This document shows, in pieces, positions 1-64,000 of a stretch of 64,000 nt of DNA. The position numbers and the translations under genes are program-made. The notes under the pieces were generated by a model. It made no database searches, was not told the origin of the DNA, and saw only the letters and a list, made by a program, of their open reading frames with translations. Origin of the DNA: an uncultured archaeon (GTDB lineage Archaea > Altiarchaeota > Altiarchaeia > IMC4 > QMZM01); contig CAZJVE010000002.1 of NCBI GenBank assembly GCA_964549685.1, positions 1 through 64,000 on the forward strand. The letters run 5' to 3'. The first letter of the stretch is position 1; each line of letters opens with the position of its first letter.

Positions 1-1265
1 AGCCACAGGAAGGCGGCAATCTCTGTGGAAAGAGTCTGGTGCTCCGGCGATATGAACTGCGTTATGGTCCACGGCCTCCTCGCAAACTTCCTGATAGTTA
101 TAGTATTTCCAAAGGACGAAATCGGAAACAGCGTGGCATTCACCCTGTCCCCTGTCAAAAGGTGGGCATCCATTATCGGGTCAAGGCTGGTTATGCTGCG
201 CTCAACCTTCCTGCCTATCTGAGCGGCATAGTTGTAGATGGCCTTCTCACTGTCCAGAGAAAGGTCCGTCTTCATCCACCCGTGCTTCTTGTGATATGCC
301 GTCAAAGGCACATGACTCGTATTGACGCAGACCTCCTCCAGCCAGTCGTCGCTCATCAGCAGCTCCAGATTGCCGAGGCCATAGGCGTCGTGCAGAACAA
401 TCCCTGCAAGAATATCCGCATCCTCAGGAGAGACCGGAATCCTCTCCCCCACCAGGGCCTTCGCCTCCGAGAAGAATCTCCCCTTCAGCTTCTCCATCCG
501 CTTTGGGTCCGAGATGTCCTCCACCTCTATCTCAATCCTGTCCGTCATGTCCTCGATTACCGAGTTCAGGATTGCCCTTGTCGCGTCCCCGACCTCAGAC
601 AGCTCCACGTGGTAAAGAGGCATGGACTCCTTCTCCTGGGAGAACAGCTTTACGTCCGCGGGAACCTTGTCTGCGACAATCCCGTAGCTGTCAAGCACCT
701 TGCCCCTTATCACCGGCCTGGACCTCTTCTTTGGCTTGACCTCCCCCTTCCTAATCACCGGGCTCGCAAGGAAATTCGCAGGGTACTCCAGCTGCACAAG
801 GCCCCTCATCGCCCTCGCCCATTCCTCAACCATCCCCCTGTCAACATTCAGGAGCTTCGACGCCTCGCCGACTGAGACCTGCCCCGTCCTGCCTACAAGG
901 CTGAGCAGCTCATCGGCCGGGGTTATAATCTTCTTGGTATACCTCTTCTTCTCCGATGTAATGTACTTCTTTATCTCCTCATCTTCTCTCTTATTCTGAA
1001 GCATCTTGGTGGGAAACAGCGTTATCTCCCCAAAAAGAAAGTATTTCCTCTTTACCCCGACAAGCCCCTCCCTCTTCAGCTCCTTTGCCCACTGTCCGGC
1101 AACCTTTTCATCAACATGGAGCTCCTTTGCGGCAGAATTCAGCTTTACAGAACCTGTGGAGGGAATAAGATTTATCATGTCGGTGATGGTCCCTGCCTTC
1201 TTCTTTACGGCCTTTCTTTTGACCTTCTTGTGCTTCCTCTTCTTAGGCTTCTTCTTCCTGACCAT
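1..1265 (-). CDS. Type II/IV secretion (type IV pilus assembly) ATPase, TadA/CpaF/FlaI family; 3'-truncated by the window edge; N-terminal basic tail and two wHTH-like repeats
   Basis: Absent from the ORF track; translated by hand from ATG at 1265: MVRKKKPKKRKHKK...YGLGNLELLMSDDWLEEVCVN...IGRKVERSITSLDPIMDAHLLTGDRVNATLFPISSFGNTITIRKF. This is the typical N-domain of secretion ATPases. The frame is open to position 1 and the Walker motifs lie outside the window. Confidence 0.9.
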   Translation of the reverse strand, partial: MVRKKKPKKRKHKKVKRKAVKKKAGTITDMINLIPSTGSVKLNSAAKELHVDEKVAGQWAKELKREGLVGVKRKYFLFGEITLFPTKMLQNKREDEEIKKYITSEKKRYTKKIITPADELLSLVGRTGQVSVGEASKLLNVDRGMVEEWARAMRGLVQLEYPANFLASPVIRKGEVKPKKRSRPVIRGKVLDSYGIVADKVPADVKLFSQEKESMPLYHVELSEVGDATRAILNSVIEDMTDRIEIEVEDISDPKRMEKLKGRFFSEAKALVGERIPVSPEDADILAGIVLHDAYGLGNLELLMSDDWLEEVCVNTSHVPLTAYHKKHGWMKTDLSLDSEKAIYNYAAQIGRKVERSITSLDPIMDAHLLTGDRVNATLFPISSFGNTITIRKFARRPWTITQFISPEHQTLSTEIAAFLW

Positions 1266-1266
1266 C

Positions 1267-2094
1267 TTACCCCCTGGCAAGCCAGATATAGTCCTGCCGT
1301 GTTATTTTATCTATCATCGTCAGATAAATACTTGATTTTACCCCTACGCTTTCGTTGGTGAGTAACTCGATTCCTGTATCTGCATCAACCTCGGCCGAGC
1401 CGGATACATTCATCACCATCGAGCTATCTCTCGTCTGCCCATCTATCGAATTCCGGCCTATCCGCACCGTGACGTTTGAGTTAGTGAGGTTGAACAACCA
1501 GGAGCTGCTCCCCGTCCTGCTTACTGTAAGAGAGGCCGTATAGTTGGTGTTGGCAAAGGTCCCGCTAATCTCCACGCCGAGGTCCCCGCCGGTGGAGGAA
1601 TCCACCACATTGCTCAGGTACCGGTCGGAATTCAGCACGATGGAATATTTCTGAACAGAGGAATTCTGCCCGCTCGCGTTGTAGACCCGGATGGAGGTCT
1701 TGTTCATGGAGGAGTAGCCGTATATAATCCCGGTGGATTCAATGGATAATTCAGTCCCGTTCAGCCCGCTCAGGCTGAGATTGGAGCTGATTTTATCCGA
1801 GTAGTTATTCTCTATGAATCCCTCATAGCCCGCCAGCGTCGATGACAGCTCCTCTGCCGGAACGGTGTCCCGGAACCAGACTGTCGCATTGCCGTCCCTG
1901 GCTACGGAGGCCTCCAGCCCCCAGATGTCCTCCACGTCGGCCCTGACATCGTCGAAGACGCCCCGCGTCTTCTTCGCATATATCTCCCTCGGCAACTCCC
2001 GGCTGGCAAAGAAGCTCGCCAGGCTGAACAGCGACAGCAGCAGCATGAACGTCAAGACCGTGAACAGGAATCCCTTGTTTCTCATTTTGGCCAC
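1267..2094 (-). CDS. Minor pilin-like protein (class III signal peptide)
   Basis: MRNKG/FLFTVLTFMLLL: basic leader, Gly cleavage site, hydrophobic helix; many N-x-S/T sequons; directly upstream of the ATPase. Confidence 0.75.
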   Translation of the reverse strand: MAKMRNKGFLFTVLTFMLLLSLFSLASFFASRELPREIYAKKTRGVFDDVRADVEDIWGLEASVARDGNATVWFRDTVPAEELSSTLAGYEGFIENNYSDKISSNLSLSGLNGTELSIESTGIIYGYSSMNKTSIRVYNASGQNSSVQKYSIVLNSDRYLSNVVDSSTGGDLGVEISGTFANTNYTASLTVSRTGSSSWLFNLTNSNVTVRIGRNSIDGQTRDSSMVMNVSGSAEVDADTGIELLTNESVGVKSSIYLTMIDKITRQDYIWLARG

Positions 2095-2471
2095 ACCCTC
2101 ATCGTTGCTATGTAAAAATGCGAGTTGGACACGAAGGTCCTCCTTGTCTGGATATATTTCTCTGGAGTAGTCGGGCAGGCCGTGTCCCTGCTGCTGAACA
2201 CCAGATTCTCTTCCCTGTCCTGAATCTCAAGGCCGAAGCACACCGTTGCAGGAATAGAGACCTGCAGCTTCTCCAGTTCGTAGGAGTTCCCCCTTGCCGC
2301 ATAATCGAGGGCCCCAGTCTTCTCAGCTACCGCAAGGATATCCGAGGCGAGCTGATACTGGTACTCATCCCCCGAGACCTCCTGTATCGAGACCAGGTAA
2401 ATCGAGGCGGTTATCATCCCCAGCGCCACCAGTATCGCCACGAGCGAGTCCAGTGTCAATATGCCCGTCAT
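2082..2471 (-). CDS. Minor pilin-like protein
   Basis: MTG/ILTLDSLVAILVALG hydrophobic N-terminus; overlaps or abuts neighbours in the pilin operon. Confidence 0.7.
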   Translation of the reverse strand: MTGILTLDSLVAILVALGMITASIYLVSIQEVSGDEYQYQLASDILAVAEKTGALDYAARGNSYELEKLQVSIPATVCFGLEIQDREENLVFSSRDTACPTTPEKYIQTRRTFVSNSHFYIATMRVWPK

Positions 2472-2472
2472 T

Positions 2473-3015
2473 TTATGTTATGATGTGAGTCGATGTATTG
2501 TAAAACAGTATCAGCCTCAATTCAACAACGTCATCGCCGAGCGATGCATACCTGCTGACCCTGACCTTAGTCAGATTCAGCGACGGCTGCCCAAAGGAAT
2601 GAAGGGCGTCCCCAAGCCCCCCCGTTGAATTGTAAATGGTCAGGTTGAAATCCTCCCTGCTCAGGCCGAGAATTCCCCTGACCTCCTCATACTCCATCCC
2701 CCCAAACCGGTCTATCTTGGCCTGGTCCAGCACATTATCTTGCGAGGCAAGCCCCAGCGAATTCACCGTGCTTGAATTGGCAACGTTCAGAGAATGCCAG
2801 TTTGCCGGCTCCCCGCTCGTCTTCACCAGCGCCTCCCCCACATCGAGACCCTTCTGATAAATCCCCCTCCTGTCCTCGAACCGGTCTATCCTCAGCCCGG
2901 TGTCGTTCCATGACCACATAACAGTAAGGAAAATCAGTATGAATACGAATGCCGCCATTACCAAATCCAGCGTTGAAATCTGCCCCTTAGACATTTTCGA
3001 CATATATCGTTCCAT
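2473..3015 (-). CDS. Minor pilin-like protein (class III signal peptide); true start probably at a downstream ATG (MSKMSKG)
   Basis: KG/QISTLDLVMAAFVF; contains LVKTSGEPANW...GLA, seen in archaeal minor pilins. Confidence 0.8.
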   Translation of the reverse strand: MERYMSKMSKGQISTLDLVMAAFVFILIFLTVMWSWNDTGLRIDRFEDRRGIYQKGLDVGEALVKTSGEPANWHSLNVANSSTVNSLGLASQDNVLDQAKIDRFGGMEYEEVRGILGLSREDFNLTIYNSTGGLGDALHSFGQPSLNLTKVRVSRYASLGDDVVELRLILFYNTSTHIIT

Positions 3016-3397
3016 TGGTATTGCTAATCCTCACCTTCCCCGGATTCAATCCACTGCCATTCACGTCGCTCGTCAGAATCCTGTGCGAGTAGAATCTGTC
3101 TCCCTCTCTGGAGGAATAGTTCACCACTACGGACCTCGGATATACTCTCAAGGTATACGTCTTCCCGCCGCGAATCTCCTCTGGCAGGGTCACGTTCTTT
3201 GTCGCACCCCATCCAGCCAGATACACATCATTTATCCCCTGCGCCAGCCTCTCAGCAGCATGCTTTCCATCCAATGTCTGAACGGCATATTCGGCCTCCT
3301 TCTGCTGCGAATGAACCGTATAGAGAATCACCAGGAACAGGACCATCACTATCATTATGGTCAGTGTAAAATCTAGAGAGATTTGTCCTTTATTCAT
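2987..3397 (-). CDS. Class III signal peptide pilin (EppA-type Q-x-S-x-D/E)
   Basis: MNKG/QISLDFTLTIMIVMVLF; INDVYLAGWGATKNVTLP. Confidence 0.85.
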   Translation of the reverse strand: MNKGQISLDFTLTIMIVMVLFLVILYTVHSQQKEAEYAVQTLDGKHAAERLAQGINDVYLAGWGATKNVTLPEEIRGGKTYTLRVYPRSVVVNYSSREGDRFYSHRILTSDVNGSGLNPGKVRISNTNGTIYVENV

Positions 3398-3400
3398 TTT

Positions 3401-5653
3401 CTATCTGCAGCAGCAGCTGCTCTTACTCTGCTCGCTCAGGCACCATGCATCCCCTGCCGTTGCGGGAGTGCTGTATGATCCACCGCAGCTGGCCCTGCAC
3501 TGCCACTGTCCATAGCCTGCGCCGCTGCACGCCTGCTGGCAGGTCGCCAAGGTAGTGGTTGTACTGGTCGTACTTGTGGTTGTCGTTGTCGTAGTCGTAT
3601 AAACCACAAACGTCGCATCCGTGTAGTTCGCCTGGTAGCTGTTGGTGTCGTTCGCCCTGCAGTACAGTGTATAGTTGCCCAGCAGCCCCGAGGTCGAGAA
3701 CGAGCCCCAGAAGCTGGCCGAGTTGTTGCTCGTCGCAGTGAAGCTCGTTGAATTCGCCAGGAACCACCCGGCATCCATGTCATAGGTTCCTGCAGTATAG
3801 TTCAGGTTGAACAGGACGCTTTGCCCCTGCAGCATTGATGATGAGTTTGCAGAGCACGCAGTGATGGCCGGAGCTATAGTAGTGGTCGTCGTGCTAGTCG
3901 TCGTCGTGCTCGTTGTTGTCGTTGAGGTCGTGCTCGTAGTGTAAACCACAAACGTCGCATCAGTATAGTTGACCTGATAGCCAGTGCTGTCATTCAACCT
4001 GCAGTACAGCGTGTAATTGCCCAGCAGGCTCGATGTATTGAACGAGCCCCAGAAGTTGCTGGAGTCGTTGCTGCTCGCGTTGAACCTGCTCGAATTCGCC
4101 AGGAACCAGCCCTCGTCTATTCCATAGGTTCCCGCAGTGTAGCTCAGGTTGAACAGGACGTTCTGCCCCTGGAATATCGAGGCTGAGTTTGCAGAGCATG
4201 CCGTTATGTTAGCCGGAACGGTGGTCGTGCTCGTGGTTACTACTGTGGTAGAGGTTGAGGTCGTGCTCGTCGTAGTAGTACTTGTAGTCAATGGCGCGCA
4301 GCAGCACGAGTCCGCGGACGGCCCGCCCACGCAGTAGATATCTCCCAGACCCTTGTGCGTCTCTCCGTTGCCGCTACATTGCCCTGCATTTTCCCTGCAG
4401 GTCCCGGGACCATAGTTCAGTATGGCGCAATAGGCGTTGCATGTCAGTGAATATTCACAGCAGGCGGTGTCCTCAGAGGACCCGCCGGTGCAGTAGACGT
4501 CCCCCTCGCCCTCGTGGTGGTGCCCGTCAGCCGTGCACTGCGACGGACTTTCTACACACACTCCCGTGTCATAACCCAGTGATATGCAGTACTGCTCCGC
4601 CGTAGTTATCGTGAGGGAGACATTTACCGTAAAGTTGCAGGTATCCCACGAATCCCCGTTCGACACCGTAACCGAGCCGGTATAAAGCCCGTCGGTAGTA
4701 CTAATCGGAATGTTGAACTGCGAGTCCTTGTAGACGCAGCTTCCGGGGCTCACATCCCCGACCGAGCCCCCCCCATCAAAGACAATCCAGTTCCCCGAGC
4801 CCTCGCCTGAGATGGTCATGCCTATCAGGCTGGCCTCCCCGGTATTGCAGACCATGTAGGTATATGCCCAGCTCTGCCCCGGCCTGACAGCCGTCTCGTT
4901 GAAAGGGCATCTCAAATCCGGGGTCTGGTTCGACAGCACAAGGACAGAAACATCGACCCACAGCGTGTCACAGCCCTCTACCTTAATCCTGCCGTAGTAG
5001 AGCCCCGGCTGCGTATTCTGTGGAATGCTTATATTCACTGTGGTCGAATCCGAACCCGACTCCGCAATGGTTAGCGAGGACGGCGTGATGGTAACCCACC
5101 CACTTATCGTATACTCCGAGGGAACCTCAACCGAAACGTTAGTCGTCGAATTCCCCGAGTTGCTTATGGTAAGGCTCGTGCTGTACGAATCCTCAGAATA
5201 TATCGATGCGCCGACCGACTCCGGGCTCACGGTCAGGCACTGCAGCTCCGCGCCGCCCATCCTGATACAGCCCCCCGCGTACTCGACCAGTACCCAGTGC
5301 CCGCCGGCAGAGGTCGGAATCTCGCCCTGTACGCAGGTCTCTGTCCCCTCTATGAGGTCCTGAATCCTGCCTCCAAGGTCCAGCCTCATCTCGATGTAGT
5401 TATCCCCGCCCTCAATGGACTCGACGCCCTGTGGAATGGTAACGAAAATCTTTGTCTTGGCCCCCTCGCCCTGCGAATAGACAAAATCAGCCGCATCAGC
5501 GAACTCCCTCAGCGCAGTCTTCCCCTGCACCGTCTTCAGGTTCCTCTCATACGCGCTGTAATTCTCCTGAATAACGACGAAAAGAATTCCGAAGATGACC
5601 AGAACGACAGCAAGAATCACAATCATCTCGACAGATGCCTGGGCCTTTTTCAT
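3401..5653 (-). CDS. Large pilin-like adhesin: class III signal peptide, Ig-like domains, Cys-rich repeats, Thr-rich linkers
   Basis: MKKA/QASVEMIVILAVV; ADFVYSQGEGAKTKIFVTIP pilin domain; internal repeats visible in protein and DNA. Confidence 0.85.
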   Translation of the reverse strand: MKKAQASVEMIVILAVVLVIFGILFVVIQENYSAYERNLKTVQGKTALREFADAADFVYSQGEGAKTKIFVTIPQGVESIEGGDNYIEMRLDLGGRIQDLIEGTETCVQGEIPTSAGGHWVLVEYAGGCIRMGGAELQCLTVSPESVGASIYSEDSYSTSLTISNSGNSTTNVSVEVPSEYTISGWVTITPSSLTIAESGSDSTTVNISIPQNTQPGLYYGRIKVEGCDTLWVDVSVLVLSNQTPDLRCPFNETAVRPGQSWAYTYMVCNTGEASLIGMTISGEGSGNWIVFDGGGSVGDVSPGSCVYKDSQFNIPISTTDGLYTGSVTVSNGDSWDTCNFTVNVSLTITTAEQYCISLGYDTGVCVESPSQCTADGHHHEGEGDVYCTGGSSEDTACCEYSLTCNAYCAILNYGPGTCRENAGQCSGNGETHKGLGDIYCVGGPSADSCCCAPLTTSTTTTSTTSTSTTVVTTSTTTVPANITACSANSASIFQGQNVLFNLSYTAGTYGIDEGWFLANSSRFNASSNDSSNFWGSFNTSSLLGNYTLYCRLNDSTGYQVNYTDATFVVYTTSTTSTTTTSTTTTSTTTTTIAPAITACSANSSSMLQGQSVLFNLNYTAGTYDMDAGWFLANSTSFTATSNNSASFWGSFSTSGLLGNYTLYCRANDTNSYQANYTDATFVVYTTTTTTTTSTTSTTTTLATCQQACSGAGYGQWQCRASCGGSYSTPATAGDAWCLSEQSKSSCCCR
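3596..4215 (-). repeat. Intragenic duplication, 342-bp period (about 93-aa beta domain plus Thr linker)
   Basis: aaaccacaaacgtcgcat at 3601 and 3943; ITACSANS...NYTDATFVVYTT occurs twice. Confidence 0.9.
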
Positions 5654-5685
5654 CAGTAAAGAATTTGTTTTTGGGGTAAAAAACC

Positions 5686-6111
5686 TTAATGCATCGGATT
5701 GATTACCTTTATCCCTGGAAACTTTCTAAAATCCTTGACGTTCTCTGTGTATATCTCATGTATCTGATTTTCCAGCATAGTCTGCGCTATTAAAGCATCC
5801 CAGAAATGTGCATTCTTGATTTTACTTGTCCGCAGGATGGCCCCCTTTACAGTATCTGAATTATAATCTCTTTTGACCCAGTTGTCTGATTCCACTATCC
5901 CATCAACTATGGTTTTTGCGTCTTCAGCAGAAATCGGATTTTCTATTTTCTTTGTAAGTACGACAAACAGTTCGGCAAGTATCTGATTGGAAACCACTAG
6001 TTGACTTTCACCCTTGAACCCAGATTCTACCAAGATCTTACACTTCGCCCTCTTCTTTTTCTCTGAGAGGTCATAGGCGTATACTATAATACTTGTGTCT
6101 ATGAACCTCAT
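5686..6111 (-). CDS. vapC: PIN-domain toxin (VapC family)
   Basis: FIDTSIIVY...QILAE...FWDALIAQTM...IYTENVKDF acidic PIN motifs. Confidence 0.9.
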   Translation of the reverse strand: MRFIDTSIIVYAYDLSEKKKRAKCKILVESGFKGESQLVVSNQILAELFVVLTKKIENPISAEDAKTIVDGIVESDNWVKRDYNSDTVKGAILRTSKIKNAHFWDALIAQTMLENQIHEIYTENVKDFRKFPGIKVINPMH

Positions 6112-6341
6112 CTTTCATACAGCTCGTCTCTGTCAAATCTCAAAGCACCCATCTCAAAGCCCTTTTCCAGGAGCGCTAGTGCCTTGGCATCTGCCCTCTT
6201 TTCATTCTTCTTCATCCAGCAAAGCAGCGCCTCGTCTATCGCCTTTCCAAGGTGGCCCTTTCCCTTACCGTAGACAAGGCCGGCAACCCTCCTGAATCTA
6301 CCTTCTACCTCATCCTTTACATTAACTGTAATAGTACCCAT
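6108..6341 (-). CDS. Antitoxin, ribbon-helix-helix-like (VapB)
   Basis: 77 aa, N-terminal beta strand TITVNV, 4-bp overlap with the PIN gene, C-terminal RDELYER. Confidence 0.75.
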   Translation of the reverse strand: MGTITVNVKDEVEGRFRRVAGLVYGKGKGHLGKAIDEALLCWMKKNEKRADAKALALLEKGFEMGALRFDRDELYER

Positions 6342-6401
6342 TTTAATATATTAGTTTTTAATATATTTAAATGTTTATGTTTATAAATAGATTAAATCAG
6401 C

Positions 6402-7172
6402 TCAAGCCCCAACGACCTTTATCCAGATGGTCGCATACTTCTCCTCCTCCGTAATGCTGATGGAGGTGATGCCTATCCTCATGTCATCGACGACAATGTA
6501 AGGCAAACCGAGCTCGTTGGTTATGAACCACTCCAGCCTGCTGTCGTCGGGCTTTATGATGTGCAGATATGCCCCTATTATCCTCGACTTCCTGGATATT
6601 ATTTTGCCAAGCCGGAACTTGTAGTCGCCGTCGTGCTTGAATCTCATATACTTGCTTGCATTTATGCCGTAAAGGTTCGCGTATGAGTGGGCAGCGGGGC
6701 CCTTGTACGTCCCTTCATCGCCAAGGAATTCAAAGAAGGGCTTGTCCTCGATGCACTGTTCATCCTTGCCTGCTGACAGGATTAATTCGACGTGCTCCTT
6801 ACCGATACATTGAGCATCGGGAGTGCCCGGCCTCCTGCACGTAAAGGTCAGGTACTGCGTGTACATATCATTGTCCTTGCAGGTATAATTCCTCGTGACC
6901 TTGATGCCATCATCGCCGCAGTCCGTATTCAGTGTGCAGGCTATCACCTCCTCGATGCTGGTTGTGGTCGTGCTGGAGGTGCTGCTGGTCGTTGAGGATG
7001 TGATGCCGATAGTGGTTGAGGAAGTAGATGTGCTGCTGGTTGTTGTCGAGGGTATGCTGCTGACTGTGCTGGGCACGGTCGTAGGAACAGAACTCGTGGT
7101 CTCCTCCGGAACCTCATCCAGACAACCAGGAATCAATGCAATCAGAACCAACGCAAGGATTAATCTCTTCAT
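6402..7172 (-). CDS. Predicted lipoprotein with Thr/Ser-rich linker and Cys-rich domain
   Basis: MKRLILALVLIALIPG/C lipobox; S/T run; CxxxxDC motif. Confidence 0.75.
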   Translation of the reverse strand: MKRLILALVLIALIPGCLDEVPEETTSSVPTTVPSTVSSIPSTTTSSTSTSSTTIGITSSTTSSTSSTTTTSIEEVIACTLNTDCGDDGIKVTRNYTCKDNDMYTQYLTFTCRRPGTPDAQCIGKEHVELILSAGKDEQCIEDKPFFEFLGDEGTYKGPAAHSYANLYGINASKYMRFKHDGDYKFRLGKIISRKSRIIGAYLHIIKPDDSRLEWFITNELGLPYIVVDDMRIGITSISITEEEKYATIWIKVVGA

Positions 7173-7202
7173 AATTATCCTTAAATTTTCGAGAATAAAT
7201 AC

Positions 7203-7763
7203 TCAGCCCAGGACCAGCTCAAAGGTAATGAACGCCTCGATGAAGGCGGCCAGAAGCAGCAGCGGAACAACGACAGTGAGGAAGATGAATATCCCCTCCT
7301 TAGTCCTTTTGATGAGTTCGTCCTTCCTCTCTCCCTTCGCAACAACCACCCCAATTCCAATCCTCATCCCCAGAATCGCTGCAAGGAAAAAGGCAGGCAG
7401 CTCAAAGATAGCATGCGGAACCGTCGCCTTCAGAAACTCGAACCAGTCCAGCCCCTGAATCTCCATCATCCTCAGGATGAACCCGAACAGATAGCCGTTG
7501 GAGAAGACTATCAGCAGCGGGAGGATTACGGTAACGCCAAGAACCAGGAACATAACTGTTGCAGTCAGGTTGTTCATGAATATGTTGAAGGCGGTCTCAG
7601 ACTTCGACTCTGCAAGAAGCCGCCTCACCATGTCCTTCAGGACGGGGACTATCTCCTCCTTGCTCTGGTCATAACTGGCATAGCCCGAGAGAATTCCCAG
7701 GAGGAAAGTCATGAGCACTATGAGAATTAATATCTTTTCCCCCTTTAGAATTTCAGTTATCAT
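7203..7763 (-). CDS. SpoIIM (DUF95) family membrane protein
   Basis: IFMNNL...NGYLFG...VPHAIFELPAFFLA...LLLAAFIEAFIT. Confidence 0.9.
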   Translation of the reverse strand: MITEILKGEKILILIVLMTFLLGILSGYASYDQSKEEIVPVLKDMVRRLLAESKSETAFNIFMNNLTATVMFLVLGVTVILPLLIVFSNGYLFGFILRMMEIQGLDWFEFLKATVPHAIFELPAFFLAAILGMRIGIGVVVAKGERKDELIKRTKEGIFIFLTVVVPLLLLAAFIEAFITFELVLG

Positions 7764-8266
7764 AGGGCCCCACCGCAGAATTTGCAGTTCGATGCATCAT
7801 CAGGATTACCTGTCCCGCATTTGGGACAGACGACCAGTATCTCCGGCGCCTCGATACTATCCTTCTCAGCTCTATTCTCCCCCGGCCCAGACTCGCTTCC
7901 CCCACGCGAACCGAATATCCTTCCTCTCCCTGAACCGAACCGGTACGAGAACGCCGGCCCTCTCCTGGCTGCGGAGCCCATCGAGCCACCCAGGCCGGCA
8001 AGAACTACTCCGACAAAATTCCATAGCAACATTATCCACATCAGGAAGAAATTCCCGGATATCCCCCACCTGGGGAAGACGAAGAAGAGCAGAAATGCAA
8101 AGCCGAGGATTCCCGAGAAGAATCCGACCAGGAATCCCCTTGCCCTGGCAATTCTTCCCGCCGTAAGTCCCACCATAAAGGGTCCGAGCAGCGGAATCCA
8201 GTTCAGAACCACGTAGAGCGACGAGCCAACCAGAATTCCAGCAACTGCCCTGAGAGTCCTATCCAT
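7760..8266 (-). CDS. Membrane protein (DUF5518-like) with C-terminal zinc ribbon
   Basis: IPLLGPFMVGLTAG TM motif; CPKCGTGNPDDASNCKFCG. Start moved to ATG 8266 because the ORF-track start lies within a terminator hairpin. Confidence 0.7.
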   Translation of the reverse strand: MDRTLRAVAGILVGSSLYVVLNWIPLLGPFMVGLTAGRIARARGFLVGFFSGILGFAFLLFFVFPRWGISGNFFLMWIMLLWNFVGVVLAGLGGSMGSAARRGPAFSYRFGSGRGRIFGSRGGSESGPGENRAEKDSIEAPEILVVCPKCGTGNPDDASNCKFCGGAL

Positions 8267-8273
8267 TATATGT

Positions 8274-8302
8274 AAAAAAGCAACCACCCCATGAGTGGTT
8301 GC
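8274..8302 (-). terminator. Hairpin plus U-tract terminator after the small Cys-rich gene
   Basis: Minus strand reads GCAACCAC-TCATGGG-GTGGTTGC-TTTTTT (8-bp perfect stem). Confidence 0.7.
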
Positions 8303-8308
8303 ATTAAT

Positions 8309-8464
8309 TCAGTATTCTTCGTCTTCGTCCCCTGCGCCCCAGTTGTCCAGTTCCTCGTTTCCGAGGGTGCAGTCTCCCTCACCGAAGTAGTCACACTCTT
8401 CGCAGCACTGGGCCTTCATTGCGCATTCGCCGTAGTTCCAGCAGTTTTCGCAACACTTCGTCAC
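8309..8464 (-). CDS. Small Cys-rich acidic protein, 51 aa (not in ORF track)
   Basis: GTG start preceded by SD-like AGGTGG; MTKCCENCWNYGECAMKAQCCEECDYFGEGDCTLGNEELDNWGAGDEDEEY*; fills the intergenic gap and is followed by a terminator. Confidence 0.75.
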   Translation of the reverse strand: MTKCCENCWNYGECAMKAQCCEECDYFGEGDCTLGNEELDNWGAGDEDEEY

Positions 8465-8537
8465 TTGAACCACCTACTAAAAATTAATTTGTTTAATGCT
8501 TTAAAAATGAAAATAAAAAAGAAAAAGAGAAAGGGGA

Positions 8538-10175
8538 TTACATCATCCCCGGCATTCCGCCCATTCCGCCTTCAGGCATCGGGGGCATTCCTCCGCCCTT
8601 CTTCGTGGATGCAATCACATCGTCAATTCGCAAAATCATCACCGTAGCCTCTGAAGCAGATTTTACAGCCTGCGTCTTTATCTTCAGCGGCTCAATGACG
8701 TTCGCCTTCCACATATCGCCTGTCTTAGCGTCCTGCACCATTATTCCGACATCCGTTTTGCCCTTGTCGTGCTCGGACTTCAGCTTAACCAGTGTGTCAA
8801 TTGCGTCCATTCCCGCACTTTCAGCCAAAGTCCTTGGAATTATCTCAACAGCATCGGCAAAACCGCCTATTGCAAGCTGTTCTCTCCCTCCAACTGACTC
8901 GGCGTACTCCCGCAGCTTTCTTGCAAGCTCAACCTCTGGAGCTCCTCCCCCAGCGACTACCTTGCCTATCTCTATTGCTGCTGCGACTCCGCCCAGCGCA
9001 TCATTGACTGCTCTCTCTACCTCATCTACGACGTGCTCTGTCCCGCCTCTAACGAGGAAGCTGACCGCCTTCGGATTCTTGCAGCCTGACACAAAGACCA
9101 TCTCGTCGCCGGATATCTTCCTCTCCTCAACGTCCTTGGCATAACCAAGGTCCTTTGAACTGAGGTCCTTCAGGTTTGTCACTATTGATGCTCCGGTTGC
9201 CTTTGCAAGCTTCTCCATGTCGGACTTCTTTGCCCTCCTTACAGCAAAGATTCCCTTCTTGGAGATGAAGTGCTGTGCCAAATCATCTATGCCCTTCTGG
9301 CAGAAAACCACAGTGGCTCCGCTTGAAACGATGCTGTCGACCATCTCCTTCAGCATGTTCTCCTCCTGGGCAACAAACTTCTGTAGCTGCTCGGGGTCGG
9401 TAATCTGTATCTTTGCGTCTGTTTCGGTCTCCTTAATCTCAATCGCAGCGTCAAGCAGGGCAATCTTCGCATTGGAAACCTTCTTCGGCATTCCTGCATG
9501 CACTCTCTCTTTGTCTATTATTATCCCCTGAATCAGCTCTGAGTCGTTAACGCTGCCGCCTTCCTTCTTCTCGACCTTTACATTGTCCAGGTCGACGGTA
9601 AGCTTACCATCATCTTTCTCGGCAATCTGCGTTATTGCCTTTACTGAAAGGTCTGCCAGCATGTCCTTGGAAATCTCAGCGCCCTTTCCAGTCATTGCCG
9701 TAATCGCTATCTCCCTCAGAAGCTTTTCATCGTCTATGCCTACATCCTTTCCTATCTCATTCAGAATGTCGTCCGCCTTCTTGGCAGCCATCCTGTAGCC
9801 CCTTGCGATTACTGTTGGATGTATGCTCTTGTCGAGAAGCCTCTCAGCAGCGCTAAGGAGCTCGCCTGTAATGACAACAGCAGTAGTCGTACCATCTCCA
9901 ACTTCATCATCTTGCGTCTTCGCTACCTCAACCACCATCTTGGCGGCTGGATGCTCAACATTCATCTCATCAACTATCGTCGCTCCGTCGTTGGTGATTA
10001 CTATATCACCAAGGTCATCCACCAACATCTTATCCATACCTCTCGGTCCAAGGGTTGTCCTAACGCTCTCGGCAACCGCCCTGCCAGCCATTATGTTCTG
10101 GCGCTGGGCGTCTCTCCCGCTGGTCCTCAAAGCACCTTCAGGTAGAATAAATATTGGTTGTCCTCCATTTGCCAT
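8538..10175 (-). CDS. ths: Thermosome subunit (group II chaperonin)
   Basis: [32 protein letters not shown]; GGM-rich tail; T-rich tract downstream. Confidence 0.98.
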
Positions 10176-10208
10176 TTTTACATTTCACCTCTTTTTGTTT
10201 AGTTTAGT

Positions 10209-10727
10209 CTAATCAACGTTTACCTTGACCCCGCTACTCTTAACCCTCCTTAATTTCACCTCAAGGACGCCGTTCTTGTAGCTGGCCTTTGTGGTGTCGG
10301 GCTTCACCCTTGCCGGAAGCCTGAGCTCTTTGTGGTACTTCCTGTCAGGAGTATCGACCCTAATCTGCAGGCTATCCTCGGTAGCAGACAAATCTATGTC
10401 CTTCTTCTCTATTCCTGGCAACTCTGCAATAATGGAAATCTCCTTTTCACCCTCGATAACATCGGTCAGGGGCTCCCTGTCTGTTGAAATCTCTGTCCCT
10501 TCCCCGCCGGAAACATTTCCAAACTCCTCGACATGCGGCTTTCCGTCAGGGCCCACTCTCATGGAAAAGCCATATACGTACGGGCCTTCCTCTCCCAGCC
10601 CTTCAATCGAGGCCTTCCTCATCTCCTCAAACATCTTGCCCATGTTCTTCTCCATCTCCTCAAATTCCCGGTCAAGCTCGTCAAAGATATCATCCCTGAA
10701 CGGCCATCTCTTCTTTGGTGGGGACAT
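10209..10727 (-). CDS. hsp20: Archaeal small heat-shock protein Hsp20
   Basis: [43 protein letters not shown]; likely start MSPPKKRW at 10727. Confidence 0.93.
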
Positions 10728-10836
10728 TTTATTGCTTGTGATTTTTAATGGGTTTGGCTGTTTATCGCAAGTAAAAATATTCACATGAGCCTTTAAAAAG
10801 CATCTATTTTATCCTCTGCAAACAATAATATTTAGT

Positions 10837-12045
10837 ATGGAACCGGTATTCGCCCTTACTATCTTCGGCGCCGTAATCCTGATGGGCTTCATAGGACAGT
10901 TCATATTCGAAAAGACCCATATTCCCGACATAATCTGGCTTCTCATGTTCGGCATAATACTTGGTTCTGGGTTTCAGATTCTCTCCCCGACACAGCTATC
11001 GACTGCTGCTCCCGTACTCGCCTCCCTGGCCCTTGCCATAATCCTGTTCGACAGCGGCCTGAACATGAATTTCTACAAGGTCCTGAGGGAATTCCCGAGA
11101 GCAACAATAATGTCCGTCCTGAGCGTGGTCTTTTCCATGCTGTTCATAGCGGCCATTGCAGTATCCGCCATGAACTGGTCCCTGCTGGAAGGACTCCTAC
11201 TGGGAGCAATCGTAGGGGGCTCAAGCTCGGCCATAGTAATCCCCATCGTCAGGGGCATAGACCTCAGGGACAGGATTACTATGATGCTCTCCCTCGAATC
11301 CACACTCACGGACACCCTCTGCATAGTCTTCGGCATAGCAATACTGGAGGTAATGAAGCAGGGCGAATTCAATATCTCCACTACGGCCCACGACATTCTA
11401 TCTGCATTCTCAATTGCCGCTGTTATTGGTGTAATTGTGGGAATCATATGGCTGTTCATCTACGACAAGCTAAAGGACCTGGATTATTCGCACAGGCTGA
11501 ACCTCGCGGCCATCCTCATACTCTTTGCCTTCATAGAGTCTGTCAGGGGGAGTGGGGCCATAGGCGTCCTCTTCTTCGGCATAGTCATCAGCAACGGCAA
11601 GTACATGTCGGAAATTTTCAGGTTCAAGAAGACGCTCGAAATAGACCGTGGAACCAAGACCTTCCAGTCCGACGTGACGTTCTTCGTAAAGACCTTCTTC
11701 TTCGTCTTCCTGGGCATGATTGTGACAATAAGCGACCTGAACACCATACTCCTGGGGGTCGCCATGAGCGTCATTCTCCTGATTGCAAGAATCCCCGCCG
11801 TTCTCCTGAGCACCATGAAGTGCAAATTCGCGGGGTGGGAGAGGGCACTCATGCTGTTCATGTTCCCCCGGGGCCTTGCGGCAGCAGTACTTGCCCAATT
11901 ACCTCTAATCTATGGCCTTGAGAACTACGCGGAATTCTCCAACCTCGCCTTCATAATAATAATCAGCACCATAGTAATCTGCATCATCGGCGTTTCGACG
12001 ATAAGGCCGCCGGAAGAAGAGAAGAAGAAAGAGCCTAAGACCTAG
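10837..12045 (+). CDS. Cation:proton antiporter (CPA1/NhaP-type)
   Basis: About 12 TM segments; ILFDSG, LESTLTD, PRGLAAAVLA. Confidence 0.9.
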   Translation: MEPVFALTIFGAVILMGFIGQFIFEKTHIPDIIWLLMFGIILGSGFQILSPTQLSTAAPVLASLALAIILFDSGLNMNFYKVLREFPRATIMSVLSVVFSMLFIAAIAVSAMNWSLLEGLLLGAIVGGSSSAIVIPIVRGIDLRDRITMMLSLESTLTDTLCIVFGIAILEVMKQGEFNISTTAHDILSAFSIAAVIGVIVGIIWLFIYDKLKDLDYSHRLNLAAILILFAFIESVRGSGAIGVLFFGIVISNGKYMSEIFRFKKTLEIDRGTKTFQSDVTFFVKTFFFVFLGMIVTISDLNTILLGVAMSVILLIARIPAVLLSTMKCKFAGWERALMLFMFPRGLAAAVLAQLPLIYGLENYAEFSNLAFIIIISTIVICIIGVSTIRPPEEEKKKEPKT

Positions 12046-12949
12046 CCAGAATCCTGACGAATTCCTCGACGTCCTTTATCTCGGCCAGCTCATCGGGCTT
12101 CATGATAAGGATGTCCGCGTCCTGCCTCCTGTTGCTGATGCATACCTTATAGCCCCCAATAATCTCCGAGGCCTCGGTGAGCATCTCGACCTTCATCCCT
12201 ATCCTCCTGCCGTCGTCGCTTACGATGCTGAGAATTCTCTTTTCGTGTGAATTCTCAAGCGACAGGATATCGAACGGGGCGTTGGTGGCCTGGCTCGAGA
12301 GACCAAAGTTCCGGAACTCCCTCAGCACGGTCTTCTTGAGCGAGGTGAGGTTCCTCTCCAGAATCCCTCCCGCAACCGGGTGAATCTCCTCCTCAGCAAT
12401 GCTCCCCGGAACCCGTATCTCCTCGTGAAGGAAGTCCATCAGCCTGTTCGCAATATCCAGTGAAATTCTGCCTGAGTTCTCATACCTGTGGATACTCTGC
12501 TTTGAGACGCCCAGTTCTGTCGCCAGCTCCTCCTGCGTAAGGTCCAGCCCCCTCCTAAGCCTGCCCAGCAGCTCCGAGTCTATTCTGACACAATAGTTCC
12601 CCCTCACCGAATGGATGAACGGCATCCGGTCCCTCAGGATGTCCCCGAGAGTCTCGGCGTTTATCACATGGACGTCGTATCTTGAGTATATCACTCCTGT
12701 CGACAGTCCTGCCGACTTCATCCTCTCCCCTATGACGAGCGGCACTGCATTGAGAAGCTCCGCAAGGTTTGCCAACTCCATGGCATTAATCCTCGAGAAG
12801 GCCTCTATATTGCCAAGAACCTTTATCAAAAGAAGTCCCCTCTTCTTTGCCAGTATGTCAAAACAGCTTCTCGTGCCGCTGCAGTCAGAGGTCCTGAAAC
12901 CGGAATCGTGAAGGATTCCCAGCGCCCTTGAGACGAGTTCTGCTTTCAT
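12035..12949 (-). CDS. Archaeal HTH transcriptional regulator (COG1395-like, Xre HTH)
   Basis: RSCFDILAK, IKVLGNIE, LTQEELATELGVSKQSIHRYE, APFDILS. Confidence 0.85.
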   Translation of the reverse strand: MKAELVSRALGILHDSGFRTSDCSGTRSCFDILAKKRGLLLIKVLGNIEAFSRINAMELANLAELLNAVPLVIGERMKSAGLSTGVIYSRYDVHVINAETLGDILRDRMPFIHSVRGNYCVRIDSELLGRLRRGLDLTQEELATELGVSKQSIHRYENSGRISLDIANRLMDFLHEEIRVPGSIAEEEIHPVAGGILERNLTSLKKTVLREFRNFGLSSQATNAPFDILSLENSHEKRILSIVSDDGRRIGMKVEMLTEASEIIGGYKVCISNRRQDADILIMKPDELAEIKDVEEFVRILARS

Positions 12950-14337
12950 CCTTTTATGAATTTCTTATGCAGGGCCCTGACTACCCTGTCGCCGTCCTTC
13001 TCCTCGACTATGAACGAAATATTTACCTCAGAGGAACCCTGCGCTATCATTATTATGTTGACGTCCTCGTCACTGACGGCCTGGAATACCCTGGCTGCAA
13101 TCCCCTTCGCTCCATGCATCCCCACTCCGACGATTGTGATAATACAAACATCCTCCATGAGGTCGATGTTCCTTACTCCGTTGCCAAGGAACCGCTCGTT
13201 CAGCCTCTCCACGGCCTTTGGAACGTCCTTCCTATCTATAACGAACGAAAGGTTGGACTCCGAGGAGCCGGATATCATTATTATGTTGATATTCTCATCC
13301 CCAAGCAGCGTGAACACCTTCCCTGCAATATTCGGGGTCTCGGCCATCCCTATCCCCTTGAGATTGACAATATCCACGTTCCTGTGGACGGCAACCGCCT
13401 TTATCACCGTCTCAATCTTCTTTTGCTCCCTCACTATGAGCGTGCCTTCCGACTCCGGGTTGAAGGTATTCTTAATCCTGACCGGGATGTCCGCATCCAT
13501 GGCTGGGGCTATCATCTTCGAGTGTATCACCTTGGCTCCAAAGTACGCCAAATCCATGGCCTCTACATAGGACAGGGTCTTGATGAGCATCGCCTCGGGC
13601 ACTATCTTCGGGTCTGTGCTAAGAATGCCGTCAACATCAGTCCAAATCTGGACCTCCTCTGCACTGAGGCATCTCCCAAGAAGCGAGGCAGTGTAATCCG
13701 AACCGCCCCTCCCCATGGTCGTTGTGTTGGCATCCTTGTCAGCAGCAATAAAGCCGGCTACGACCGGAACGATTCCATCCTCCACGACAGGACCGACCCT
13801 CTCCTTTACCGAGCTCTCCATCGTGCTATGCAACGGCCTTGCGCAGCCGAAATTCGAGTCCGTCACAATCCCTGCCTCTTGGCCAGTCAGCGCCCTTGCC
13901 TTGACTCCAGAGGCATTCAACGCCCCCGAAACGAGCAGAATCGAGAGCCTCTCGCCGAAGGAAACTACGTAGTCAAGCGACTTCGGGGACAGCTCCTCCA
14001 GGTAGCCGACTCCGAGCAAAGCCACCTTCAGCTCCTCCGCGGTCTTCTCTATCTCCTCCTTGACATCAGCAAGAACCTTCTTATCAGCAATGACCTCCTC
14101 TGCCGTTGAGATGTGCTTCTCCAGAATCTCCTTGTGAAAACTGTTGACCTCATTCTCTACAACGTTTGATGGTAGCTCTATAACCTTGTTAGCAGCAGCA
14201 AGAAGGCTGTTGGTCACCCCCGACATTGCCGAGACTACGACCACCTTCTCTCCGTCTCCTTTCGAGACCAATTCCACTACCCTCTTTATCTCCTTTGGCG
14301 AACCGACAGAGGTCCCGCCGAACTTCATCACTATCAT
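12946..14337 (-). CDS. lysC: Aspartate kinase
   Basis: VMKFGGTSV, VVSAMSGVT, GRGGSDYTA, WTDVDG; two ACT domains. Confidence 0.97.
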   Translation of the reverse strand: MIVMKFGGTSVGSPKEIKRVVELVSKGDGEKVVVVSAMSGVTNSLLAAANKVIELPSNVVENEVNSFHKEILEKHISTAEEVIADKKVLADVKEEIEKTAEELKVALLGVGYLEELSPKSLDYVVSFGERLSILLVSGALNASGVKARALTGQEAGIVTDSNFGCARPLHSTMESSVKERVGPVVEDGIVPVVAGFIAADKDANTTTMGRGGSDYTASLLGRCLSAEEVQIWTDVDGILSTDPKIVPEAMLIKTLSYVEAMDLAYFGAKVIHSKMIAPAMDADIPVRIKNTFNPESEGTLIVREQKKIETVIKAVAVHRNVDIVNLKGIGMAETPNIAGKVFTLLGDENINIIMISGSSESNLSFVIDRKDVPKAVERLNERFLGNGVRNIDLMEDVCIITIVGVGMHGAKGIAARVFQAVSDEDVNIIMIAQGSSEVNISFIVEEKDGDRVVRALHKKFIKG

Positions 14338-14378
14338 CTTAACAATTTAATTATTAGGGGATTACACGTCTATATATT

Positions 14379-17108
14379 ATGAAAGAGGTGGTTGAAGTGC
14401 CGCAGACACATAAAAATCTCATTCCGGTTCTGGCCCTGCTATTACCTCTTCTATTTGTAGGATTCGCCGATGCCGCAGTTTACAATTGCAGCAGTTGTGC
14501 AGACTGCACCGGAAAGATACAGAATGCGTCTGCAGGAGATACCGTGTATCTTGTGGCGAATCTCACTAATTACTCTGGAAGCTGCATTGAATTTGGAGCC
14601 ACTAATATAGAATTTGACTGCCAAGGGTACTTGATTGAGGGCTATTCTGATTACTCTGGAATCCAAATAGGTGTGAAATATATGAGTGGGACAACCAACA
14701 ACACCGTTAAAAACTGCATCATCGTGGGTTTTGGGCGTGGAATCTACATATGGCAATCCCCTTACAACACCCTAATTAATAATACAGTCACAAGCAATGG
14801 CTACGGTTATGGAATCGACCTATGGTATTCCTCTTACAATAACCTCACCAACAACAACGCCTCAAACAACTATGCTGGAATTTATCTTGGTCACTCTGAC
14901 TACAATATCCTAACTAATAACATTGCAAACCTAAACAATGGAGGGGTAGGACTCGGTTCTTCATCCAACAATACTCTAAATTCAAACCAGGTTTGCCATA
15001 ATACAGACTCTGATTTTTATTTTTATATTTATGGTGGCCTAGACAATTCTGGCGATGAAAACACCTGCGACAACCCGGGTGACTGGAACGACGCCACAAC
15101 GACCGGATGTACTTATTCCTGCATCGCAACCACAACGACCACTATCCTAGTGGAAGAATGCTCTCTGGTAGGCGACACCCCGCCCTGCGGCGAGGTCACT
15201 ATGGGGGAAGTAATCGACCTCATAATCCTATGGTCCAACGAACAAGCAGAACTTGGGGATGTGCTGGACCTTATTGATGTATGGGCGAATCCCACCACGA
15301 CGACTTCGACAACCACCACCTCAACCTCGACATCATCGACGACAACAACCTGTCTAGGGGAGGGGGAACAGATTATGTTTGAGCCTTATCAAGTTTATGA
15401 AGTATGTTGTCCGGGTCTTACTTTGATTCGAGATGGTTATCCCTCGGAACGAATAGGTAGAGATGACTATTGCATATATGCTAGCTGTTCTTGTTATATC
15501 TGCACCAAATGCGGCAATGGAATTTGCGAGAATGATACGGGAGAAAACTGGTGCAGCTGTCCCGGGGATTGTCCAGAACCGGAGGAGGTTCCATGCACGA
15601 CAGATGATGAGTGTGGAACGGATAGGTGTTGGATGGATGACAACATATGTTATGAAATGGTATTTCAGTGTTATGAAAACGGCCAATGCTCAGCTATAAC
15701 AACTACTGGTAGTTTTGTTAACTATTCGTGTGTAGGTATTTCGTGTGTTCCTCCAACAACATCAACCTCAACGACAACTACAACATCAACCAGCACAACC
15801 ACGACAACCACAACGAGCACCACCACAACCTCGACGACCAGCACCACCCTGATACCTGCAATGTTCCTGGACAATGCAACGCTGATGGTAAACGACACAA
15901 ACAAAATCGCAGAATCGAACCCGTCTAGCCTGATAGTCATAAACAATACGGGAGTGAACCTGACCTTCGCAGCAACCACGCCCCTGAATATAAGCATCTA
16001 CGAGGACAGTCCGACGGGGACTTTACTCAACGAATTTGCCTGCAGCACGGTTCCATGCGGCGTTTGCAGCGTTCTCCTAACAGAGGGGAACGTAACGGAA
16101 ATATTCGGTTTGGACGGGCTTGATGCGGAAAGACTCTACCTGGAGGCAGCGGCGGGCGCCTCCTCATGGAACCTGCTGAACATAACGCTGGGCGAAGCAA
16201 ACATAACAAAGAGCAAAGACGCGGCACAGCTTAATGTCAGTACCTCCGTGCAAGTAAATGTAACTGCATACGACCAGCCGGTTCCCGGAGTAACCATTGC
16301 GGTCAGGAATTCCACTAATTCCACCATGAATTCCGGCGTAACAGACAGCAACGGTTCCGTCGAGATACTGCTGGCCCCCACAGAGTCGGACACTCTCGGA
16401 ATCTGGCTAAATGATGTGCCGTCTTCAGACCACACCATCAGCGCCACCAATACTCTGTCCGTTGCCTACACACCCGAAGACCCAATATTGGGTCAGCCCA
16501 TACTCCTTTATGTCCGGCCGTATGGTTCCACAACAGACCTGGTTGAAGACTCTTATGTTAACCTAAGGTCGCCGGGCGAGTCCGGATATACTCTATATGC
16601 GGCAGCAAACGGGACATATACTATCCAAACCCCAATAGTGGGCACGTATGCAATATACGCGGTTAAGGATGGCTGGATTGATAGTGGCATTGCCTATATA
16701 ATTTTTGGTGCATCATGCAACATAATGACATCGTGTATAACTACCACATCAACGACCTCGACGACAACGACGATTCCCCAGTTGGCAGTGACCCACACTC
16801 CGTCAGTACCGAACATACTTGAATCGTTGATATTTTATGTAAGGCCATATGGCAACACCACAGCAATAGTTGAAAACTCCCATCTCTATCTAAGGGCGCC
16901 GGCTGAAGCAGCATATTGTCTATATGCTGCACCTGACGGAACCTATACCATAATCTCGCCTGAAGCGGGTGACGAATATGCAGCATATGCAACCAAGGAG
17001 GGGTGGACAGATAGCGATGTTGTGTATACAGTAATCGCCGCTTCATGTGACTGGGAGGGCTGGATAGACAGCGATGTTGCGTATACACTCGGTGCATATG
17101 ACTGCTGA
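14379..17108 (+). CDS. Secreted mosaic surface protein: parallel beta-helix (NosD/CASH-like), dockerin-like helix pair, Cys-rich module, Ig-like repeats, Thr linkers
   Basis: Signal peptide; GIYL..S.YN.LTNN repeats; poly-Thr spacers; duplicated YVRPYG...GW.DS domain. Confidence 0.8.
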   Translation: MKEVVEVPQTHKNLIPVLALLLPLLFVGFADAAVYNCSSCADCTGKIQNASAGDTVYLVANLTNYSGSCIEFGATNIEFDCQGYLIEGYSDYSGIQIGVKYMSGTTNNTVKNCIIVGFGRGIYIWQSPYNTLINNTVTSNGYGYGIDLWYSSYNNLTNNNASNNYAGIYLGHSDYNILTNNIANLNNGGVGLGSSSNNTLNSNQVCHNTDSDFYFYIYGGLDNSGDENTCDNPGDWNDATTTGCTYSCIATTTTTILVEECSLVGDTPPCGEVTMGEVIDLIILWSNEQAELGDVLDLIDVWANPTTTTSTTTTSTSTSSTTTTCLGEGEQIMFEPYQVYEVCCPGLTLIRDGYPSERIGRDDYCIYASCSCYICTKCGNGICENDTGENWCSCPGDCPEPEEVPCTTDDECGTDRCWMDDNICYEMVFQCYENGQCSAITTTGSFVNYSCVGISCVPPTTSTSTTTTTSTSTTTTTTTSTTTTSTTSTTLIPAMFLDNATLMVNDTNKIAESNPSSLIVINNTGVNLTFAATTPLNISIYEDSPTGTLLNEFACSTVPCGVCSVLLTEGNVTEIFGLDGLDAERLYLEAAAGASSWNLLNITLGEANITKSKDAAQLNVSTSVQVNVTAYDQPVPGVTIAVRNSTNSTMNSGVTDSNGSVEILLAPTESDTLGIWLNDVPSSDHTISATNTLSVAYTPEDPILGQPILLYVRPYGSTTDLVEDSYVNLRSPGESGYTLYAAANGTYTIQTPIVGTYAIYAVKDGWIDSGIAYIIFGASCNIMTSCITTTSTTSTTTTIPQLAVTHTPSVPNILESLIFYVRPYGNTTAIVENSHLYLRAPAEAAYCLYAAPDGTYTIISPEAGDEYAAYATKEGWTDSDVVYTVIAASCDWEGWIDSDVAYTLGAYDC

Positions 17109-17127
17109 TAGAAACATGTTCATGCCC

Positions 17128-17143
17128 GGCAGTGACCATAATC
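17128..17143. repeat. Direct-repeat copy of the rnpB 3' end (att-like site)
   Basis: ggcagtgaccata at 17128-17140 is identical to 17866-17878; 15 of 16 match when extended. Confidence 0.7.
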
Positions 17144-17180
17144 GCACATTTTTAACCTCAAAACAAATATCCTTATCGAG

Positions 17181-17492
17181 ATGGACAAACGGAAGATAGC
17201 GGAGGATTTCGCATCGTCGGTCAAGAAGAAGAACCCGCAGATAAGGAAGATTATCCTCTTTGGCTCCGTGGCGAGGAAAGAGGATAAGAAGGGCTCTGAC
17301 ATAGACCTGATGCTAATCTCAGAGGGTGACAGCAGGGAGGTAAAGAAGAGCGTGATGAACGACGTAGTGGAAACCCTGCTGGACAAGTCCGTCTATGTCT
17401 CCGCAAAGGTCGTTTCGCAGAACGAATACGACAGGATCAAAAACACTCACTTCATCTCCGAGATAGAGAACTCAGGTGTTCCGATTGGATGA
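17181..17492 (+). CDS. Minimal nucleotidyltransferase (MNT) antitoxin
   Basis: IILFGSVARKEDKKGSDIDL (GS-x10-DxD). Confidence 0.92.
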   Translation: MDKRKIAEDFASSVKKKNPQIRKIILFGSVARKEDKKGSDIDLMLISEGDSREVKKSVMNDVVETLLDKSVYVSAKVVSQNEYDRIKNTHFISEIENSGVPIG

Positions 17493-17856
17493 AAAAGACC
17501 TGCTGATGGAGAAGGCAAAGGAAAAGCTTGAAGTGGCGAAGGATTTGCTTGAGGAAAAGCATTATTCCGATGCCGTAAGCAGGGCCTACTACTCGATGTT
17601 CTTCGCTGCGAGGGCTCTCCTTTCCATGAAAGACATGTACCCAAAAACGCACAGGGGTGTCATCTCCAAGGTCGCTGAAGAATTTGTGAAAGATAAGAAG
17701 CTAAGCCAGGATGTCTTCAGAGATTTCGCGGCGACGCAGGAGGAGCGAGAAAAGGCAGATTACGGAATAATATCCGATATTTCTAAAGATGATGCAAAAG
17801 ATGCAGTAATGGCGGCCGAAAGATTCATTGGGGCGGCCAAAGAACTTCTTGAATGA
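17476..17856 (+). CDS. HEPN-domain protein (MNT-HEPN pair); start possibly TTG 17485
   Basis: AVSRAYYSMF, PKTHRGVI, REKADY; overlaps the MNT gene. Confidence 0.92.
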   Translation: MFRLDEKDLLMEKAKEKLEVAKDLLEEKHYSDAVSRAYYSMFFAARALLSMKDMYPKTHRGVISKVAEEFVKDKKLSQDVFRDFAATQEEREKADYGIISDISKDDAKDAVMAAERFIGAAKELLE

Positions 17857-17862
17857 ACAGTA

Positions 17863-18139
17863 TCAGGCAGTGACCATAGTCCATCTTCTGTGGGCTTTTA
17901 GAGCGCCTGCGCGAGCAGACTGTAGCCCTGGGGCATTCGTCTGAGCGGCCCGTAGGCCTTTCACCCAAAAGAGCATTCGTTTCACAATCCTGCTGATGTC
18001 TTCCCCCGGAGGGTCATAATTAACCATCAACAGGAATCTCGTCTCTGTGATGCTCCGCTGATTCTCACCAGCCGTTAGCAAGGGGTGGATGGAACTTCCT
18101 CACAGCCCGAAGCTGCGGAGCCCCACGGCCACTACCTGA
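17863..18139 (-). ncRNA. rnpB: RNase P RNA (reduced, type M-like)
   Basis: Minus strand has GAGGAAGUUCCAUC...ACAGAAGAUGGACU (P4), UGGGGC/GCCCCA (P2), CACCC/GGGUG (P5), ACAGAGAC, UGAAAC and AGACGAAU conserved regions; ends pair as P1 (UCAGGUAGUGGCC/GGUCACUGCCUGA). Confidence 0.93.
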
Positions 18140-18162
18140 CATAGATATAAGGGCAGGAAAGG

Positions 18163-18170
18163 TTTAAATA
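18163..18170 (-). promoter_or_regulatory. Putative TATA box of rnpB
   Basis: TATTTAAA on the minus strand, 24-31 nt upstream of the RNA 5' end. Confidence 0.55.
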
Positions 18171-18637
18171 AGGCTCAGGGCGGCTTTTACCGCCTCTTTA
18201 GGCTTCGCCCGGTGGATTCCCTCCGCAACCCTGTCAACAGAATCAGAAATTCCCCCGCTGCCCTCAACGACAACAACGGGCTTCCCGTGGTTCAGCGCCA
18301 GCGCAACCTCCGACAGCGTGCCCACCCCGCCAGAGACTGCGATGACCGCATCGGCACATGAGACGACGATGGAGTTCCTGGCATAGCCCATCCCCGTTGT
18401 TATTATAACATCAATATAAGAATTTGCATCCTCCTTGTCCAGCCCCGGCAGGATTCCCACCGTGGTTCCGCCCGCCTCCTTCGCGCCCCTGCACGCGGCC
18501 TCCATCACTCCCCCGCGGCCGCCGCAGATTAGAACACAGCCCTCCTTCGCAACGTCCCTGCCGATTCCCGCTGCAATATCTCTAACAGTCTCAGATAACT
18601 CGCTGTCACTACCCACCACTGCTATCTGCCTCATCAT
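18164..18637 (-). CDS. TIGR00725/LOG-family Rossmann-fold protein
   Basis: ICGGRGGVMEAACRGAKEAGG, ARNSIVV, GGVGTLSEV. Confidence 0.92.
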   Translation of the reverse strand: MMRQIAVVGSDSELSETVRDIAAGIGRDVAKEGCVLICGGRGGVMEAACRGAKEAGGTTVGILPGLDKEDANSYIDVIITTGMGYARNSIVVSCADAVIAVSGGVGTLSEVALALNHGKPVVVVEGSGGISDSVDRVAEGIHRAKPKEAVKAALSLI

Positions 18638-21600
18638 AGCCCTCCATGCTTGACAGCTTCTCCTCCAGAATGGACTCCAGGCTGAAGCCCTGCCTCATCA
18701 TCGAGGCTATCTTATCTGCCAGTGATTTCCTCTTTAAGTTGATTTCATCAAGCTTCCTCTTCAGTTTATTGTCTTCATCCATGAGCTTACTCTTCTTTTC
18801 ATGGAGCCTGGCCTCGCTTTCCTCCAGCGCCCTGACACTCACCCCCCTGCTCGTTCTAACCTTGTTCAATTCACCCTCAAGCCTCCGAAGTTCTGTGCTG
18901 ATTTCATTGAACTTGACATTCATGGCTTCACTCTCCCCGACAATAACCTCTATCCGGTTATCTATCCCCGTCATCTCCTTCTCCAGAGCGGGGCCGGTCT
19001 TCATCATCTCCTCTATAGACTTGGAGAGTTCCGTTTTCTTCCTTGTCATTATCTCCTGCCTGCTCTTGAGTCTCGCCTGCCTCTCAAGTATTTCTGCCCT
19101 CTTGTGCTTGATGGTCGTCCTCTGGGCCTGGATGCTCTTAAGCTCCTGGCTCTTGGAGACCTTCTCCCTCTCGACATCCTTCTCCTTGACATTAAGTTCG
19201 TTGATGCTGTTCCTTATCCCGCCGACTTTCTCCTTGAGAGCGGATAACTCCCGCTCCATGGCCTGCGATTTATCATCCATGTCCTTCATCTCCTTCTCCA
19301 GAGCGGGGCCGGTCTTCATCATCTCCTCGATGGGCTTGGAGAGTTCTGCTTTCTTCTTCGTCATTATCTCCAGCATGCTCTTGATTTTTGCCTGCTTCTC
19401 AAGGAAGCCGATTCTTACCTTCTGAACCTCGGTCCTCTGGGCCTGAACCGCACCAAATTCACCCTCGCTCTTATCCCTTTCCTGCCCGATGGAATCCCTT
19501 CTTGAATCCAGATTCTTGATGTCCTGCACAGCAACCCTGATTTTCTTTGCCAGGGCCGGTAGTTCATGTTTCATGGCGACGGATTCGGTTTCAAGCGCAC
19601 GAATCTCGGTCTCCAGACGGGATATCTCCTCCGAAACCGTTTTCTCCTCGGCAGAGGTGCTGTTTTTCTTGGCCTCGAGCCTCTGCATCTCCCCCTCAAC
19701 GTCGGACTTCCGACCGACAAGCACACTCTTTTCGGTCATGATATCGGCCTTCTGCTCCCTCACGCCCGCAATCTCGTTCTCTCTCTGGACCTTCTCCTGC
19801 TCGATGCCCTTCTCCCTTGCATCAAGCTCCACAATCTGCTGCTCCATCTCCTGAAGCCTAACGTCCAGTGCCGAAGAATCCTGATTGACGGACTGAATCG
19901 CCTCATCTACCTTCTCAAGCTCGGACTCCATAACGGAGCAGCTCTTCATAAGGTCTGTAAAACCGGCCTTTATCGTCCCTTTCTTATCCTCAAGCTCCCC
20001 AAGCTTTTTATTTATGTTCAGCCTCATGCCCGTGGCCTCGCTTTTCCGTTTCAGAACATTCTCCCTCTTTTCCTTGATATCAGAGAGACTCTTCTCTGCC
20101 CTGAATTTCTCCCCCTCGATGCTCTTCTCATTGGAACTAAGCTCCAAAACCTGCTGCCCTATCTCCTGCAGCCTGGTGTCCAGTGCCGAAAACTCCTTAT
20201 CGACGGACTGAATGCTATTCTCAATCCCTTCAAGCTCAGACCCCAGCTCTGAGCGGCTCTTCATAAGCCCTGCGAATTCTTTTTTAAGGACCTTCTTCCT
20301 GTCACCAAGCCCCGCAAGCCTTTCCTTTATCTCCGTCTCCCTGGAAAGGAATTCCTGCTTCTCCTTCTCTATCTTCTCCTTACTCAGCTTAATCTCTCCA
20401 ATCTCGTTCTCCTTATTGACCTTCTCCTGCTCGATGCCTTTTTCCGTGTTCTCAAGTTCCACAATCTGCTGCTCAAGGCCATTTATATTATCCTCCAGCG
20501 GATGCAACCCATCCTCGTTCGCCTTTAGTTTCTTCTCTATCTTTTCAAGAGCCTCCACAAAGACCTGCTCCTTGGCGACTATCGCTTTCTTTTCAGCTTC
20601 CTCTTCCAGTGCAGTTTCTTCCCCTCCGACCCCCTTAATCTTCTCATTCAACCCGGTTTTCTTGACTTCAAGCTCCCGTATGTCCTCCTCTATCTCCGAC
20701 TTCCTCTCAAGGAGTGCGTCCCTCTCGCTCAGAATCTTGGCCTTCTGCTCCCTCACGCCCGCAATCTCGTTCTCTCTCTGGACCTTCTCCTGCTCGATGC
20801 CTTTCTCCCTTGCATCAAGCTCTACAATCTGCTGCTCCATCTCCTGCAGCCTAACGCCAAGGTTAGAGAATTCCTGGTTAATCGACCGGATGTTGCCGTC
20901 AGCATTCTTGAGTTCAGACTCCAGGACAGAGCGCTTCTTCTTAAGCTCGGCAAACCCGGCTTTGATATCCCTTCTCTTATCTGCAAGCACCCCGAGCCTT
21001 TCCTTTATGCCCTGCATCAGGGCCGTAGCCTCCTCCCTTTTGCTTACAATCTCCGCCTTTCTCTGCTTGATTTCAGAGAGTTCCGTTTCTCTGCGAACCC
21101 TATCCCTGTCAATGCTCTCCCCCTTGATATCAAGCCTGTCAATCTGTTGCCCGAGTTCCTCTATCTCTTCGTTCAGGGACGAGAACTCCTGATTCAGTGA
21201 CCTAATCTCTTCATCGACGCCGTTTAATTCGGACTCTATATTGGAAATCTCTTCCGATACGGTCTTGTTTCTCATGAGCAGGCCCTTCTTGTTGGTCTCG
21301 AGCCCCTTCATATCCTCCTCTATCTCCGACTTCCGTTTCTGAAGGGCGCCCCTATTGCTCAGAATCTTGGCCTTCTGCCCCCTCACACCCGCAATCTCGT
21401 TCTCCTTATTGACCTTCTCCTGCTCGATGCCCTCCTCCCTGCTCTCAAGCCCCCGGATTTTTTCATTTACTTCCTCAACCTCTTTCTCCAGCGATGAAAC
21501 CTTATCCTGAATGCCCTTCAACTCCTTTTCGATTTTGCTGAGCCCGGTTTTCACCTCAACCTGTTTTGTGTTCAGGCCGTCAAGCTCGTTCCTCAGGGTG

Positions 21601-23624
21601 TTCTTCCTGTCACCAAGCCCCGCAAACCTTTCCTTCATCTCCGTCTCCCTGGAAAGGAAGTCATGCTTCTTCTTTACAACCCCCTCCCTACTCTGCCTAA
21701 TCTCGGAGAGCACCTTTTCCTTCTGGACCCTTTCCTGCTCGATGCCCTTCTCCCTGGATTTAAGCTCCTCGACCTGCTGCCCTATCTTCTGCAGCTTATC
21801 ATCTAGCAAAGAAAACTCCCGATTGACGGACTGGCTCTCCTTATCAACTCCATCAAGCTCGGACTCCAGGGCAGAGCGGTTCTTCATGAGGTTTGAGAAT
21901 TCCTTCCTCAGCACCCCTCTCCGGTCACCAAACCCCGCAAGTTTTTCCTTTATCTCTGTCTCATCGGCAATGAAGTCCTGCTTCTTCTTTATAGTCTCCT
22001 CCCTACTATATTCAATCTCGGAGAGCGCCTTTTCCTTCTGGACCCTTTCCTGCTCGATGCCCTTCTCCCTGGATTTAAGCTCCTCGACCTGCTGCCCTAT
22101 CTTCTGCAGCTTATCATCTAGCAAAGAAAACTCCCGATTGACGGACTGGCTCTCCTTATCAACTCCATCAAGCTCGGACTCCAGGGCAGAGCGGTTCTTC
22201 ATGAGGTCTGAGAATTCCTTCCTCAGCACCCTCTTCCTGTCACCAAGCCCCGCAAGCCTTTCCTTTATCTCCGTCTCCCTGGAAAGAAATTCCTGCTTCT
22301 TCTTTACAGTCTCCTCCCTGCCCTGCTTAATCTCGGAGAGCGCCTTTTCCTTCTGGGTTCTTTCCTGTGTTGTGTTTGCCTCATTCGCCTCAAGCACCTG
22401 TATCTCCTTTTTCAGATTGCCTGTTTTTTCTTCCAGCGATGAAACCTCCCCCCTGGTTTTTTTGGAGGACTCCTTTATCCTCTTGAGTTGTGATTCTAAT
22501 TCCGCTATTGACTTATCCTCCTGGGATATCTCCTTCAGCAGCTCGACCTCCCTGAATAGTTTAATCTTTCTCTCATGTTCTTCTTTTATTTCCTCAGGGG
22601 TCTTTTTTAATTCCTCCGCCTCCCTTTTCCTTTCCTCCTCTTCCTTACGCTTTATATCCGCTAACTCATCATCCCTCTTTTTTAGCTCCTCCTCTATTTT
22701 CTTGAACCTGTCCTCGGTTTCCTTTCTCTTCAGCCCCTCCTCCTCTCTAATCCTCTTCAGCTCCGCCTCCCTTTTCCTTGCCTCTTCCTCTAACTTTTTC
22801 CTCCTAAGCCCCTCCTCCTCTCTAATCCTCTTCAACTCCTCCTCTTTTTCCCTTGCCTCTTCCTCTAACTTTTTCCTCCTAAGCTCCTCTTCCTCTCTGA
22901 TTCGCTTCAACTCCTGCTCCTTCTTCCTCACTTCCTCCTCAGCCTTCCTCTTTGCTTCGCCCTCTAATTTTTTCCTCCTCAACTCTTCCTCCCTTCTCCT
23001 CAGCTCCGATTCCCTTCTCCTCAACTCTCCATCTGCCTTCTCTCTGGCCAGTCCATCGTCCCTTTTTATCTTGTCCAGCTCCTCACCCTTTTCCTTCAGA
23101 ACAGCCCCGACGGGTTCCTCCTTCAATTCGCCCCCCTTCAGCCTCTCTTCTACCCTGGCCTTCTGGCGTCTCTCCTCCTCTGCCTTTTTGAGCGCCTCCA
23201 GCTGCTTCTTTCTCGTCTCATCAACCGGATATTTATGTGTCGGCGCAACCTGCGTGGTTTCTATAACCCCTTCGCGTCTTTTCTTGGCAATCTTCTTCTT
23301 CATGACGCCCAGAAGCCTATCCACTCTCTCGGCCTCCTCAACCTCCTCGGCCGTTTTCTTCTTCAGGGTTTCATCCACGTGCTTGATAGCCTGTTCCGGA
23401 GAAATAGCCTCCCTCAGCTTCTTACCCTTCTTGAGAATCTTATCCCCTACAATGGAGTAGTGAATCTCTATAATCTCGTGTTCCACCAGAATCTTTGCCA
23501 GTTCTTCAGTAGTCTTTTCATCCAACCCAAGAATCTTTCCAGCATCAGCTAACTTAATCTCTCCCCTTTTGCTCACAAGCGCTACAAGCTTGTCAAGACC
23601 GGTCTTTATCTTACTCTTTGGCAT
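18609..23624 (-). CDS. Giant coiled-coil protein (1671 aa) with N-terminal wHTH-like domain; no ATPase head
   Basis: Continuous heptads, 105-aa repeats, E/K/R-rich segment; no Walker A/B, TM segment or signal peptide. Confidence 0.85.
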   Translation of the reverse strand: MPKSKIKTGLDKLVALVSKRGEIKLADAGKILGLDEKTTEELAKILVEHEIIEIHYSIVGDKILKKGKKLREAISPEQAIKHVDETLKKKTAEEVEEAERVDRLLGVMKKKIAKKRREGVIETTQVAPTHKYPVDETRKKQLEALKKAEEERRQKARVEERLKGGELKEEPVGAVLKEKGEELDKIKRDDGLAREKADGELRRRESELRRREEELRRKKLEGEAKRKAEEEVRKKEQELKRIREEEELRRKKLEEEAREKEEELKRIREEEGLRRKKLEEEARKREAELKRIREEEGLKRKETEDRFKKIEEELKKRDDELADIKRKEEEERKREAEELKKTPEEIKEEHERKIKLFREVELLKEISQEDKSIAELESQLKRIKESSKKTRGEVSSLEEKTGNLKKEIQVLEANEANTTQERTQKEKALSEIKQGREETVKKKQEFLSRETEIKERLAGLGDRKRVLRKEFSDLMKNRSALESELDGVDKESQSVNREFSLLDDKLQKIGQQVEELKSREKGIEQERVQKEKALSEIEYSREETIKKKQDFIADETEIKEKLAGFGDRRGVLRKEFSNLMKNRSALESELDGVDKESQSVNREFSLLDDKLQKIGQQVEELKSREKGIEQERVQKEKVLSEIRQSREGVVKKKHDFLSRETEMKERFAGLGDRKNTLRNELDGLNTKQVEVKTGLSKIEKELKGIQDKVSSLEKEVEEVNEKIRGLESREEGIEQEKVNKENEIAGVRGQKAKILSNRGALQKRKSEIEEDMKGLETNKKGLLMRNKTVSEEISNIESELNGVDEEIRSLNQEFSSLNEEIEELGQQIDRLDIKGESIDRDRVRRETELSEIKQRKAEIVSKREEATALMQGIKERLGVLADKRRDIKAGFAELKKKRSVLESELKNADGNIRSINQEFSNLGVRLQEMEQQIVELDAREKGIEQEKVQRENEIAGVREQKAKILSERDALLERKSEIEEDIRELEVKKTGLNEKIKGVGGEETALEEEAEKKAIVAKEQVFVEALEKIEKKLKANEDGLHPLEDNINGLEQQIVELENTEKGIEQEKVNKENEIGEIKLSKEKIEKEKQEFLSRETEIKERLAGLGDRKKVLKKEFAGLMKSRSELGSELEGIENSIQSVDKEFSALDTRLQEIGQQVLELSSNEKSIEGEKFRAEKSLSDIKEKRENVLKRKSEATGMRLNINKKLGELEDKKGTIKAGFTDLMKSCSVMESELEKVDEAIQSVNQDSSALDVRLQEMEQQIVELDAREKGIEQEKVQRENEIAGVREQKADIMTEKSVLVGRKSDVEGEMQRLEAKKNSTSAEEKTVSEEISRLETEIRALETESVAMKHELPALAKKIRVAVQDIKNLDSRRDSIGQERDKSEGEFGAVQAQRTEVQKVRIGFLEKQAKIKSMLEIMTKKKAELSKPIEEMMKTGPALEKEMKDMDDKSQAMERELSALKEKVGGIRNSINELNVKEKDVEREKVSKSQELKSIQAQRTTIKHKRAEILERQARLKSRQEIMTRKKTELSKSIEEMMKTGPALEKEMTGIDNRIEVIVGESEAMNVKFNEISTELRRLEGELNKVRTSRGVSVRALEESEARLHEKKSKLMDEDNKLKRKLDEINLKRKSLADKIASMMRQGFSLESILEEKLSSMEGYDEADSSGG
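18750..22400 (-). repeat. Intragenic 315-bp (105-aa, 15-heptad) tandem repeats of graded divergence
   Basis: ggactccagggcagagcggttcttcatgagg at 21861 and 22176; further recognisable copies near 19770, 20290, 20760 and 21380. Confidence 0.9.
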
Positions 23625-24519
23625 CTTTTAGATCATTCCCGGTTATCAGCCTATAGACCTCCAGGTACTTGTCCCTGGTCTTCATCACGATATCCTCGGG
23701 AAGTTCCGGTGCAGGGGGCTCCTTGTCCCAGTTGATTCCAAGGAGATAGTCCCTCACGAACTGCTTGTCAAAGCTCTTCTGTGCTCTCCCTGGGCAATAA
23801 TCGTCCATGGGCCAAAACCTCGACGAATCAGGGGTTAGAATCTCGTCAATCAGGATTAATTCCCCGTTCAGCAGACCGAATTCGAATTTCGTATCCGCTA
23901 TCATAACTCCTTTTGATTCCGCATAGGTCGTTGCCTGACTGTAAATCCCAAGAGTCGTCTTCCTGAGCCTGCCTCCTAGCTCATTCCCGATAATCTCATT
24001 CATCCTCTCCTCGCTGATGTTCTCATCATGGCCTGAAGATGCCTTTATTGCGGGAGTGAATATGGGTTCCGGCAGCTTTTCAGACTCGGTCAGCCCGGAG
24101 GGCAGCTCTATGCCACAAACGCTGCCCGTTTTCTGATACTCGGCCCACGCCGAACCGGAGAGATAGCCCCTGGCAACGCATTCTATGTCTATCCTCTCCG
24201 CCTTCTTAACCAGCATGCTCCTGCCCTCGAGAATTCCTTTGCTATCTTCTGAAACGCTGGGGAATTCATCGACATCGGCACTAATGAGATGGTTACCTAC
24301 AAAGCCCTTCGTATAATCGAACCAGAAAACGGACAATGCCGTAAGAACCGCCCCCTTCATCGGGATTCCCGTCGGCAAAACAGAATCAAAGGCAGAAATC
24401 CTATCAGTAGCAATAATCAGCAGTTTGTCCCCTAGGTCATAGATATCCCTAACCTTGCCCCTCTGGGAGAGCTTCAGCTCCTGAATCTCGGTGTTGAGAA
24501 TGATACCATCCATCATCAA
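23611..24519 (-). CDS. purC: SAICAR synthetase
   Basis: GKVRDIY, TDRISAFD, ADTKFEFG, DEILTPDSSRFW, SFDKQFVRD. Confidence 0.97.
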   Translation of the reverse strand: MMMDGIILNTEIQELKLSQRGKVRDIYDLGDKLLIIATDRISAFDSVLPTGIPMKGAVLTALSVFWFDYTKGFVGNHLISADVDEFPSVSEDSKGILEGRSMLVKKAERIDIECVARGYLSGSAWAEYQKTGSVCGIELPSGLTESEKLPEPIFTPAIKASSGHDENISEERMNEIIGNELGGRLRKTTLGIYSQATTYAESKGVMIADTKFEFGLLNGELILIDEILTPDSSRFWPMDDYCPGRAQKSFDKQFVRDYLLGINWDKEPPAPELPEDIVMKTRDKYLEVYRLITGNDLKDAKE

Positions 24520-24574
24520 TAATGATTTAGTGTAAACTACTATATCTCTATACTCTTGCCCCCCTGATAAACTC

Positions 24575-25858
24575 CTATACCTCTATATCCGCGCCGTTCG
24601 TAAGGACGTGGAGATTCTTGTTAATCTTATAGCCCTCCTCCACCGCGAGCTCTGCGTAACTGCTGCGCATGTCCATGTCCCCGTGGCATGGAATGATGTG
24701 CTCCGGTTTCAATAACTCCAGCATCCTCCTGTGGTCCTCCCTTGCAGCATGGCCGGAGACATGAACGTTGTCGAATATGCTGACGCCCTGGGACTTCAGC
24801 TTAGTCTCCAGGACGTACCTGCTGGCCGCGTTCAGCGGCCCCGGTATCGTCCTCGCGCAGAAGATAACCGAATCGTTATGCTCAAACCGAAATGGGAATT
24901 TGCCGTCGACCATCCTCGACAGTATTGACCTGTCCTCTCCCTGATGTCCCGTAACGATGAGGAGATAGTCCTCCTTATTGTTCCCTATATCGCTAAGGAA
25001 CCCTGCTATCGCCTTTGCCTTCGAGAACACGTTGGTGCCCTGTGGTAAATCCAGGATGTCGAATTTCTGCGCCAGCTTGGACTGCTTCCCCAAAGAACGG
25101 CCAAGAATGACGGGAGTTCTCCCGCTCTTCTCCGCCTGGTCGACTATGGACTGAACCCTTTCGATATGGGTCGAGAACGTCGTAGTCACAATCAAACCCT
25201 TGTCGATAAACTCCAGCACGTCCTTCAGCATCGTCCTTACGACATCCTCAGAAGGGGTCTTGCCCTCCTTTCTGACTCTGGTGGATTCCACTATCAATGC
25301 CTTTACGTTGCCGTTGCCAAGCTCTCTGAGCCGCTTGTAGTTCGTCCTCGCCAGCTGCGAATGGTCGTCAAATCTGAAATCCCCCGTATAGACAACATCC
25401 CCCTCCTTGGTATGCAGAACAACAACCGACGCATAGGGAATGGAGTGCGTAATCTCCACCAATTCTACCGTGATATCGTTCGACACCTCGTAGTCCTGCC
25501 CGTATTCGATGCCGTAGAAATCCCCCTGCTTGTACTCGGACCTTGCCATTTCCGTTACATAGGGGGTTGCAACTATCGGAACCCTCGGCTTATTCATGGG
25601 CAGTGCCCCGATATGGTCAAGATGCCCGTGGGAGAGAACCTGACAAGCCACGTTCTTCAGCCTGTCGGCATCCGGAATTATATCCATCCTCACAAGCTCT
25701 TCTTCGCTGCATCTTCTCACCATGTCAGAATCATCGTCATAAATCTGCAGCGTATCCAGCCGTATGCCGTTGTCTATGGCAATGGTCTTCTTATCCAGCG
25801 AAACCCCTGTCATGTTCCGTCCAACGGCCTTGTAGCCTCCCACGGCGGTAATCTTCAT
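24575..25858 (-). CDS. rnj: Ribonuclease J (beta-CASP metallo-beta-lactamase)
   Basis: VGGY.AVGRNMT, SHGHLDHIG, THSIP, GDFRFD, TGHQGE, HVSGHA, PCHG. Confidence 0.92.
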   Translation of the reverse strand: MKITAVGGYKAVGRNMTGVSLDKKTIAIDNGIRLDTLQIYDDDSDMVRRCSEEELVRMDIIPDADRLKNVACQVLSHGHLDHIGALPMNKPRVPIVATPYVTEMARSEYKQGDFYGIEYGQDYEVSNDITVELVEITHSIPYASVVVLHTKEGDVVYTGDFRFDDHSQLARTNYKRLRELGNGNVKALIVESTRVRKEGKTPSEDVVRTMLKDVLEFIDKGLIVTTTFSTHIERVQSIVDQAEKSGRTPVILGRSLGKQSKLAQKFDILDLPQGTNVFSKAKAIAGFLSDIGNNKEDYLLIVTGHQGEDRSILSRMVDGKFPFRFEHNDSVIFCARTIPGPLNAASRYVLETKLKSQGVSIFDNVHVSGHAAREDHRRMLELLKPEHIIPCHGDMDMRSSYAELAVEEGYKINKNLHVLTNGADIEV

Positions 25859-25913
25859 TTCACTTCCCCCTCTTGTTTTTTGTTATTTAGTTTAAAGTAG
25901 AATAAATACGTAA

Positions 25914-27077
25914 ATGGAGGACAGGACCGACCCCATCTGTGGCATGCAGGGCACCATAGAGAAACACGGCCACTGGTTCTGCAGCCAGATTTGCATTGAA
26001 AAGTGGGAAAAGGAGCAGGGAATCGAGCCAGAGAAGGAAGATAAGGAATTTTGTCCTAGCTGTGAAATTAAAGCCACCCCCTGGTACAAAGAAAAACTTT
26101 ATGTTTTCTCCGGAATCTTCGTTCTGCTGCTCATCATCAGCGCCAACGTAGACTTCCTCAACCCTCTATTCAGCGCCATGGCCGATTACATGGCCCTGAT
26201 ATGGTGGGCCATCCTGCTCGGTCTTCTCATTGGCGGCGTTATAGACTACTACGTCCCTCGCAGCTACATTTCCCGGTACCTCTCAAGGCCGGCGAAGCGG
26301 ACAATCCTCTATTCCGTAATCTTCGGCTTCCTGATGAGCGCATGCTCCCACGGAATCCTGGCCATAGCAATCCAGCTCTACAAGAAGGGCGCGTCCATTC
26401 CGGCAGTCATCGCCTTCCTGCTCGCCTCTCCATGGGCCAACCTCCCCGTAACGTTCCTGCTCTTCGGCTTCTTCGGGGTCAACAGGGCCCTAATGCTCGT
26501 CATCTCAGCAATAGCAATCGCCATAATAACCGGCTTCGTCTACCAGTTCCTCGACAACAGAAACATGATAGAGAAGAACATGAACTCCGAAAAGATAGAT
26601 GAAGAATTCTCCATCCTCGACGACGTGGCAAAGAGAATGAGCGGCTACGAATTCACAAAGAGCAACATTAGCAGCGCCCTTGCAGGAATCCTCTCCGGCT
26701 CATTCGCACTGGCAAAGATGGTCCTCTGGTGGATTCTCATCGGCATGATTCTCGCCTCCATTGCAAGGGCATTCGTTCCTACTCACCTTTTCATGACCTA
26801 CATGGGCCCCACCATCCTGGGGCTTGGAGTAACTCTCTTCTTCGCAACAATCATAGAAATCTGCTCTGAAGGCTCTTCGCCCCTTGCATTCGAAATCTTC
26901 CAGCAGACCGGGGCATTCGGGAACAGCTTCACCTTTCTCATGGCGGGAGTTGCAACGGACTACACCGAGGTCGGCCTGCTCTGGAGCAACATCGGGAAGA
27001 AGACGGCCATCATGCTGCCCCTGATAACGGTGCCCCAGATACTGGTGCTGGGGTATCTCTTCAACACAATTATTTAA
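25914..27077 (+). CDS. DUF318/ArsP-like permease with N-terminal YHS/TRASH-like metal-binding motif
   Basis: DPICGM...FCSQIC; SACSHG, FLLASPW, EICSEGSSP, FLMAG. Confidence 0.85.
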   Translation: MEDRTDPICGMQGTIEKHGHWFCSQICIEKWEKEQGIEPEKEDKEFCPSCEIKATPWYKEKLYVFSGIFVLLLIISANVDFLNPLFSAMADYMALIWWAILLGLLIGGVIDYYVPRSYISRYLSRPAKRTILYSVIFGFLMSACSHGILAIAIQLYKKGASIPAVIAFLLASPWANLPVTFLLFGFFGVNRALMLVISAIAIAIITGFVYQFLDNRNMIEKNMNSEKIDEEFSILDDVAKRMSGYEFTKSNISSALAGILSGSFALAKMVLWWILIGMILASIARAFVPTHLFMTYMGPTILGLGVTLFFATIIEICSEGSSPLAFEIFQQTGAFGNSFTFLMAGVATDYTEVGLLWSNIGKKTAIMLPLITVPQILVLGYLFNTII

Positions 27078-27149
27078 GCAAAGCGACAACTATTTAAGCA
27101 ACAAATGTCAAAGATAAAGTAGACAATATCGGGTGGCCTAACAATTAAC

Positions 27150-27587
27150 ATGAACAAAAAAGCTCTTTTCTATATCTCGGGCAAGAACGTGCAGCATGTG
27201 GGCTGCAGGCTTAAAGTCACCTCGAAATTAATCCACGATGGGTTCAAGAAGGGAGGGGCATTTAACATGCCTGACGGCAGAGTGGAGGTTGTTCTTGAGG
27301 GCGATGAAGGAGACATAGAAAGAGCGCACAAGGATATATCAGAGAACCTGGTTGACTGGCTCATAAATGACGCAGATGATGTTGACAAAGTAGTTGAGAA
27401 GATAGGCAACCCCGGCATTAAGGTTTCTGATCTGGAATATAATGACGACATTCTTGTTCTTGATATAGGGTTATTCAGCCATTCCCTTACCTTCGACCAG
27501 ATTTACAAGGGGGTCGATGTGTACAAAGGAGTGAATGAAGCCATCAAGGATCTAAGAGAAACCCTGAAAGAAATGAGAGAGGAATAA
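27150..27587 (+). CDS. Acylphosphatase-like protein with C-terminal extension
   Basis: ISGKNVQHVGCR and FNMPDGRVEVVLEG match GxVQGVGFR / NLPDGRVE. Confidence 0.75.
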   Translation: MNKKALFYISGKNVQHVGCRLKVTSKLIHDGFKKGGAFNMPDGRVEVVLEGDEGDIERAHKDISENLVDWLINDADDVDKVVEKIGNPGIKVSDLEYNDDILVLDIGLFSHSLTFDQIYKGVDVYKGVNEAIKDLRETLKEMREE

Positions 27588-28886
27588 TCACTCCATAACA
27601 TTCATAACCAATCCCGTTAGGGGCTTCGGGAAGAAATAGGTGGACTTCTGCGGCATCCTTGCCCTGGTCTTTGCAACCTCGCTGACCTGGCTCATTTTCG
27701 TGGGATTCAGGAACAGGGCAACTTCGTATTCCTTTTCATAGACGGCCTGTATCGCGGTCTCCCTGCTCTTGATGAACTTGATGCTCTCCTCGTACTTCAC
27801 GCTGCCGTCGTCCTTTACGCCGAATATCCCGTCTATTATGAGCGAATGAAGAATCACGGCATCCAATTCCTTCCATGCCCTTGGATTGCTACCGTCTATC
27901 CGGTCTATTATGGAGTCGTCCTTCAGCGTAAGGAGGTAATACTTGTTGGTTCCGGCATACAGCCCGAACGCACGCCCCTCACTCTTCTCCCACATGTGCT
28001 CGAACATCTTTCTTCTCTGGCTCAGTTCATCGCCATCGAACCTGAATACCTCCAGGTCGAAGTTCTCCAGCAGGCTGCTTTCAAGCTCCTGCTCATCCAT
28101 CTTCCGGACGTTCCTCAGCAGCCTGTGCGCCGGCAGGATTGATATTCCGCCCTCGTTCATGTCAACGAGGAGCATCATCACGTGCTTGTTCTTTCCGTCT
28201 CCCTCTTTGCTGTATTTCAATGCAGTCTCATAGCGGTGATGTCCATCAGCAATAAACAGGTCGAGCTCCTTCATCTCGGAAACCATGGCCTCAATTATTT
28301 TGTCGTCCTGAACCACCCAGAGGCCGTGGGTGATTCCCTCGTCATCGGCAAATCTGAGAACCGGCTCCCTCTTTACCTCCGTCTTCAGGATGGAATTTAT
28401 CCGGTTGTGCCTGTCGGAATAGACTGAGATGATGGGGCTTATGTTCGCCCTCACCGCCTTTATCAGCATGAACCGGTCCTCGCTGGGCTTCGGCAGCGTC
28501 CTCTCGTGAGGATATATGTGTCCCGACTCCAGGTCCTCAAGCCCAACAAGGCAGATGAAGCCCCTCATTATCTTCCTCTCCCCTGTAGGGAGAGAATACT
28601 CCTGCTCGTAGATGTAGAGGGAATTTTTTTCATCCCTTTTCAGAACCCCTTTACTCATCCATTCGTCAAGGAATTTCTTGGCTCTTGTATATTTGTTATT
28701 CTCATCGCTGTCGCCTTCCTCCTCCTTACCCAGCGACAGCTTGATTACGTTGTGCTCGGAATTGCTGTAATAGACTTCTCTCTCTTCATCCGAAATAACG
28801 TCATATGGCGGGGTCACTACCAGGCTCATATTACCCCTAACATCCTCGCCGTACCTGACACCCCTGAACGGAATGACTTCGACCAT
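27588..28886 (-). CDS. DUF1015 family protein
   Basis: PFRGVRY, PPYDVI, PHERT, IADGHHRYETA, MPQKSTYFFPK. Confidence 0.93.
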   Translation of the reverse strand: MVEVIPFRGVRYGEDVRGNMSLVVTPPYDVISDEEREVYYSNSEHNVIKLSLGKEEEGDSDENNKYTRAKKFLDEWMSKGVLKRDEKNSLYIYEQEYSLPTGERKIMRGFICLVGLEDLESGHIYPHERTLPKPSEDRFMLIKAVRANISPIISVYSDRHNRINSILKTEVKREPVLRFADDEGITHGLWVVQDDKIIEAMVSEMKELDLFIADGHHRYETALKYSKEGDGKNKHVMMLLVDMNEGGISILPAHRLLRNVRKMDEQELESSLLENFDLEVFRFDGDELSQRRKMFEHMWEKSEGRAFGLYAGTNKYYLLTLKDDSIIDRIDGSNPRAWKELDAVILHSLIIDGIFGVKDDGSVKYEESIKFIKSRETAIQAVYEKEYEVALFLNPTKMSQVSEVAKTRARMPQKSTYFFPKPLTGLVMNVME

Positions 28887-28921
28887 AACTCAAATAATAG
28901 AATGAGGCATTAATAATTGCC

Positions 28922-29296
28922 TCAGGACTTCCACAGCCCATGCACGCTGCAGTATTCCCTGGCCGTAACCTGCTCCGCCCTAATCTCGAATTCTGCCTCC
29001 GGCTGTTCGCCCGGCTTCAGAAATCTCCTGCACGACTTCCCGTCCGCTATTACCTCCACCCATTCTATGTAATGGGCGTCCTCCATCGGATGTGCAACTG
29101 AGCCGACCTTGACCTTTACTCCAGTCTCTGTCCTCTCTATTACGGGGACGTGCTTCTCCTTCCCCTCATCATCCGTCTTCTCCTCAAGCAATTGCATCGC
29201 CTGCCCGCAGCAGAAAAGCGCCCCGGCTCCGGCATGCAGGACCTCGACGATATTCGCACACAGGTCGCATTTATAGATTTGTTTTAACTCCGTCAT
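28922..29296 (-). CDS. dfx: Desulfoferrodoxin (2Fe superoxide reductase)
   Basis: [10 protein letters not shown]...CCG, EKHVP, HPM...HYIEW, CSVHGLW. Confidence 0.95.
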
Positions 29297-29297
29297 T

Positions 29298-29795
29298 TTA
29301 CTCAACCCTCCTGAATTGATTCTTCGGAAACCCGCAGACGGGACAGCCTTCAGGAGCCTCGCCCTCGGCTATGTAGCCGCAGTTCTCACAGAGATTATAC
29401 TCGGCCGCCTTCAAATCATCTCCCGCATCCACCGCATCAAGGGCCCTCTTGTAAATCTCCGCATGAATCTTCTCCACATCATTGGCCCACCTGAAACTAT
29501 CCACGGCCTCTGTATTATTCTCGCCCCTTGCCTCCTCTATAAAGCCCGGATACATCTCGGTAAACTCGTAGGTTTCTCCCTTGATTGCATCGCTAAGATT
29601 CCTCTTCGTATCCCCGACGCCAAGAATCTTCAGATGGTTCAGCGCATGGATTGTTTCTGACTCTGCCGCTGCCTTGAAAAGCTTCGCGACCTGCTCGAAG
29701 CCCTCCTCTTTGGCCTTCTTAGAAAAAGCAAGGTACTTCCTGTTCGCCTGGCTCTCGCCCGCAAAGGCATCCTTAAGATTGGATTCAGTAGACAT
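29298..29795 (-). CDS. rbr: Rubrerythrin
   Basis: [18 protein letters not shown]...MYP, EKIH, CENCGY...CPVCG. Confidence 0.95.
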
Positions 29796-29838
29796 TTTAT
29801 TCACCACTATACCTTAGGTATACAAAGTATATTAACTA

Positions 29839-30744
29839 CTACTTACGCCTTACAAGATAACTGTAGGCTGAAAGAGCGGCCTTCGATCCCTCCCCCGCCG
29901 CTATGATAATCTGCTTCTCCAGGACGTCTGTACAATCTCCTGCAGCGAATATTCCAGGAACGGAGGTCTCGTTCCTGTTGCTGACCTTAATCTCGTTCGA
30001 CTCGTTAAGCTCAACAATCCCCTGCAGGAATTCAACCACCGGAACAGAGCCAATCTCAACAAAGATTCCCTGGACCGGAATCTCCCGGCTCTTATCGCTT
30101 TCCTTCACCACTATAGCACTGACAAACTTCTCACCCTTAATCTCAATGGTTTCACTATTATTTAGAATTTCAACCCTATCGGAACTCTTTACTTTTTCTC
30201 TTGTAACCTCATCCCCTCCCAGCACCGGGTCAGTATTTATTAGATATACCCTGTTCGCAATCTTCGTCAGCTGGAAGGTCGCATCAAGCGCGGCGTTCCC
30301 GCCGCCGACCACGGCTACGTCCTTGCCCTTGAACAGCGGGGCATCACAAGTAGCACAGTAGGCAACGCCTCTCCCCGCAAACTCTTTCTCGCCCGGGACG
30401 TTCAGCCTCTTTGGCGTCTTTCCGGATGCGACTATCACGGCCCTTCCCTGAAATTTTTCCTCGCCAGCAGAAACCTCAAAGCCGGAATCCACCGGCCTCA
30501 GGGATGTAACCTCCTTTCCTTCCTTAAAATCAACCCCGAATTTCTCAACGTGCTCCCTGAACTTCTTAACTAATTCAGCGCCGGAAACCAGGTTATAGCC
30601 CAGATAATTCTCAACCTCCCAGGAGAGGGCCGCCTGCCCCCCAACGTCTTTTGCAAGAACCAGAGTATTCAGTTTCTTCCTTGCCGCATATATTGCGGCA
30701 GTCAGCCCTGCCGGGCCGGCACCAATAATTATTAAATCATGCAT
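29839..30744 (-). CDS. trxB: Thioredoxin-disulfide reductase
   Basis: GAGPAGLTAA, YCATCD, VGGGNAA, FAAGD. Confidence 0.95.
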   Translation of the reverse strand: MHDLIIIGAGPAGLTAAIYAARKKLNTLVLAKDVGGQAALSWEVENYLGYNLVSGAELVKKFREHVEKFGVDFKEGKEVTSLRPVDSGFEVSAGEEKFQGRAVIVASGKTPKRLNVPGEKEFAGRGVAYCATCDAPLFKGKDVAVVGGGNAALDATFQLTKIANRVYLINTDPVLGGDEVTREKVKSSDRVEILNNSETIEIKGEKFVSAIVVKESDKSREIPVQGIFVEIGSVPVVEFLQGIVELNESNEIKVSNRNETSVPGIFAAGDCTDVLEKQIIIAAGEGSKAALSAYSYLVRRK

Positions 30745-30979
30745 TTCCCTGCTGACTTAATGCCTTCTCAATCTCCTCCTTGTTGAAGCCGACGATAATC
30801 TTTCCATCTATATCTATCACGGGAACGCCCATCTGCCCGCTCTTCTCAATCATCTCCTCGGCCGCCTTCTGGTCCGCGGCAACGTCGATGTACTCGAATT
30901 CAACGCCCTTTTCCTTCAGATACTCCTGTGCCATCTTGCAGTAGGGGCACGTCGGAGTAGAATATACCTTAACTGCCAT
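30737..30979 (-). CDS. Glutaredoxin-like (NrdH/YruB) protein
   Basis: YSTPTCPYC, GQMGVPVI. Confidence 0.93.
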   Translation of the reverse strand: MAVKVYSTPTCPYCKMAQEYLKEKGVEFEYIDVAADQKAAEEMIEKSGQMGVPVIDIDGKIIVGFNKEEIEKALSQQGNA

Positions 30980-31017
30980 TTTAATTCTCTATTGATTTGG
31001 GTTCAGGGATTTATATA

Positions 31018-32247
31018 CTATATAAGGGACATGGAAGCCAGCCCCGCGAGGATGACTATCCCAAAGATAGTCGCAATCCACGTCCCGAATTTTTTGCCTC
31101 CTAGGAACCACCCATAGAAGGCCTTCACAGCAGTATTCGTAATAGCGGCGATGGTTATGGCCTTGACGGCCACGTTTGCGGGAATCTGTATGGTACTCAT
31201 CGCAAGCACTATGGCGTCCACATCAACCAGGCCCGATATTACGCTTGTCATATAAACTCCAGACTCGCCGAGATACATGTTCGAAATCTTCGACAGGAAG
31301 AGGATGCATACAAAGAGAAAGCCGAACTTCAGGGCAGGGCCCAGCGTAAGCGGGGCCTCGAGCTTCGTTCCCTTCTTTATCTTCTTCCTGGGCCATAATA
31401 GCAGAGATATCAGTATCCCTGTAACTGCCATGGAAACCATCGGAACGAGCAGCGCTTCAAAGATGGCGTAGTTTATTATGAAGACCACGATAAGGACGCG
31501 AAGGAACATGACCGAATTTGCGAGAACCGTGGCAAAAACCCCCGGCCTGAGAATCCTGCTGTTGGCTTTTACCTCACTGGCCATCGTCGCAGTAACGGCA
31601 GTGCTGGACACAAGGCCGCCGAGCAGACCAGTAACTCCTATTCCCTTCTCAGGGCCCAGGACCTTCACCATGATATAGCCCAGGTAGCTCAGTGCCGATA
31701 TAAGCACTACCAGGAGCCAGGCCTGGTGCGGGTTGAATACCCCCAGCGGGTCTATGGTCGTGTCGGGCAGCAACGGCAGAATCACAAATGCAATTATACC
31801 GAACTTCAGGGTATCACTCATTTCCTGCTCATCTATCCCCCTGACGAAGCGGTGCATCCTCTTCTTGAACTTCAGCAGGACCGTGAGCACTATTGCGAGT
31901 ATTACTGCAATGTTCCTCATCTCGTCGAAGTAGCACATGAAGCCCAGCATGAACGTAACAAGTGCGGAGAACTCAGTGGTGACTCCCCAGTCCTTGGTCA
32001 CCTTGGCTGTGAAGAAGTACTCCATGGCGACTATAACTAGCAGGCCGAGAAACGCAACGAAAACGAAATACTCAAAATAAAGAAAACTTATCATGGCGCT
32101 GAGAGTTCCGAAGAGCGAGATGATTATGAAGGTCCTTATCCCGGCGCCCCCTATACCTCTGTGCCTTTTGCGCTCTCTCTCCATGCCAATGAGCGCACCA
32201 ATCAGCATCGCAACGAAAAAGCCGTAGAGGATGTTGTAGTCCATCAT
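31018..32247 (-). CDS. MgtC/SapB-DUF4010 membrane protein
   Basis: IGMERE, GIRTF, GVTTE, GGLVSSTAVT, SGLVDVDAI. Confidence 0.9.
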   Translation of the reverse strand: MMDYNILYGFFVAMLIGALIGMERERKRHRGIGGAGIRTFIIISLFGTLSAMISFLYFEYFVFVAFLGLLVIVAMEYFFTAKVTKDWGVTTEFSALVTFMLGFMCYFDEMRNIAVILAIVLTVLLKFKKRMHRFVRGIDEQEMSDTLKFGIIAFVILPLLPDTTIDPLGVFNPHQAWLLVVLISALSYLGYIMVKVLGPEKGIGVTGLLGGLVSSTAVTATMASEVKANSRILRPGVFATVLANSVMFLRVLIVVFIINYAIFEALLVPMVSMAVTGILISLLLWPRKKIKKGTKLEAPLTLGPALKFGFLFVCILFLSKISNMYLGESGVYMTSVISGLVDVDAIVLAMSTIQIPANVAVKAITIAAITNTAVKAFYGWFLGGKKFGTWIATIFGIVILAGLASMSLI

Positions 32248-32393
32248 TACTTATTCGTTCAAGAGGTTTTTATACCTATCTGTTCAGTAGACGGGAAGAC
32301 GACAGCCGGAATTCCTCCGCATTCCACCGGGGAATTCAAGGTGCACTCGGCCCGCAGGCCGACGTGCGCCAAATGATCAAACTTTTTTAAGTT

Positions 32394-32476
32394 TGCGGGG
32401 GACGAGGTTCGAACTCGCGTAGACCTGCGCCACTAGGTCCTAAGCCTAGCCCCTTTGACCACTCGGGCACCCCCGC
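32394..32476 (-). tRNA. tRNA-Leu(TAG), intronless, CCA not encoded
   Basis: GCGGGGG acceptor stem, CTAGG-CTTAGGA-CCTAG anticodon arm, long variable arm, GTTCGAA T-loop. Confidence 0.97.
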
Positions 32477-32538
32477 AAATGAAAGGGATGAACTATTAGG
32501 TACTATATAGGATGGCTACAGAAATAAATGCGCCCTCA

Positions 32539-32868
32539 TCAGGCCTTCTTCTCCAGTTTCTCCAATCTGTGCTCCAGGTCCCTGATTCTCCAGCCGCTGA
32601 CCTCCTTACCCTTTCCTCTCCTGAGGCTCTTTATCTCCTCATCGCCCTTCTTGAGCAGCTCCTGGTCAATCCCAAGAACCCTCTCAATATCGTCTAGCTC
32701 CCCCCTGTATCTAAACAGAACGCCGCATATCATCATGACGCATGAAAGCACGAGCAGGACGGCGCTGAAGCTGCTAATTCCCGTGTAAAAGACGTCCTTC
32801 AGCGACATTATTGCAAGAACTATCCCACTGCCTACAAAGACAATGGCAATGAAGAGGTTTGTTTTCAT
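32539..32868 (-). CDS. Small two-TM protein with C-terminal coiled coil
   Basis: Two hydrophobic helices; 4-bp overlap with the upstream gene. Confidence 0.65.
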   Translation of the reverse strand: MKTNLFIAIVFVGSGIVLAIMSLKDVFYTGISSFSAVLLVLSCVMMICGVLFRYRGELDDIERVLGIDQELLKKGDEEIKSLRRGKGKEVSGWRIRDLEHRLEKLEKKA

Positions 32869-34109
32869 TCTATACGTGTTTGCTCTCCTCCACCCTTTTG
32901 TTTAGGCTCCTCCGCCTTCCTATCCTCCTGATGGGGTTTCTCTACTACTCTATCCTCCTGCTTAGGCTCCTCCGCCTTCCTATCTTCATGACCTGGTTCC
33001 TCTACCGTCTTCTCTTCCTGCTTAGGTTCCTCACCCTTCTCATCATCCTGTTTGGCTTCCTCCACCACTCTACTCTCCTGCTTAGGTTCCTCAGCCCTCC
33101 CATCCCCCTGACTAGGGCCCTCCACTTTCTCGATAACGCTATTGTAAAGGTCCTCCAGCTCCTTGTCGAACCTATCCGCTGTTATGAACCTGCCCCCTCC
33201 GACACCATCCAGCTTCTCCTGCATGGATTCCAGGCTGGACAGCGAGCTGTTCGCATTGCTAATCATGGAATCGAGTTCTTTCTTCTTCCCCTCCATCTCC
33301 GATGCAATGTTCTTGATGGAGGTCACACTTGCTTCAAACTCGCCCTTTATCTTGCTTATATCGTCTTTGGTTACGAGCTCGTCGAAATGCACCTTCATCT
33401 TGCTCGCGTCCTTCATGAATACGTTGAATGATTTCTCGAGGGACTCGAATTTCTCGGACATCTTCAGGAACTCGTTGAATCTCTTCTGCATGTTGACATA
33501 GAGCTCCTCGACCTTGTCTGCGTGCTTCTCCACACTCAATTCAACCCTTTTGATATTCGCAAGCTCCTCTTTAATCTCCTCATTCAACTGTATGACTGCT
33601 TCCGTGCCCCGGAACGCGGCCGTTTCCGCCTTCAGGGTCTTTATCTCGTCCGCTATATGGCCCATCAACTCCTCATCGGCCTTCAGCTTTGCCTCAAGCT
33701 TTGTGACCTTGGCATCCTCCTTTTCCAGGTCCATCCTCAGCTTTTCTGGCTGCACCGAGCCTACCAAGTCAACTGCCCTGCTGGATTCCATCCTCATCCT
33801 GTTCATCCCCTTTTCCATCTCGACGCCGCTCCTGCGCAAGTCGCCAATCTCCTCGCTCATCCTCTGGAACCTCTGCTCGTTCAGCTGCCTTATCTCCCTG
33901 AACGACTGCACCTCGGCCTTCAGCTTATCGATGTCCATACCTATCTTTTTCGTGACATCGTCGGGGTCTCTCGGGATTATCTCCCTCTGGACCGGTTCTG
34001 CTGCCTCCGGCTCCTTGCTGCCGCGCACGTTCTCTTCGATGATTTTGTCTATGTCTGCCTGCTCATCAGCACCTTTGCCTCTTTTCAATATGTTGGGTAA
34101 TCCTACCAT
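32865..34109 (-). CDS. Coiled-coil protein with repetitive acidic C-terminal tail
   Basis: Heptad-rich; EEPKQE repeats. Confidence 0.75.
   Translation of the reverse strand: MVGLPNILKRGKGADEQADIDKIIEENVRGSKEPEAAEPVQREIIPRDPDDVTKKIGMDIDKLKAEVQSFREIRQLNEQRFQRMSEEIGDLRRSGVEMEKGMNRMRMESSRAVDLVGSVQPEKLRMDLEKEDAKVTKLEAKLKADEELMGHIADEIKTLKAETAAFRGTEAVIQLNEEIKEELANIKRVELSVEKHADKVEELYVNMQKRFNEFLKMSEKFESLEKSFNVFMKDASKMKVHFDELVTKDDISKIKGEFEASVTSIKNIASEMEGKKKELDSMISNANSSLSSLESMQEKLDGVGGGRFITADRFDKELEDLYNSVIEKVEGPSQGDGRAEEPKQESRVVEEAKQDDEKGEEPKQEEKTVEEPGHEDRKAEEPKQEDRVVEKPHQEDRKAEEPKQKGGGEQTRIE
32885..33105 (-). repeat. 30/60-bp tandem repeat encoding EEPKQE-x4 units
   Basis: ttaggctcctccgccttcctatc at 32902 and 32962; cttaggttcctc at 33021 and 33081. 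Confidence 0.85.
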
Positions 34110-34146
34110 CTTCGGTTAGATATTTTATTTAGTAGTTATTATACAT

Positions 34147-34872
34147 CTAGTAATAGGGAGTCGGTATCCCCAGGAACAGCGTGCTCAGGACAAGCAGGAG
34201 CATTCCTGCAATGGCTGCCGTGAGCATCAGTGCAAGGAAGACGTACATCGCCCTGCTGAACCCGAATATTATCTTTATCCCGAGGTACAGGACATATATC
34301 GAATATGCAAGTGCTATGTAGTGTATAATCGTGCTCTCGAGAAACAGCCTGAATATGCCTGTAATGAGGGCAGGCACCATGAAGTACAATGTAAGCGACG
34401 TTGCCTCCTCGTTTGTTACAGCCTTGCCGACAAGACGCTCCCCCTTGAAACGAAGCACAATCGCTGTCGCTATTGTAACAAAGACGTATGACATCCAGTA
34501 GACATACCCCAGCTTTATCGACGTGATTACCGCATGCACCGGGTATGAGAAGAATATGAAGTGCAGCGTATACCCAAGGAAAACGGACAAACCAAGGAGC
34601 AGCAGCAGCCTGACCGTATAGTTGCCATACCAGAGCGCAATGAGAAGAGCGACAGAGAGCGCAACCAATAATATCATCCAGTCGGATATGAAAACGCAGG
34701 ACATCAGCGACAGCAGGGCCCAGAGGAACATGACGTAGATGTTCATGCCCTCCCTCTTCCCTAACCCTCTAAAGAAGTCCCCCGCAGCATACGGGTTCAT
34801 CAGCTTGGCCAGGTCTTTCAGGGTCCACCCAATGGCATCATGGATATCGGGAATATCAAGTCTGAATCCCAT
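34147..34872 (-). CDS. Multi-pass membrane protein, Yip1-like
   Basis: Start MGFRLDIP at 34872 (the longer ORF-track start overlaps thiI); AYSIYVLYLGIK resembles the Yip1 C-terminal motif. Confidence 0.6.
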   Translation of the reverse strand: MGFRLDIPDIHDAIGWTLKDLAKLMNPYAAGDFFRGLGKREGMNIYVMFLWALLSLMSCVFISDWMILLVALSVALLIALWYGNYTVRLLLLLGLSVFLGYTLHFIFFSYPVHAVITSIKLGYVYWMSYVFVTIATAIVLRFKGERLVGKAVTNEEATSLTLYFMVPALITGIFRLFLESTIIHYIALAYSIYVLYLGIKIIFGFSRAMYVFLALMLTAAIAGMLLLVLSTLFLGIPTPYY

Positions 34873-34905
34873 TTTAATTACTAATTGGTATAACCTCCAA
34901 TAAAA

Positions 34906-35997
34906 ATGTATAATATGGTCATTGTTCGCTATGGGGAGATATTCCTCAAGAGCGAGCCGGTCAGGAAGCGGTTCGAGGACAGGCTCCTGGAGGACATAAG
35001 GCGCAGGCTGAAGGGCGCCGAGTTCAAGATAAAGAGGAAGAGGCACAGAATCTATGTTGTAACCAAGGAGCCGGAAAAGGTTGCAGCGCTCCTTACCAGG
35101 GTGTTTGGGATTGTCTCTGTGAGTCCCGCGGTCGAGGCCTCCTCTGACATGGACGAGATAGTCGAGACGGCGCTTGCATTAGCAAAGGACGCAATCCTTC
35201 CTAACGAAACCTTCGCAGTCCGTGCAGAGCGCACAGGCAACCACGAATTCAGCAGCAAGGATGTGGAAGAAAAGGCCGGCAGGGAAATTCTGAATTCCCT
35301 TGATACTAAAGTAAATCTCAGCAACCCCGACAAGACCATATACGTTGAGGTCCGTGACGAGGTCGCATTCGTCTTCGATCGGAAAATAAAGGGCCCCGGG
35401 GGACTGCCCTCCGGAACGCAGGGCAAGCTAATCTCCCTCCTCTCCGCAGGAATCGACTCCCCAGTAGCTACATGGATGATGATGAAGCGCGGCTGCAGGA
35501 TAATTGCCCTCCATGCCGGGAACGAGAAGGAGGTCGAGGGAATTCTGGAGAGATTGAGGGAATATGGTAGTGACATTGAATTAAAATGTTTTGACATTTC
35601 CGGCATCCAGAAAGAAGCCAACAGAGTCGCCGGGAAATTCACCTGTCTAATCTGCAAGAGAACCATGTATAAAATTGCAGGAATTCTTGCAGAGAGGGAA
35701 CACGCCCTTGGAATCTGCACCGGCGAGAGCCTTGGACAGGTCGCGAGCCAGACCATCGACAACCTGGAGATTCTGGACAACGCAGCCAGCCTGCCGGTCT
35801 ACAGGCCATTAATCGGCATGGACAAGGAGGAGACCATAGCCATCGCAAAGAGGATTGGGACCTTCGAGCACGCCTCAAACAAGGGCTGCGACTTCGTCCC
35901 GAAAAAGCCGGCCACCAGGGCAGACCTCACCGAGATAGAGAAGCTCGAGGAAAAGCTCGGCATCAATGAACTGATTGAAAAATGTCTGAGCCAGTAG
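34906..35997 (+). CDS. thiI: tRNA 4-thiouridine synthase ThiI (THUMP + PP-loop, no rhodanese domain)
   Basis: VRYGEIFLKS, GGLPSGTQG, LLSAGIDSPVA, CLICKR, GESLGQVASQT, RPLIGMDK. Confidence 0.95.
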   Translation: MYNMVIVRYGEIFLKSEPVRKRFEDRLLEDIRRRLKGAEFKIKRKRHRIYVVTKEPEKVAALLTRVFGIVSVSPAVEASSDMDEIVETALALAKDAILPNETFAVRAERTGNHEFSSKDVEEKAGREILNSLDTKVNLSNPDKTIYVEVRDEVAFVFDRKIKGPGGLPSGTQGKLISLLSAGIDSPVATWMMMKRGCRIIALHAGNEKEVEGILERLREYGSDIELKCFDISGIQKEANRVAGKFTCLICKRTMYKIAGILAEREHALGICTGESLGQVASQTIDNLEILDNAASLPVYRPLIGMDKEETIAIAKRIGTFEHASNKGCDFVPKKPATRADLTEIEKLEEKLGINELIEKCLSQ

Positions 35998-36701
35998 TCT
36001 TGTTCTCTGCCAAGGATTTGGCAGGAAGGAACATCGTAAGCCGGTTGGGGAAGGCCACCAAGCTCTCTGACTCTGCCCTCTACATGGAAGGGCTCGACCT
36101 CGACCCCTCCGTCGCCATCGTCGCATCGCGCCACTCCTCAAAGTCAGGCACCCCGACTCTAACTTGCCACTCCCCCGGGAACTTCGGCAAGGCCGAGGCA
36201 GGAGGAAACCCAAGGCAGCTGGGAATCGCCCCGGCGCTCTATCTGAGGGAGGCTCTCCTCAATCTTAAAGAGAATTCCCCGGCGGGCTACGAGGTATCGT
36301 TCGAGGTCACCCACCACGGTCCCACAGCATTGAAATTCCCAATAATGTTTGTGGAAGTGGGAAGTACAGAGAAGGAATGGGGGGACATGCAGGCGTGCAG
36401 CTTCGTTGCAGGAGTAATAGAAAAATTATTGAATTCACCCCCCGCGGAAATTCCTCCCGCTATTGGTTTTGGTGGTGGCCATTATTGTAGAAAATTCTCA
36501 AAAATATCCGAATTTGCCCTTGGGCATATCTGCCCAAAGTACAGCATCCCCCACCTGGACGCAGAGATGCTGGAGCAGATGATAACCAGAACCGTCCCTG
36601 AACCAAAAGCAGCGCTGGTCGAGAAGAAGGGATTGGGGCCGGATAAGAGGAGGGTTTTGGCTCTCATAGAAGAAACTGAGCTTGAGGTTGTGGTGGTGTG
36701 A
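35982..36701 (+). CDS. dtdA: D-aminoacyl-tRNA deacylase (archaeal DTD2)
   Basis: SRHSS..PTLTCHSPGN, EVTHHGPT, FVEVGS, GFGGGHY, GHICPKY. Confidence 0.93.
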   Translation: MSEPVVLFSAKDLAGRNIVSRLGKATKLSDSALYMEGLDLDPSVAIVASRHSSKSGTPTLTCHSPGNFGKAEAGGNPRQLGIAPALYLREALLNLKENSPAGYEVSFEVTHHGPTALKFPIMFVEVGSTEKEWGDMQACSFVAGVIEKLLNSPPAEIPPAIGFGGGHYCRKFSKISEFALGHICPKYSIPHLDAEMLEQMITRTVPEPKAALVEKKGLGPDKRRVLALIEETELEVVVV

Positions 36702-36802
36702 GTGGGGTGACTCTCGAGGTTCTGAAATTTATGGAGATGGCGAGTGGGTTGAAGAGTTAGGCACTACGCTATTACCTTTTCTTTTGGGAAATCTAATCCT
36801 AC

Positions 36803-38299
36803 ATGATGAAGAGATATGTTATTCTTGTTCTGGTCTTGGTAGTTGTGATGAGTGGATGTGTTGAAAAACAGATTCCAGCAACTACAACTACGGTCGTAAG
36901 CACCACCACAATTCAGCCTAAGGAAGTGATTGTCCTTACGGATAAGTCTGAGTACGTGCAGGGAGAAGTAGTAGATGTTGCAGTTACAAATTACTTAGAT
37001 GAGAGCGTATGGTATCGGAAATGGTGTGGGATGTTGTCATTTTGGTTTTTAGAAAAAGATGTAGGTGGTGAGTGGGAAGGAGTTCAGATAAGAGGGCCTT
37101 GCTTGTCTGCAACATCTCCACTATTTATAGAATTGGAGTCGGGGGGCAGCATTAGCAGTAGTTGGGATATGTACTGGTACGTGGGAGGATGGAACTACAG
37201 CAAGCCTGTTGAGAACCTTGGTCTAGCTGAACCAGGCACATACAGATTTGGTTTTGTCTATCATCCCAACTGCAGTAAAGTGCAAGATTATTATGACTGT
37301 AAGTATCCGCTGAATCCAATAACGGTTTACTCGAATGAATTTACTGTCAAAGAGGGTCAGAATATAACCACAACCAGCACAACCACGACTGTAATCACCT
37401 ATCCACGGGGAGTTGAGTTTGAGGCATTATCCCAGAGCCTCAGATGCAATAGAGCTAGAGGGTCATCAAGAGATGTGATAAAAACTGAAGAGGAACTAAA
37501 AGAGATGTGGGATTCTGATTTAGGTGAACTTCCAAAGGTAAATTTTTCCGATGAGATGGTGCTTGCGGTGTTTTACGGCAGTACAAGCGGAAAGGGTATT
37601 GAAATAACTGAAATTCTGGAGATGGAGGACAAGATCGTAGTGATTTTTGATATAAGATACTGGATTGATAATACGAGACGTCGTTCGAACCCGTGCTACA
37701 TTGTAAGCATAGGTAGAACGGATAAACCAATCGTGTTCGTTGAGAATAGGAAATACTGCACAGGGGATGGGGATTGCGTACTGGGCCCAAGAGAATCGGC
37801 TTCGCTCTACTTCTATGAGTGGTGCGATCAAAGCGAGTGCATCAACAACGAAGGATACGGGGAGGAAAAAACAAAATATGCTAACAAGACGGACTGCAAG
37901 GTCCAGCATGCACCCGTATCCTGCACATGTGTCGATAGCACATGCACTGCAATATCTGAGGACGAAATCTCGGAGTATCTGGTCAAAAAATACGAACCAT
38001 ATCCCTGGCACGGCATGCCGCAGGTTTTTTCTGATGAGATTGTTAACGAGACGTTGAGTCAGAATCAGGAGCTGGTGAACTTTATAATCGATAGATTTAA
38101 CACCACAAATGATTTTGATATATTTGAAAAAATAAGTCAGTTTAAGAGTATTACACTAACAAAAACTGATTTCGGTTATAATTTCACTTTTAGTAGCGGG
38201 GGCTGCGTCGTTACCACATACGAAGGAAAGATAAGGATTGACGCAGGTCAGATAATTGATGAGGTAACGAGTGAGGTTGATAGATCTATTCCTTGCTGA
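36803..38299 (+). CDS. Lipoprotein with Ig-like, PrcB-C-like and Cys-rich modules
   Basis: VVMSG/C lipobox; Thr linkers; LPKVNFSDEMVLAVFYG; AT-richer than the flanks. Confidence 0.7.
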   Translation: MMKRYVILVLVLVVVMSGCVEKQIPATTTTVVSTTTIQPKEVIVLTDKSEYVQGEVVDVAVTNYLDESVWYRKWCGMLSFWFLEKDVGGEWEGVQIRGPCLSATSPLFIELESGGSISSSWDMYWYVGGWNYSKPVENLGLAEPGTYRFGFVYHPNCSKVQDYYDCKYPLNPITVYSNEFTVKEGQNITTTSTTTTVITYPRGVEFEALSQSLRCNRARGSSRDVIKTEEELKEMWDSDLGELPKVNFSDEMVLAVFYGSTSGKGIEITEILEMEDKIVVIFDIRYWIDNTRRRSNPCYIVSIGRTDKPIVFVENRKYCTGDGDCVLGPRESASLYFYEWCDQSECINNEGYGEEKTKYANKTDCKVQHAPVSCTCVDSTCTAISEDEISEYLVKKYEPYPWHGMPQVFSDEIVNETLSQNQELVNFIIDRFNTTNDFDIFEKISQFKSITLTKTDFGYNFTFSSGGCVVTTYEGKIRIDAGQIIDEVTSEVDRSIPC

Positions 38300-38377
38300 G
38301 GTAGAGTGAGTTAGGCACTACATCTGTGTGCTATCAGTTACTCCTGCAAAACTTGGATTGCGACGAGGTTCTTTAAA

Positions 38378-38911
38378 TCAGGCCTTAATCTTTTTAGCTA
38401 TTTCAGCTCTGAGCTCTTCTTTTTCTTCTTTCGATATTCCAGCACATCCCTCTTTGCTGACTAATGAATCTACCATGTTAACTGCAAAATCAATTCGTTT
38501 TTCTTTTGGCATGTAAGGAAACATAGCATCAAGGCAATGCGGCATCATCTTCATCATCATATTTGGCATCAGCATACCTCCATCAACATTATCCTTACCC
38601 ATCATTTTCATCATTGCCGGCATCATTTTTTCCATGAATTTCGGCAGTGCATCCATTAGTTTAGGAATTGCTTCACTTAGTGAAGTAACTCCCTTCAATA
38701 TTTCAGGAAACAATTTTTTAAGAATATTAAACACATCATCTAAACTGATGTTTTTCATCATCCCACTCATCATCTGTGGCATAACCTCTGCCATATCGAC
38801 GCCTTCCATCATCTTTGGCATCATCTTAAGCATCATATCCTCTTTCTCCTCTTTACTCATTCTAGAAATCATCATATCCATCATCTTATCCATTATCCCC
38901 ATTTTACCCAC
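38378..38911 (-). CDS. Methionine-rich hypothetical protein
   Basis: About 38 Met in 177 aa; SD-like GAGGAGG upstream; AT-rich. Confidence 0.7.
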   Translation of the reverse strand: MGKMGIMDKMMDMMISRMSKEEKEDMMLKMMPKMMEGVDMAEVMPQMMSGMMKNISLDDVFNILKKLFPEILKGVTSLSEAIPKLMDALPKFMEKMMPAMMKMMGKDNVDGGMLMPNMMMKMMPHCLDAMFPYMPKEKRIDFAVNMVDSLVSKEGCAGISKEEKEELRAEIAKKIKA

Positions 38912-38976
38912 CTCCTCAAAATTATCTATCCTATCTTAACTATCTTAACGATACTATATTAATCATTTTTCTGACG

Positions 38977-39951
38977 TTAACCCTCTCTCCTTTCCCTGTG
39001 TCTGGGCTCGAGTTCGTTCTCCTTGGCGAACTGGTCCAGTATTCCTCCCACCTTCACTTTCCTTGTGAGGTAGTCGGCAATCCTGACGGGGTACAGCTGC
39101 GGGTGGAGGAGGTCGTCCTCCCTAGCCCAGATTGCGACGAGGTTCTCCAAATCAGGGACGAAATCGGGGTATGCGAACTCCCACTTTACTGTGAGGGGGC
39201 TGCTCTTTCTGGAGGGAACATAGCTCAGCGCCTTCGAGGGCAGTTTCACATAGCAAATATTGACGCCGTCCTGCTCCTGCACCACGAACTCGTTCTCCTC
39301 GAGGGCGAGGTCGAACACCGCGATGTCCGTCAGCTTGGTTCCAAGGGACCTGGCGATTCCTACTGATGCAGAGTCCTCGACCATGCCGACGAGCCTTCCG
39401 GAATCCCTCAGCTTGTTGTAGAGGTTCATCAGCGTTTCACTGCCCTTGATTCTCTTGAGAACGGTGGAGATGCTGCCGTCGAGGAGGAGGTAGTCTGCAT
39501 TGGAATCCATCTCCTTGAAGGAGTCCAACAATGATTTGTATTCATATGCGACTCTAATAATATTTGAATTCTCCTCAATTCCATCATGGTTTTCAAATTT
39601 TCCGATGTCGAGAGTTGAGTTGTACTGCAGGTCCCTGTAAAGTATCTTCCTGCCGCCGACCAGCGGGTCTTCATGCATCGAGTTGTCGAAGATTCCGAAA
39701 AGGCTCACGGCATGAATCGCCCAGAGGGCTGCGAACCTCATCTCCTTGGACACAATGGATGAGTCGACTGCCAGAATCCTGGTCTCCCCTTCCTGAGCCC
39801 CGGGGTTCAGCTTCTTTATCGCGAACTGCGCCGATACTGCATCCCTCAGCTCTGCAGAATCAACATCTATGTGAATGGACTCTTTCAGTTTCAGAAACTT
39901 GTCCTCCAGAATCTCAGCATTAAAATCAAAATCAGGTGTTAGTTCCTTCAT
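38977..39951 (-). CDS. nurA: NurA-family nuclease
   Basis: ILAVDSS, LLLDGSI, VGMVEDS, YPVRIAD; start overlaps the end of the upstream ATPase gene. Confidence 0.8.
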   Translation of the reverse strand: MKELTPDFDFNAEILEDKFLKLKESIHIDVDSAELRDAVSAQFAIKKLNPGAQEGETRILAVDSSIVSKEMRFAALWAIHAVSLFGIFDNSMHEDPLVGGRKILYRDLQYNSTLDIGKFENHDGIEENSNIIRVAYEYKSLLDSFKEMDSNADYLLLDGSISTVLKRIKGSETLMNLYNKLRDSGRLVGMVEDSASVGIARSLGTKLTDIAVFDLALEENEFVVQEQDGVNICYVKLPSKALSYVPSRKSSPLTVKWEFAYPDFVPDLENLVAIWAREDDLLHPQLYPVRIADYLTRKVKVGGILDQFAKENELEPRHRERREG

Positions 39952-42900
39952 TCTTTCCGCTCTCAGCCTCCTTCAGCTCCTTGTCTATCGCCTCTCTCCT
40001 GGCCCTCAGATCGTCCATCTTCTTCCACTCTTCTTCCATCTGCGTGAAGATCTCCCAGCCCTCGCCCTTACCTTCCAGCTCGCCGATTTTCTTCTTCTCC
40101 GCCTCTATCTCCTGCTCTACCCTCTGTTTTTTCATTCTCAACTCCTCTATATTCGCTGCAGGGACCTCAACTCCCTCTGGCTTGGCCTCTTCTGGTTTCG
40201 GTGCAGTGCTAGGAGCGGCCTCTTTAACCGGAGCTGCCGTGGTTGTCGATGGCGCAGACACCTCTGACTCCAGACCAGATCTGATTTTTGCCAGCTCCTT
40301 CTCCAGGGCCTCCCTCTCTGCCCTCATATCGTCCATCATCTTCCACTCCTGCTCCATCTTCTGGAAGTCATCCCAGCCGACGTCTCCCTTCTTCGGTTTC
40401 TTATCCCCCAACTCCTCTTTCTTCCCCTCGAGCTCCGTTATCTTCACCTCCCGCTCGATTATGCCCTTCCACTTGTCCTTCATTTCCTTCAGCTCGTCAT
40501 GGAGCTTATCCTTATCCTCTACGAGACCCTTTCTCTCCTCCCTCACCTTGATCTTACTTTGCTTCCTCTCGGCATCGAGCCTCTTCTGCAGCTCTTCGTC
40601 GCTCTTCTTCAGGCCCTCCCTCTTGGTGGCGTCTTCTTCCAGTGCAACCTGGCCAAGAATATCCTTCCTCTTCGCGATTCCGCTCTGGATTTCACCGACC
40701 ATCTTCTGCGCTACCTTCTCCTCCTTGGCGCCTATCTCCTTGTCCATCTGAAGAATCATCTCCTTGTCCCTGCTTATCATCTCTCTGCGCTCTCCAATCA
40801 TCTTCTCCGCCTTCTTCAGGGCGTCCTCCTTTTTCTGTGCATCTTCCTTTAACCTCTGCTCCTCCTCCACCTGCTTCTTCTTCTCCTGTTCAATCTCTGT
40901 CGTCTTCATATCGCTGAGTTCCTTCAGCTTCTCCTCCCCGATTCTCAGCTTCTCCTTCTCCTTGAGGGCAACCTCCTCCCTGAGTATCTTTATCTTCTTG
41001 TGCTTCTTCAGGAGCTCCAGAACCTGGGCCCTGCTCTTGAGCTTTATCTCCTCGGCCTCGAGCTCACCTATTATCTTCTCTTCGTCCTCCCTCAGTTTCC
41101 TCTTCTCCTCCTCTATCTTCCTCATGGTCTCTTCCTGCTTCTGCCTGAGACTCGTCTCCCTATCACCTATCCTCTTCTCCTCTTTGTCCAGGATTGCAGA
41201 GAGTTCCCTCTCGTACGCCTTTATCTCTTCATCCCTCTTTGCGTCCCACTCGGATTTTATGGCCCGCTCCTCCTCGGAAATCTTGCCTGTCTTCAGCCTC
41301 TCAACATAATCCTCTATCCTCTCTGCGAGAGAATCGATGTAGAGGTCGACAATGCCGAACGAGCCGCCCTTTATGTTGTCTATGGCAAGCTTCATCTCCA
41401 ACTCTATGTCGAAGATGTCCAGCTCCGCCTTCCTGAGGGTTTCGAGCTTAGGCATGAATCCATCAATCTTTTCGTTATACTTCGCATACTGTCCAAGCTT
41501 TTCGTTGGACATGCTGTTCGCGTTGTGAAGGGCCGGCCTGAAGCTTACAAAGTAGGGGTTGCCCTTGTTGTATTCAGGATTCTGCAGCATGCCCTCCCCG
41601 ACATTGGCCTTGACCACTGACTGGTAGATGTAGCCTCCATACTTCAGGTTTATCCTGTCCAGATCCTCCTTGTACCGGGTCTGCATCTGAATCTCCGTCC
41701 CTATGTTTGCCTTTATCTGGCCTATGAAGTCCTTTAGAACTTGTGATATGAGAATCACGCCGATTCCGAAGCGCCTGAATTCCCTCACGGCCTTCTCTAT
41801 CTGGACGAAGCCCTTGCCGACCCCGCCGAACTTCGGCAGAATCCTGTGAATCTCGTCAAACACCAGGATTACCTTGAGCTTTGGGCTGTCACCGAACTTT
41901 GCGCTGAATATGTCCTCTATAGCATTCGATATGAACACCTCCATGTCGGGATTGTTCAGCTCCCTCATGTAGAAGACGCTTATCTCTCCGGGATGTATGT
42001 GGTGCTTCAGGTCTATCCTCTGGTTGGCGTCTTTTATCGCATAAACGTTGCCCTTGAAGGCCTTCGCGTCTGCATTCTTCATCTTGTAGTTGCCATACCT
42101 CTTGAACATCTCATCATCCTTGTTTGGCTCCAGGAAGCCGGTCCACTGGGCGGTGGGGTCGAACACTATAACGGAGACGTCGCTCTTCATCAGCGCCTCC
42201 TCGACGAGCACCTGGGCAGAGTGGGTCTTTCCGCAGCCAGTTGTTCCTGCCATTAGGGTATGTGATGCAAGCGAATCCAGATAGAGATAAGCGTCGGCGT
42301 TCATCTCCGCTATCTTCCCCATGTATCCTGATTTCGGACCCTTGTGCGGAAGCGCGTCAAATTTGATTGACTCCAGATACCTCTTCCTCCTTTCACGCCC
42401 CTTTTTGTACCTCCCGTAAAAGGACATGAGGATTCCAAGCGCGATGAGCAGGAAGAACCCCAGTACTATCCTGGCGCCCGTAATCTCTGCGATAATCGGG
42501 TCAAGCCTGTCAATAAGTGACCTTCTGATAGTAAGCTTCTCGACGTCGCTCGCCTTCGCTGTTTTGTTCCCCTCCCCCGTATAATAGAGAACCCCAGTAA
42601 TCTCATATTCCGTGTCCACAACCTCCCAGGGGATTATCAGTTCAGTGCTTGTTTCAAGCACGACGTTCTCCGGCAGTATGATTCCGCTTTCCTTCTTGAC
42701 CACAATGGTGCCCATTGCTGGGTCCTTCATTATCACTTCCAGGAGGGTTTCCGTCCTTCTCTGGACCAGGTTGGATATCTTGGACCTGACGACGACGGTG
42801 CCCCCTGGTTTGTTCTCAATACTGTCCAGCCCTATATCCAGGTCCAGGGAGACCTCCGTCACAACCTCGAGGACCTCGAGTTTTAGCGGTATCGTCCTTA

Positions 42901-43261
42901 CCTTTCCGTTAACGTTTATGAGTACGTCTCCCTCATAGAGCCCTGGGTTGGAATTCTTGTTTATGTAGCCCCTTACTCTCAGATATCCCGTCTCATTGGG
43001 TGCTATCCTGACGTAACCCTTCTCTATCTCAGGGACTATATTCTTAATCCCCTGGCTTATGGAAGAAACCTCGACAAGTATCCCTTCATCGTCGTTGTTC
43101 GTTATGGTCAGCAGACTGTCGACAAAATCCCCCGCATATTCCCTTACAGATATATTGCTGGGCGTTATCTCCACCGACTGCCCGGATACAGAGGCAATAC
43201 TAACCAGAAGTAGGAGCGCAACCAAAAATCCTGTGTTTAATCTGTTATTGTGAATATGCAT
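39932..43261 (-). CDS. Membrane-anchored HerA/FtsK-superfamily (DUF87) ATPase with extracellular Ig-like domains and C-terminal coiled coil
   Basis: Signal peptide; beta-rich ectodomain; TM IVLGFFLLIALGILMSFY followed by RYKKGRERRKR; Walker A GTTGCGKT; VFDPT; Walker B ILVFDE; REFRRFGIGVILISQ. Confidence 0.88.
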   Translation of the reverse strand: MHIHNNRLNTGFLVALLLLVSIASVSGQSVEITPSNISVREYAGDFVDSLLTITNNDDEGILVEVSSISQGIKNIVPEIEKGYVRIAPNETGYLRVRGYINKNSNPGLYEGDVLINVNGKVRTIPLKLEVLEVVTEVSLDLDIGLDSIENKPGGTVVVRSKISNLVQRRTETLLEVIMKDPAMGTIVVKKESGIILPENVVLETSTELIIPWEVVDTEYEITGVLYYTGEGNKTAKASDVEKLTIRRSLIDRLDPIIAEITGARIVLGFFLLIALGILMSFYGRYKKGRERRKRYLESIKFDALPHKGPKSGYMGKIAEMNADAYLYLDSLASHTLMAGTTGCGKTHSAQVLVEEALMKSDVSVIVFDPTAQWTGFLEPNKDDEMFKRYGNYKMKNADAKAFKGNVYAIKDANQRIDLKHHIHPGEISVFYMRELNNPDMEVFISNAIEDIFSAKFGDSPKLKVILVFDEIHRILPKFGGVGKGFVQIEKAVREFRRFGIGVILISQVLKDFIGQIKANIGTEIQMQTRYKEDLDRINLKYGGYIYQSVVKANVGEGMLQNPEYNKGNPYFVSFRPALHNANSMSNEKLGQYAKYNEKIDGFMPKLETLRKAELDIFDIELEMKLAIDNIKGGSFGIVDLYIDSLAERIEDYVERLKTGKISEEERAIKSEWDAKRDEEIKAYERELSAILDKEEKRIGDRETSLRQKQEETMRKIEEEKRKLREDEEKIIGELEAEEIKLKSRAQVLELLKKHKKIKILREEVALKEKEKLRIGEEKLKELSDMKTTEIEQEKKKQVEEEQRLKEDAQKKEDALKKAEKMIGERREMISRDKEMILQMDKEIGAKEEKVAQKMVGEIQSGIAKRKDILGQVALEEDATKREGLKKSDEELQKRLDAERKQSKIKVREERKGLVEDKDKLHDELKEMKDKWKGIIEREVKITELEGKKEELGDKKPKKGDVGWDDFQKMEQEWKMMDDMRAEREALEKELAKIRSGLESEVSAPSTTTAAPVKEAAPSTAPKPEEAKPEGVEVPAANIEELRMKKQRVEQEIEAEKKKIGELEGKGEGWEIFTQMEEEWKKMDDLRARREAIDKELKEAESGKNEGTNT

Positions 43262-43301
43262 TGTAGCCTGATTGGTTGAATTCCGCCACGGAAGTCATGC
43301 G

Positions 43302-44027
43302 TTATTCCTTTGCACCATCTTCCTTCAATAGAGTGAATGGAACCTCTTTCGAGGATATCGAAACTCCCTCAGATGTGATGGTGACCGGCCTTATGTCCGA
43401 AACTATCTTCGTACCCCGTATTTTCACAACCCAGATACATCGCTCATTATTGGCTCTATATCTCGACCAGAACATTATTATGAGGCCATCGGATAGAAAG
43501 TGCTCTGCCCCGTATCTCAGCTTCAGAAAGCTCTCCGAGAGCTCCGCGGTCATTAAAGTCGTGCACTTGTTCTTCCTCATCATCTCAAGGAATCTCAGCA
43601 TATGGATTCTCCTGGAGGCTTCCTCCTTGAAGAGGTAGTTGAAGAGAGTTACTGAATCGAGGACCATCCTGCTGGCCTGGGTCTCCTTTATTACGTCTCT
43701 TAGAATTCCAAAGTCCATGCCCAGGTCCATATCGGTTCCTTCAAAAATCTCTCTCCCGAGAATGGCTATCTTCCCGGCATCCTCGTACTCCCTTACGTTC
43801 CACCCAAATCCTGCCGCATAGTTTTCCACGTCCTCTACGGTATCCTCTACCGTTATGTAAACGCCTGGGTCATCATACTTGGCAACTCCGTTGTAGATGT
43901 ACTGCATTGCAAGATTACTCTTTCCTATCCCTGGAGGCCCAGAAATAACGGTAGTGCTGCCCTTGGGCAGACCCCCGTCCATCATATCGTCGAGCCCGGG
44001 AATTCCGGTCTTTAGCTTTTCTACCAT
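43302..44027 (-). CDS. Single-domain KaiC-like (RAD55/RecA-superfamily) ATPase
   Basis: KTGIPGLD..GGLP, GPPGIGKS, YITVED, VLDSV, VVKIRGT. Confidence 0.92.
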   Translation of the reverse strand: MVEKLKTGIPGLDDMMDGGLPKGSTTVISGPPGIGKSNLAMQYIYNGVAKYDDPGVYITVEDTVEDVENYAAGFGWNVREYEDAGKIAILGREIFEGTDMDLGMDFGILRDVIKETQASRMVLDSVTLFNYLFKEEASRRIHMLRFLEMMRKNKCTTLMTAELSESFLKLRYGAEHFLSDGLIIMFWSRYRANNERCIWVVKIRGTKIVSDIRPVTITSEGVSISSKEVPFTLLKEDGAKE

Positions 44028-44065
44028 TTTAACACCGTATTATTTTATTAACAGGATACTTTATA

Positions 44066-44947
44066 TCATATCTCCGTCCTGAGGACGTTCATCTCTCTCT
44101 TCAGGAGATGGAGTTGCTGGGTATCTATCGTTGAAGGGTCCAGGGGGACTATGAGCCTTGAATTGCTCATGGAGATGCTGTCCTTCAGGGACTGGACGAA
44201 CTGCAGAATCTCCTTGTAGCCGTTCTGGACTATTAAATATTCAAGGCCGTCGAGCATTATAACGCTTTCACCGACCTCCTTCATGAATTCCTTCATCGTG
44301 TGGCTCAATTCCAGCAGGTCCGTTGGCTCGATGTTCTTCTCCTCCGTCTTCTCCCTTGTCAGCCAGATTATCGGCGTTCTCTCGAGCTCGTACACCTGCC
44401 TTATCTGCGCCGGGTTCTGTCTCGTTATGTAAAGGCCGCTGATTCCGTGGGTTACTAAATCGACAAAAATTTCATTGCTCTTGATTGGCTTTTCCTCATT
44501 GACCATGTAGGTCTTGCCCTCGTCCAGCCTGTGCCTCATCTTCGCATAGCTTCTCCTCTCCGCTACTGCCTTTATGGGCGCGAACTCATACTTCTTCCCC
44601 TCCTCCATCGGCGAGTAGAGGAGATAGGCCCCCACGGTCATCGAAATGGCCACAATGGTCCTGCCGACCACGCTCATAAGCTGGATTACGGGGTCGCTGC
44701 TGAAAATCAGATAGATGCTCGATATGTTAAACAGCAGGATTCCAAGCACTCCAATAAAGAGCCAGGTCCATGCCCTGGATCCCTTCGCGCCCTTGGTGTA
44801 CAGCTTCCTGTAGAGCTTAATCCAGATAACGACGGCAAGAAGCGAGATTACCACTGCGAATATGTTAGTCAGAAATTCCGTGGTGGGGAAGACCTCCCCC
44901 ATAACAGATATCACCTTCCCTAAAACAGGCATCGTTGTCCCATCCAT
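44066..44947 (-). CDS. Membrane protein with C-terminal DUF835 (inactive KaiC-like) domain
   Basis: Three TM helices, then GLYITRQNP...IIWLT...IEPTDL...VIMLDGLEYLIVQNG. Confidence 0.9.
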   Translation of the reverse strand: MDGTTMPVLGKVISVMGEVFPTTEFLTNIFAVVISLLAVVIWIKLYRKLYTKGAKGSRAWTWLFIGVLGILLFNISSIYLIFSSDPVIQLMSVVGRTIVAISMTVGAYLLYSPMEEGKKYEFAPIKAVAERRSYAKMRHRLDEGKTYMVNEEKPIKSNEIFVDLVTHGISGLYITRQNPAQIRQVYELERTPIIWLTREKTEEKNIEPTDLLELSHTMKEFMKEVGESVIMLDGLEYLIVQNGYKEILQFVQSLKDSISMSNSRLIVPLDPSTIDTQQLHLLKREMNVLRTEI

Positions 44948-45004
44948 GGGGCACCTCTTTATTAAGCTTAATAGTAAGTAATATTACATCAGACCCCTAT
45001 AAAA

Positions 45005-46240
45005 ATGTGCCTATCGATAGCGGAAGAGCAACTTATCGAGCTCGCTAAACGGTTTGGAACTCCCCTTTACGTCTATAGCGAAAGCAGAATCAGGGAGAAT
45101 TTCCGGGAATTCAAGGCCGCCTTTCCTAATGCAAAGGTATGCTACGCCTACAAGGCAAACACATCTCTTGCCATATGCAACATCCTGCGCCAAGAAGGGG
45201 CATCTGCCGATGTGGTATCAACAGGCGAGCTCAGGACGGCCCTCAAGGCCGGCGTAAAGCCCGAGGACATAATTTTTACGAATAATGCAAAGACAAGAGA
45301 GGAACTGGAATTTGCAATTGATTATGGAGCCATCATCGATGTGGATTCACTGGATGAGTTGAATTCCATTGCCGAGATTGGCAAGCCTGCAAAAATCTCC
45401 TTCCGCGTGAATCCCGCAGTCGACCCGAAGACTCACCCGAAGATAGCCACTGGCATGAAGGGTTCGAAGTTTGGATTGCATCTGGAGAAGGACATCGCGC
45501 TGGAGGCATGTAAGAAAGCCAGCCAGCTCGACAACATAACAATCGTTGGAGTGCAGATGCACATCGGCTCTCAGATAACGGACATGACTGCCTTTGAGGA
45601 TGCTACCAAAAAGCTCATGGACTTCGTGCTGCAGCTGAAGGAGTTGGACATAACCCTAAAGTTCATCGACATCGGCGGAGGGCTCGGAATCTCCTACAAG
45701 GGAGAAGAAACCCCGAAGCCAAAGGACCTTGCAGACAAAGTCCTCCATATAATAAAAGAATATAATAATAAGCTTGGTTATGAGCCGGAGCTCTGGCTCG
45801 AGCCCGGCCGCTACCTTGTTGCTAATGCAGGGGTCCTCCTCTGCCAGGTGCAATCAGTCAAGAAGACCCCCTACAGGAATTTCGTTAATGTAGACTGCGG
45901 CTTCAACACCCTTGCAAGGCCGGCGATGTACGACTCCTTCCACCGCATCAAGGCCCTCGGCAAAACAGGAGCAGAAGAAACCTACGACATAGCCGGAAAC
46001 ATCTGCGAGTCAGGGGACATCCTTGGAAAGGACAGGCAGCTCCCTGCCCTGGAGCATGGAGACATTCTCGCAGTCCTGGACGCAGGGGCATACGGATTCT
46101 CCATGGCGAGCAGGTACAACGCAAGGCCCCGCCCGGCGGAAATCCTGGTCAGGGAGAATTCGACTGAAATCATCCGCGAGCGCGAGACCTGGGACGACCT
46201 CTGGAGAGGCGAGAAGGTCCCTGATGATTTGAATAGATAG
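45005..46240 (+). CDS. lysA: Diaminopimelate decarboxylase
   Basis: FGTPLYVY, YAYKAN, HIGSQ, DIGGG, EPGRY, GNICESGD, GAYG..M.SRYN.RP. Confidence 0.97.
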   Translation: MCLSIAEEQLIELAKRFGTPLYVYSESRIRENFREFKAAFPNAKVCYAYKANTSLAICNILRQEGASADVVSTGELRTALKAGVKPEDIIFTNNAKTREELEFAIDYGAIIDVDSLDELNSIAEIGKPAKISFRVNPAVDPKTHPKIATGMKGSKFGLHLEKDIALEACKKASQLDNITIVGVQMHIGSQITDMTAFEDATKKLMDFVLQLKELDITLKFIDIGGGLGISYKGEETPKPKDLADKVLHIIKEYNNKLGYEPELWLEPGRYLVANAGVLLCQVQSVKKTPYRNFVNVDCGFNTLARPAMYDSFHRIKALGKTGAEETYDIAGNICESGDILGKDRQLPALEHGDILAVLDAGAYGFSMASRYNARPRPAEILVRENSTEIIRERETWDDLWRGEKVPDDLNR

Positions 46241-46335
46241 TAGAGAATTATCTAGTTCTAGCTGGGGAATTCACGTGTCGTCGAGCCTATCATACGACCT
46301 GGGCGAAGACGGCACCCGGGTGTGAACTGACCGTG

Positions 46336-46396
46336 ACAGTTCAGCGCTCATAAGTTTCATCATAGCCGAAGCTCAGCTGCGCGTTGTCATCACTGT
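46336..46396 (-). ncRNA. Box C/D methylation guide sRNA, predicted to target C34 of a CAU-anticodon tRNA
   Basis: Minus strand: ACA-GUGAUGA(C)-CAACGCGCAG-CUGA(D')-GCUUCGGCU-AUGAUGA(C')-AACUUAUGAGCG-CUGA(D)-ACUGU; terminal stem; TTATATA about 25 nt upstream. Confidence 0.9.
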
Positions 46397-46430
46397 ATGA
46401 TATATAACAGCGATTGAATATATAATCGCG

Positions 46431-48482
46431 ATGAGTTCTATCGGGCCAAAAATTCTCTGGATATCGGTTCTGCTGATTCTGACCGCCTCTGCCACTACAG
46501 CCGAATGCGTAACCGACGGCGTTAACGACAACTGTCTCGCCGTTCTGGAATACGGGGACGGGAGCCTTGAGATAGACCCCGACAACCCTGAGAGCATATA
46601 CAAAGCCCTGAATCTCGTGAGCCCGGACTCACGCTCGCTGGACGAATTCCTCGGCACCGAGGAAGGCGAAGAGATAATAGCCCTGCTATTCGACCAGCCC
46701 CGCGGCCCCTGGAAGTACGGGAACTTTCTCCTGGACCCGAGGGGCGCAGACCTCGACCTCTATGCCGAGAAACTCTCTGGACTCATAAGCGAAGAGAACA
46801 AAGAGAAGTTCGAGGAATCGCCCTACGGCTACATCGTGAAGCTTCGGGAGGAACCGCTGAGTTCGTACGGAAAAATATCGACAGCTGAATTGAATTCTCA
46901 CAGGGATAATATTCTCGATTCCCACAAAATTGCACTGAATTACATAAATAATAATTTCCCCGACTCACGGGTAAGGCGTGAATTCACCAATGTCTTCAAC
47001 GGCATCTCCCTGGAAATCTCCGCCGATGAGGCGAAGCAGCTGAAGGGCCTCGACGTAGTCGAGGAAATCTATCCGATAAAGAGGATTCAAATCTCTCTGA
47101 CCGAGAGCGTTTCCATGATTAATGCGGATGATGCATGGGGCCTCCTTGATGACCTTGGAAAGAACGTTACCGGCAAGGGCATCCTCATAGCAATAGTCGA
47201 CACGGGGGTCGATTACACCCATACCGATTTCGGCGGCTGCCCCGCCGACTCCTACCTCTCTTGGGACTCCTGCCCCAAGGTCGCGGGGGGCTACGACTTC
47301 GTGAGTGATTTTGCCGACCCCATGGATGATGCAGGCCATGGAACGCACTGCGCCGGGATAGCGCTCTCCAACGGCTCCCTGAAAGGCGTTGCCCCGGATG
47401 CAAGGCTGCTGGCCTACAAGGTCCTTGACTCCGGAGGTGGAGGATATGACGACGACATCATAGCGGGAATAGAGCGGGCGGTCAATGAATCGGCCGATGT
47501 GATAAGCCTCAGTCTCGGGGGGAGCGGAAACCCCGACGATGCCCTGTCACAGGCCGTTGATAATGCTGCCAATGCCGGAGCGGTCGTAGTCGTTGCGGCG
47601 GGCAACAGCGGCCCGGATGCCAGAACCGTCGCATCTCCAGCCTGTGCCAGGAAGGCAATAACAATCGGGGCGACCTACAAGGAGAGCGATAATACCTCAA
47701 CATCCGAGCTGTACCTCTTGAACGGCACTGCAGCCGAGGAGATAGACTCACAACCGCTCGAAGAATCCGCACTAACGCCCGAGGGCGGGATAATGGCGGA
47801 GCTCCTCTTCGCATCCCTCGGCTATGCAGGAAATTTCACCGGCCAGAATTTCACGGGAAAGATTGCGCTGATTGGAAGAGGCGAATTCACCTTCCAGGCT
47901 AAGGTTCAGAATGCCTATGATGCCGGAGCCATCGGAACAATAATCTACAATAACGAACTCGGGAATTTCCTCGGAACCCTCGTAAACCAGTCGGAGATTC
48001 CGGCGGTCTCCATATCCCTGAGCGATGGCGCGCGCCTTCTGGGCCTTGTAAATAGCAGCACAGTGACCGTGAACCTGAGCGTTCTCAGCTACGAGGAATT
48101 AATAGCAGATTTCAGCTCGAGAGGCCCTGCATACATCTACAACAAGCCCGACCTGGTGGCTCCGGGAGCACTCATCTGCGCCTCGCAGTGGGACGACGTC
48201 TATTCGGACAGCCCCTGCTACGATTCAGAGCATGCCGCAATCTCGGGCACCTCCATGGCGACACCGCACGTTGCAGGAGCAGCAGCACTAATCCTGCAGA
48301 AGCATACTGGCTGGAGCCCTGACCATGTCAAGTACGCACTGCTGACTACTGCCAGGGACTATGGCTATGATGTCAATGCGCAGGGGGCGGGCCTCATCGA
48401 CGCCTACAAGGCGGTCAACCTCACAAACAAACCACCCATTGCAATCATCTCGAACATCACAGGACTCGAATACAGGACCTAG
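46431..48482 (+). CDS. Secreted S8 subtilase with I9 propeptide and PA domain
   Basis: Catalytic motifs IVDTGVD, HGTHCAG, AAGNSG, SGTSMATPHVAG. Confidence 0.95.
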   Translation: MSSIGPKILWISVLLILTASATTAECVTDGVNDNCLAVLEYGDGSLEIDPDNPESIYKALNLVSPDSRSLDEFLGTEEGEEIIALLFDQPRGPWKYGNFLLDPRGADLDLYAEKLSGLISEENKEKFEESPYGYIVKLREEPLSSYGKISTAELNSHRDNILDSHKIALNYINNNFPDSRVRREFTNVFNGISLEISADEAKQLKGLDVVEEIYPIKRIQISLTESVSMINADDAWGLLDDLGKNVTGKGILIAIVDTGVDYTHTDFGGCPADSYLSWDSCPKVAGGYDFVSDFADPMDDAGHGTHCAGIALSNGSLKGVAPDARLLAYKVLDSGGGGYDDDIIAGIERAVNESADVISLSLGGSGNPDDALSQAVDNAANAGAVVVVAAGNSGPDARTVASPACARKAITIGATYKESDNTSTSELYLLNGTAAEEIDSQPLEESALTPEGGIMAELLFASLGYAGNFTGQNFTGKIALIGRGEFTFQAKVQNAYDAGAIGTIIYNNELGNFLGTLVNQSEIPAVSISLSDGARLLGLVNSSTVTVNLSVLSYEELIADFSSRGPAYIYNKPDLVAPGALICASQWDDVYSDSPCYDSEHAAISGTSMATPHVAGAAALILQKHTGWSPDHVKYALLTTARDYGYDVNAQGAGLIDAYKAVNLTNKPPIAIISNITGLEYRT

Positions 48483-48483
48483 A

Positions 48484-50892
48484 ATGAATAGGACAATAAT
48501 CTACATGATGCTGGCAGCCATGGTATTCTTTTCCGGCTGCGTTGTAGAAGTGGAGCAGAACGGCTACATCAATGGAACCATCGAGATAACCGGCTATGCA
48601 CTTGGCTCGAACCTGTCCAGCTACACGGTCGAGATTGGAGAGAGCTTTAATGCCACCCAGTGGTCCACGACCGGGGTGGAATTAATCAGCAGCGGCACCT
48701 CAGAGATAGCCAATGGTACTCTGGCAAGATGGGACACCACTGCCGTGAGGGACGGGCAGTACACCATAAGGCTGACGGTCACGGACACGAACAACGTCAG
48801 CAGCCAGGACCTGGTCTATGTTAATGTTGACAACGTCTTCATAGACTCGCCGGAGAACGGCTCCCCCGTCAGCAACGCAGACCTCATTGATATTAAGGGC
48901 AAGGCCGTCGGCCTGACTTTTACCAGCTACTCAATCGACTATAGCCCCGACAACGAAAATTGGTCCGCTGCCGGAATATCCCTCGCAAATAACGGGACAG
49001 AAAAGGTGGATAACGACACCCTTGCCACGTGGAATACATCTTACGCAGAAAATTCCGGCAGGCATACCCTGCGGCTCAATGTATACGGCCCCGGAGGTTT
49101 GATAAACTCCGACAACAGTACCGTAATACTGGCAAACTATCAGGCGGGCTGGCCGCAGGCAACGGGCGGGAACATATACTCCTCCCCTGCAGTCGGGGAC
49201 CTGGACAACGACGGCGACCTGGAGATTGTTGTTGGCTCCCTTGATGGCTATGTCTATGCCTGGCACCACAACGGCACCATGGTGGCTGGATGGTATCAGA
49301 TAACTCAGAACTATGTCCGGTCCTCCCCGACACTCTCGGACCTGGACAACGACGGCGATTTAGAGGTCGTTGTTGGTTCTTATGACGACGAGGTCTATGC
49401 ATGGCACCACGACGCCAACCCGGTCCAGGGCTGGTCAAACGATATTAGTGATTACTCGGATATGAAAACCTCCCCTGCAATATCTGACCTTGACGGCGAC
49501 GGAGCCAAGGAGATTGTCGTAGGGGCAGGCACCACCGTATACGCCTGGCACTCCAACGGCTCGGTAGTCGAAAGCGAAGTAGTGGGGGACACGCATGAAT
49601 ATTCCCTCGAATCCCAGCACCCCTACGATAATTATCTGGACAAGACATGGACCATAACCATGCCCGGCTTCACCTCAATAGCTGTTCACTTCACTAAGAT
49701 AGACGTCGAGCAGGGCTTCGATTATCTATATGTCAAGGACGCGTCAGGAAAAACAGTCAATACATACACAGGATTATATGAGGACGTCTGGAGCACCTCG
49801 GTTGATGGAGATACGATAAACATAACTCTGTATTCGGACTACATGATAACCGACTGGGGCTTTGAGATTGACAGAGTTCTGAACGGCTCGGTGGGCGGTT
49901 GGCCCCGGGAGGTGGGGTACGATATCTTTTCTTCCCCGGCGCTGGGCGACCTGGATGGCGACGGAACCCTTGAAGTAGTGGTTGGCTCATATGAAGGGAG
50001 GCTCCATGCGTGGCACCACGACGGAACCCTGGTTGATGGATGGCCCTTGGAGCTCGGGGACCAGTATTCATATATAGAAGGTTCCCCTGCACTCGCAGAC
50101 ATTGACATGGACGGTGACCTCGAGATAATAGTGGGCCTGAATTCCTATACCAATGAAATTCACGCTCTCCATCATTCCGGCCTGGCCGTTGACGGATGGC
50201 CGCAGAATATTTCATACTACTTCGGCTCCTCCCCTGCGGTCGGGGACCTGAATGGAGACGGAACCCCTGAAATAGCCATCGGCTCAGGTACAGGGGTGGC
50301 AATATTCCGGAACAACGGCTCCCTGCTGGCCGGCTGGCCCCAGGACACCGGGGATTACATCTACTCCTCCCCGGCAATAGCAGACCTGGACTGCGACGGC
50401 GACCTTGAGATACTCATTGGCTCCATTGACGGCAGTCTCCATGCCTGGCACCACAACGGCTCCCTGGTGGATGGATGGCCGAAGGAGACAGGGGATTACA
50501 TCTACTCCTCTCCAGCAGTGGCAGACCTCGACGGAGATGGCGACCTCGAGGTCATAGTCGGCTCCTATGACGACAAGATTCATATCTGGGACGAATCAGG
50601 GAGCTGCTCTCCTTATCAGATAGAATGGGACAAGTTCAGTTACAACGAGATGAATACCGGCTGGTATGAGGGAGATGTTACCAATACGACAGCGACGACT
50701 TCCACAACAAGCACAACCACCACCTCTACCAGCACAACCCTACCCAGCTGCGAGACAACCGGTGACATATATCCCTGCGACGGGGAGGTGACTCTCGCAG
50801 AGGTTCTGGATACGATAAATAGCTGGTATAATGGCCTGACAGACATTGGCGATGTAATAATGGCGATTAATAATTGGGCGAATTCAGGGTAA
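48484..50892 (+). CDS. Lipoprotein with Ig-like domains, FG-GAP/VCBS repeats, inserted CUB-like domain and C-terminal dockerin-like module
   Basis: Start MNRTIIY at 48484 with FFSG/C lipobox; repeated SSPAxGDLDxDGDLEIVVGS...AWHHNG...GWP; ESQHPY...YDYLY-type CUB segment. Confidence 0.85.
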   Translation: MNRTIIYMMLAAMVFFSGCVVEVEQNGYINGTIEITGYALGSNLSSYTVEIGESFNATQWSTTGVELISSGTSEIANGTLARWDTTAVRDGQYTIRLTVTDTNNVSSQDLVYVNVDNVFIDSPENGSPVSNADLIDIKGKAVGLTFTSYSIDYSPDNENWSAAGISLANNGTEKVDNDTLATWNTSYAENSGRHTLRLNVYGPGGLINSDNSTVILANYQAGWPQATGGNIYSSPAVGDLDNDGDLEIVVGSLDGYVYAWHHNGTMVAGWYQITQNYVRSSPTLSDLDNDGDLEVVVGSYDDEVYAWHHDANPVQGWSNDISDYSDMKTSPAISDLDGDGAKEIVVGAGTTVYAWHSNGSVVESEVVGDTHEYSLESQHPYDNYLDKTWTITMPGFTSIAVHFTKIDVEQGFDYLYVKDASGKTVNTYTGLYEDVWSTSVDGDTINITLYSDYMITDWGFEIDRVLNGSVGGWPREVGYDIFSSPALGDLDGDGTLEVVVGSYEGRLHAWHHDGTLVDGWPLELGDQYSYIEGSPALADIDMDGDLEIIVGLNSYTNEIHALHHSGLAVDGWPQNISYYFGSSPAVGDLNGDGTPEIAIGSGTGVAIFRNNGSLLAGWPQDTGDYIYSSPAIADLDCDGDLEILIGSIDGSLHAWHHNGSLVDGWPKETGDYIYSSPAVADLDGDGDLEVIVGSYDDKIHIWDESGSCSPYQIEWDKFSYNEMNTGWYEGDVTNTTATTSTTSTTTTSTSTTLPSCETTGDIYPCDGEVTLAEVLDTINSWYNGLTDIGDVIMAINNWANSG

Positions 50893-52230
50893 ATTGTCCT
50901 TAACGCACTCGAACTCCCTCAGCTCATCCAGAATCAGCTCCCTTATCTCGTCCAGCTTCTCCTCGGTCTTTGCCTCGAATCTGAGAATCAGCGCCGGCTC
51001 CGTATTGGAAGCCCGGACCAGGCCCCAGCCGTGCCTGGTCTGCACCCTGGCTCCATCGACCGTAACGACGTCGTACTTGTCCTGAAACTTCTTCTTGACG
51101 TCCTCGACGATTTCGAACTTCTTCTCCTCAGGGCATGGCACCCTTATCTCCGGGGTCGAATGGTATTCGGGCATATTCGCAATGGTCTCAGAGAGTTTTT
51201 CCTTGCTCTTCGACAGCAGCTCCGCCATTCTGGCAGAGGCAAAGATTCCATCATCGTAGCCGTAGTAGTTATCGGCAAAGAAGAAATGCCCTGACATCTC
51301 TCCCGCCAGGAGGGCGCCCTCCTCACGCATCTTCTTCTTTATGAATGAGTGCCCGGTCCTGTACATTATGGGTGTTCCGCCCTTCTCCCGAATATCCTCA
51401 GCCAATGCCATGGAGCACTTGACCTCGAAGATGATTTTGGCATGGTTCTCTTTCAGGACGTCCCTTGCAAACAGCATCAGAATCTGGTCGCCTCTCACTA
51501 TGTTGCCCTTGTCATCAACTATTCCAAGCCGGTCCGCATCTCCGTCATAGGCAATCCCGAAGTCGGCCCGTTCTATCTTGACTCTCCTTATCAGCTCCTT
51601 GAGAAATTCATCCACTGTTGGATCTGGGTGGTGGCTGGGAAAATTCCCGTCCGGCCTCCAGTTCAGCTTCGTGACCCTGCAGCCCAGCTCCTCGAAGAGC
51701 TTCCCGGAAATCTCTCCTGCCGTGCCATTGCCGGAGTCTATGACTACTGCAATCTTCTTCTTGAGATGAATCCTGTCCTTGACGAATTTTATGTAGTCAT
51801 CGATTACATTCTCCTCGGTGACCTTCCCCTCCCCGGTTACAAAAGCCCCGGCCTCGACCATGTTCTTCAGCTTCTGAATATCCTCGCCATAGAGGGTCTT
51901 CTCCCCCTTACATAGCTTGAAGCCGTTGTATTCCGGCGCATTGTGAGAGCCGGTAATCATAATGCCGCCGTCCTTTCCGTAGTGGCTGATGGCGAAATAG
52001 AGAACAGGGGTCGGGACCATTCCTATGTCCGTTACATTGCAGCCGGAATCTATCAGCCCCTTAATCAGGGAATCCCTCAGTGCGGGAGAACTTAGCCTGC
52101 AGTCTCTTCCAACGACGATATCGCCCCCCTCGACATAGGTTCCAAAGGCCTTTCCGATATTCTTTGCAATATCCTCGGTCAAATCCTTGCCGGCTATTCC
52201 CCTGATGTCATAGGCTCGAAAGATGCTCAT
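50884..52230 (-). CDS. Phosphomannomutase/phosphoglucomutase
   Basis: IFRAYDIRG, ITGSHN, DGDADR, GEMSGH, RASNTEP. Confidence 0.95.
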   Translation of the reverse strand: MSIFRAYDIRGIAGKDLTEDIAKNIGKAFGTYVEGGDIVVGRDCRLSSPALRDSLIKGLIDSGCNVTDIGMVPTPVLYFAISHYGKDGGIMITGSHNAPEYNGFKLCKGEKTLYGEDIQKLKNMVEAGAFVTGEGKVTEENVIDDYIKFVKDRIHLKKKIAVVIDSGNGTAGEISGKLFEELGCRVTKLNWRPDGNFPSHHPDPTVDEFLKELIRRVKIERADFGIAYDGDADRLGIVDDKGNIVRGDQILMLFARDVLKENHAKIIFEVKCSMALAEDIREKGGTPIMYRTGHSFIKKKMREEGALLAGEMSGHFFFADNYYGYDDGIFASARMAELLSKSKEKLSETIANMPEYHSTPEIRVPCPEEKKFEIVEDVKKKFQDKYDVVTVDGARVQTRHGWGLVRASNTEPALILRFEAKTEEKLDEIRELILDELREFECVKDNLP

Positions 52231-53060
52231 TCTATATCCTTCCACCCCTTTATCGCCTTTTCATAGGCCTCGTGCGTTCCCGTATCGAACCACTGCCCCT
52301 TGAACCTGTAGCCGCAGAGCTGACCCTCCCTCGCAAGCCTTGGAAAAACACCCTTCTCCATCATCGAGCGCCCCTCGGGGACGTAGTCGATGACCTTGGG
52401 CTCCAGGAGATAGACCCCTGCGTTTATGAACTTCGAGGGCTCCTTACCTTTTTCCGGCTTTTCTATGAACTCAAGAATCTTATCGCCCTCAAGCTTCGCG
52501 ACCCCGAACCTGGATGGCTCATCCACCGCCGTCAGAGCAATCGTGGCAAGGCACTTGTTCTTCCTGTGAAAGTGAATCATCTCATGGAGGTCTATGTTTG
52601 CAAGCACATCACCATTAAACATGAAGAAGGACCTGTCCGGCCTCTCCTCCAGGAGGTTGAGCGAACCGGCTGTTCCAAGCTCTTCCTCCTCGACAATGTA
52701 TCTTATATTCACACCGAGATTTGTGCCGTTGCCTAGTCCAGACTGTATCCTGTCGCCCATGTAGCCGATGGACATGACAATGTTCGTTATGTGGTGCTTC
52801 CTCAGCAGTTCGATTGTGTGCTGAACGAGGGGCTTTTCATGCACCGGAATCAGTGGCTTGGGAATCTCATAGGTGAAGGGCCGCATCCTTGTCCCTTTGC
52901 CTCCGGCAAGAATCAGTGCCATGTCCACTCTGCTGGAAGCCAGCGCCTTGGAAAGCAGGAAATTCACGGCATCGGAGCGATTCTTTATCCTGTCATCATC
53001 GATGAATTCGTCAACGTCCTCCAGAATCTCTTCATCTATGCTTATAGACTTCTCACCCAT
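52227..53060 (-). CDS. NDP-sugar pyrophosphorylase with N-terminal ribbon-helix-helix domain
   Basis: SISIDEEIL...KNRSDAVNFLL (CopG/NikR-like), then LAGGKGTRMRP..PKPL, LGTAG, NGD, EKP, WFDTG. Confidence 0.88.
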   Translation of the reverse strand: MGEKSISIDEEILEDVDEFIDDDRIKNRSDAVNFLLSKALASSRVDMALILAGGKGTRMRPFTYEIPKPLIPVHEKPLVQHTIELLRKHHITNIVMSIGYMGDRIQSGLGNGTNLGVNIRYIVEEEELGTAGSLNLLEERPDRSFFMFNGDVLANIDLHEMIHFHRKNKCLATIALTAVDEPSRFGVAKLEGDKILEFIEKPEKGKEPSKFINAGVYLLEPKVIDYVPEGRSMMEKGVFPRLAREGQLCGYRFKGQWFDTGTHEAYEKAIKGWKDIE

Positions 53061-53110
53061 TTTGAATATATTGGTTGGAATATTTATATCTACTTTTATA
53101 ATTAAGTTAC

Positions 53111-55507
53111 ATGGTCAAGATTCGATTTTTTGTCTTGCTTTTGGTGCTGATTCTTGCCCCGCTGGCAAGTTCATCGGAGCCTTCGATGGGTCTCAAGTGG
53201 GAGGAGGAGCTGAAGAACCCGGTAACTGCAGTCGAGATTGCCGACGTTAATGGAGACGGTAAAAAGGAGATTGTTGCTGCCGTGTCTGAAACTCGATTTA
53301 TCGGCGGAACGCTGGCTGGCTCCGGTAAGATATACCTTCTGGACCAGGATGGCGATATAATAAACGAGAGCTCTACACTCATCGGGCCGCCTTCCGACAT
53401 ACTTGTTGTTGATGACCTTGATGGAGATGGTAAATCAGAGATTGTATTGGGTATATATTCCCATTCCCACGTCCTGGACTTCAGCTGCAAACCACTGTTC
53501 AAGCCATACGTCGGCAATGGCCGCATAATCGAAAGCATCAAGACTGCCGACCTCGACAACGACGGACCGAAGGAGATAGTGATAACTGCCGTTTCAGATA
53601 ACCAGAACCAGAACGGTGTTTATGTCTTCGACAATACCGGAAAAAGAAAGTGGACCAGGGGTACAAAGGGAAGGTCTTATTCCTTTGCCATAGAGGACAT
53701 CAACAATGACGGCATGTCCGAGGTCGTTGTCGGCACGACGTGGGGGAACGGCCCCATAGCATCATCTACCGGATACGTCAGCGTCTTCAATTCATCGGGC
53801 GGTGAAGTATTCAACCACCGGATAGAGAGGGGCGGCATAGTGTCGGTGGCAGTAGCCGACCTCGACAACGACGGCACGGGCGAGATTCTGGCCGGCTCTT
53901 GGCCGGATTTACGCGTTTTCGACCATGAAGGCAATTCCGAATGGAACTATACTACCGGAGGCAGAATCAACGCGCTTATGGCGGATGATATCAACGGCGG
54001 CGGAAACAAGGAGATAGTAATCGCATCAAACGACGTCTATGTTCTGGACGACGAAGGAAATGAGATATGCAAAAATTCCGCGGGCAGCGAGGTCTACGCG
54101 CTGGAAATAAAGGACCTCGATGGAGACGGCAGGGCGGAGATACTGGCCGGCTCCGACAGGTTTTATGTCCTTGACAGCGAATGCAACGAGGTCTGGAACT
54201 ACAGGACTGACCTGTCCGTAAAGGGCATCTCGGTCGACGACTTGGACAACGACGGCTATTACGAGGTTGCAGTCGGTTCACTGGACAGGACGCTTTACGT
54301 CTTCGGCTCAAAGGAGCACGTGATGGGCAGTTCAGCTGATGATTCCTACTCCGAGGCCCAGAAGCTCTACCTGGCAGGAAACAATGAGCTGGCCCTGAAC
54401 TATTCAAGGAACGCAAAGGAACTATACCAGGAACTCAACGACAGCAAGGGCGTTTCCAGGGCGGAGCGGCTGACAGACCAGATAGAGGGTGCGATAGCGG
54501 ACCAGGGCAACGAGCTGGAGACCGCGAACCGCTATTACAGCCTGGCCGAGAACCTTTCAAATCAGCAGGATTATCTGAATGCGAGCAGATACTTGAAGAC
54601 AGCCATAGCCAAGTACTCTGCCCTCAGTGAAGTAGAGCTGCTTTCGAAGGCGGATTCATTGCTCGAGAAGACCGACAGCATGGTCGCATTAATGGCTGAT
54701 TCAATCTACAATGAAGGGAGCCAGAAGCATTCGGAGAAGAAATACACGGAGGCCATCCCCCTGCTGGAAAATGCACGGGAACACTACTTCTGGGTCAAAG
54801 ACCAGGAGGGCAGCAGGAACAGCGCCCGGCTCATAGCCGACTCCTACCATGAGCTTGCGAAACAGCAGCTGAACACCGGCAACCTTAACGAGGCCAGCAC
54901 ATATTCCCAGAAGGCCAGGTCGCTCTACATCTGCCTGGACAACGAGGGGGCCACCTACTGCGATGCAAGGAACATCCAGATAAAGGGGGCCGATGAACTG
55001 CTGGCCGAGAACCGGAGCTATGACGACAGCGCATACAGGGAAGAGCTCGAGGGCATAGATTCCATTATTGGAAACGTCGCCTCCGGCAGAGGGGGCGCCG
55101 GGCCAATCCCTCCTGAATACATGGACTACCTCCTGGCAATACTCGGGGCTTCAATAGTAATCACGATAATAGCAATAGTCTTCGTCTCAAGGAAGAGGGG
55201 CAGAAAGCGAAGGCGGCCCAGGAAGAAGAAAAAGGAGAAGAAGGCAGAGCCCAAGAAAGAGAAGGGGGACGAGCCTGAGGAAGAGGATGAGGACGAACCT
55301 GAAGAAGAGGAAAAGGCCGACAAAAAGAAAGATGCCAAAAAGGAAAAGGAAATAAAGGAGACGGAGAAGAAGGTAGAGCACCTCATCGGGGTGGGCAGGC
55401 CCGAGCCCGTGGAGAAGCCAAAACGGAGACAGGAGATTAAGAAGATAGAGAAGAGCACACGAAGGGGCGATGGCGCGTCCCTGAACCTATTGAGCGAAAA
55501 TGAATAA
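53111..55507 (+). CDS. Single-pass membrane protein: FG-GAP beta-propeller, TPR-like helices, TM helix, charged cytoplasmic tail
   Basis: Signal peptide; DLDxDGxxEI repeats; helical repeats; TM LLAILGASIVITIIAIVFV followed by a basic run. Confidence 0.8.
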   Translation: MVKIRFFVLLLVLILAPLASSSEPSMGLKWEEELKNPVTAVEIADVNGDGKKEIVAAVSETRFIGGTLAGSGKIYLLDQDGDIINESSTLIGPPSDILVVDDLDGDGKSEIVLGIYSHSHVLDFSCKPLFKPYVGNGRIIESIKTADLDNDGPKEIVITAVSDNQNQNGVYVFDNTGKRKWTRGTKGRSYSFAIEDINNDGMSEVVVGTTWGNGPIASSTGYVSVFNSSGGEVFNHRIERGGIVSVAVADLDNDGTGEILAGSWPDLRVFDHEGNSEWNYTTGGRINALMADDINGGGNKEIVIASNDVYVLDDEGNEICKNSAGSEVYALEIKDLDGDGRAEILAGSDRFYVLDSECNEVWNYRTDLSVKGISVDDLDNDGYYEVAVGSLDRTLYVFGSKEHVMGSSADDSYSEAQKLYLAGNNELALNYSRNAKELYQELNDSKGVSRAERLTDQIEGAIADQGNELETANRYYSLAENLSNQQDYLNASRYLKTAIAKYSALSEVELLSKADSLLEKTDSMVALMADSIYNEGSQKHSEKKYTEAIPLLENAREHYFWVKDQEGSRNSARLIADSYHELAKQQLNTGNLNEASTYSQKARSLYICLDNEGATYCDARNIQIKGADELLAENRSYDDSAYREELEGIDSIIGNVASGRGGAGPIPPEYMDYLLAILGASIVITIIAIVFVSRKRGRKRRRPRKKKKEKKAEPKKEKGDEPEEEDEDEPEEEEKADKKKDAKKEKEIKETEKKVEHLIGVGRPEPVEKPKRRQEIKKIEKSTRRGDGASLNLLSENE

Positions 55508-56411
55508 GACACTACTACTCGTGCTGATTATCGCACTGGCCGGGATTTCATCAGCAAGGTACATATCCATATCCACCACCTCGACAGCCGAAAGAATCAC
55601 CGAGGGAGACAGTACAGTTATCGGCGCCAGGCTCGTCAACTCTGGAGACGAGGCAGCGCACGACGTAAGGGTATCCCTCATGCTGCCGGAGGGCTTCAGC
55701 GCGAACGAACTGAAGCCCGGACAGATGGAGCCAGATGAGCCCTATGAAGGGGATTTTACCGTCAGCATAGATAGTGACGTTACCCCCGGGACCTACCTCG
55801 TCGCAATCCTTACCGACTACCGGGACGCGAACGCATACCCCTTCTCCTCGATAACCCAGAGTTTCATCAACCTCGGCGAGGAGACATTTTCCGACATATC
55901 CGGGACCCTGTCGAAAATCAGCATTAGCCCGGAAGGCTCCGCATCAACAACGCTCACGATAAGGAACAGAGGAGATGAAAAGCGCAGGCTGAGGGTCAGG
56001 CTGTTCCTCCCGAGGGAGCTTGAGGCAGACGTTGAAAGCTATGAGCTGGAACTGGGGCCGAGGGCTCAGGAAGAGCACCGATTCAAAATATCCTCCTTCG
56101 GAGCCCTTGCCGGAAGCACCTATATAATCTCTGCATCAATAGAATATGAGGAAGACAACCTCCACTACACCTCAACTGCGTCAGGGGTGGTGGAGATAGT
56201 AACCGAGGAGGAGGTACCTGTGGGAGAGGAGAGCGGGCCAGGCATCTTCGACAGGCTGGACATGACGCTCTTGCTCCTGATAGGCAGCTTTATCCTGCTG
56301 CTCGTAATATTCGCAGCATTGTCGATGAAAAGCAAAAATGAAAAACAAGGAAAAGATATCGGTGATAATCCCGACGCTGAACGAGGAGAAGAACCTCCCG
56401 AAGGTCCTTGA
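55500..56411 (+). CDS. Membrane-anchored Ig-like surface protein (COG1361-like)
   Basis: Signal peptide; NSGDEAAHDV, PGTY; C-terminal TM helix. Confidence 0.7.
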   Translation: MNKTLLLVLIIALAGISSARYISISTTSTAERITEGDSTVIGARLVNSGDEAAHDVRVSLMLPEGFSANELKPGQMEPDEPYEGDFTVSIDSDVTPGTYLVAILTDYRDANAYPFSSITQSFINLGEETFSDISGTLSKISISPEGSASTTLTIRNRGDEKRRLRVRLFLPRELEADVESYELELGPRAQEEHRFKISSFGALAGSTYIISASIEYEEDNLHYTSTASGVVEIVTEEEVPVGEESGPGIFDRLDMTLLLLIGSFILLLVIFAALSMKSKNEKQGKDIGDNPDAERGEEPPEGP

Positions 56412-57009
56412 GAAGCTCCCCGGCTACGTCGATGAGGTAGTCATAGTCGACGGGCATTCCAAGGACAAGACAGTAGCGGTTGCCAAGAAATTCGGAGCCA
56501 GGGTGGTCTACGACGATGTCGGCAAAGGCTCCGCGCTCCGCGTAGGGATGAAGGAGGTAACGGGCGACATAATCATAATGATGGACGCCGACTGTTCACA
56601 TATCCCAAGCGAGATAGGCCTTCTCGTTGCCGGGATACAGTCCGGCTTTGACATCTGCATGGGCTCCAGGTTCCTACAGGGCGGGGGAACGGAGGACATG
56701 ACCCTGCTCCGGAAATTCGGCAACAAGTTCTTCGTCTTCCTGGTGAACCGGCTCTGGGGCATGAACTACTCTGATTTATGCTACGGCTATCGCTCCCTGA
56801 GGAAGGACAGCATCGATAAACTGGAACTGGAATCCGACGGTTTCGGTGTTGAAACGGAACTATCCATAAAAGCGGCAAAGAAGAAACTTAGAGTCCTTGA
56901 AGTCCCGAGCTACGAAAAGGCAAGGGCATCCGGCGAAGGGAAACTCAGAACCTTCCACGACGGCCGGCTTATCCTGGGAAGAATCCTGACCGAGCTGTTA
57001 AGGAGATAG
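56338..57009 (+). CDS. GT2 glycosyltransferase (DPM1-like)
   Basis: VIIPTLNEE, VDGHSKD, GKGSA, MDADCSH, GSRF. Confidence 0.92.
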   Translation: MKNKEKISVIIPTLNEEKNLPKVLEKLPGYVDEVVIVDGHSKDKTVAVAKKFGARVVYDDVGKGSALRVGMKEVTGDIIIMMDADCSHIPSEIGLLVAGIQSGFDICMGSRFLQGGGTEDMTLLRKFGNKFFVFLVNRLWGMNYSDLCYGYRSLRKDSIDKLELESDGFGVETELSIKAAKKKLRVLEVPSYEKARASGEGKLRTFHDGRLILGRILTELLRR

Positions 57010-57010
57010 T

Positions 57011-57880
57011 CTATCTGCCCCTCACGACCAGGTCCGCGAGCAGGCCAAACAGCACAACCTGCACTGACGCCACCATCAGTATGACGGTAGTCACGTCCAT
57101 GAACCTGTCCATGAAGATGCTGGAGTACAGGAACACGGATATCCCCGCAAGGAACAGCGCCAATCCAATGGGTAAAAAAATCTTCAGCGGGTTGAAGTAC
57201 ATGATGGTCCTGATAATCAGAACAATGAACCTGGACCCGTCCCGGAACGGCCTTATCTTGCTCTTCCCCTTCCTCTTGTGATAGTCTATCGGGACATACT
57301 TCACTGTATAATTGTTGCTTATATATGCAAGGGTTATCGTGGTCGTGAACGAGAACCCGGAGGAAATCAGGTTGAACAGCCCCATGACCTCTTTCTTTCT
57401 GAAAACCCTCAGCCCGGAATTCAAATCCGGAATTTTCACCCCTGACAGATAGTTCGCCAGCCCGGACAGGAACCACTTTGCGGGCTTTCTGTACGCCTGT
57501 ATCTTTACGTCCTTCCCAGTCCTTGCGCCCACCACCATGTCATACTCATCGATGTGCTTCAGGAGCTTGGGAATGTCCCCAGCGGGATACGTGCCATCGG
57601 CATCGGCAATCAGAACCCACTCGCCACTGGCATGCTTTATCCCATTCTTCAAAGAGGCCCCGTATCCCTGGTTGAAGGAATGGACGACCACCTCTATGCC
57701 GTCTATCCCCCTTAAGACCTCCAGGCTTTTGTCATCGCTTCCGTCGTCTATGGCTATTATCTCATAGCCATGCCCGGACTTGTCCATGACCCCTTTAATA
57801 TCCTTGATAGTCGAGCGCACCAGGTCCTCTTCATTAAAGACCGGAATCAGTATGGATATATCCACGCTATTCTTTTTCAT
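57011..57880 (-). CDS. GT2 glycosyltransferase with two C-terminal TM helices
   Basis: IPVFNEE, DDGSDD, NQGYGA, DADGTY, PDLNSG. Confidence 0.92.
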   Translation of the reverse strand: MKKNSVDISILIPVFNEEDLVRSTIKDIKGVMDKSGHGYEIIAIDDGSDDKSLEVLRGIDGIEVVVHSFNQGYGASLKNGIKHASGEWVLIADADGTYPAGDIPKLLKHIDEYDMVVGARTGKDVKIQAYRKPAKWFLSGLANYLSGVKIPDLNSGLRVFRKKEVMGLFNLISSGFSFTTTITLAYISNNYTVKYVPIDYHKRKGKSKIRPFRDGSRFIVLIIRTIMYFNPLKIFLPIGLALFLAGISVFLYSSIFMDRFMDVTTVILMVASVQVVLFGLLADLVVRGR

Positions 57881-57883
57881 TGC

Positions 57884-58576
57884 CTATAGCCTCCTTAGAC
57901 TCGCCACAATCCTGTGTTTCAGGACCGGCGGAACGCGTTTTACCTCAATGACATCAAAGTACCCCTTACTAATCCGTTCCAGGAAAGGAACGCTCCCCTC
58001 GTGGAGGTGCCACTCGTAGTCTTCCTGTTTCCTGGCGGCATGGAGGATTCTTGAAAGCCCGATCTTTTTGATTATGGACATTATCTTCTTAATCCTCAGT
58101 TCGTCGGGTATGCTCACCACAAGTAAGCCCTTGGGATTCAGCAACGAATAGACGTTTTTCATGACCTTTTCAGGCTTGGGCACGTGCTCCAGCATCTCCG
58201 AGCACAGAATCTTGTCGAACTTTTCGTCCATCTTCAGGTTCTGGGCGTCACCGAACTGCACCCTGGCATCAATACCGCGTTCATCAATAAGCTCCTTCGC
58301 CCTCTTTAAAGCTACTCTGGATATGTCGACGCCGACTATCTTTTTGGCCTTGGGAAGCATGGTAAGGCAATAGCCCTCGCCGCAGCCGAGGTCAAGGACC
58401 GAATCATCCTCTGAAATTTTCGCCATGTTCACGATAGTTTTCAATCGCAACAGCTCAACCAATCTCAGCAGAAAATTCTTGCTCTCAAACAACGTCCCTT
58501 CTCCATGATATTTCCTGACCATGTCATCGTTCCATTGAGACAGTTCATCCGTGGATGATTCCTTGGAAATTACCAT
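57884..58576 (-). CDS. Class I SAM-dependent methyltransferase
   Basis: VLDLGCGEG, GVDIS, CSEMLEHV. Confidence 0.9.
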   Translation of the reverse strand: MVISKESSTDELSQWNDDMVRKYHGEGTLFESKNFLLRLVELLRLKTIVNMAKISEDDSVLDLGCGEGYCLTMLPKAKKIVGVDISRVALKRAKELIDERGIDARVQFGDAQNLKMDEKFDKILCSEMLEHVPKPEKVMKNVYSLLNPKGLLVVSIPDELRIKKIMSIIKKIGLSRILHAARKQEDYEWHLHEGSVPFLERISKGYFDVIEVKRVPPVLKHRIVASLRRL

Positions 58577-59979
58577 TTCAAGTGCTCAATTGCAAGGTTA
58601 ATTAGGTGGGCAAAGTCATTAACGTTCTTTACCTCCCTCAGGACGTTTACTGATGCCTTGGGCCTCAGGTAGAACGAGAGATAGGCACTCCTTACCCCTG
58701 CCATAATCTCCCTTGAAGACAGCTGCGGATAGCTCACCGCCGAGGTCCCGCCCTGGTTTATGCACTCCCACCGCTCTGCCGACAGCCAGCCGTTTTTTAC
58801 GCACTGCTCATAGAATTTGGTGCCGGGATACGGCGAGGCCACGTGGAATATGGCAAAGGTAATGGGCAGCTTCTTTGCAAAATCAATCGTCTCCTTCATC
58901 GTTTCCTTCGTCTCTCCCTTAAGCCCGAGGATGAAATAGCCATAGACCTTTATCTTTGCCTCCTTAGCCCACCTCACAGCATCGACCGCCTGCTCAAGAG
59001 TGGCCTCCTTCTCACAGTCCTTGAGAATCTTTGCAGAGCCGCTTTCGATGCCGTAGGCAATCATCCAGCACCCCGCCTTTTTCATCCACCCGAGCATCTC
59101 CTCATCCACGGTATCGACGCGGGAGTTGCAGCCCCAGGACATGCCCAGCTTCTGCTCTATCATGAGCTTGCAGAGCCTGATGACCCAGTCCTTGTGAACG
59201 GTAAACGTGTCCGAGTGGAATATGAAACTGTTAACGCCCATCCCCTTCAGCATAACCAGCTCCTTCATGACATTCTCGGGAGAGCGCATCCTTACCTTCT
59301 TCTGCCACATTATCGGCTGCCTGCAATAGGTGCAGGAATACGGGCAACCTCTGCTTGACACCACGAACGTAAACCTGGAGGCGATGAACGGAAACACGTA
59401 CTTGTCTATCGGCAGGAGGTCCTGCCTTGCGATGGGCAGCTCGTCAAGGTTGTCCAGAAACGGCCTTGGCTTATTGATTACTGTCTTCTTGCCATCCCTG
59501 TACGCCAGGCCCTTTATCTTCGAAAGCTCCTTTTTATCCTCCAGGGCATGAATCAGCTCCTTGAATGTAAGCTCCGGCTCACCTATCATGATATAGTCCA
59601 GCTCCGGACAATCCTTGAAGGACTCCTCTACCAGCTCCGTCACGTGAGGGCCCATGCAAATCGTCTTGGTCCCGGTGATTCTCTTTGCCTCCGTGAACGC
59701 CCTGAAGTCGTTCGTAGACACAGATGTAATCACATGCGAGGCCATGTACCTCGGCCTTTCCTTCTCCAGAACCCCTATAAAATCCTCCCAGTCGAATTTC
59801 TCGGCAATGCAGTCAACAATCTTTACGCTCATATCCTCTGGAAGCATCGCGGCCATATAAGCCAGATTCGTCTGCGGCCATATAATCTTCTCCTTACTCG
59901 TTCTCCCGGACCTGTTAAAGTCCCGGATGATTATGGACTTGTCCGGCGAGGGGGGATTCACTAACAGAACGTCAACCAT
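58570..59979 (-). CDS. Cobalamin-binding radical SAM protein
   Basis: N-terminal B12-binding domain (GPHVT, GEPE); SRGCPYSCTYC; YGIESGS. Confidence 0.92.
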   Translation of the reverse strand: MVDVLLVNPPSPDKSIIIRDFNRSGRTSKEKIIWPQTNLAYMAAMLPEDMSVKIVDCIAEKFDWEDFIGVLEKERPRYMASHVITSVSTNDFRAFTEAKRITGTKTICMGPHVTELVEESFKDCPELDYIMIGEPELTFKELIHALEDKKELSKIKGLAYRDGKKTVINKPRPFLDNLDELPIARQDLLPIDKYVFPFIASRFTFVVSSRGCPYSCTYCRQPIMWQKKVRMRSPENVMKELVMLKGMGVNSFIFHSDTFTVHKDWVIRLCKLMIEQKLGMSWGCNSRVDTVDEEMLGWMKKAGCWMIAYGIESGSAKILKDCEKEATLEQAVDAVRWAKEAKIKVYGYFILGLKGETKETMKETIDFAKKLPITFAIFHVASPYPGTKFYEQCVKNGWLSAERWECINQGGTSAVSYPQLSSREIMAGVRSAYLSFYLRPKASVNVLREVKNVNDFAHLINLAIEHLKW

Positions 59980-60043
59980 CTTTAGAATATTTATTATCTA
60001 CTGAGAGTTAAAATAAAAGGCCAGCCTCTTAATATCTTTGATA

Positions 60044-61735
60044 ATGAAAAAACCGTACAGGCTTCTTGGAGTGAGGGCCGAGGTCTGGCTCATTCTCATC
60101 CTCTTTTTCGCCCTGTTCATCAGGATGTATTTCTTTGTGGGATTTGTCAACAACGACCCGCAGGATGACGGCATCTACATAAGCAAGGCAAAAGAGCTTG
60201 CTCTTGGCGGAGAATTCTCGGATTTCAAATGGGCTGCTGACCTGGTATCAAGGGAGGATACAATCAACCCTGCTCATCAGTTCCTTTTCAGGTGGATGAT
60301 GATATTCCCCGTTATGGCGTCCTTTATGCTCTTTGGATTCAGCGATTTTAGCGCAGTCCTCTTCCCCCTGCTATGCTCCCTTGGCAGCGTTGTGCTCATA
60401 TTCTACATGGGGAAAAACCTGTTCAATGAAAAGGCGGGTCTCATCGCCGCGTTTCTCCTTTCCTTCTTTCCGCTGAACGTCATCTATTCCACCCGGATAA
60501 CGCCGGAGATACCGCTCGCGTTCTTCATGGCCCTGTCCGTTTTCATGTTCCTTCTTGGCGAGCAAAGAAAAGGAGACCGGGTATTTCTCAATCTAAAGAA
60601 CCTGTACTTTCTGCTGTCGGGCGTTTTTCTTGGCGTCGGATATCTCGTAAAGGAGTCCGCAATAATACTCCTGCCATTCTTCATCGCCTATGTCCTGTAC
60701 CGGAGAGGAATCCGCAAGGAGTACCTGCTCATCTTTATTGGCTTCCTTGCAATCTTTTCCATCGAGGGCCTCTATTACTATGACAATACCGGGGATTTCT
60801 TCCTGCGCCCCCATCTGAATTCAAAGGTCGCGGCCTTCAAGTACGAGGTGGAGCTTGAGAGGCTACTCAAATCCGAAAATGTCTATGGCATGGTAGAGGT
60901 AATCTACGTGTCCAACCCCGACCTGTACCCAAAGCTATTGCTGAACCAGAAGCCCCACTGGAGGTCAAAGATAAACGAAAGCTTTGGGTACTTCTACTAC
61001 TTCGTTTTACTGTCCCTGGCCGCCCTCACCTGGTACCGGTTCCGGGGCAAGTGCCCCAAAAAGGCGCACATACCGGTACTCTGGGCGCTGTCCCTGTTCC
61101 TGTTCCTCGAATTCGGGCCGATGGGGTTTAAACTCAATTCCGCCAACGCATGGCTTGAATACCGCGTAATAGTCAAGAGCCTTAGGTACCTGACGATGCT
61201 GACTATTCCCTCTTTGCTCATCATCGCATCGTTTCTCAGCATCGACACCAAGAAAATCAAATTCCTTATCCTGCCTCTCACCCTTATAATCCTGCTTGCA
61301 AGCTCGATTCCCATAATGGGAACCGTTCACACAGACTTCGTATCTCGCATAGAGGGCATCAGGGAGGCATCCGACTTCCTCAAGGCCCACCCCGGGGTAA
61401 GAGTATATTCCGACTTCCTTGGCGTCGGGTTTATGAGATACTACACCGGCTATACCGGAAACTATACGTTTAAAGGCTTTGGTTACCCTAAATACTCTCC
61501 ATCCTTCACCATAGACAAGATTAAAAACGACTCGTTCGTCGTGGTCGGGGGCTCCAGGGGCTCCGTGGGGTGCAAGGGCGTAGTTAGACGCATGTCTCCC
61601 CCCTTCGCCTCTGACCCGCCCGAAAGCTGGGTTCTCATGAGGGATATCCCAAGCAGGGTCGAATTATGCCGTAAAAATAAATGGAATCTAAAGATATACT
61701 ACGTACCATCACAAGATGAAACTGATACTGCTTAA
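60044..61735 (+). CDS. GT-C fold membrane glycosyltransferase (ArnT/PMT-like)
   Basis: DD motif (PQDDGIY) after TM1; about 12 TM helices; YLVKES; RYL. Confidence 0.8.
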   Translation: MKKPYRLLGVRAEVWLILILFFALFIRMYFFVGFVNNDPQDDGIYISKAKELALGGEFSDFKWAADLVSREDTINPAHQFLFRWMMIFPVMASFMLFGFSDFSAVLFPLLCSLGSVVLIFYMGKNLFNEKAGLIAAFLLSFFPLNVIYSTRITPEIPLAFFMALSVFMFLLGEQRKGDRVFLNLKNLYFLLSGVFLGVGYLVKESAIILLPFFIAYVLYRRGIRKEYLLIFIGFLAIFSIEGLYYYDNTGDFFLRPHLNSKVAAFKYEVELERLLKSENVYGMVEVIYVSNPDLYPKLLLNQKPHWRSKINESFGYFYYFVLLSLAALTWYRFRGKCPKKAHIPVLWALSLFLFLEFGPMGFKLNSANAWLEYRVIVKSLRYLTMLTIPSLLIIASFLSIDTKKIKFLILPLTLIILLASSIPIMGTVHTDFVSRIEGIREASDFLKAHPGVRVYSDFLGVGFMRYYTGYTGNYTFKGFGYPKYSPSFTIDKIKNDSFVVVGGSRGSVGCKGVVRRMSPPFASDPPESWVLMRDIPSRVELCRKNKWNLKIYYVPSQDETDTA

Positions 61736-63077
61736 CCCTCCCGCGAAGGAGAAGTACGTGAAGGAATCGAGATGTCAGCACAGGGCAGCCGTATTCCAGT
61801 CAGTCTATCCCCCCATGACTCTGGCGTACATAGCATCCCTGACAAGAAACGAGAACGACGTCCTCCTCATCGACGCAATCGGTGACGGAATCTCCGAGAG
61901 GGACGTAATCCACACGGTCCAGGAATTCGACCCCGATTTGATTATTGTTAACACGACAACCCCCACCATAAACAATGACCTTGAGGTGATTCGCAGACTG
62001 AAGAAGGTCTCCCGATTCAAGTCCGCGATGTTCGGAGTCCATGCGACCCACTTCGCAAAGGAACTCATCAAAATGCCGCAGCTCGATATAGTGATCCGGG
62101 GCGAGCCCGAAATCACCTCCTATGAGCTTACAAGGAAAGACCTCAAGGACGTTGAGGGAATAATCTACAAGGAAGGCAACAAGGTCAGAGAGAACCACGG
62201 CCGCAAGCCCCTGGACGTCAATGCCCTGTCCTTCCCGGCCTGGGACCTCGTCAACCTGGGCAACTACAGGATGCCCATTATCGCCGAGAGCTACGTACTC
62301 CTGGCTACGGGAAGGGGCTGCCCCTACGACTGCTCCTTCTGCGTCTCGACCTCCTACTACGGCAAGAAGTTCAGGTGCAGGGAGGTGGACTCAGTTATAA
62401 AAGAAATTCACTATGCCAAGTCCATGGGAATTAAAAATTTTTTCTTCTTTGTTGAAACCTTCACATTAAATAAAAAATTCGTCCTCGAGCTCTGTGACAG
62501 AATCATCGATGAAAAGCTGGACATCCGCTGGGTCTGCAACTCAAGAGTCGATACGGTAACCCAGGAGATGTTCGACAGCATGAGGAGGGCGGGCTGCTGG
62601 CTCATCTCCTTCGGCATAGAGAGCAGCAGCCAGAAGGTCCTCGACAACGTCAAGAAGGGAATAAAGCCCGAGCAGTCCAAAAAGGCGGTAAAGATGGCCC
62701 ACCGCGCAGGCATCGCAACAATCGGCCATTTCGTCTTTGGCCTGCCCGGCGAGACGGAAGACTCGATAAAAAAGACCATAAGATTCGCCCGGGGAATTCC
62801 CCTGAACTTCGCCGAATTTTATATTGCGACTCCGTTCCCCGGCTCCGACCTCTTCAGCGAAATGGATGGCAGGAATTATGCCGAAATCAATTGGGATGAA
62901 TTCGAATATTCTCATCAGAATCTATGCAAGGAACTGAATCTCGAGAAATACAGAAAGAAGGCATACATGCAGTTCTACCTCAGGCCGTGGCTAATCCTCC
63001 GGGACTTGCGAATCTTCGGCCTGAGCAACCTGCCGAAGCTCATCATCGGCGGCATCAGGTTCCTGACGACCATCTGA
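61716..63077 (+). CDS. Cobalamin-binding radical SAM protein
   Basis: GVHAT, RGEPE, GRGCPYDCSFC, FGIESS, TPFPGS. Confidence 0.92.
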   Translation: MKLILLNPPAKEKYVKESRCQHRAAVFQSVYPPMTLAYIASLTRNENDVLLIDAIGDGISERDVIHTVQEFDPDLIIVNTTTPTINNDLEVIRRLKKVSRFKSAMFGVHATHFAKELIKMPQLDIVIRGEPEITSYELTRKDLKDVEGIIYKEGNKVRENHGRKPLDVNALSFPAWDLVNLGNYRMPIIAESYVLLATGRGCPYDCSFCVSTSYYGKKFRCREVDSVIKEIHYAKSMGIKNFFFFVETFTLNKKFVLELCDRIIDEKLDIRWVCNSRVDTVTQEMFDSMRRAGCWLISFGIESSSQKVLDNVKKGIKPEQSKKAVKMAHRAGIATIGHFVFGLPGETEDSIKKTIRFARGIPLNFAEFYIATPFPGSDLFSEMDGRNYAEINWDEFEYSHQNLCKELNLEKYRKKAYMQFYLRPWLILRDLRIFGLSNLPKLIIGGIRFLTTI

Positions 63078-63081
63078 CAAA

Positions 63082-63312
63082 ATGAGAAAATCAGAATCCA
63101 TTAAAGGCCTGCAGAGCCTGTGCAACATAGGCCCCAAAACGGCAGAGAGGCTTTACTCACTCGGCATCAAAACGCCCGAGCAGATGAGGAAATCAGACCC
63201 TGAGAAGCTGTACGAAAGACTAAGAAACAAAGAGGGTGGCAGGCTGGACCGGTGCGTCCTCTATCAGTTCCAGGGAGCAGTCCGTGATGTCCCCTGGTGG
63301 GAATGCAAGTGA
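63082..63312 (+). CDS. Small helix-hairpin-helix protein (TfoX-C/Cdd1-like)
   Basis: LCNIGPKTAERLYSLGI...DPEKLYERL...DRCVLY...WW. Confidence 0.75.
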   Translation: MRKSESIKGLQSLCNIGPKTAERLYSLGIKTPEQMRKSDPEKLYERLRNKEGGRLDRCVLYQFQGAVRDVPWWECK

Positions 63313-63319
63313 TATAAAT

Positions 63320-64000
63320 TCAACCCCTGATTATCTTAACGCTCTTTATCCCCTGGGGAGTAACCCTGTCAACCTCGATTGTAACCTTCCCCAGCTTTAT
63401 CTTTTCTCCCTCCTCCGGAATTCTCTGGAGCCGGTGCTCGATAAAGCCCGCAAGCGTATTGAAGTGCTCTCCCTTGAGCCCCAGGTGAAGCACCCTGTTA
63501 ATCTCCTCGATCGACACCCTCGCATCCACCCTGATTAGGTTGTCGCTTACCTTTTTGATGTGGACGCTCTCCCTCCTGCTCTTGTCGAAGATGTCCCCGA
63601 CTATCTCCTCAAGCACGTCCTCAATCGTTACCAGTCCGGAGACGTCGCCGTATTCGTTAACAACAATGGCCATCGGGACATCCCTACCCTCGAACTCTGA
63701 AAGAAGGTCATCAATCCTCTTGGACTCCGGGACGAAATATACCTCCCTCACAATACCCTTTATCTTAACATTCACCTTGTCGTCCTTGACGTGTTTCAGG
63801 ACATCGTCAACATCAAGCACGCCAATTATCTTGTCCTCGTTTCCTTCATAAACTGGATACCTGGAATAGGGCATCTTAACAATGAAATCGATGACGTCCT
63901 TCAGTTTTGCCTCGGAGTCAATCGTTTTCATCTTCGTCTTCGGCGTCATAATCTGTGTAACCCTCGTATCCTCGAACTCCAGTAGATTGCGCATCATCTC
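63320..64000 (-). CDS. Hemolysin/CorC (CNNM-like) family CBS-pair protein; 5'-truncated by the window edge
   Basis: YSRYPVY, FVPES, AIVVNEYG..GLVTIEDVLEEIVG, TLAGFI; frame open to the window end. Confidence 0.92.
   Translation of the reverse strand, partial: EMMRNLLEFEDTRVTQIMTPKTKMKTIDSEAKLKDVIDFIVKMPYSRYPVYEGNEDKIIGVLDVDDVLKHVKDDKVNVKIKGIVREVYFVPESKRIDDLLSEFEGRDVPMAIVVNEYGDVSGLVTIEDVLEEIVGDIFDKSRRESVHIKKVSDNLIRVDARVSIEEINRVLHLGLKGEHFNTLAGFIEHRLQRIPEEGEKIKLGKVTIEVDRVTPQGIKSVKIIRG

Follow-up and report, generated by a model that had tools for sequence, protein, structure and literature searches.

A possible membrane-associated module of DUF835, KaiC-like, HerA-class ATPase and NurA proteins in a marine altiarchaeon

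The gene cluster and its predicted products

The window analysed here is a stretch of 64,000 nt from the genome of a marine member of the Altiarchaeota (G000, 85% complete). Four co-oriented ORFs, P0001 to P0004 in order of reading, lie on its minus strand and span positions 44947-38977. A further gene on the same strand, 4.9 kb downstream of the NurA gene, encodes a coiled-coil protein of a family designated F2. The features are as follows:

44066..44947, minus strand: P0001, 293 aa, transmembrane DUF835 protein (Pfam DUF835, E 7.9e-41)
43302..44027, minus strand: P0002, 241 aa, single-domain KaiC-like ATPase (Pfam KaiC, E 1.1e-56)
39932..43261, minus strand: P0003, 1109 aa, membrane-anchored HerA/VirB4-class ATPase, whole gene
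42527..43174, minus strand: P0003 ectodomain, residues 30-245, two β-sandwich (Ig/FnIII-like) domains, from the strands of the AF2 model
42386..42478, minus strand: P0003 single transmembrane helix, residues 262-292 in the AF2 model, hydrophobicity peak at 255-285
41522..42331, minus strand: P0003 ATPase core, residues 311-580, with Walker A at 338-346 and Walker B at D469/E470/H472
39935..41281, minus strand: P0003 charged C-terminal tail, residues 661-1109, 51% E/K/R/D
38977..39951, minus strand: P0004, 324 aa, NurA-family nuclease (Pfam NurA, 43.7 bits)
32865..34109, minus strand: F2 coiled-coil protein, 414 aa (HMM of the F2 family, E 5e-80)

The ORF list confirms the layout described in an earlier note on this DNA, with gaps of 38 bp (P0001-P0002) and 40 bp (P0002-P0003), an overlap of 20 bp (P0003/P0004), and neither mre11 nor rad50 in the locus. 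Every junction between the cluster genes is spanned by contigs of run X4, which is not flagged as the source, so the gene order is not an assembly artefact. The domain identities given in the note (DUF835, KaiC, HerA-like ATPase and NurA) also hold, each with a Pfam score above its cut-off.

P0001 scored 139.5 bits against the DUF835 profile (cut-off 33.1). A hydrophobicity scan placed three hydrophobic segments at its N-terminus, at about residues 21-50, 59-85 and 87-105, and these precede a cytoplasmic DUF835 domain at residues 153-286. P0001 has no P-loop; the site corresponding to the KaiC P-loop reads ‘THGIxGLxITR’ (alignment A4), and comparison of A4 with P0002 by hhalign gave no significant match (E 0.29). 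DUF835 appears under the name ‘iKaiC’ in a table within the available part of Galperin 2018 (PMC5847659). P0002, one of about 12 KaiC-family matches in G000, scored 192.2 bits against Pfam KaiC (cut-off 26.6) and has an intact Walker A motif (GPPGIGKS); its score against NCBIfam KaiC_arch_3 was 149 bits, under the cut-off of 249.

The P0003 structure is an AF2 model of residues 1-660 only (pLDDT 83.7). In this model an N-terminal helix (residues 7-21, read from sequence as part of a Sec signal peptide spanning residues 1-27) is followed by β-sandwich domains at 30-131 and 139-245, which match RbmA and WxLIP in Foldseek searches (E about 4e-11 to 7e-11), and by the one long helix that coincides with the hydrophobicity peak. 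The ATPase core directly follows the transmembrane helix and is itself followed by helices at 586-658. The receptor-like topology of the earlier note is thus borne out by the model as far as the core, and the coiled-coil nature of the tail is probable from its charge composition. Within the tail a W-rich motif occurs twice, at 963-998 and 1069-1104; both repeats are kept in P0005-P0011 and P0013 and in loci L024, L025 and L026, and the tail is a separate ORF in L027.

Pfam DUF87 and HerA_C matched P0003 with 37.6 and 36.7 bits (cut-offs 23.2 and 22), in each case through the P-loop end of the profile only (residues 315-409). The Walker A (A338-G-T-T-G-C-G-K345-T) and Walker B (D469-E470-x-H472) motifs are invariant in two alignments of relatives (A1 and A3; n=24 and n=38). 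No HAS barrel was found in the Pfam scan or in the model of residues 1-660. When the modelled core was compared with known structures by VIA-align, the nearest folds were HerA-class DNA translocases and helicases (HerA 4d2i, Z 25.2; HerA 9x1m, Z 25.0), followed by VirB4 (4ag6, Z 24.2); TrwB, FtsK and EssC scored lower (18.9, 17.8 and 17.2).

P0004, whose Pfam score exceeds the cut-off of 21, gave an AF2 model with pLDDT 90.2 for which the top Foldseek matches were Sulfolobus solfataricus NurA (2ygk, first, E 2e-11), 9x1n and 3tal. Residues D63, E137, D158 and K236 are invariant among 22 relatives and Y294 is nearly so; by order they match D58, E116, D133, K202 and Y298 of the S. solfataricus enzyme, as given in the available text of PMC3326311. 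It is the sole NurA found in G000. With ATPase and nuclease motifs intact, both P0003 and P0004 look active.

Gene neighbourhoods in Altiarchaeota and across DPANN

The order DUF835, KaiC (or a CBS-DUF835 protein), ATPase, NurA was also found in L025/G029, L026/G020 and L046/G009, where the ATPases are 71%, 44% and 35% identical to P0003. Adjacency to nurA is therefore not unique to the window genome, a point that the earlier note had left to be checked; it occurs in four genomes from two families, f1 and f5. The ATPase and NurA genes overlap by 20 bp in G000, 38 bp in L025 and 4 bp in L026. L161/G009 has a weak F2-like ORF (E 2.6e-6) that stops 4 bp short of NurA.

NurA is, however, no regular partner of this ATPase family. 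Among 12 informative Altiarchaeota genomes holding both genes, a set that leaves out three with a short NurA contig, they adjoin in 4; in the other 8 they are found on separate contigs, with NurA next to other, known genes. Across DPANN, NurA is present in 3/79 ATPase-centred loci. Genome G023 (L027, 93% complete) keeps DUF835-KaiC-ATPase and has no NurA match. In eight f1 relatives a solitary NurA gene is flanked by lysA on one side and dtdA-thiI-Yip1 on the other; lysA and dtdA-thiI are its housekeeping neighbours in the window too, so the adjacency could reflect a landing site rather than an operon. The NurA tree follows taxonomy, and no fused form of NurA was found.

Both genes have recurrent links to DUF835. 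Of the 21 ATPase-bearing Altiarchaeota genomes, 6 (G000, G029, G030, G020, G023 and G009) have DUF835 just upstream of the ATPase gene, with KaiC between the two in G000, L024, L025, L026 and L027; the ATPases of these last five form a clade in a quick tree (SH-aLRT 99). L051 encodes one giant ORF in which a DUF835 domain (Pfam E 2.5e-21) comes after the ATPase domain, and L046 a CBS-DUF835 fusion. In Woesearchaeota loci a transmembrane protein with four CBS domains lies upstream of the ATPase. On the NurA side, 12 of the 29 other NurA loci have no ATPase and a DUF835 gene in the same orientation immediately before NurA (spacing between a 34-bp overlap and a 336-bp gap), and two more loci have the order KaiC, a 310-aa protein, NurA. 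A co-oriented AMP-phosphorylase-like gene is found downstream of NurA in 15/29. Motor and nuclease appear to share a link through the DUF835 membrane protein; related genomes are non-independent samples, and these co-occurrence counts overstate the support.

The P0003 family is DPANN-wide and uncharacterised, with 547 stretches in representative genomes; it is near-ubiquitous in several DPANN phyla rather than patchy, and no close relatives were found on viral contigs. Several ATPase copies per genome are common (two in G000, three in G044), and giant extracellular fusions occur. The commonest neighbour is F2 (47/79 loci), large secreted PKD proteins adjoin in 37/79, and one to three KaiC genes in 13/79. 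ORF 32865-34109 is the sole match in G000 to an HMM of 47 F2 sequences; its look-alikes in the Atlas are DPANN hypothetical proteins, and it is probably a distal part of the system. The gene after the P0003 paralogue (G000:C4:32025-36410) has a deviant Walker A motif of the ParA/MinD type, as read by eye from the translation.

Elsewhere in G000 a soluble HerA is encoded at C2:98154-99704 (DUF87 E 1.8e-38; HAS barrel E 8e-5). It lies 55 kb from NurA and adjoins neither mre11 nor rad50. G000 has no herA-mre11-rad50-nurA operon.

A DUF835/KaiC membrane hub and its alternatives

The best explanation, put forward tentatively, is that DUF835/KaiC forms a membrane hub coupling a membrane-tethered translocase and NurA, and that the locus encodes a membrane-associated module of composite make-up. 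P0001, the proposed hub, with its three transmembrane segments and P-loop-less DUF835 domain, would together with the active KaiC-like P0002 make up a membrane-bound regulatory and anchoring platform, tied on one side to P0003 and on the other to the phylum's own NurA. By analogy P0003 would form a ring, each subunit of which is anchored in the membrane by a single helix; the two Ig-like domains would lie outside and the long charged tail inside. The KaiC/DUF835 pair may gate or position the motor, which would reel nucleic acid, presumably DNA, at the inner face of the membrane, where NurA recruited to the platform would cut it. The products would feed salvage or turnover, more likely than canonical double-strand-break resection; the hint of salvage is the AMP-phosphorylase-like gene. 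The direction of transport and every protein-protein contact in this scheme are what we infer.

In favour of the hub are the upstream DUF835, the L051 fusion and the adjoining KaiC genes on the ATPase side, the DUF835-NurA adjacency in a sister family, and the four-gene order with its overlaps. Against it stand the genomes with the genes apart, the G023 module, the solitary NurA of the f1 relatives, the lack of fused NurA, and the usual neighbours of the ATPase family, which are secreted and coiled-coil proteins and not nucleases. The soluble HAS-barrel HerA also counts against it, as does the lack of this domain in P0003: according to the part of PMC3326311 available, the HAS barrel mediates HerA-NurA binding in S. 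solfataricus and is required for it. Since P0003 has a transmembrane helix at that end instead, NurA cannot dock on it as on HerA. The membrane-tethered translocase-nuclease of the earlier note is thus supported in its domains, topology and recurrent order, and weakened by the irregular presence of NurA and the missing HAS barrel.

A rival reading, only slightly less likely than the hub, has two unrelated functions side by side, in which NurA has stayed at its ancestral place and acts in trans with the soluble HerA in DNA end resection, and DUF835-KaiC-ATPase and F2 are a DPANN-wide envelope machine that landed or stayed nearby and that might serve protein export, surface assembly or the handling of nucleic acid. 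The solitary NurA between lysA and dtdA-thiI-Yip1, the taxonomic NurA tree, the separated genes, G023, the soluble HerA, the missing HAS barrel and the family-wide F2 and PKD neighbours are all consistent with it. It accounts less well for ATPase/NurA start/stop overlaps that persist in three genomes whose ATPases are 44-71% identical, for recurrence of the order in G009, which belongs to another family and has other flanks, for the tie of NurA to DUF835, the first gene of the cluster, in 12 other genomes, and for a soluble HerA so far from NurA and beside neither mre11 nor rad50.

It is improbable that P0003 acts in DPANN archaea like FtsK, as a motor for chromosome clearing or segregation anchored in the membrane at the division site, with NurA as an occasional helper trimming trapped DNA. 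The membrane anchor and HerA-class fold, the widespread, largely chromosomal family and the ParA/MinD-type gene beside the paralogue would suit such a motor, as would the HerA-domain protein placed at midcell in Haloferax volcanii by the accessible part of a 2026 preprint (10.64898/2026.07.16.738847); but the ORF list has no division gene in the locus, multiple ATPase copies per genome are common, and a surface role agrees better with the large secreted proteins nearby and the giant extracellular fusions. Most improbable is anti-mobile-element defence, in which, on the model of SIR2-HerA or DUF4297-HerA, a HerA-like ATPase would activate an effector nuclease. The structural scores of defence HerA proteins come close to those of archaeal HerA (8xaw, Z 24.5) and P0003 matches PADLOC mad8 (E 4.5e-17, residues 331-539), but no further PADLOC component was matched, NurA and DUF835 gave no PADLOC match, the neighbours are housekeeping genes and not a defence island, NurA is vertically inherited, and the ATPase family is not patchy.

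Comparison with known systems

The HerA-NurA end-resection complex (S. solfataricus, T. kodakarensis; 4d2i, 2ygk, 9x1m) shares with this locus the fold of the ATPase core, a HerA-type ‘DExH’ Walker B, the NurA fold with its catalytic D/E/D plus K/Y set, and adjacent, overlapping genes. It differs in that P0003 has a signal peptide, two Ig-like domains and a transmembrane helix in place of the HAS barrel, and a 450-aa charged tail after the core; the cluster has no mre11/rad50 linkage, has KaiC and DUF835 genes upstream, and keeps the ATPase-NurA adjacency in few genomes. Defence HerA systems (SIR2-HerA/Nezha, DUF4297-HerA) resemble P0003 in core fold (Z 20-24.5) and in pairing an ATPase with a nuclease-type partner, in addition to the mad8 match. 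Unlike them, the cluster has no SIR2 or DUF4297 effector, its ATPase has membrane topology, and its context is housekeeping and chromosomal with vertical inheritance.

In FtsK/SpoIIIE, the type IV coupling proteins TrwB/TraD/TcpA and EssC/EccC, too, a membrane anchor at the N-terminus precedes a cytoplasmic ATPase that belongs to the same superfamily. Their structural Z scores against P0003 are nevertheless lower, P0003 falls far under the profile cut-offs (Pfam FtsK 17.7 against 24; TraD 27.9 against 366), and its anchor is one transmembrane helix plus an Ig-like ectodomain rather than a polytopic domain. For Ced/Ted-type systems, Beltran 2023, in the part available (PMC9905601), proposes that HerA-NurA makes ssDNA. 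Ced/Ted DNA import (CedB/TedB, VirB4-like) also places a membrane-associated HerA/VirB4-class ATPase in an archaeon, and VirB4 is tied with HerA in the structural comparison of P0003. In contrast, the ORF list of the P0003 locus has no CedA/CedA1-like polytopic channel or pilin genes, P0003 scores 27.6 bits against NCBIfam CedD (cut-off 600), and it bears the transmembrane helix and ectodomain itself.

Signalling modules of archaea that combine KaiC-like ATPases with inactivated KaiC (DUF835, MEDS) were reportedly described by Makarova, Galperin and Koonin in 2017. The present cluster agrees with such modules in setting an active single-domain KaiC beside a P-loop-less DUF835 on a membrane protein, and its arrangement fits their proposed role as signal hubs. 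The portions of the literature searched showed no link of KaiC/DUF835 to a HerA-class motor or to NurA, which the 2017 paper may already describe. The cluster departs from these modules in its outputs, which here appear to be a HerA-class motor, in one case as a gene fusion, and NurA.

The four-gene cluster and its products

The layout described in an earlier note on this DNA, namely four co-oriented genes with gaps of 38 and 40 bp and a 20-bp overlap, agrees exactly with the ORF list, and every gene junction of the cluster is bridged by contigs from a run that is not flagged as a possible source. The locus is present, as DNA contigs, in public marine and seawater metagenome runs, and a look-up of RNA runs listed none that contains it. 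The assembly comprises 1.17 Mb in 27 contigs and is 85% complete; the nearest relatives in the databases bear names that assign the organism to Candidatus Altiarchaeota.

Cluster genes and flanking genes in the window
44947..44066, minus strand: P0001, DUF835 protein, 293 aa (ORF list; Pfam E 7.9e-41)
44027..43302, minus strand: P0002, KaiC-like ATPase, 241 aa (ORF list; Pfam E 1.1e-56)
43261..39932, minus strand: P0003, ATPase with DUF87 and HerA_C matches, 1109 aa (Pfam about 3e-9, P-loop end only)
39951..38977, minus strand: P0004, NurA, 324 aa (Pfam 3.1e-11, 43.7 bits)
45005-46240: lysA (name read from the translation)
35982-36701: dtdA (name read from the translation)
34906-35997: thiI (name read from the translation)
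34147-35046: Yip1-like gene (weak Pfam match)
32865..34109: member of the coiled-coil family F2 (F2 profile E 5e-80), the sole F2 match in the genome

A 177-aa, extremely Met/Lys-rich protein is encoded 65 bp downstream of NurA (38378-38911, minus strand); it has no family match and is not conserved at the equivalent place in L025, the locus of a close relative. As judged from translations, the cluster is followed at 46431-55507 by a series of genes for large secreted proteins, among them a subtilisin-like protease as well as two proteins bearing many repeats of the 'DLDGDG' type; next, at 55500-56411, comes a small protein with CARDB-like repeats and a TM segment at its C-terminus.

P0004 belongs to the NurA family and has the NurA-type RNase H-like fold. 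Its Pfam score exceeds the cut-off of 21 bits (PF09376), and a Foldseek search with its AF2 model (pLDDT 90.2) placed NurA 2ygk (E 2.1e-11), 9x1n_G and 3tal at the top; the G chains of three HerA-NurA complexes (9x1n, 9x1m and 9x1l) were among the first matches. Moreover, D63, E137, D158 and K236 do not vary among 22 sequences, in which Y294 is at least 90% conserved. This set resembles the S. solfataricus set D58/E116/D133/K202/Y298, as given in PMC3326311, the correspondence being one of order and spacing and not of residue-level superposition. No longer protein containing this NurA was found, which is weak evidence on fusions.

P0002 scores 192.2 bits against the Pfam KaiC family (PF06745; cut-off 26.6) and retains an intact Walker A motif (GPPGIGKS); the NCBIfam equivalog cut-offs were not reached, and the protein therefore falls in no named KaiC subfamily. 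P0001 scores 139.5 bits against DUF835 (cut-off 33.1) and contains three hydrophobic segments. Galperin et al. (2018, PMC5847659) describe DUF835 as an inactivated KaiC-like domain, 'iKaiC'. The DUF835 alignment contains no GxxGxGK[ST] P-loop motif. Its hhalign comparison with P0002 keeps the P-loop and Walker B regions in register and falls short of significance (E 0.29). A complex prediction combining two copies of NurA with the cytoplasmic domain of the DUF835 protein (residues 125-293) gave a score of 0.00, which counts neither for nor against a contact.

Architecture and class of the ATPase

An AF2 model of P0003 residues 1-660 was generated from 38 relatives (pLDDT 83.7). It places a helix at the N-terminus (residues 7-21), which reads as a signal peptide in the sequence, followed by two β-sandwich domains (30-131 and 139-245) and a single long hydrophobic helix (262-292) that coincides with a hydrophobicity peak at 255-285. 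The ATPase core (311-580) comes straight after this TM helix and leads into a helical region (586-658), while the remaining residues, 661-1109, are 51% charged. Walker A (A338-GTTGCGK345-T) and Walker B (D469-E470-x-H472) are invariant in alignments of 24 and of 38 relatives. The latter motif is of the HerA type, an acidic pair followed by His, with DEIH aligning to the EEAH of S. solfataricus HerA (4d2i).

Structural comparison of the core using VIA-align gave a Z-score of 25.2 with 4d2i (rmsd 2.9 over 251 aligned residues) and 25.0 with T. kodakarensis HerA (9x1m). VirB4 (4ag6) scored 24.2, and defence HerAs, DndH-C and VirB4 all fall within about 1 Z of HerA, whereas TrwB (18.9), FtsK (17.8) and EssC (17.2) are clearly lower. 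Judged by these structural Z-scores, which stand in place of a tree of reference HerA, CedB, VirB4 and TraD sequences, the modelled P0003 core is that of a HerA/VirB4-class motor, with VirB4 tied with HerA so that the two are not separable by this measure. The Pfam matches to DUF87 (37.6 bits) and HerA_C (36.7 bits) are both above their cut-offs and cover profile positions 4-69 of 220 and 9-98 of 502, respectively.

No Pfam match to a HAS barrel was obtained for P0003, and in the AF2 model the TM helix runs directly to the core at residue 311. The model thus puts the membrane at the end of P0003 where HerA has its HAS barrel. In S. solfataricus, according to Blackwood et al. [quoted passage not shown] In the P0003 tail a W-rich motif (about 35 aa, GWxxFxxMExEWxxMDxxR...) occurs twice, at residues 963-998 and 1069-1104 (window 39950-40375); it is kept in relatives down to 46% identity and occurs as a single copy in the split tail ORF of the relative L027. 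A role for this motif as a NurA-docking site was ruled out, as it is present in L027, which has no NurA, and missing from L046, which has one.

The ATPase family is large, with 201 protein clusters among the scored candidates and 547 confirmed stretches in GTDB representative genomes, and is found in Altiarchaeota and in Woese-, Pace-, Micr-, Nano-, Aenigm- and Nanohalo-archaeal MAGs. Database names are limited to 'DUF87/HerA-like/DUF853 domain-containing' or 'hypothetical'. A viral or mobile origin was sought in viral contigs, where just four distant P-loop matches (26-46%) were found. In some members the ATPase is fused behind a very large, presumably extracellular, N-terminal part (L036, 3530 aa; L049, 3909 aa; L038, 2921 aa). 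A search of publication texts found none that deals with this ATPase family or with NurA from Altiarchaeota; the 2017 work of Makarova et al. (mBio) on KaiC hubs in archaeal signalling may already have linked DUF835/KaiC to genes for HerA-like proteins or NurA.

The source genome itself holds a single NurA (at 85% completeness) and five DUF87 matches, P0003 among them. One is a membrane-anchored paralogue of 1461 aa (G000:C4:32025-36410; locus L005, G000:C4:33303-36473) that has the domain order of P0003 and a core 56% identical to it; it is followed by a gene whose translation reads as having a Walker A of the ParA/MinD type and by one for an 820-aa charged protein, and the same trio is seen in the relative locus L030. 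Another is a 764-aa VirB4-like protein (L004, G000:C8:13387-16782) encoded between membrane-protein genes of 326 and 378 aa, possibly a Ced/Ted- or conjugation-like module. The two others are soluble HerA-like proteins, one of which (C2:98154-99704) has a HAS barrel (E 8e-5). The gene for the latter (locus L002, G000:C2:96981-100625) lies about 740 bp from one that reads as FtsZ by its N-terminal sequence, with one small opposite-strand gene between. The earlier note had remarked on the absence of mre11 and rad50 from the cluster, and neither lies in the locus. A Rad50-like gene (C1:118181-120436), six scattered metallophosphatases and the two soluble HerA-like genes lie far apart, and no canonical HerA-NurA-Mre11-Rad50 operon is seen in the 85% complete genome.

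Gene neighbourhoods of the ATPase and of NurA

Among the best 79 ATPase loci, DUF835 and KaiC genes lie directly upstream of the ATPase only in the closest relatives, L024, L025, L026 and L027 (83, 71, 44 and 40% identity, respectively). Together with P0003 these ATPases form one clade (SH-aLRT 99) in a quick tree that excluded domain matches of <250 residues and used the genome's own soluble HerAs as outgroups. Locus L046 (35% identity) has two DUF835 genes, one of them fused to four CBS domains. The suggestion that the four genes constitute one system held in part: NurA follows the ATPase, and the order recurs, in L025, L026 and L046, but in L027 there is no NurA within 10 kb downstream of the ATPase and its genome (G023, 93% complete) gave no NurA match. 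L024 is uninformative about NurA, since its sequence ends at the end of the ATPase.

Across 61 Altiarchaeota genomes, the source genome included, the NurA profile matched 36 (33 strongly for this subfamily), DUF835 occurred in 44 and the ATPase family in 21, with NurA and the ATPase both present in 15. The two are adjacent in four of these 15 (G000, the source genome; G029, L025; G020, L026; and G009, L046), so that their adjacency is not unique to this genome; in eight they are on different contigs, with NurA beside other known neighbours, and in three the NurA contig is too short to judge.

At the 29 other NurA loci examined, an AMP-phosphorylase-like gene (Pfam glycosyl-transferase-3 plus PYNP_C) follows NurA in the same orientation in 15. 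Twelve loci, all of them from family f6, have no ATPase and a co-oriented DUF835 gene as the nearest one upstream of NurA; the two genes overlap by up to 34 bp or are separated by up to 336 bp. In two loci a KaiC gene and then a gene for a 310-aa protein precede NurA. DUF835 is NurA's most frequent specific neighbour, and genomes in which the KaiC-ATPase pair separates the two are a minority. Divergent lysA is found at most four genes upstream at 10 loci, directly upstream in nine. Eight f1 relatives have NurA between lysA and dtdA-thiI, the housekeeping genes that also flank the cluster in the window. This shared position, together with a NurA tree that follows taxonomy, indicates that NurA has been vertically inherited. 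In none of the surveyed Altiarchaeota genomes was NurA found beside a soluble HerA.

The co-oriented and often overlapping string of TM-DUF835, NurA and AMP-phosphorylase-like genes is seen at L148:6461-9873 and also at L149-L154, L156, L157, L159, L160 and L142 (sister family), and suggests a role for NurA outside HerA-dependent end resection. At L177:3844-8830 and L179:1127-6106 a 669-aa gene is followed by a member of another NurA-like family, which is divergent, has about 330 aa and matches the NurA profile weakly; two genes further on, the N-terminus of a translated product reads as KaiC-like, and this NurA-like gene may therefore also lie near a KaiC-like gene.

Around the best 79 ATPase loci the most frequent companions are the F2 coiled-coil protein (47 loci), for which no named relative was found via Pfam or Atlas, and a large secreted PKD protein (37). 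A small RHH-like protein and a charged protein of roughly 200 aa each occur at 21, and one to three KaiC genes at 13. Woesearchaeota loci have an upstream TM protein with four CBS domains. The clusterings behind the ATPase and NurA neighbour counts excluded ORFs of <80-90 aa or overlapping longer ORFs, and the greedy gene caller can miss real genes (e.g. the L046 NurA). In the giant ORF at L051:2-12871 (about 4290 aa), the ATPase domain is joined to a DUF835 domain at the C-terminus (E 2.5e-21), which argues that the two domains work together.

Possible roles and comparison with known systems

DUF835/KaiC proteins are common to the associations of the ATPase (adjacent in six of 21 genomes, with one fusion and KaiC paralogues in 13 further DPANN loci) and of NurA (DUF835 in 12 genomes), and this is best explained by a shared membrane platform. 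The DUF835/KaiC pair would form that platform, joining a membrane-tethered HerA-class translocase to NurA; we infer ring formation, the DNA substrate, the direction of transport and all contacts, and hold the coupling as a tentative reading that may well prove wrong. The AMP-phosphorylase-like gene next to NurA in the sister family is a hint that nucleic-acid turnover or salvage would be served more than break repair. The main alternative, held almost as probable, is that NurA has just stayed at its ancestral position and works with the soluble HerA, the ATPase module being a separate envelope machine of unspecified substrate; the separation of the two genes in eight genomes and the housekeeping flanks of NurA would fit this.

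An FtsK-like division role for the ATPase is improbable. A defence role draws on the PADLOC assignment of P0003 as mad8 (60.5 bits), P0002 giving a weak P-loop match and NurA and DUF835 none in the same search, but the housekeeping context and vertical inheritance speak against it and make it very unlikely.

In an unlikely but more far-reaching scenario, the DPANN-wide membrane HerA-class ATPases, with their Ig-like or giant adhesin-like ectodomains and their coiled-coil and KaiC/DUF835/CBS regulatory partners, would be an unrecognised nucleic-acid transfer machine of the cell envelope, wired via DUF835 to NurA in Altiarchaeota and to AMP phosphorylase in a sister family, with imported or turned-over DNA being cleaved at the membrane and its products passed on to nucleotide salvage. 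The locus bears on two questions about DPANN archaea, namely where their nucleotides come from and whether DNA passes between them and other cells. The ATPase family sets a motor of the DNA-translocase class into the membrane itself, in some cases at one end of extracellular proteins of 3000-4000 residues, and recurrent KaiC-type coupling would supply the proposed archaeal 'KaiC hub' with a concrete mechanical output. NurA is usually assumed to act as an end-resection nuclease bound to HerA; in the surveyed Altiarchaeota its neighbours often include a membrane protein with DUF835 and an AMP-phosphorylase-like gene and never a soluble HerA, which questions whether this is always so.

Several known systems resemble the cluster in part. 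HerA defence systems carry a cognate effector (SIR2, DUF4297 or other mad genes), and this locus has none. The Ced/Ted importer comprises a CedA/TedA channel and the pilin-like CedA1/TedC proteins, which are not among the neighbours here, and NCBIfam CedD scores 27.6 bits on P0003 against a cut-off of 600. With respect to type IV coupling proteins and FtsK, P0003 is below the family cut-offs (TraD profiles, 27.9 against 366 and 22.7 against 647; Pfam FtsK_SpoIIIE, 17.7 against 24) except for TrwB_AAD_bind, which scores 25.5 against 20.5 but over 43 P-loop residues only. Canonical HerA has an N-terminal HAS barrel, as does the soluble HerA of this genome, whereas P0003 lacks one; P0003 appears to be a motor of the HerA class whose topology and partners are both new.
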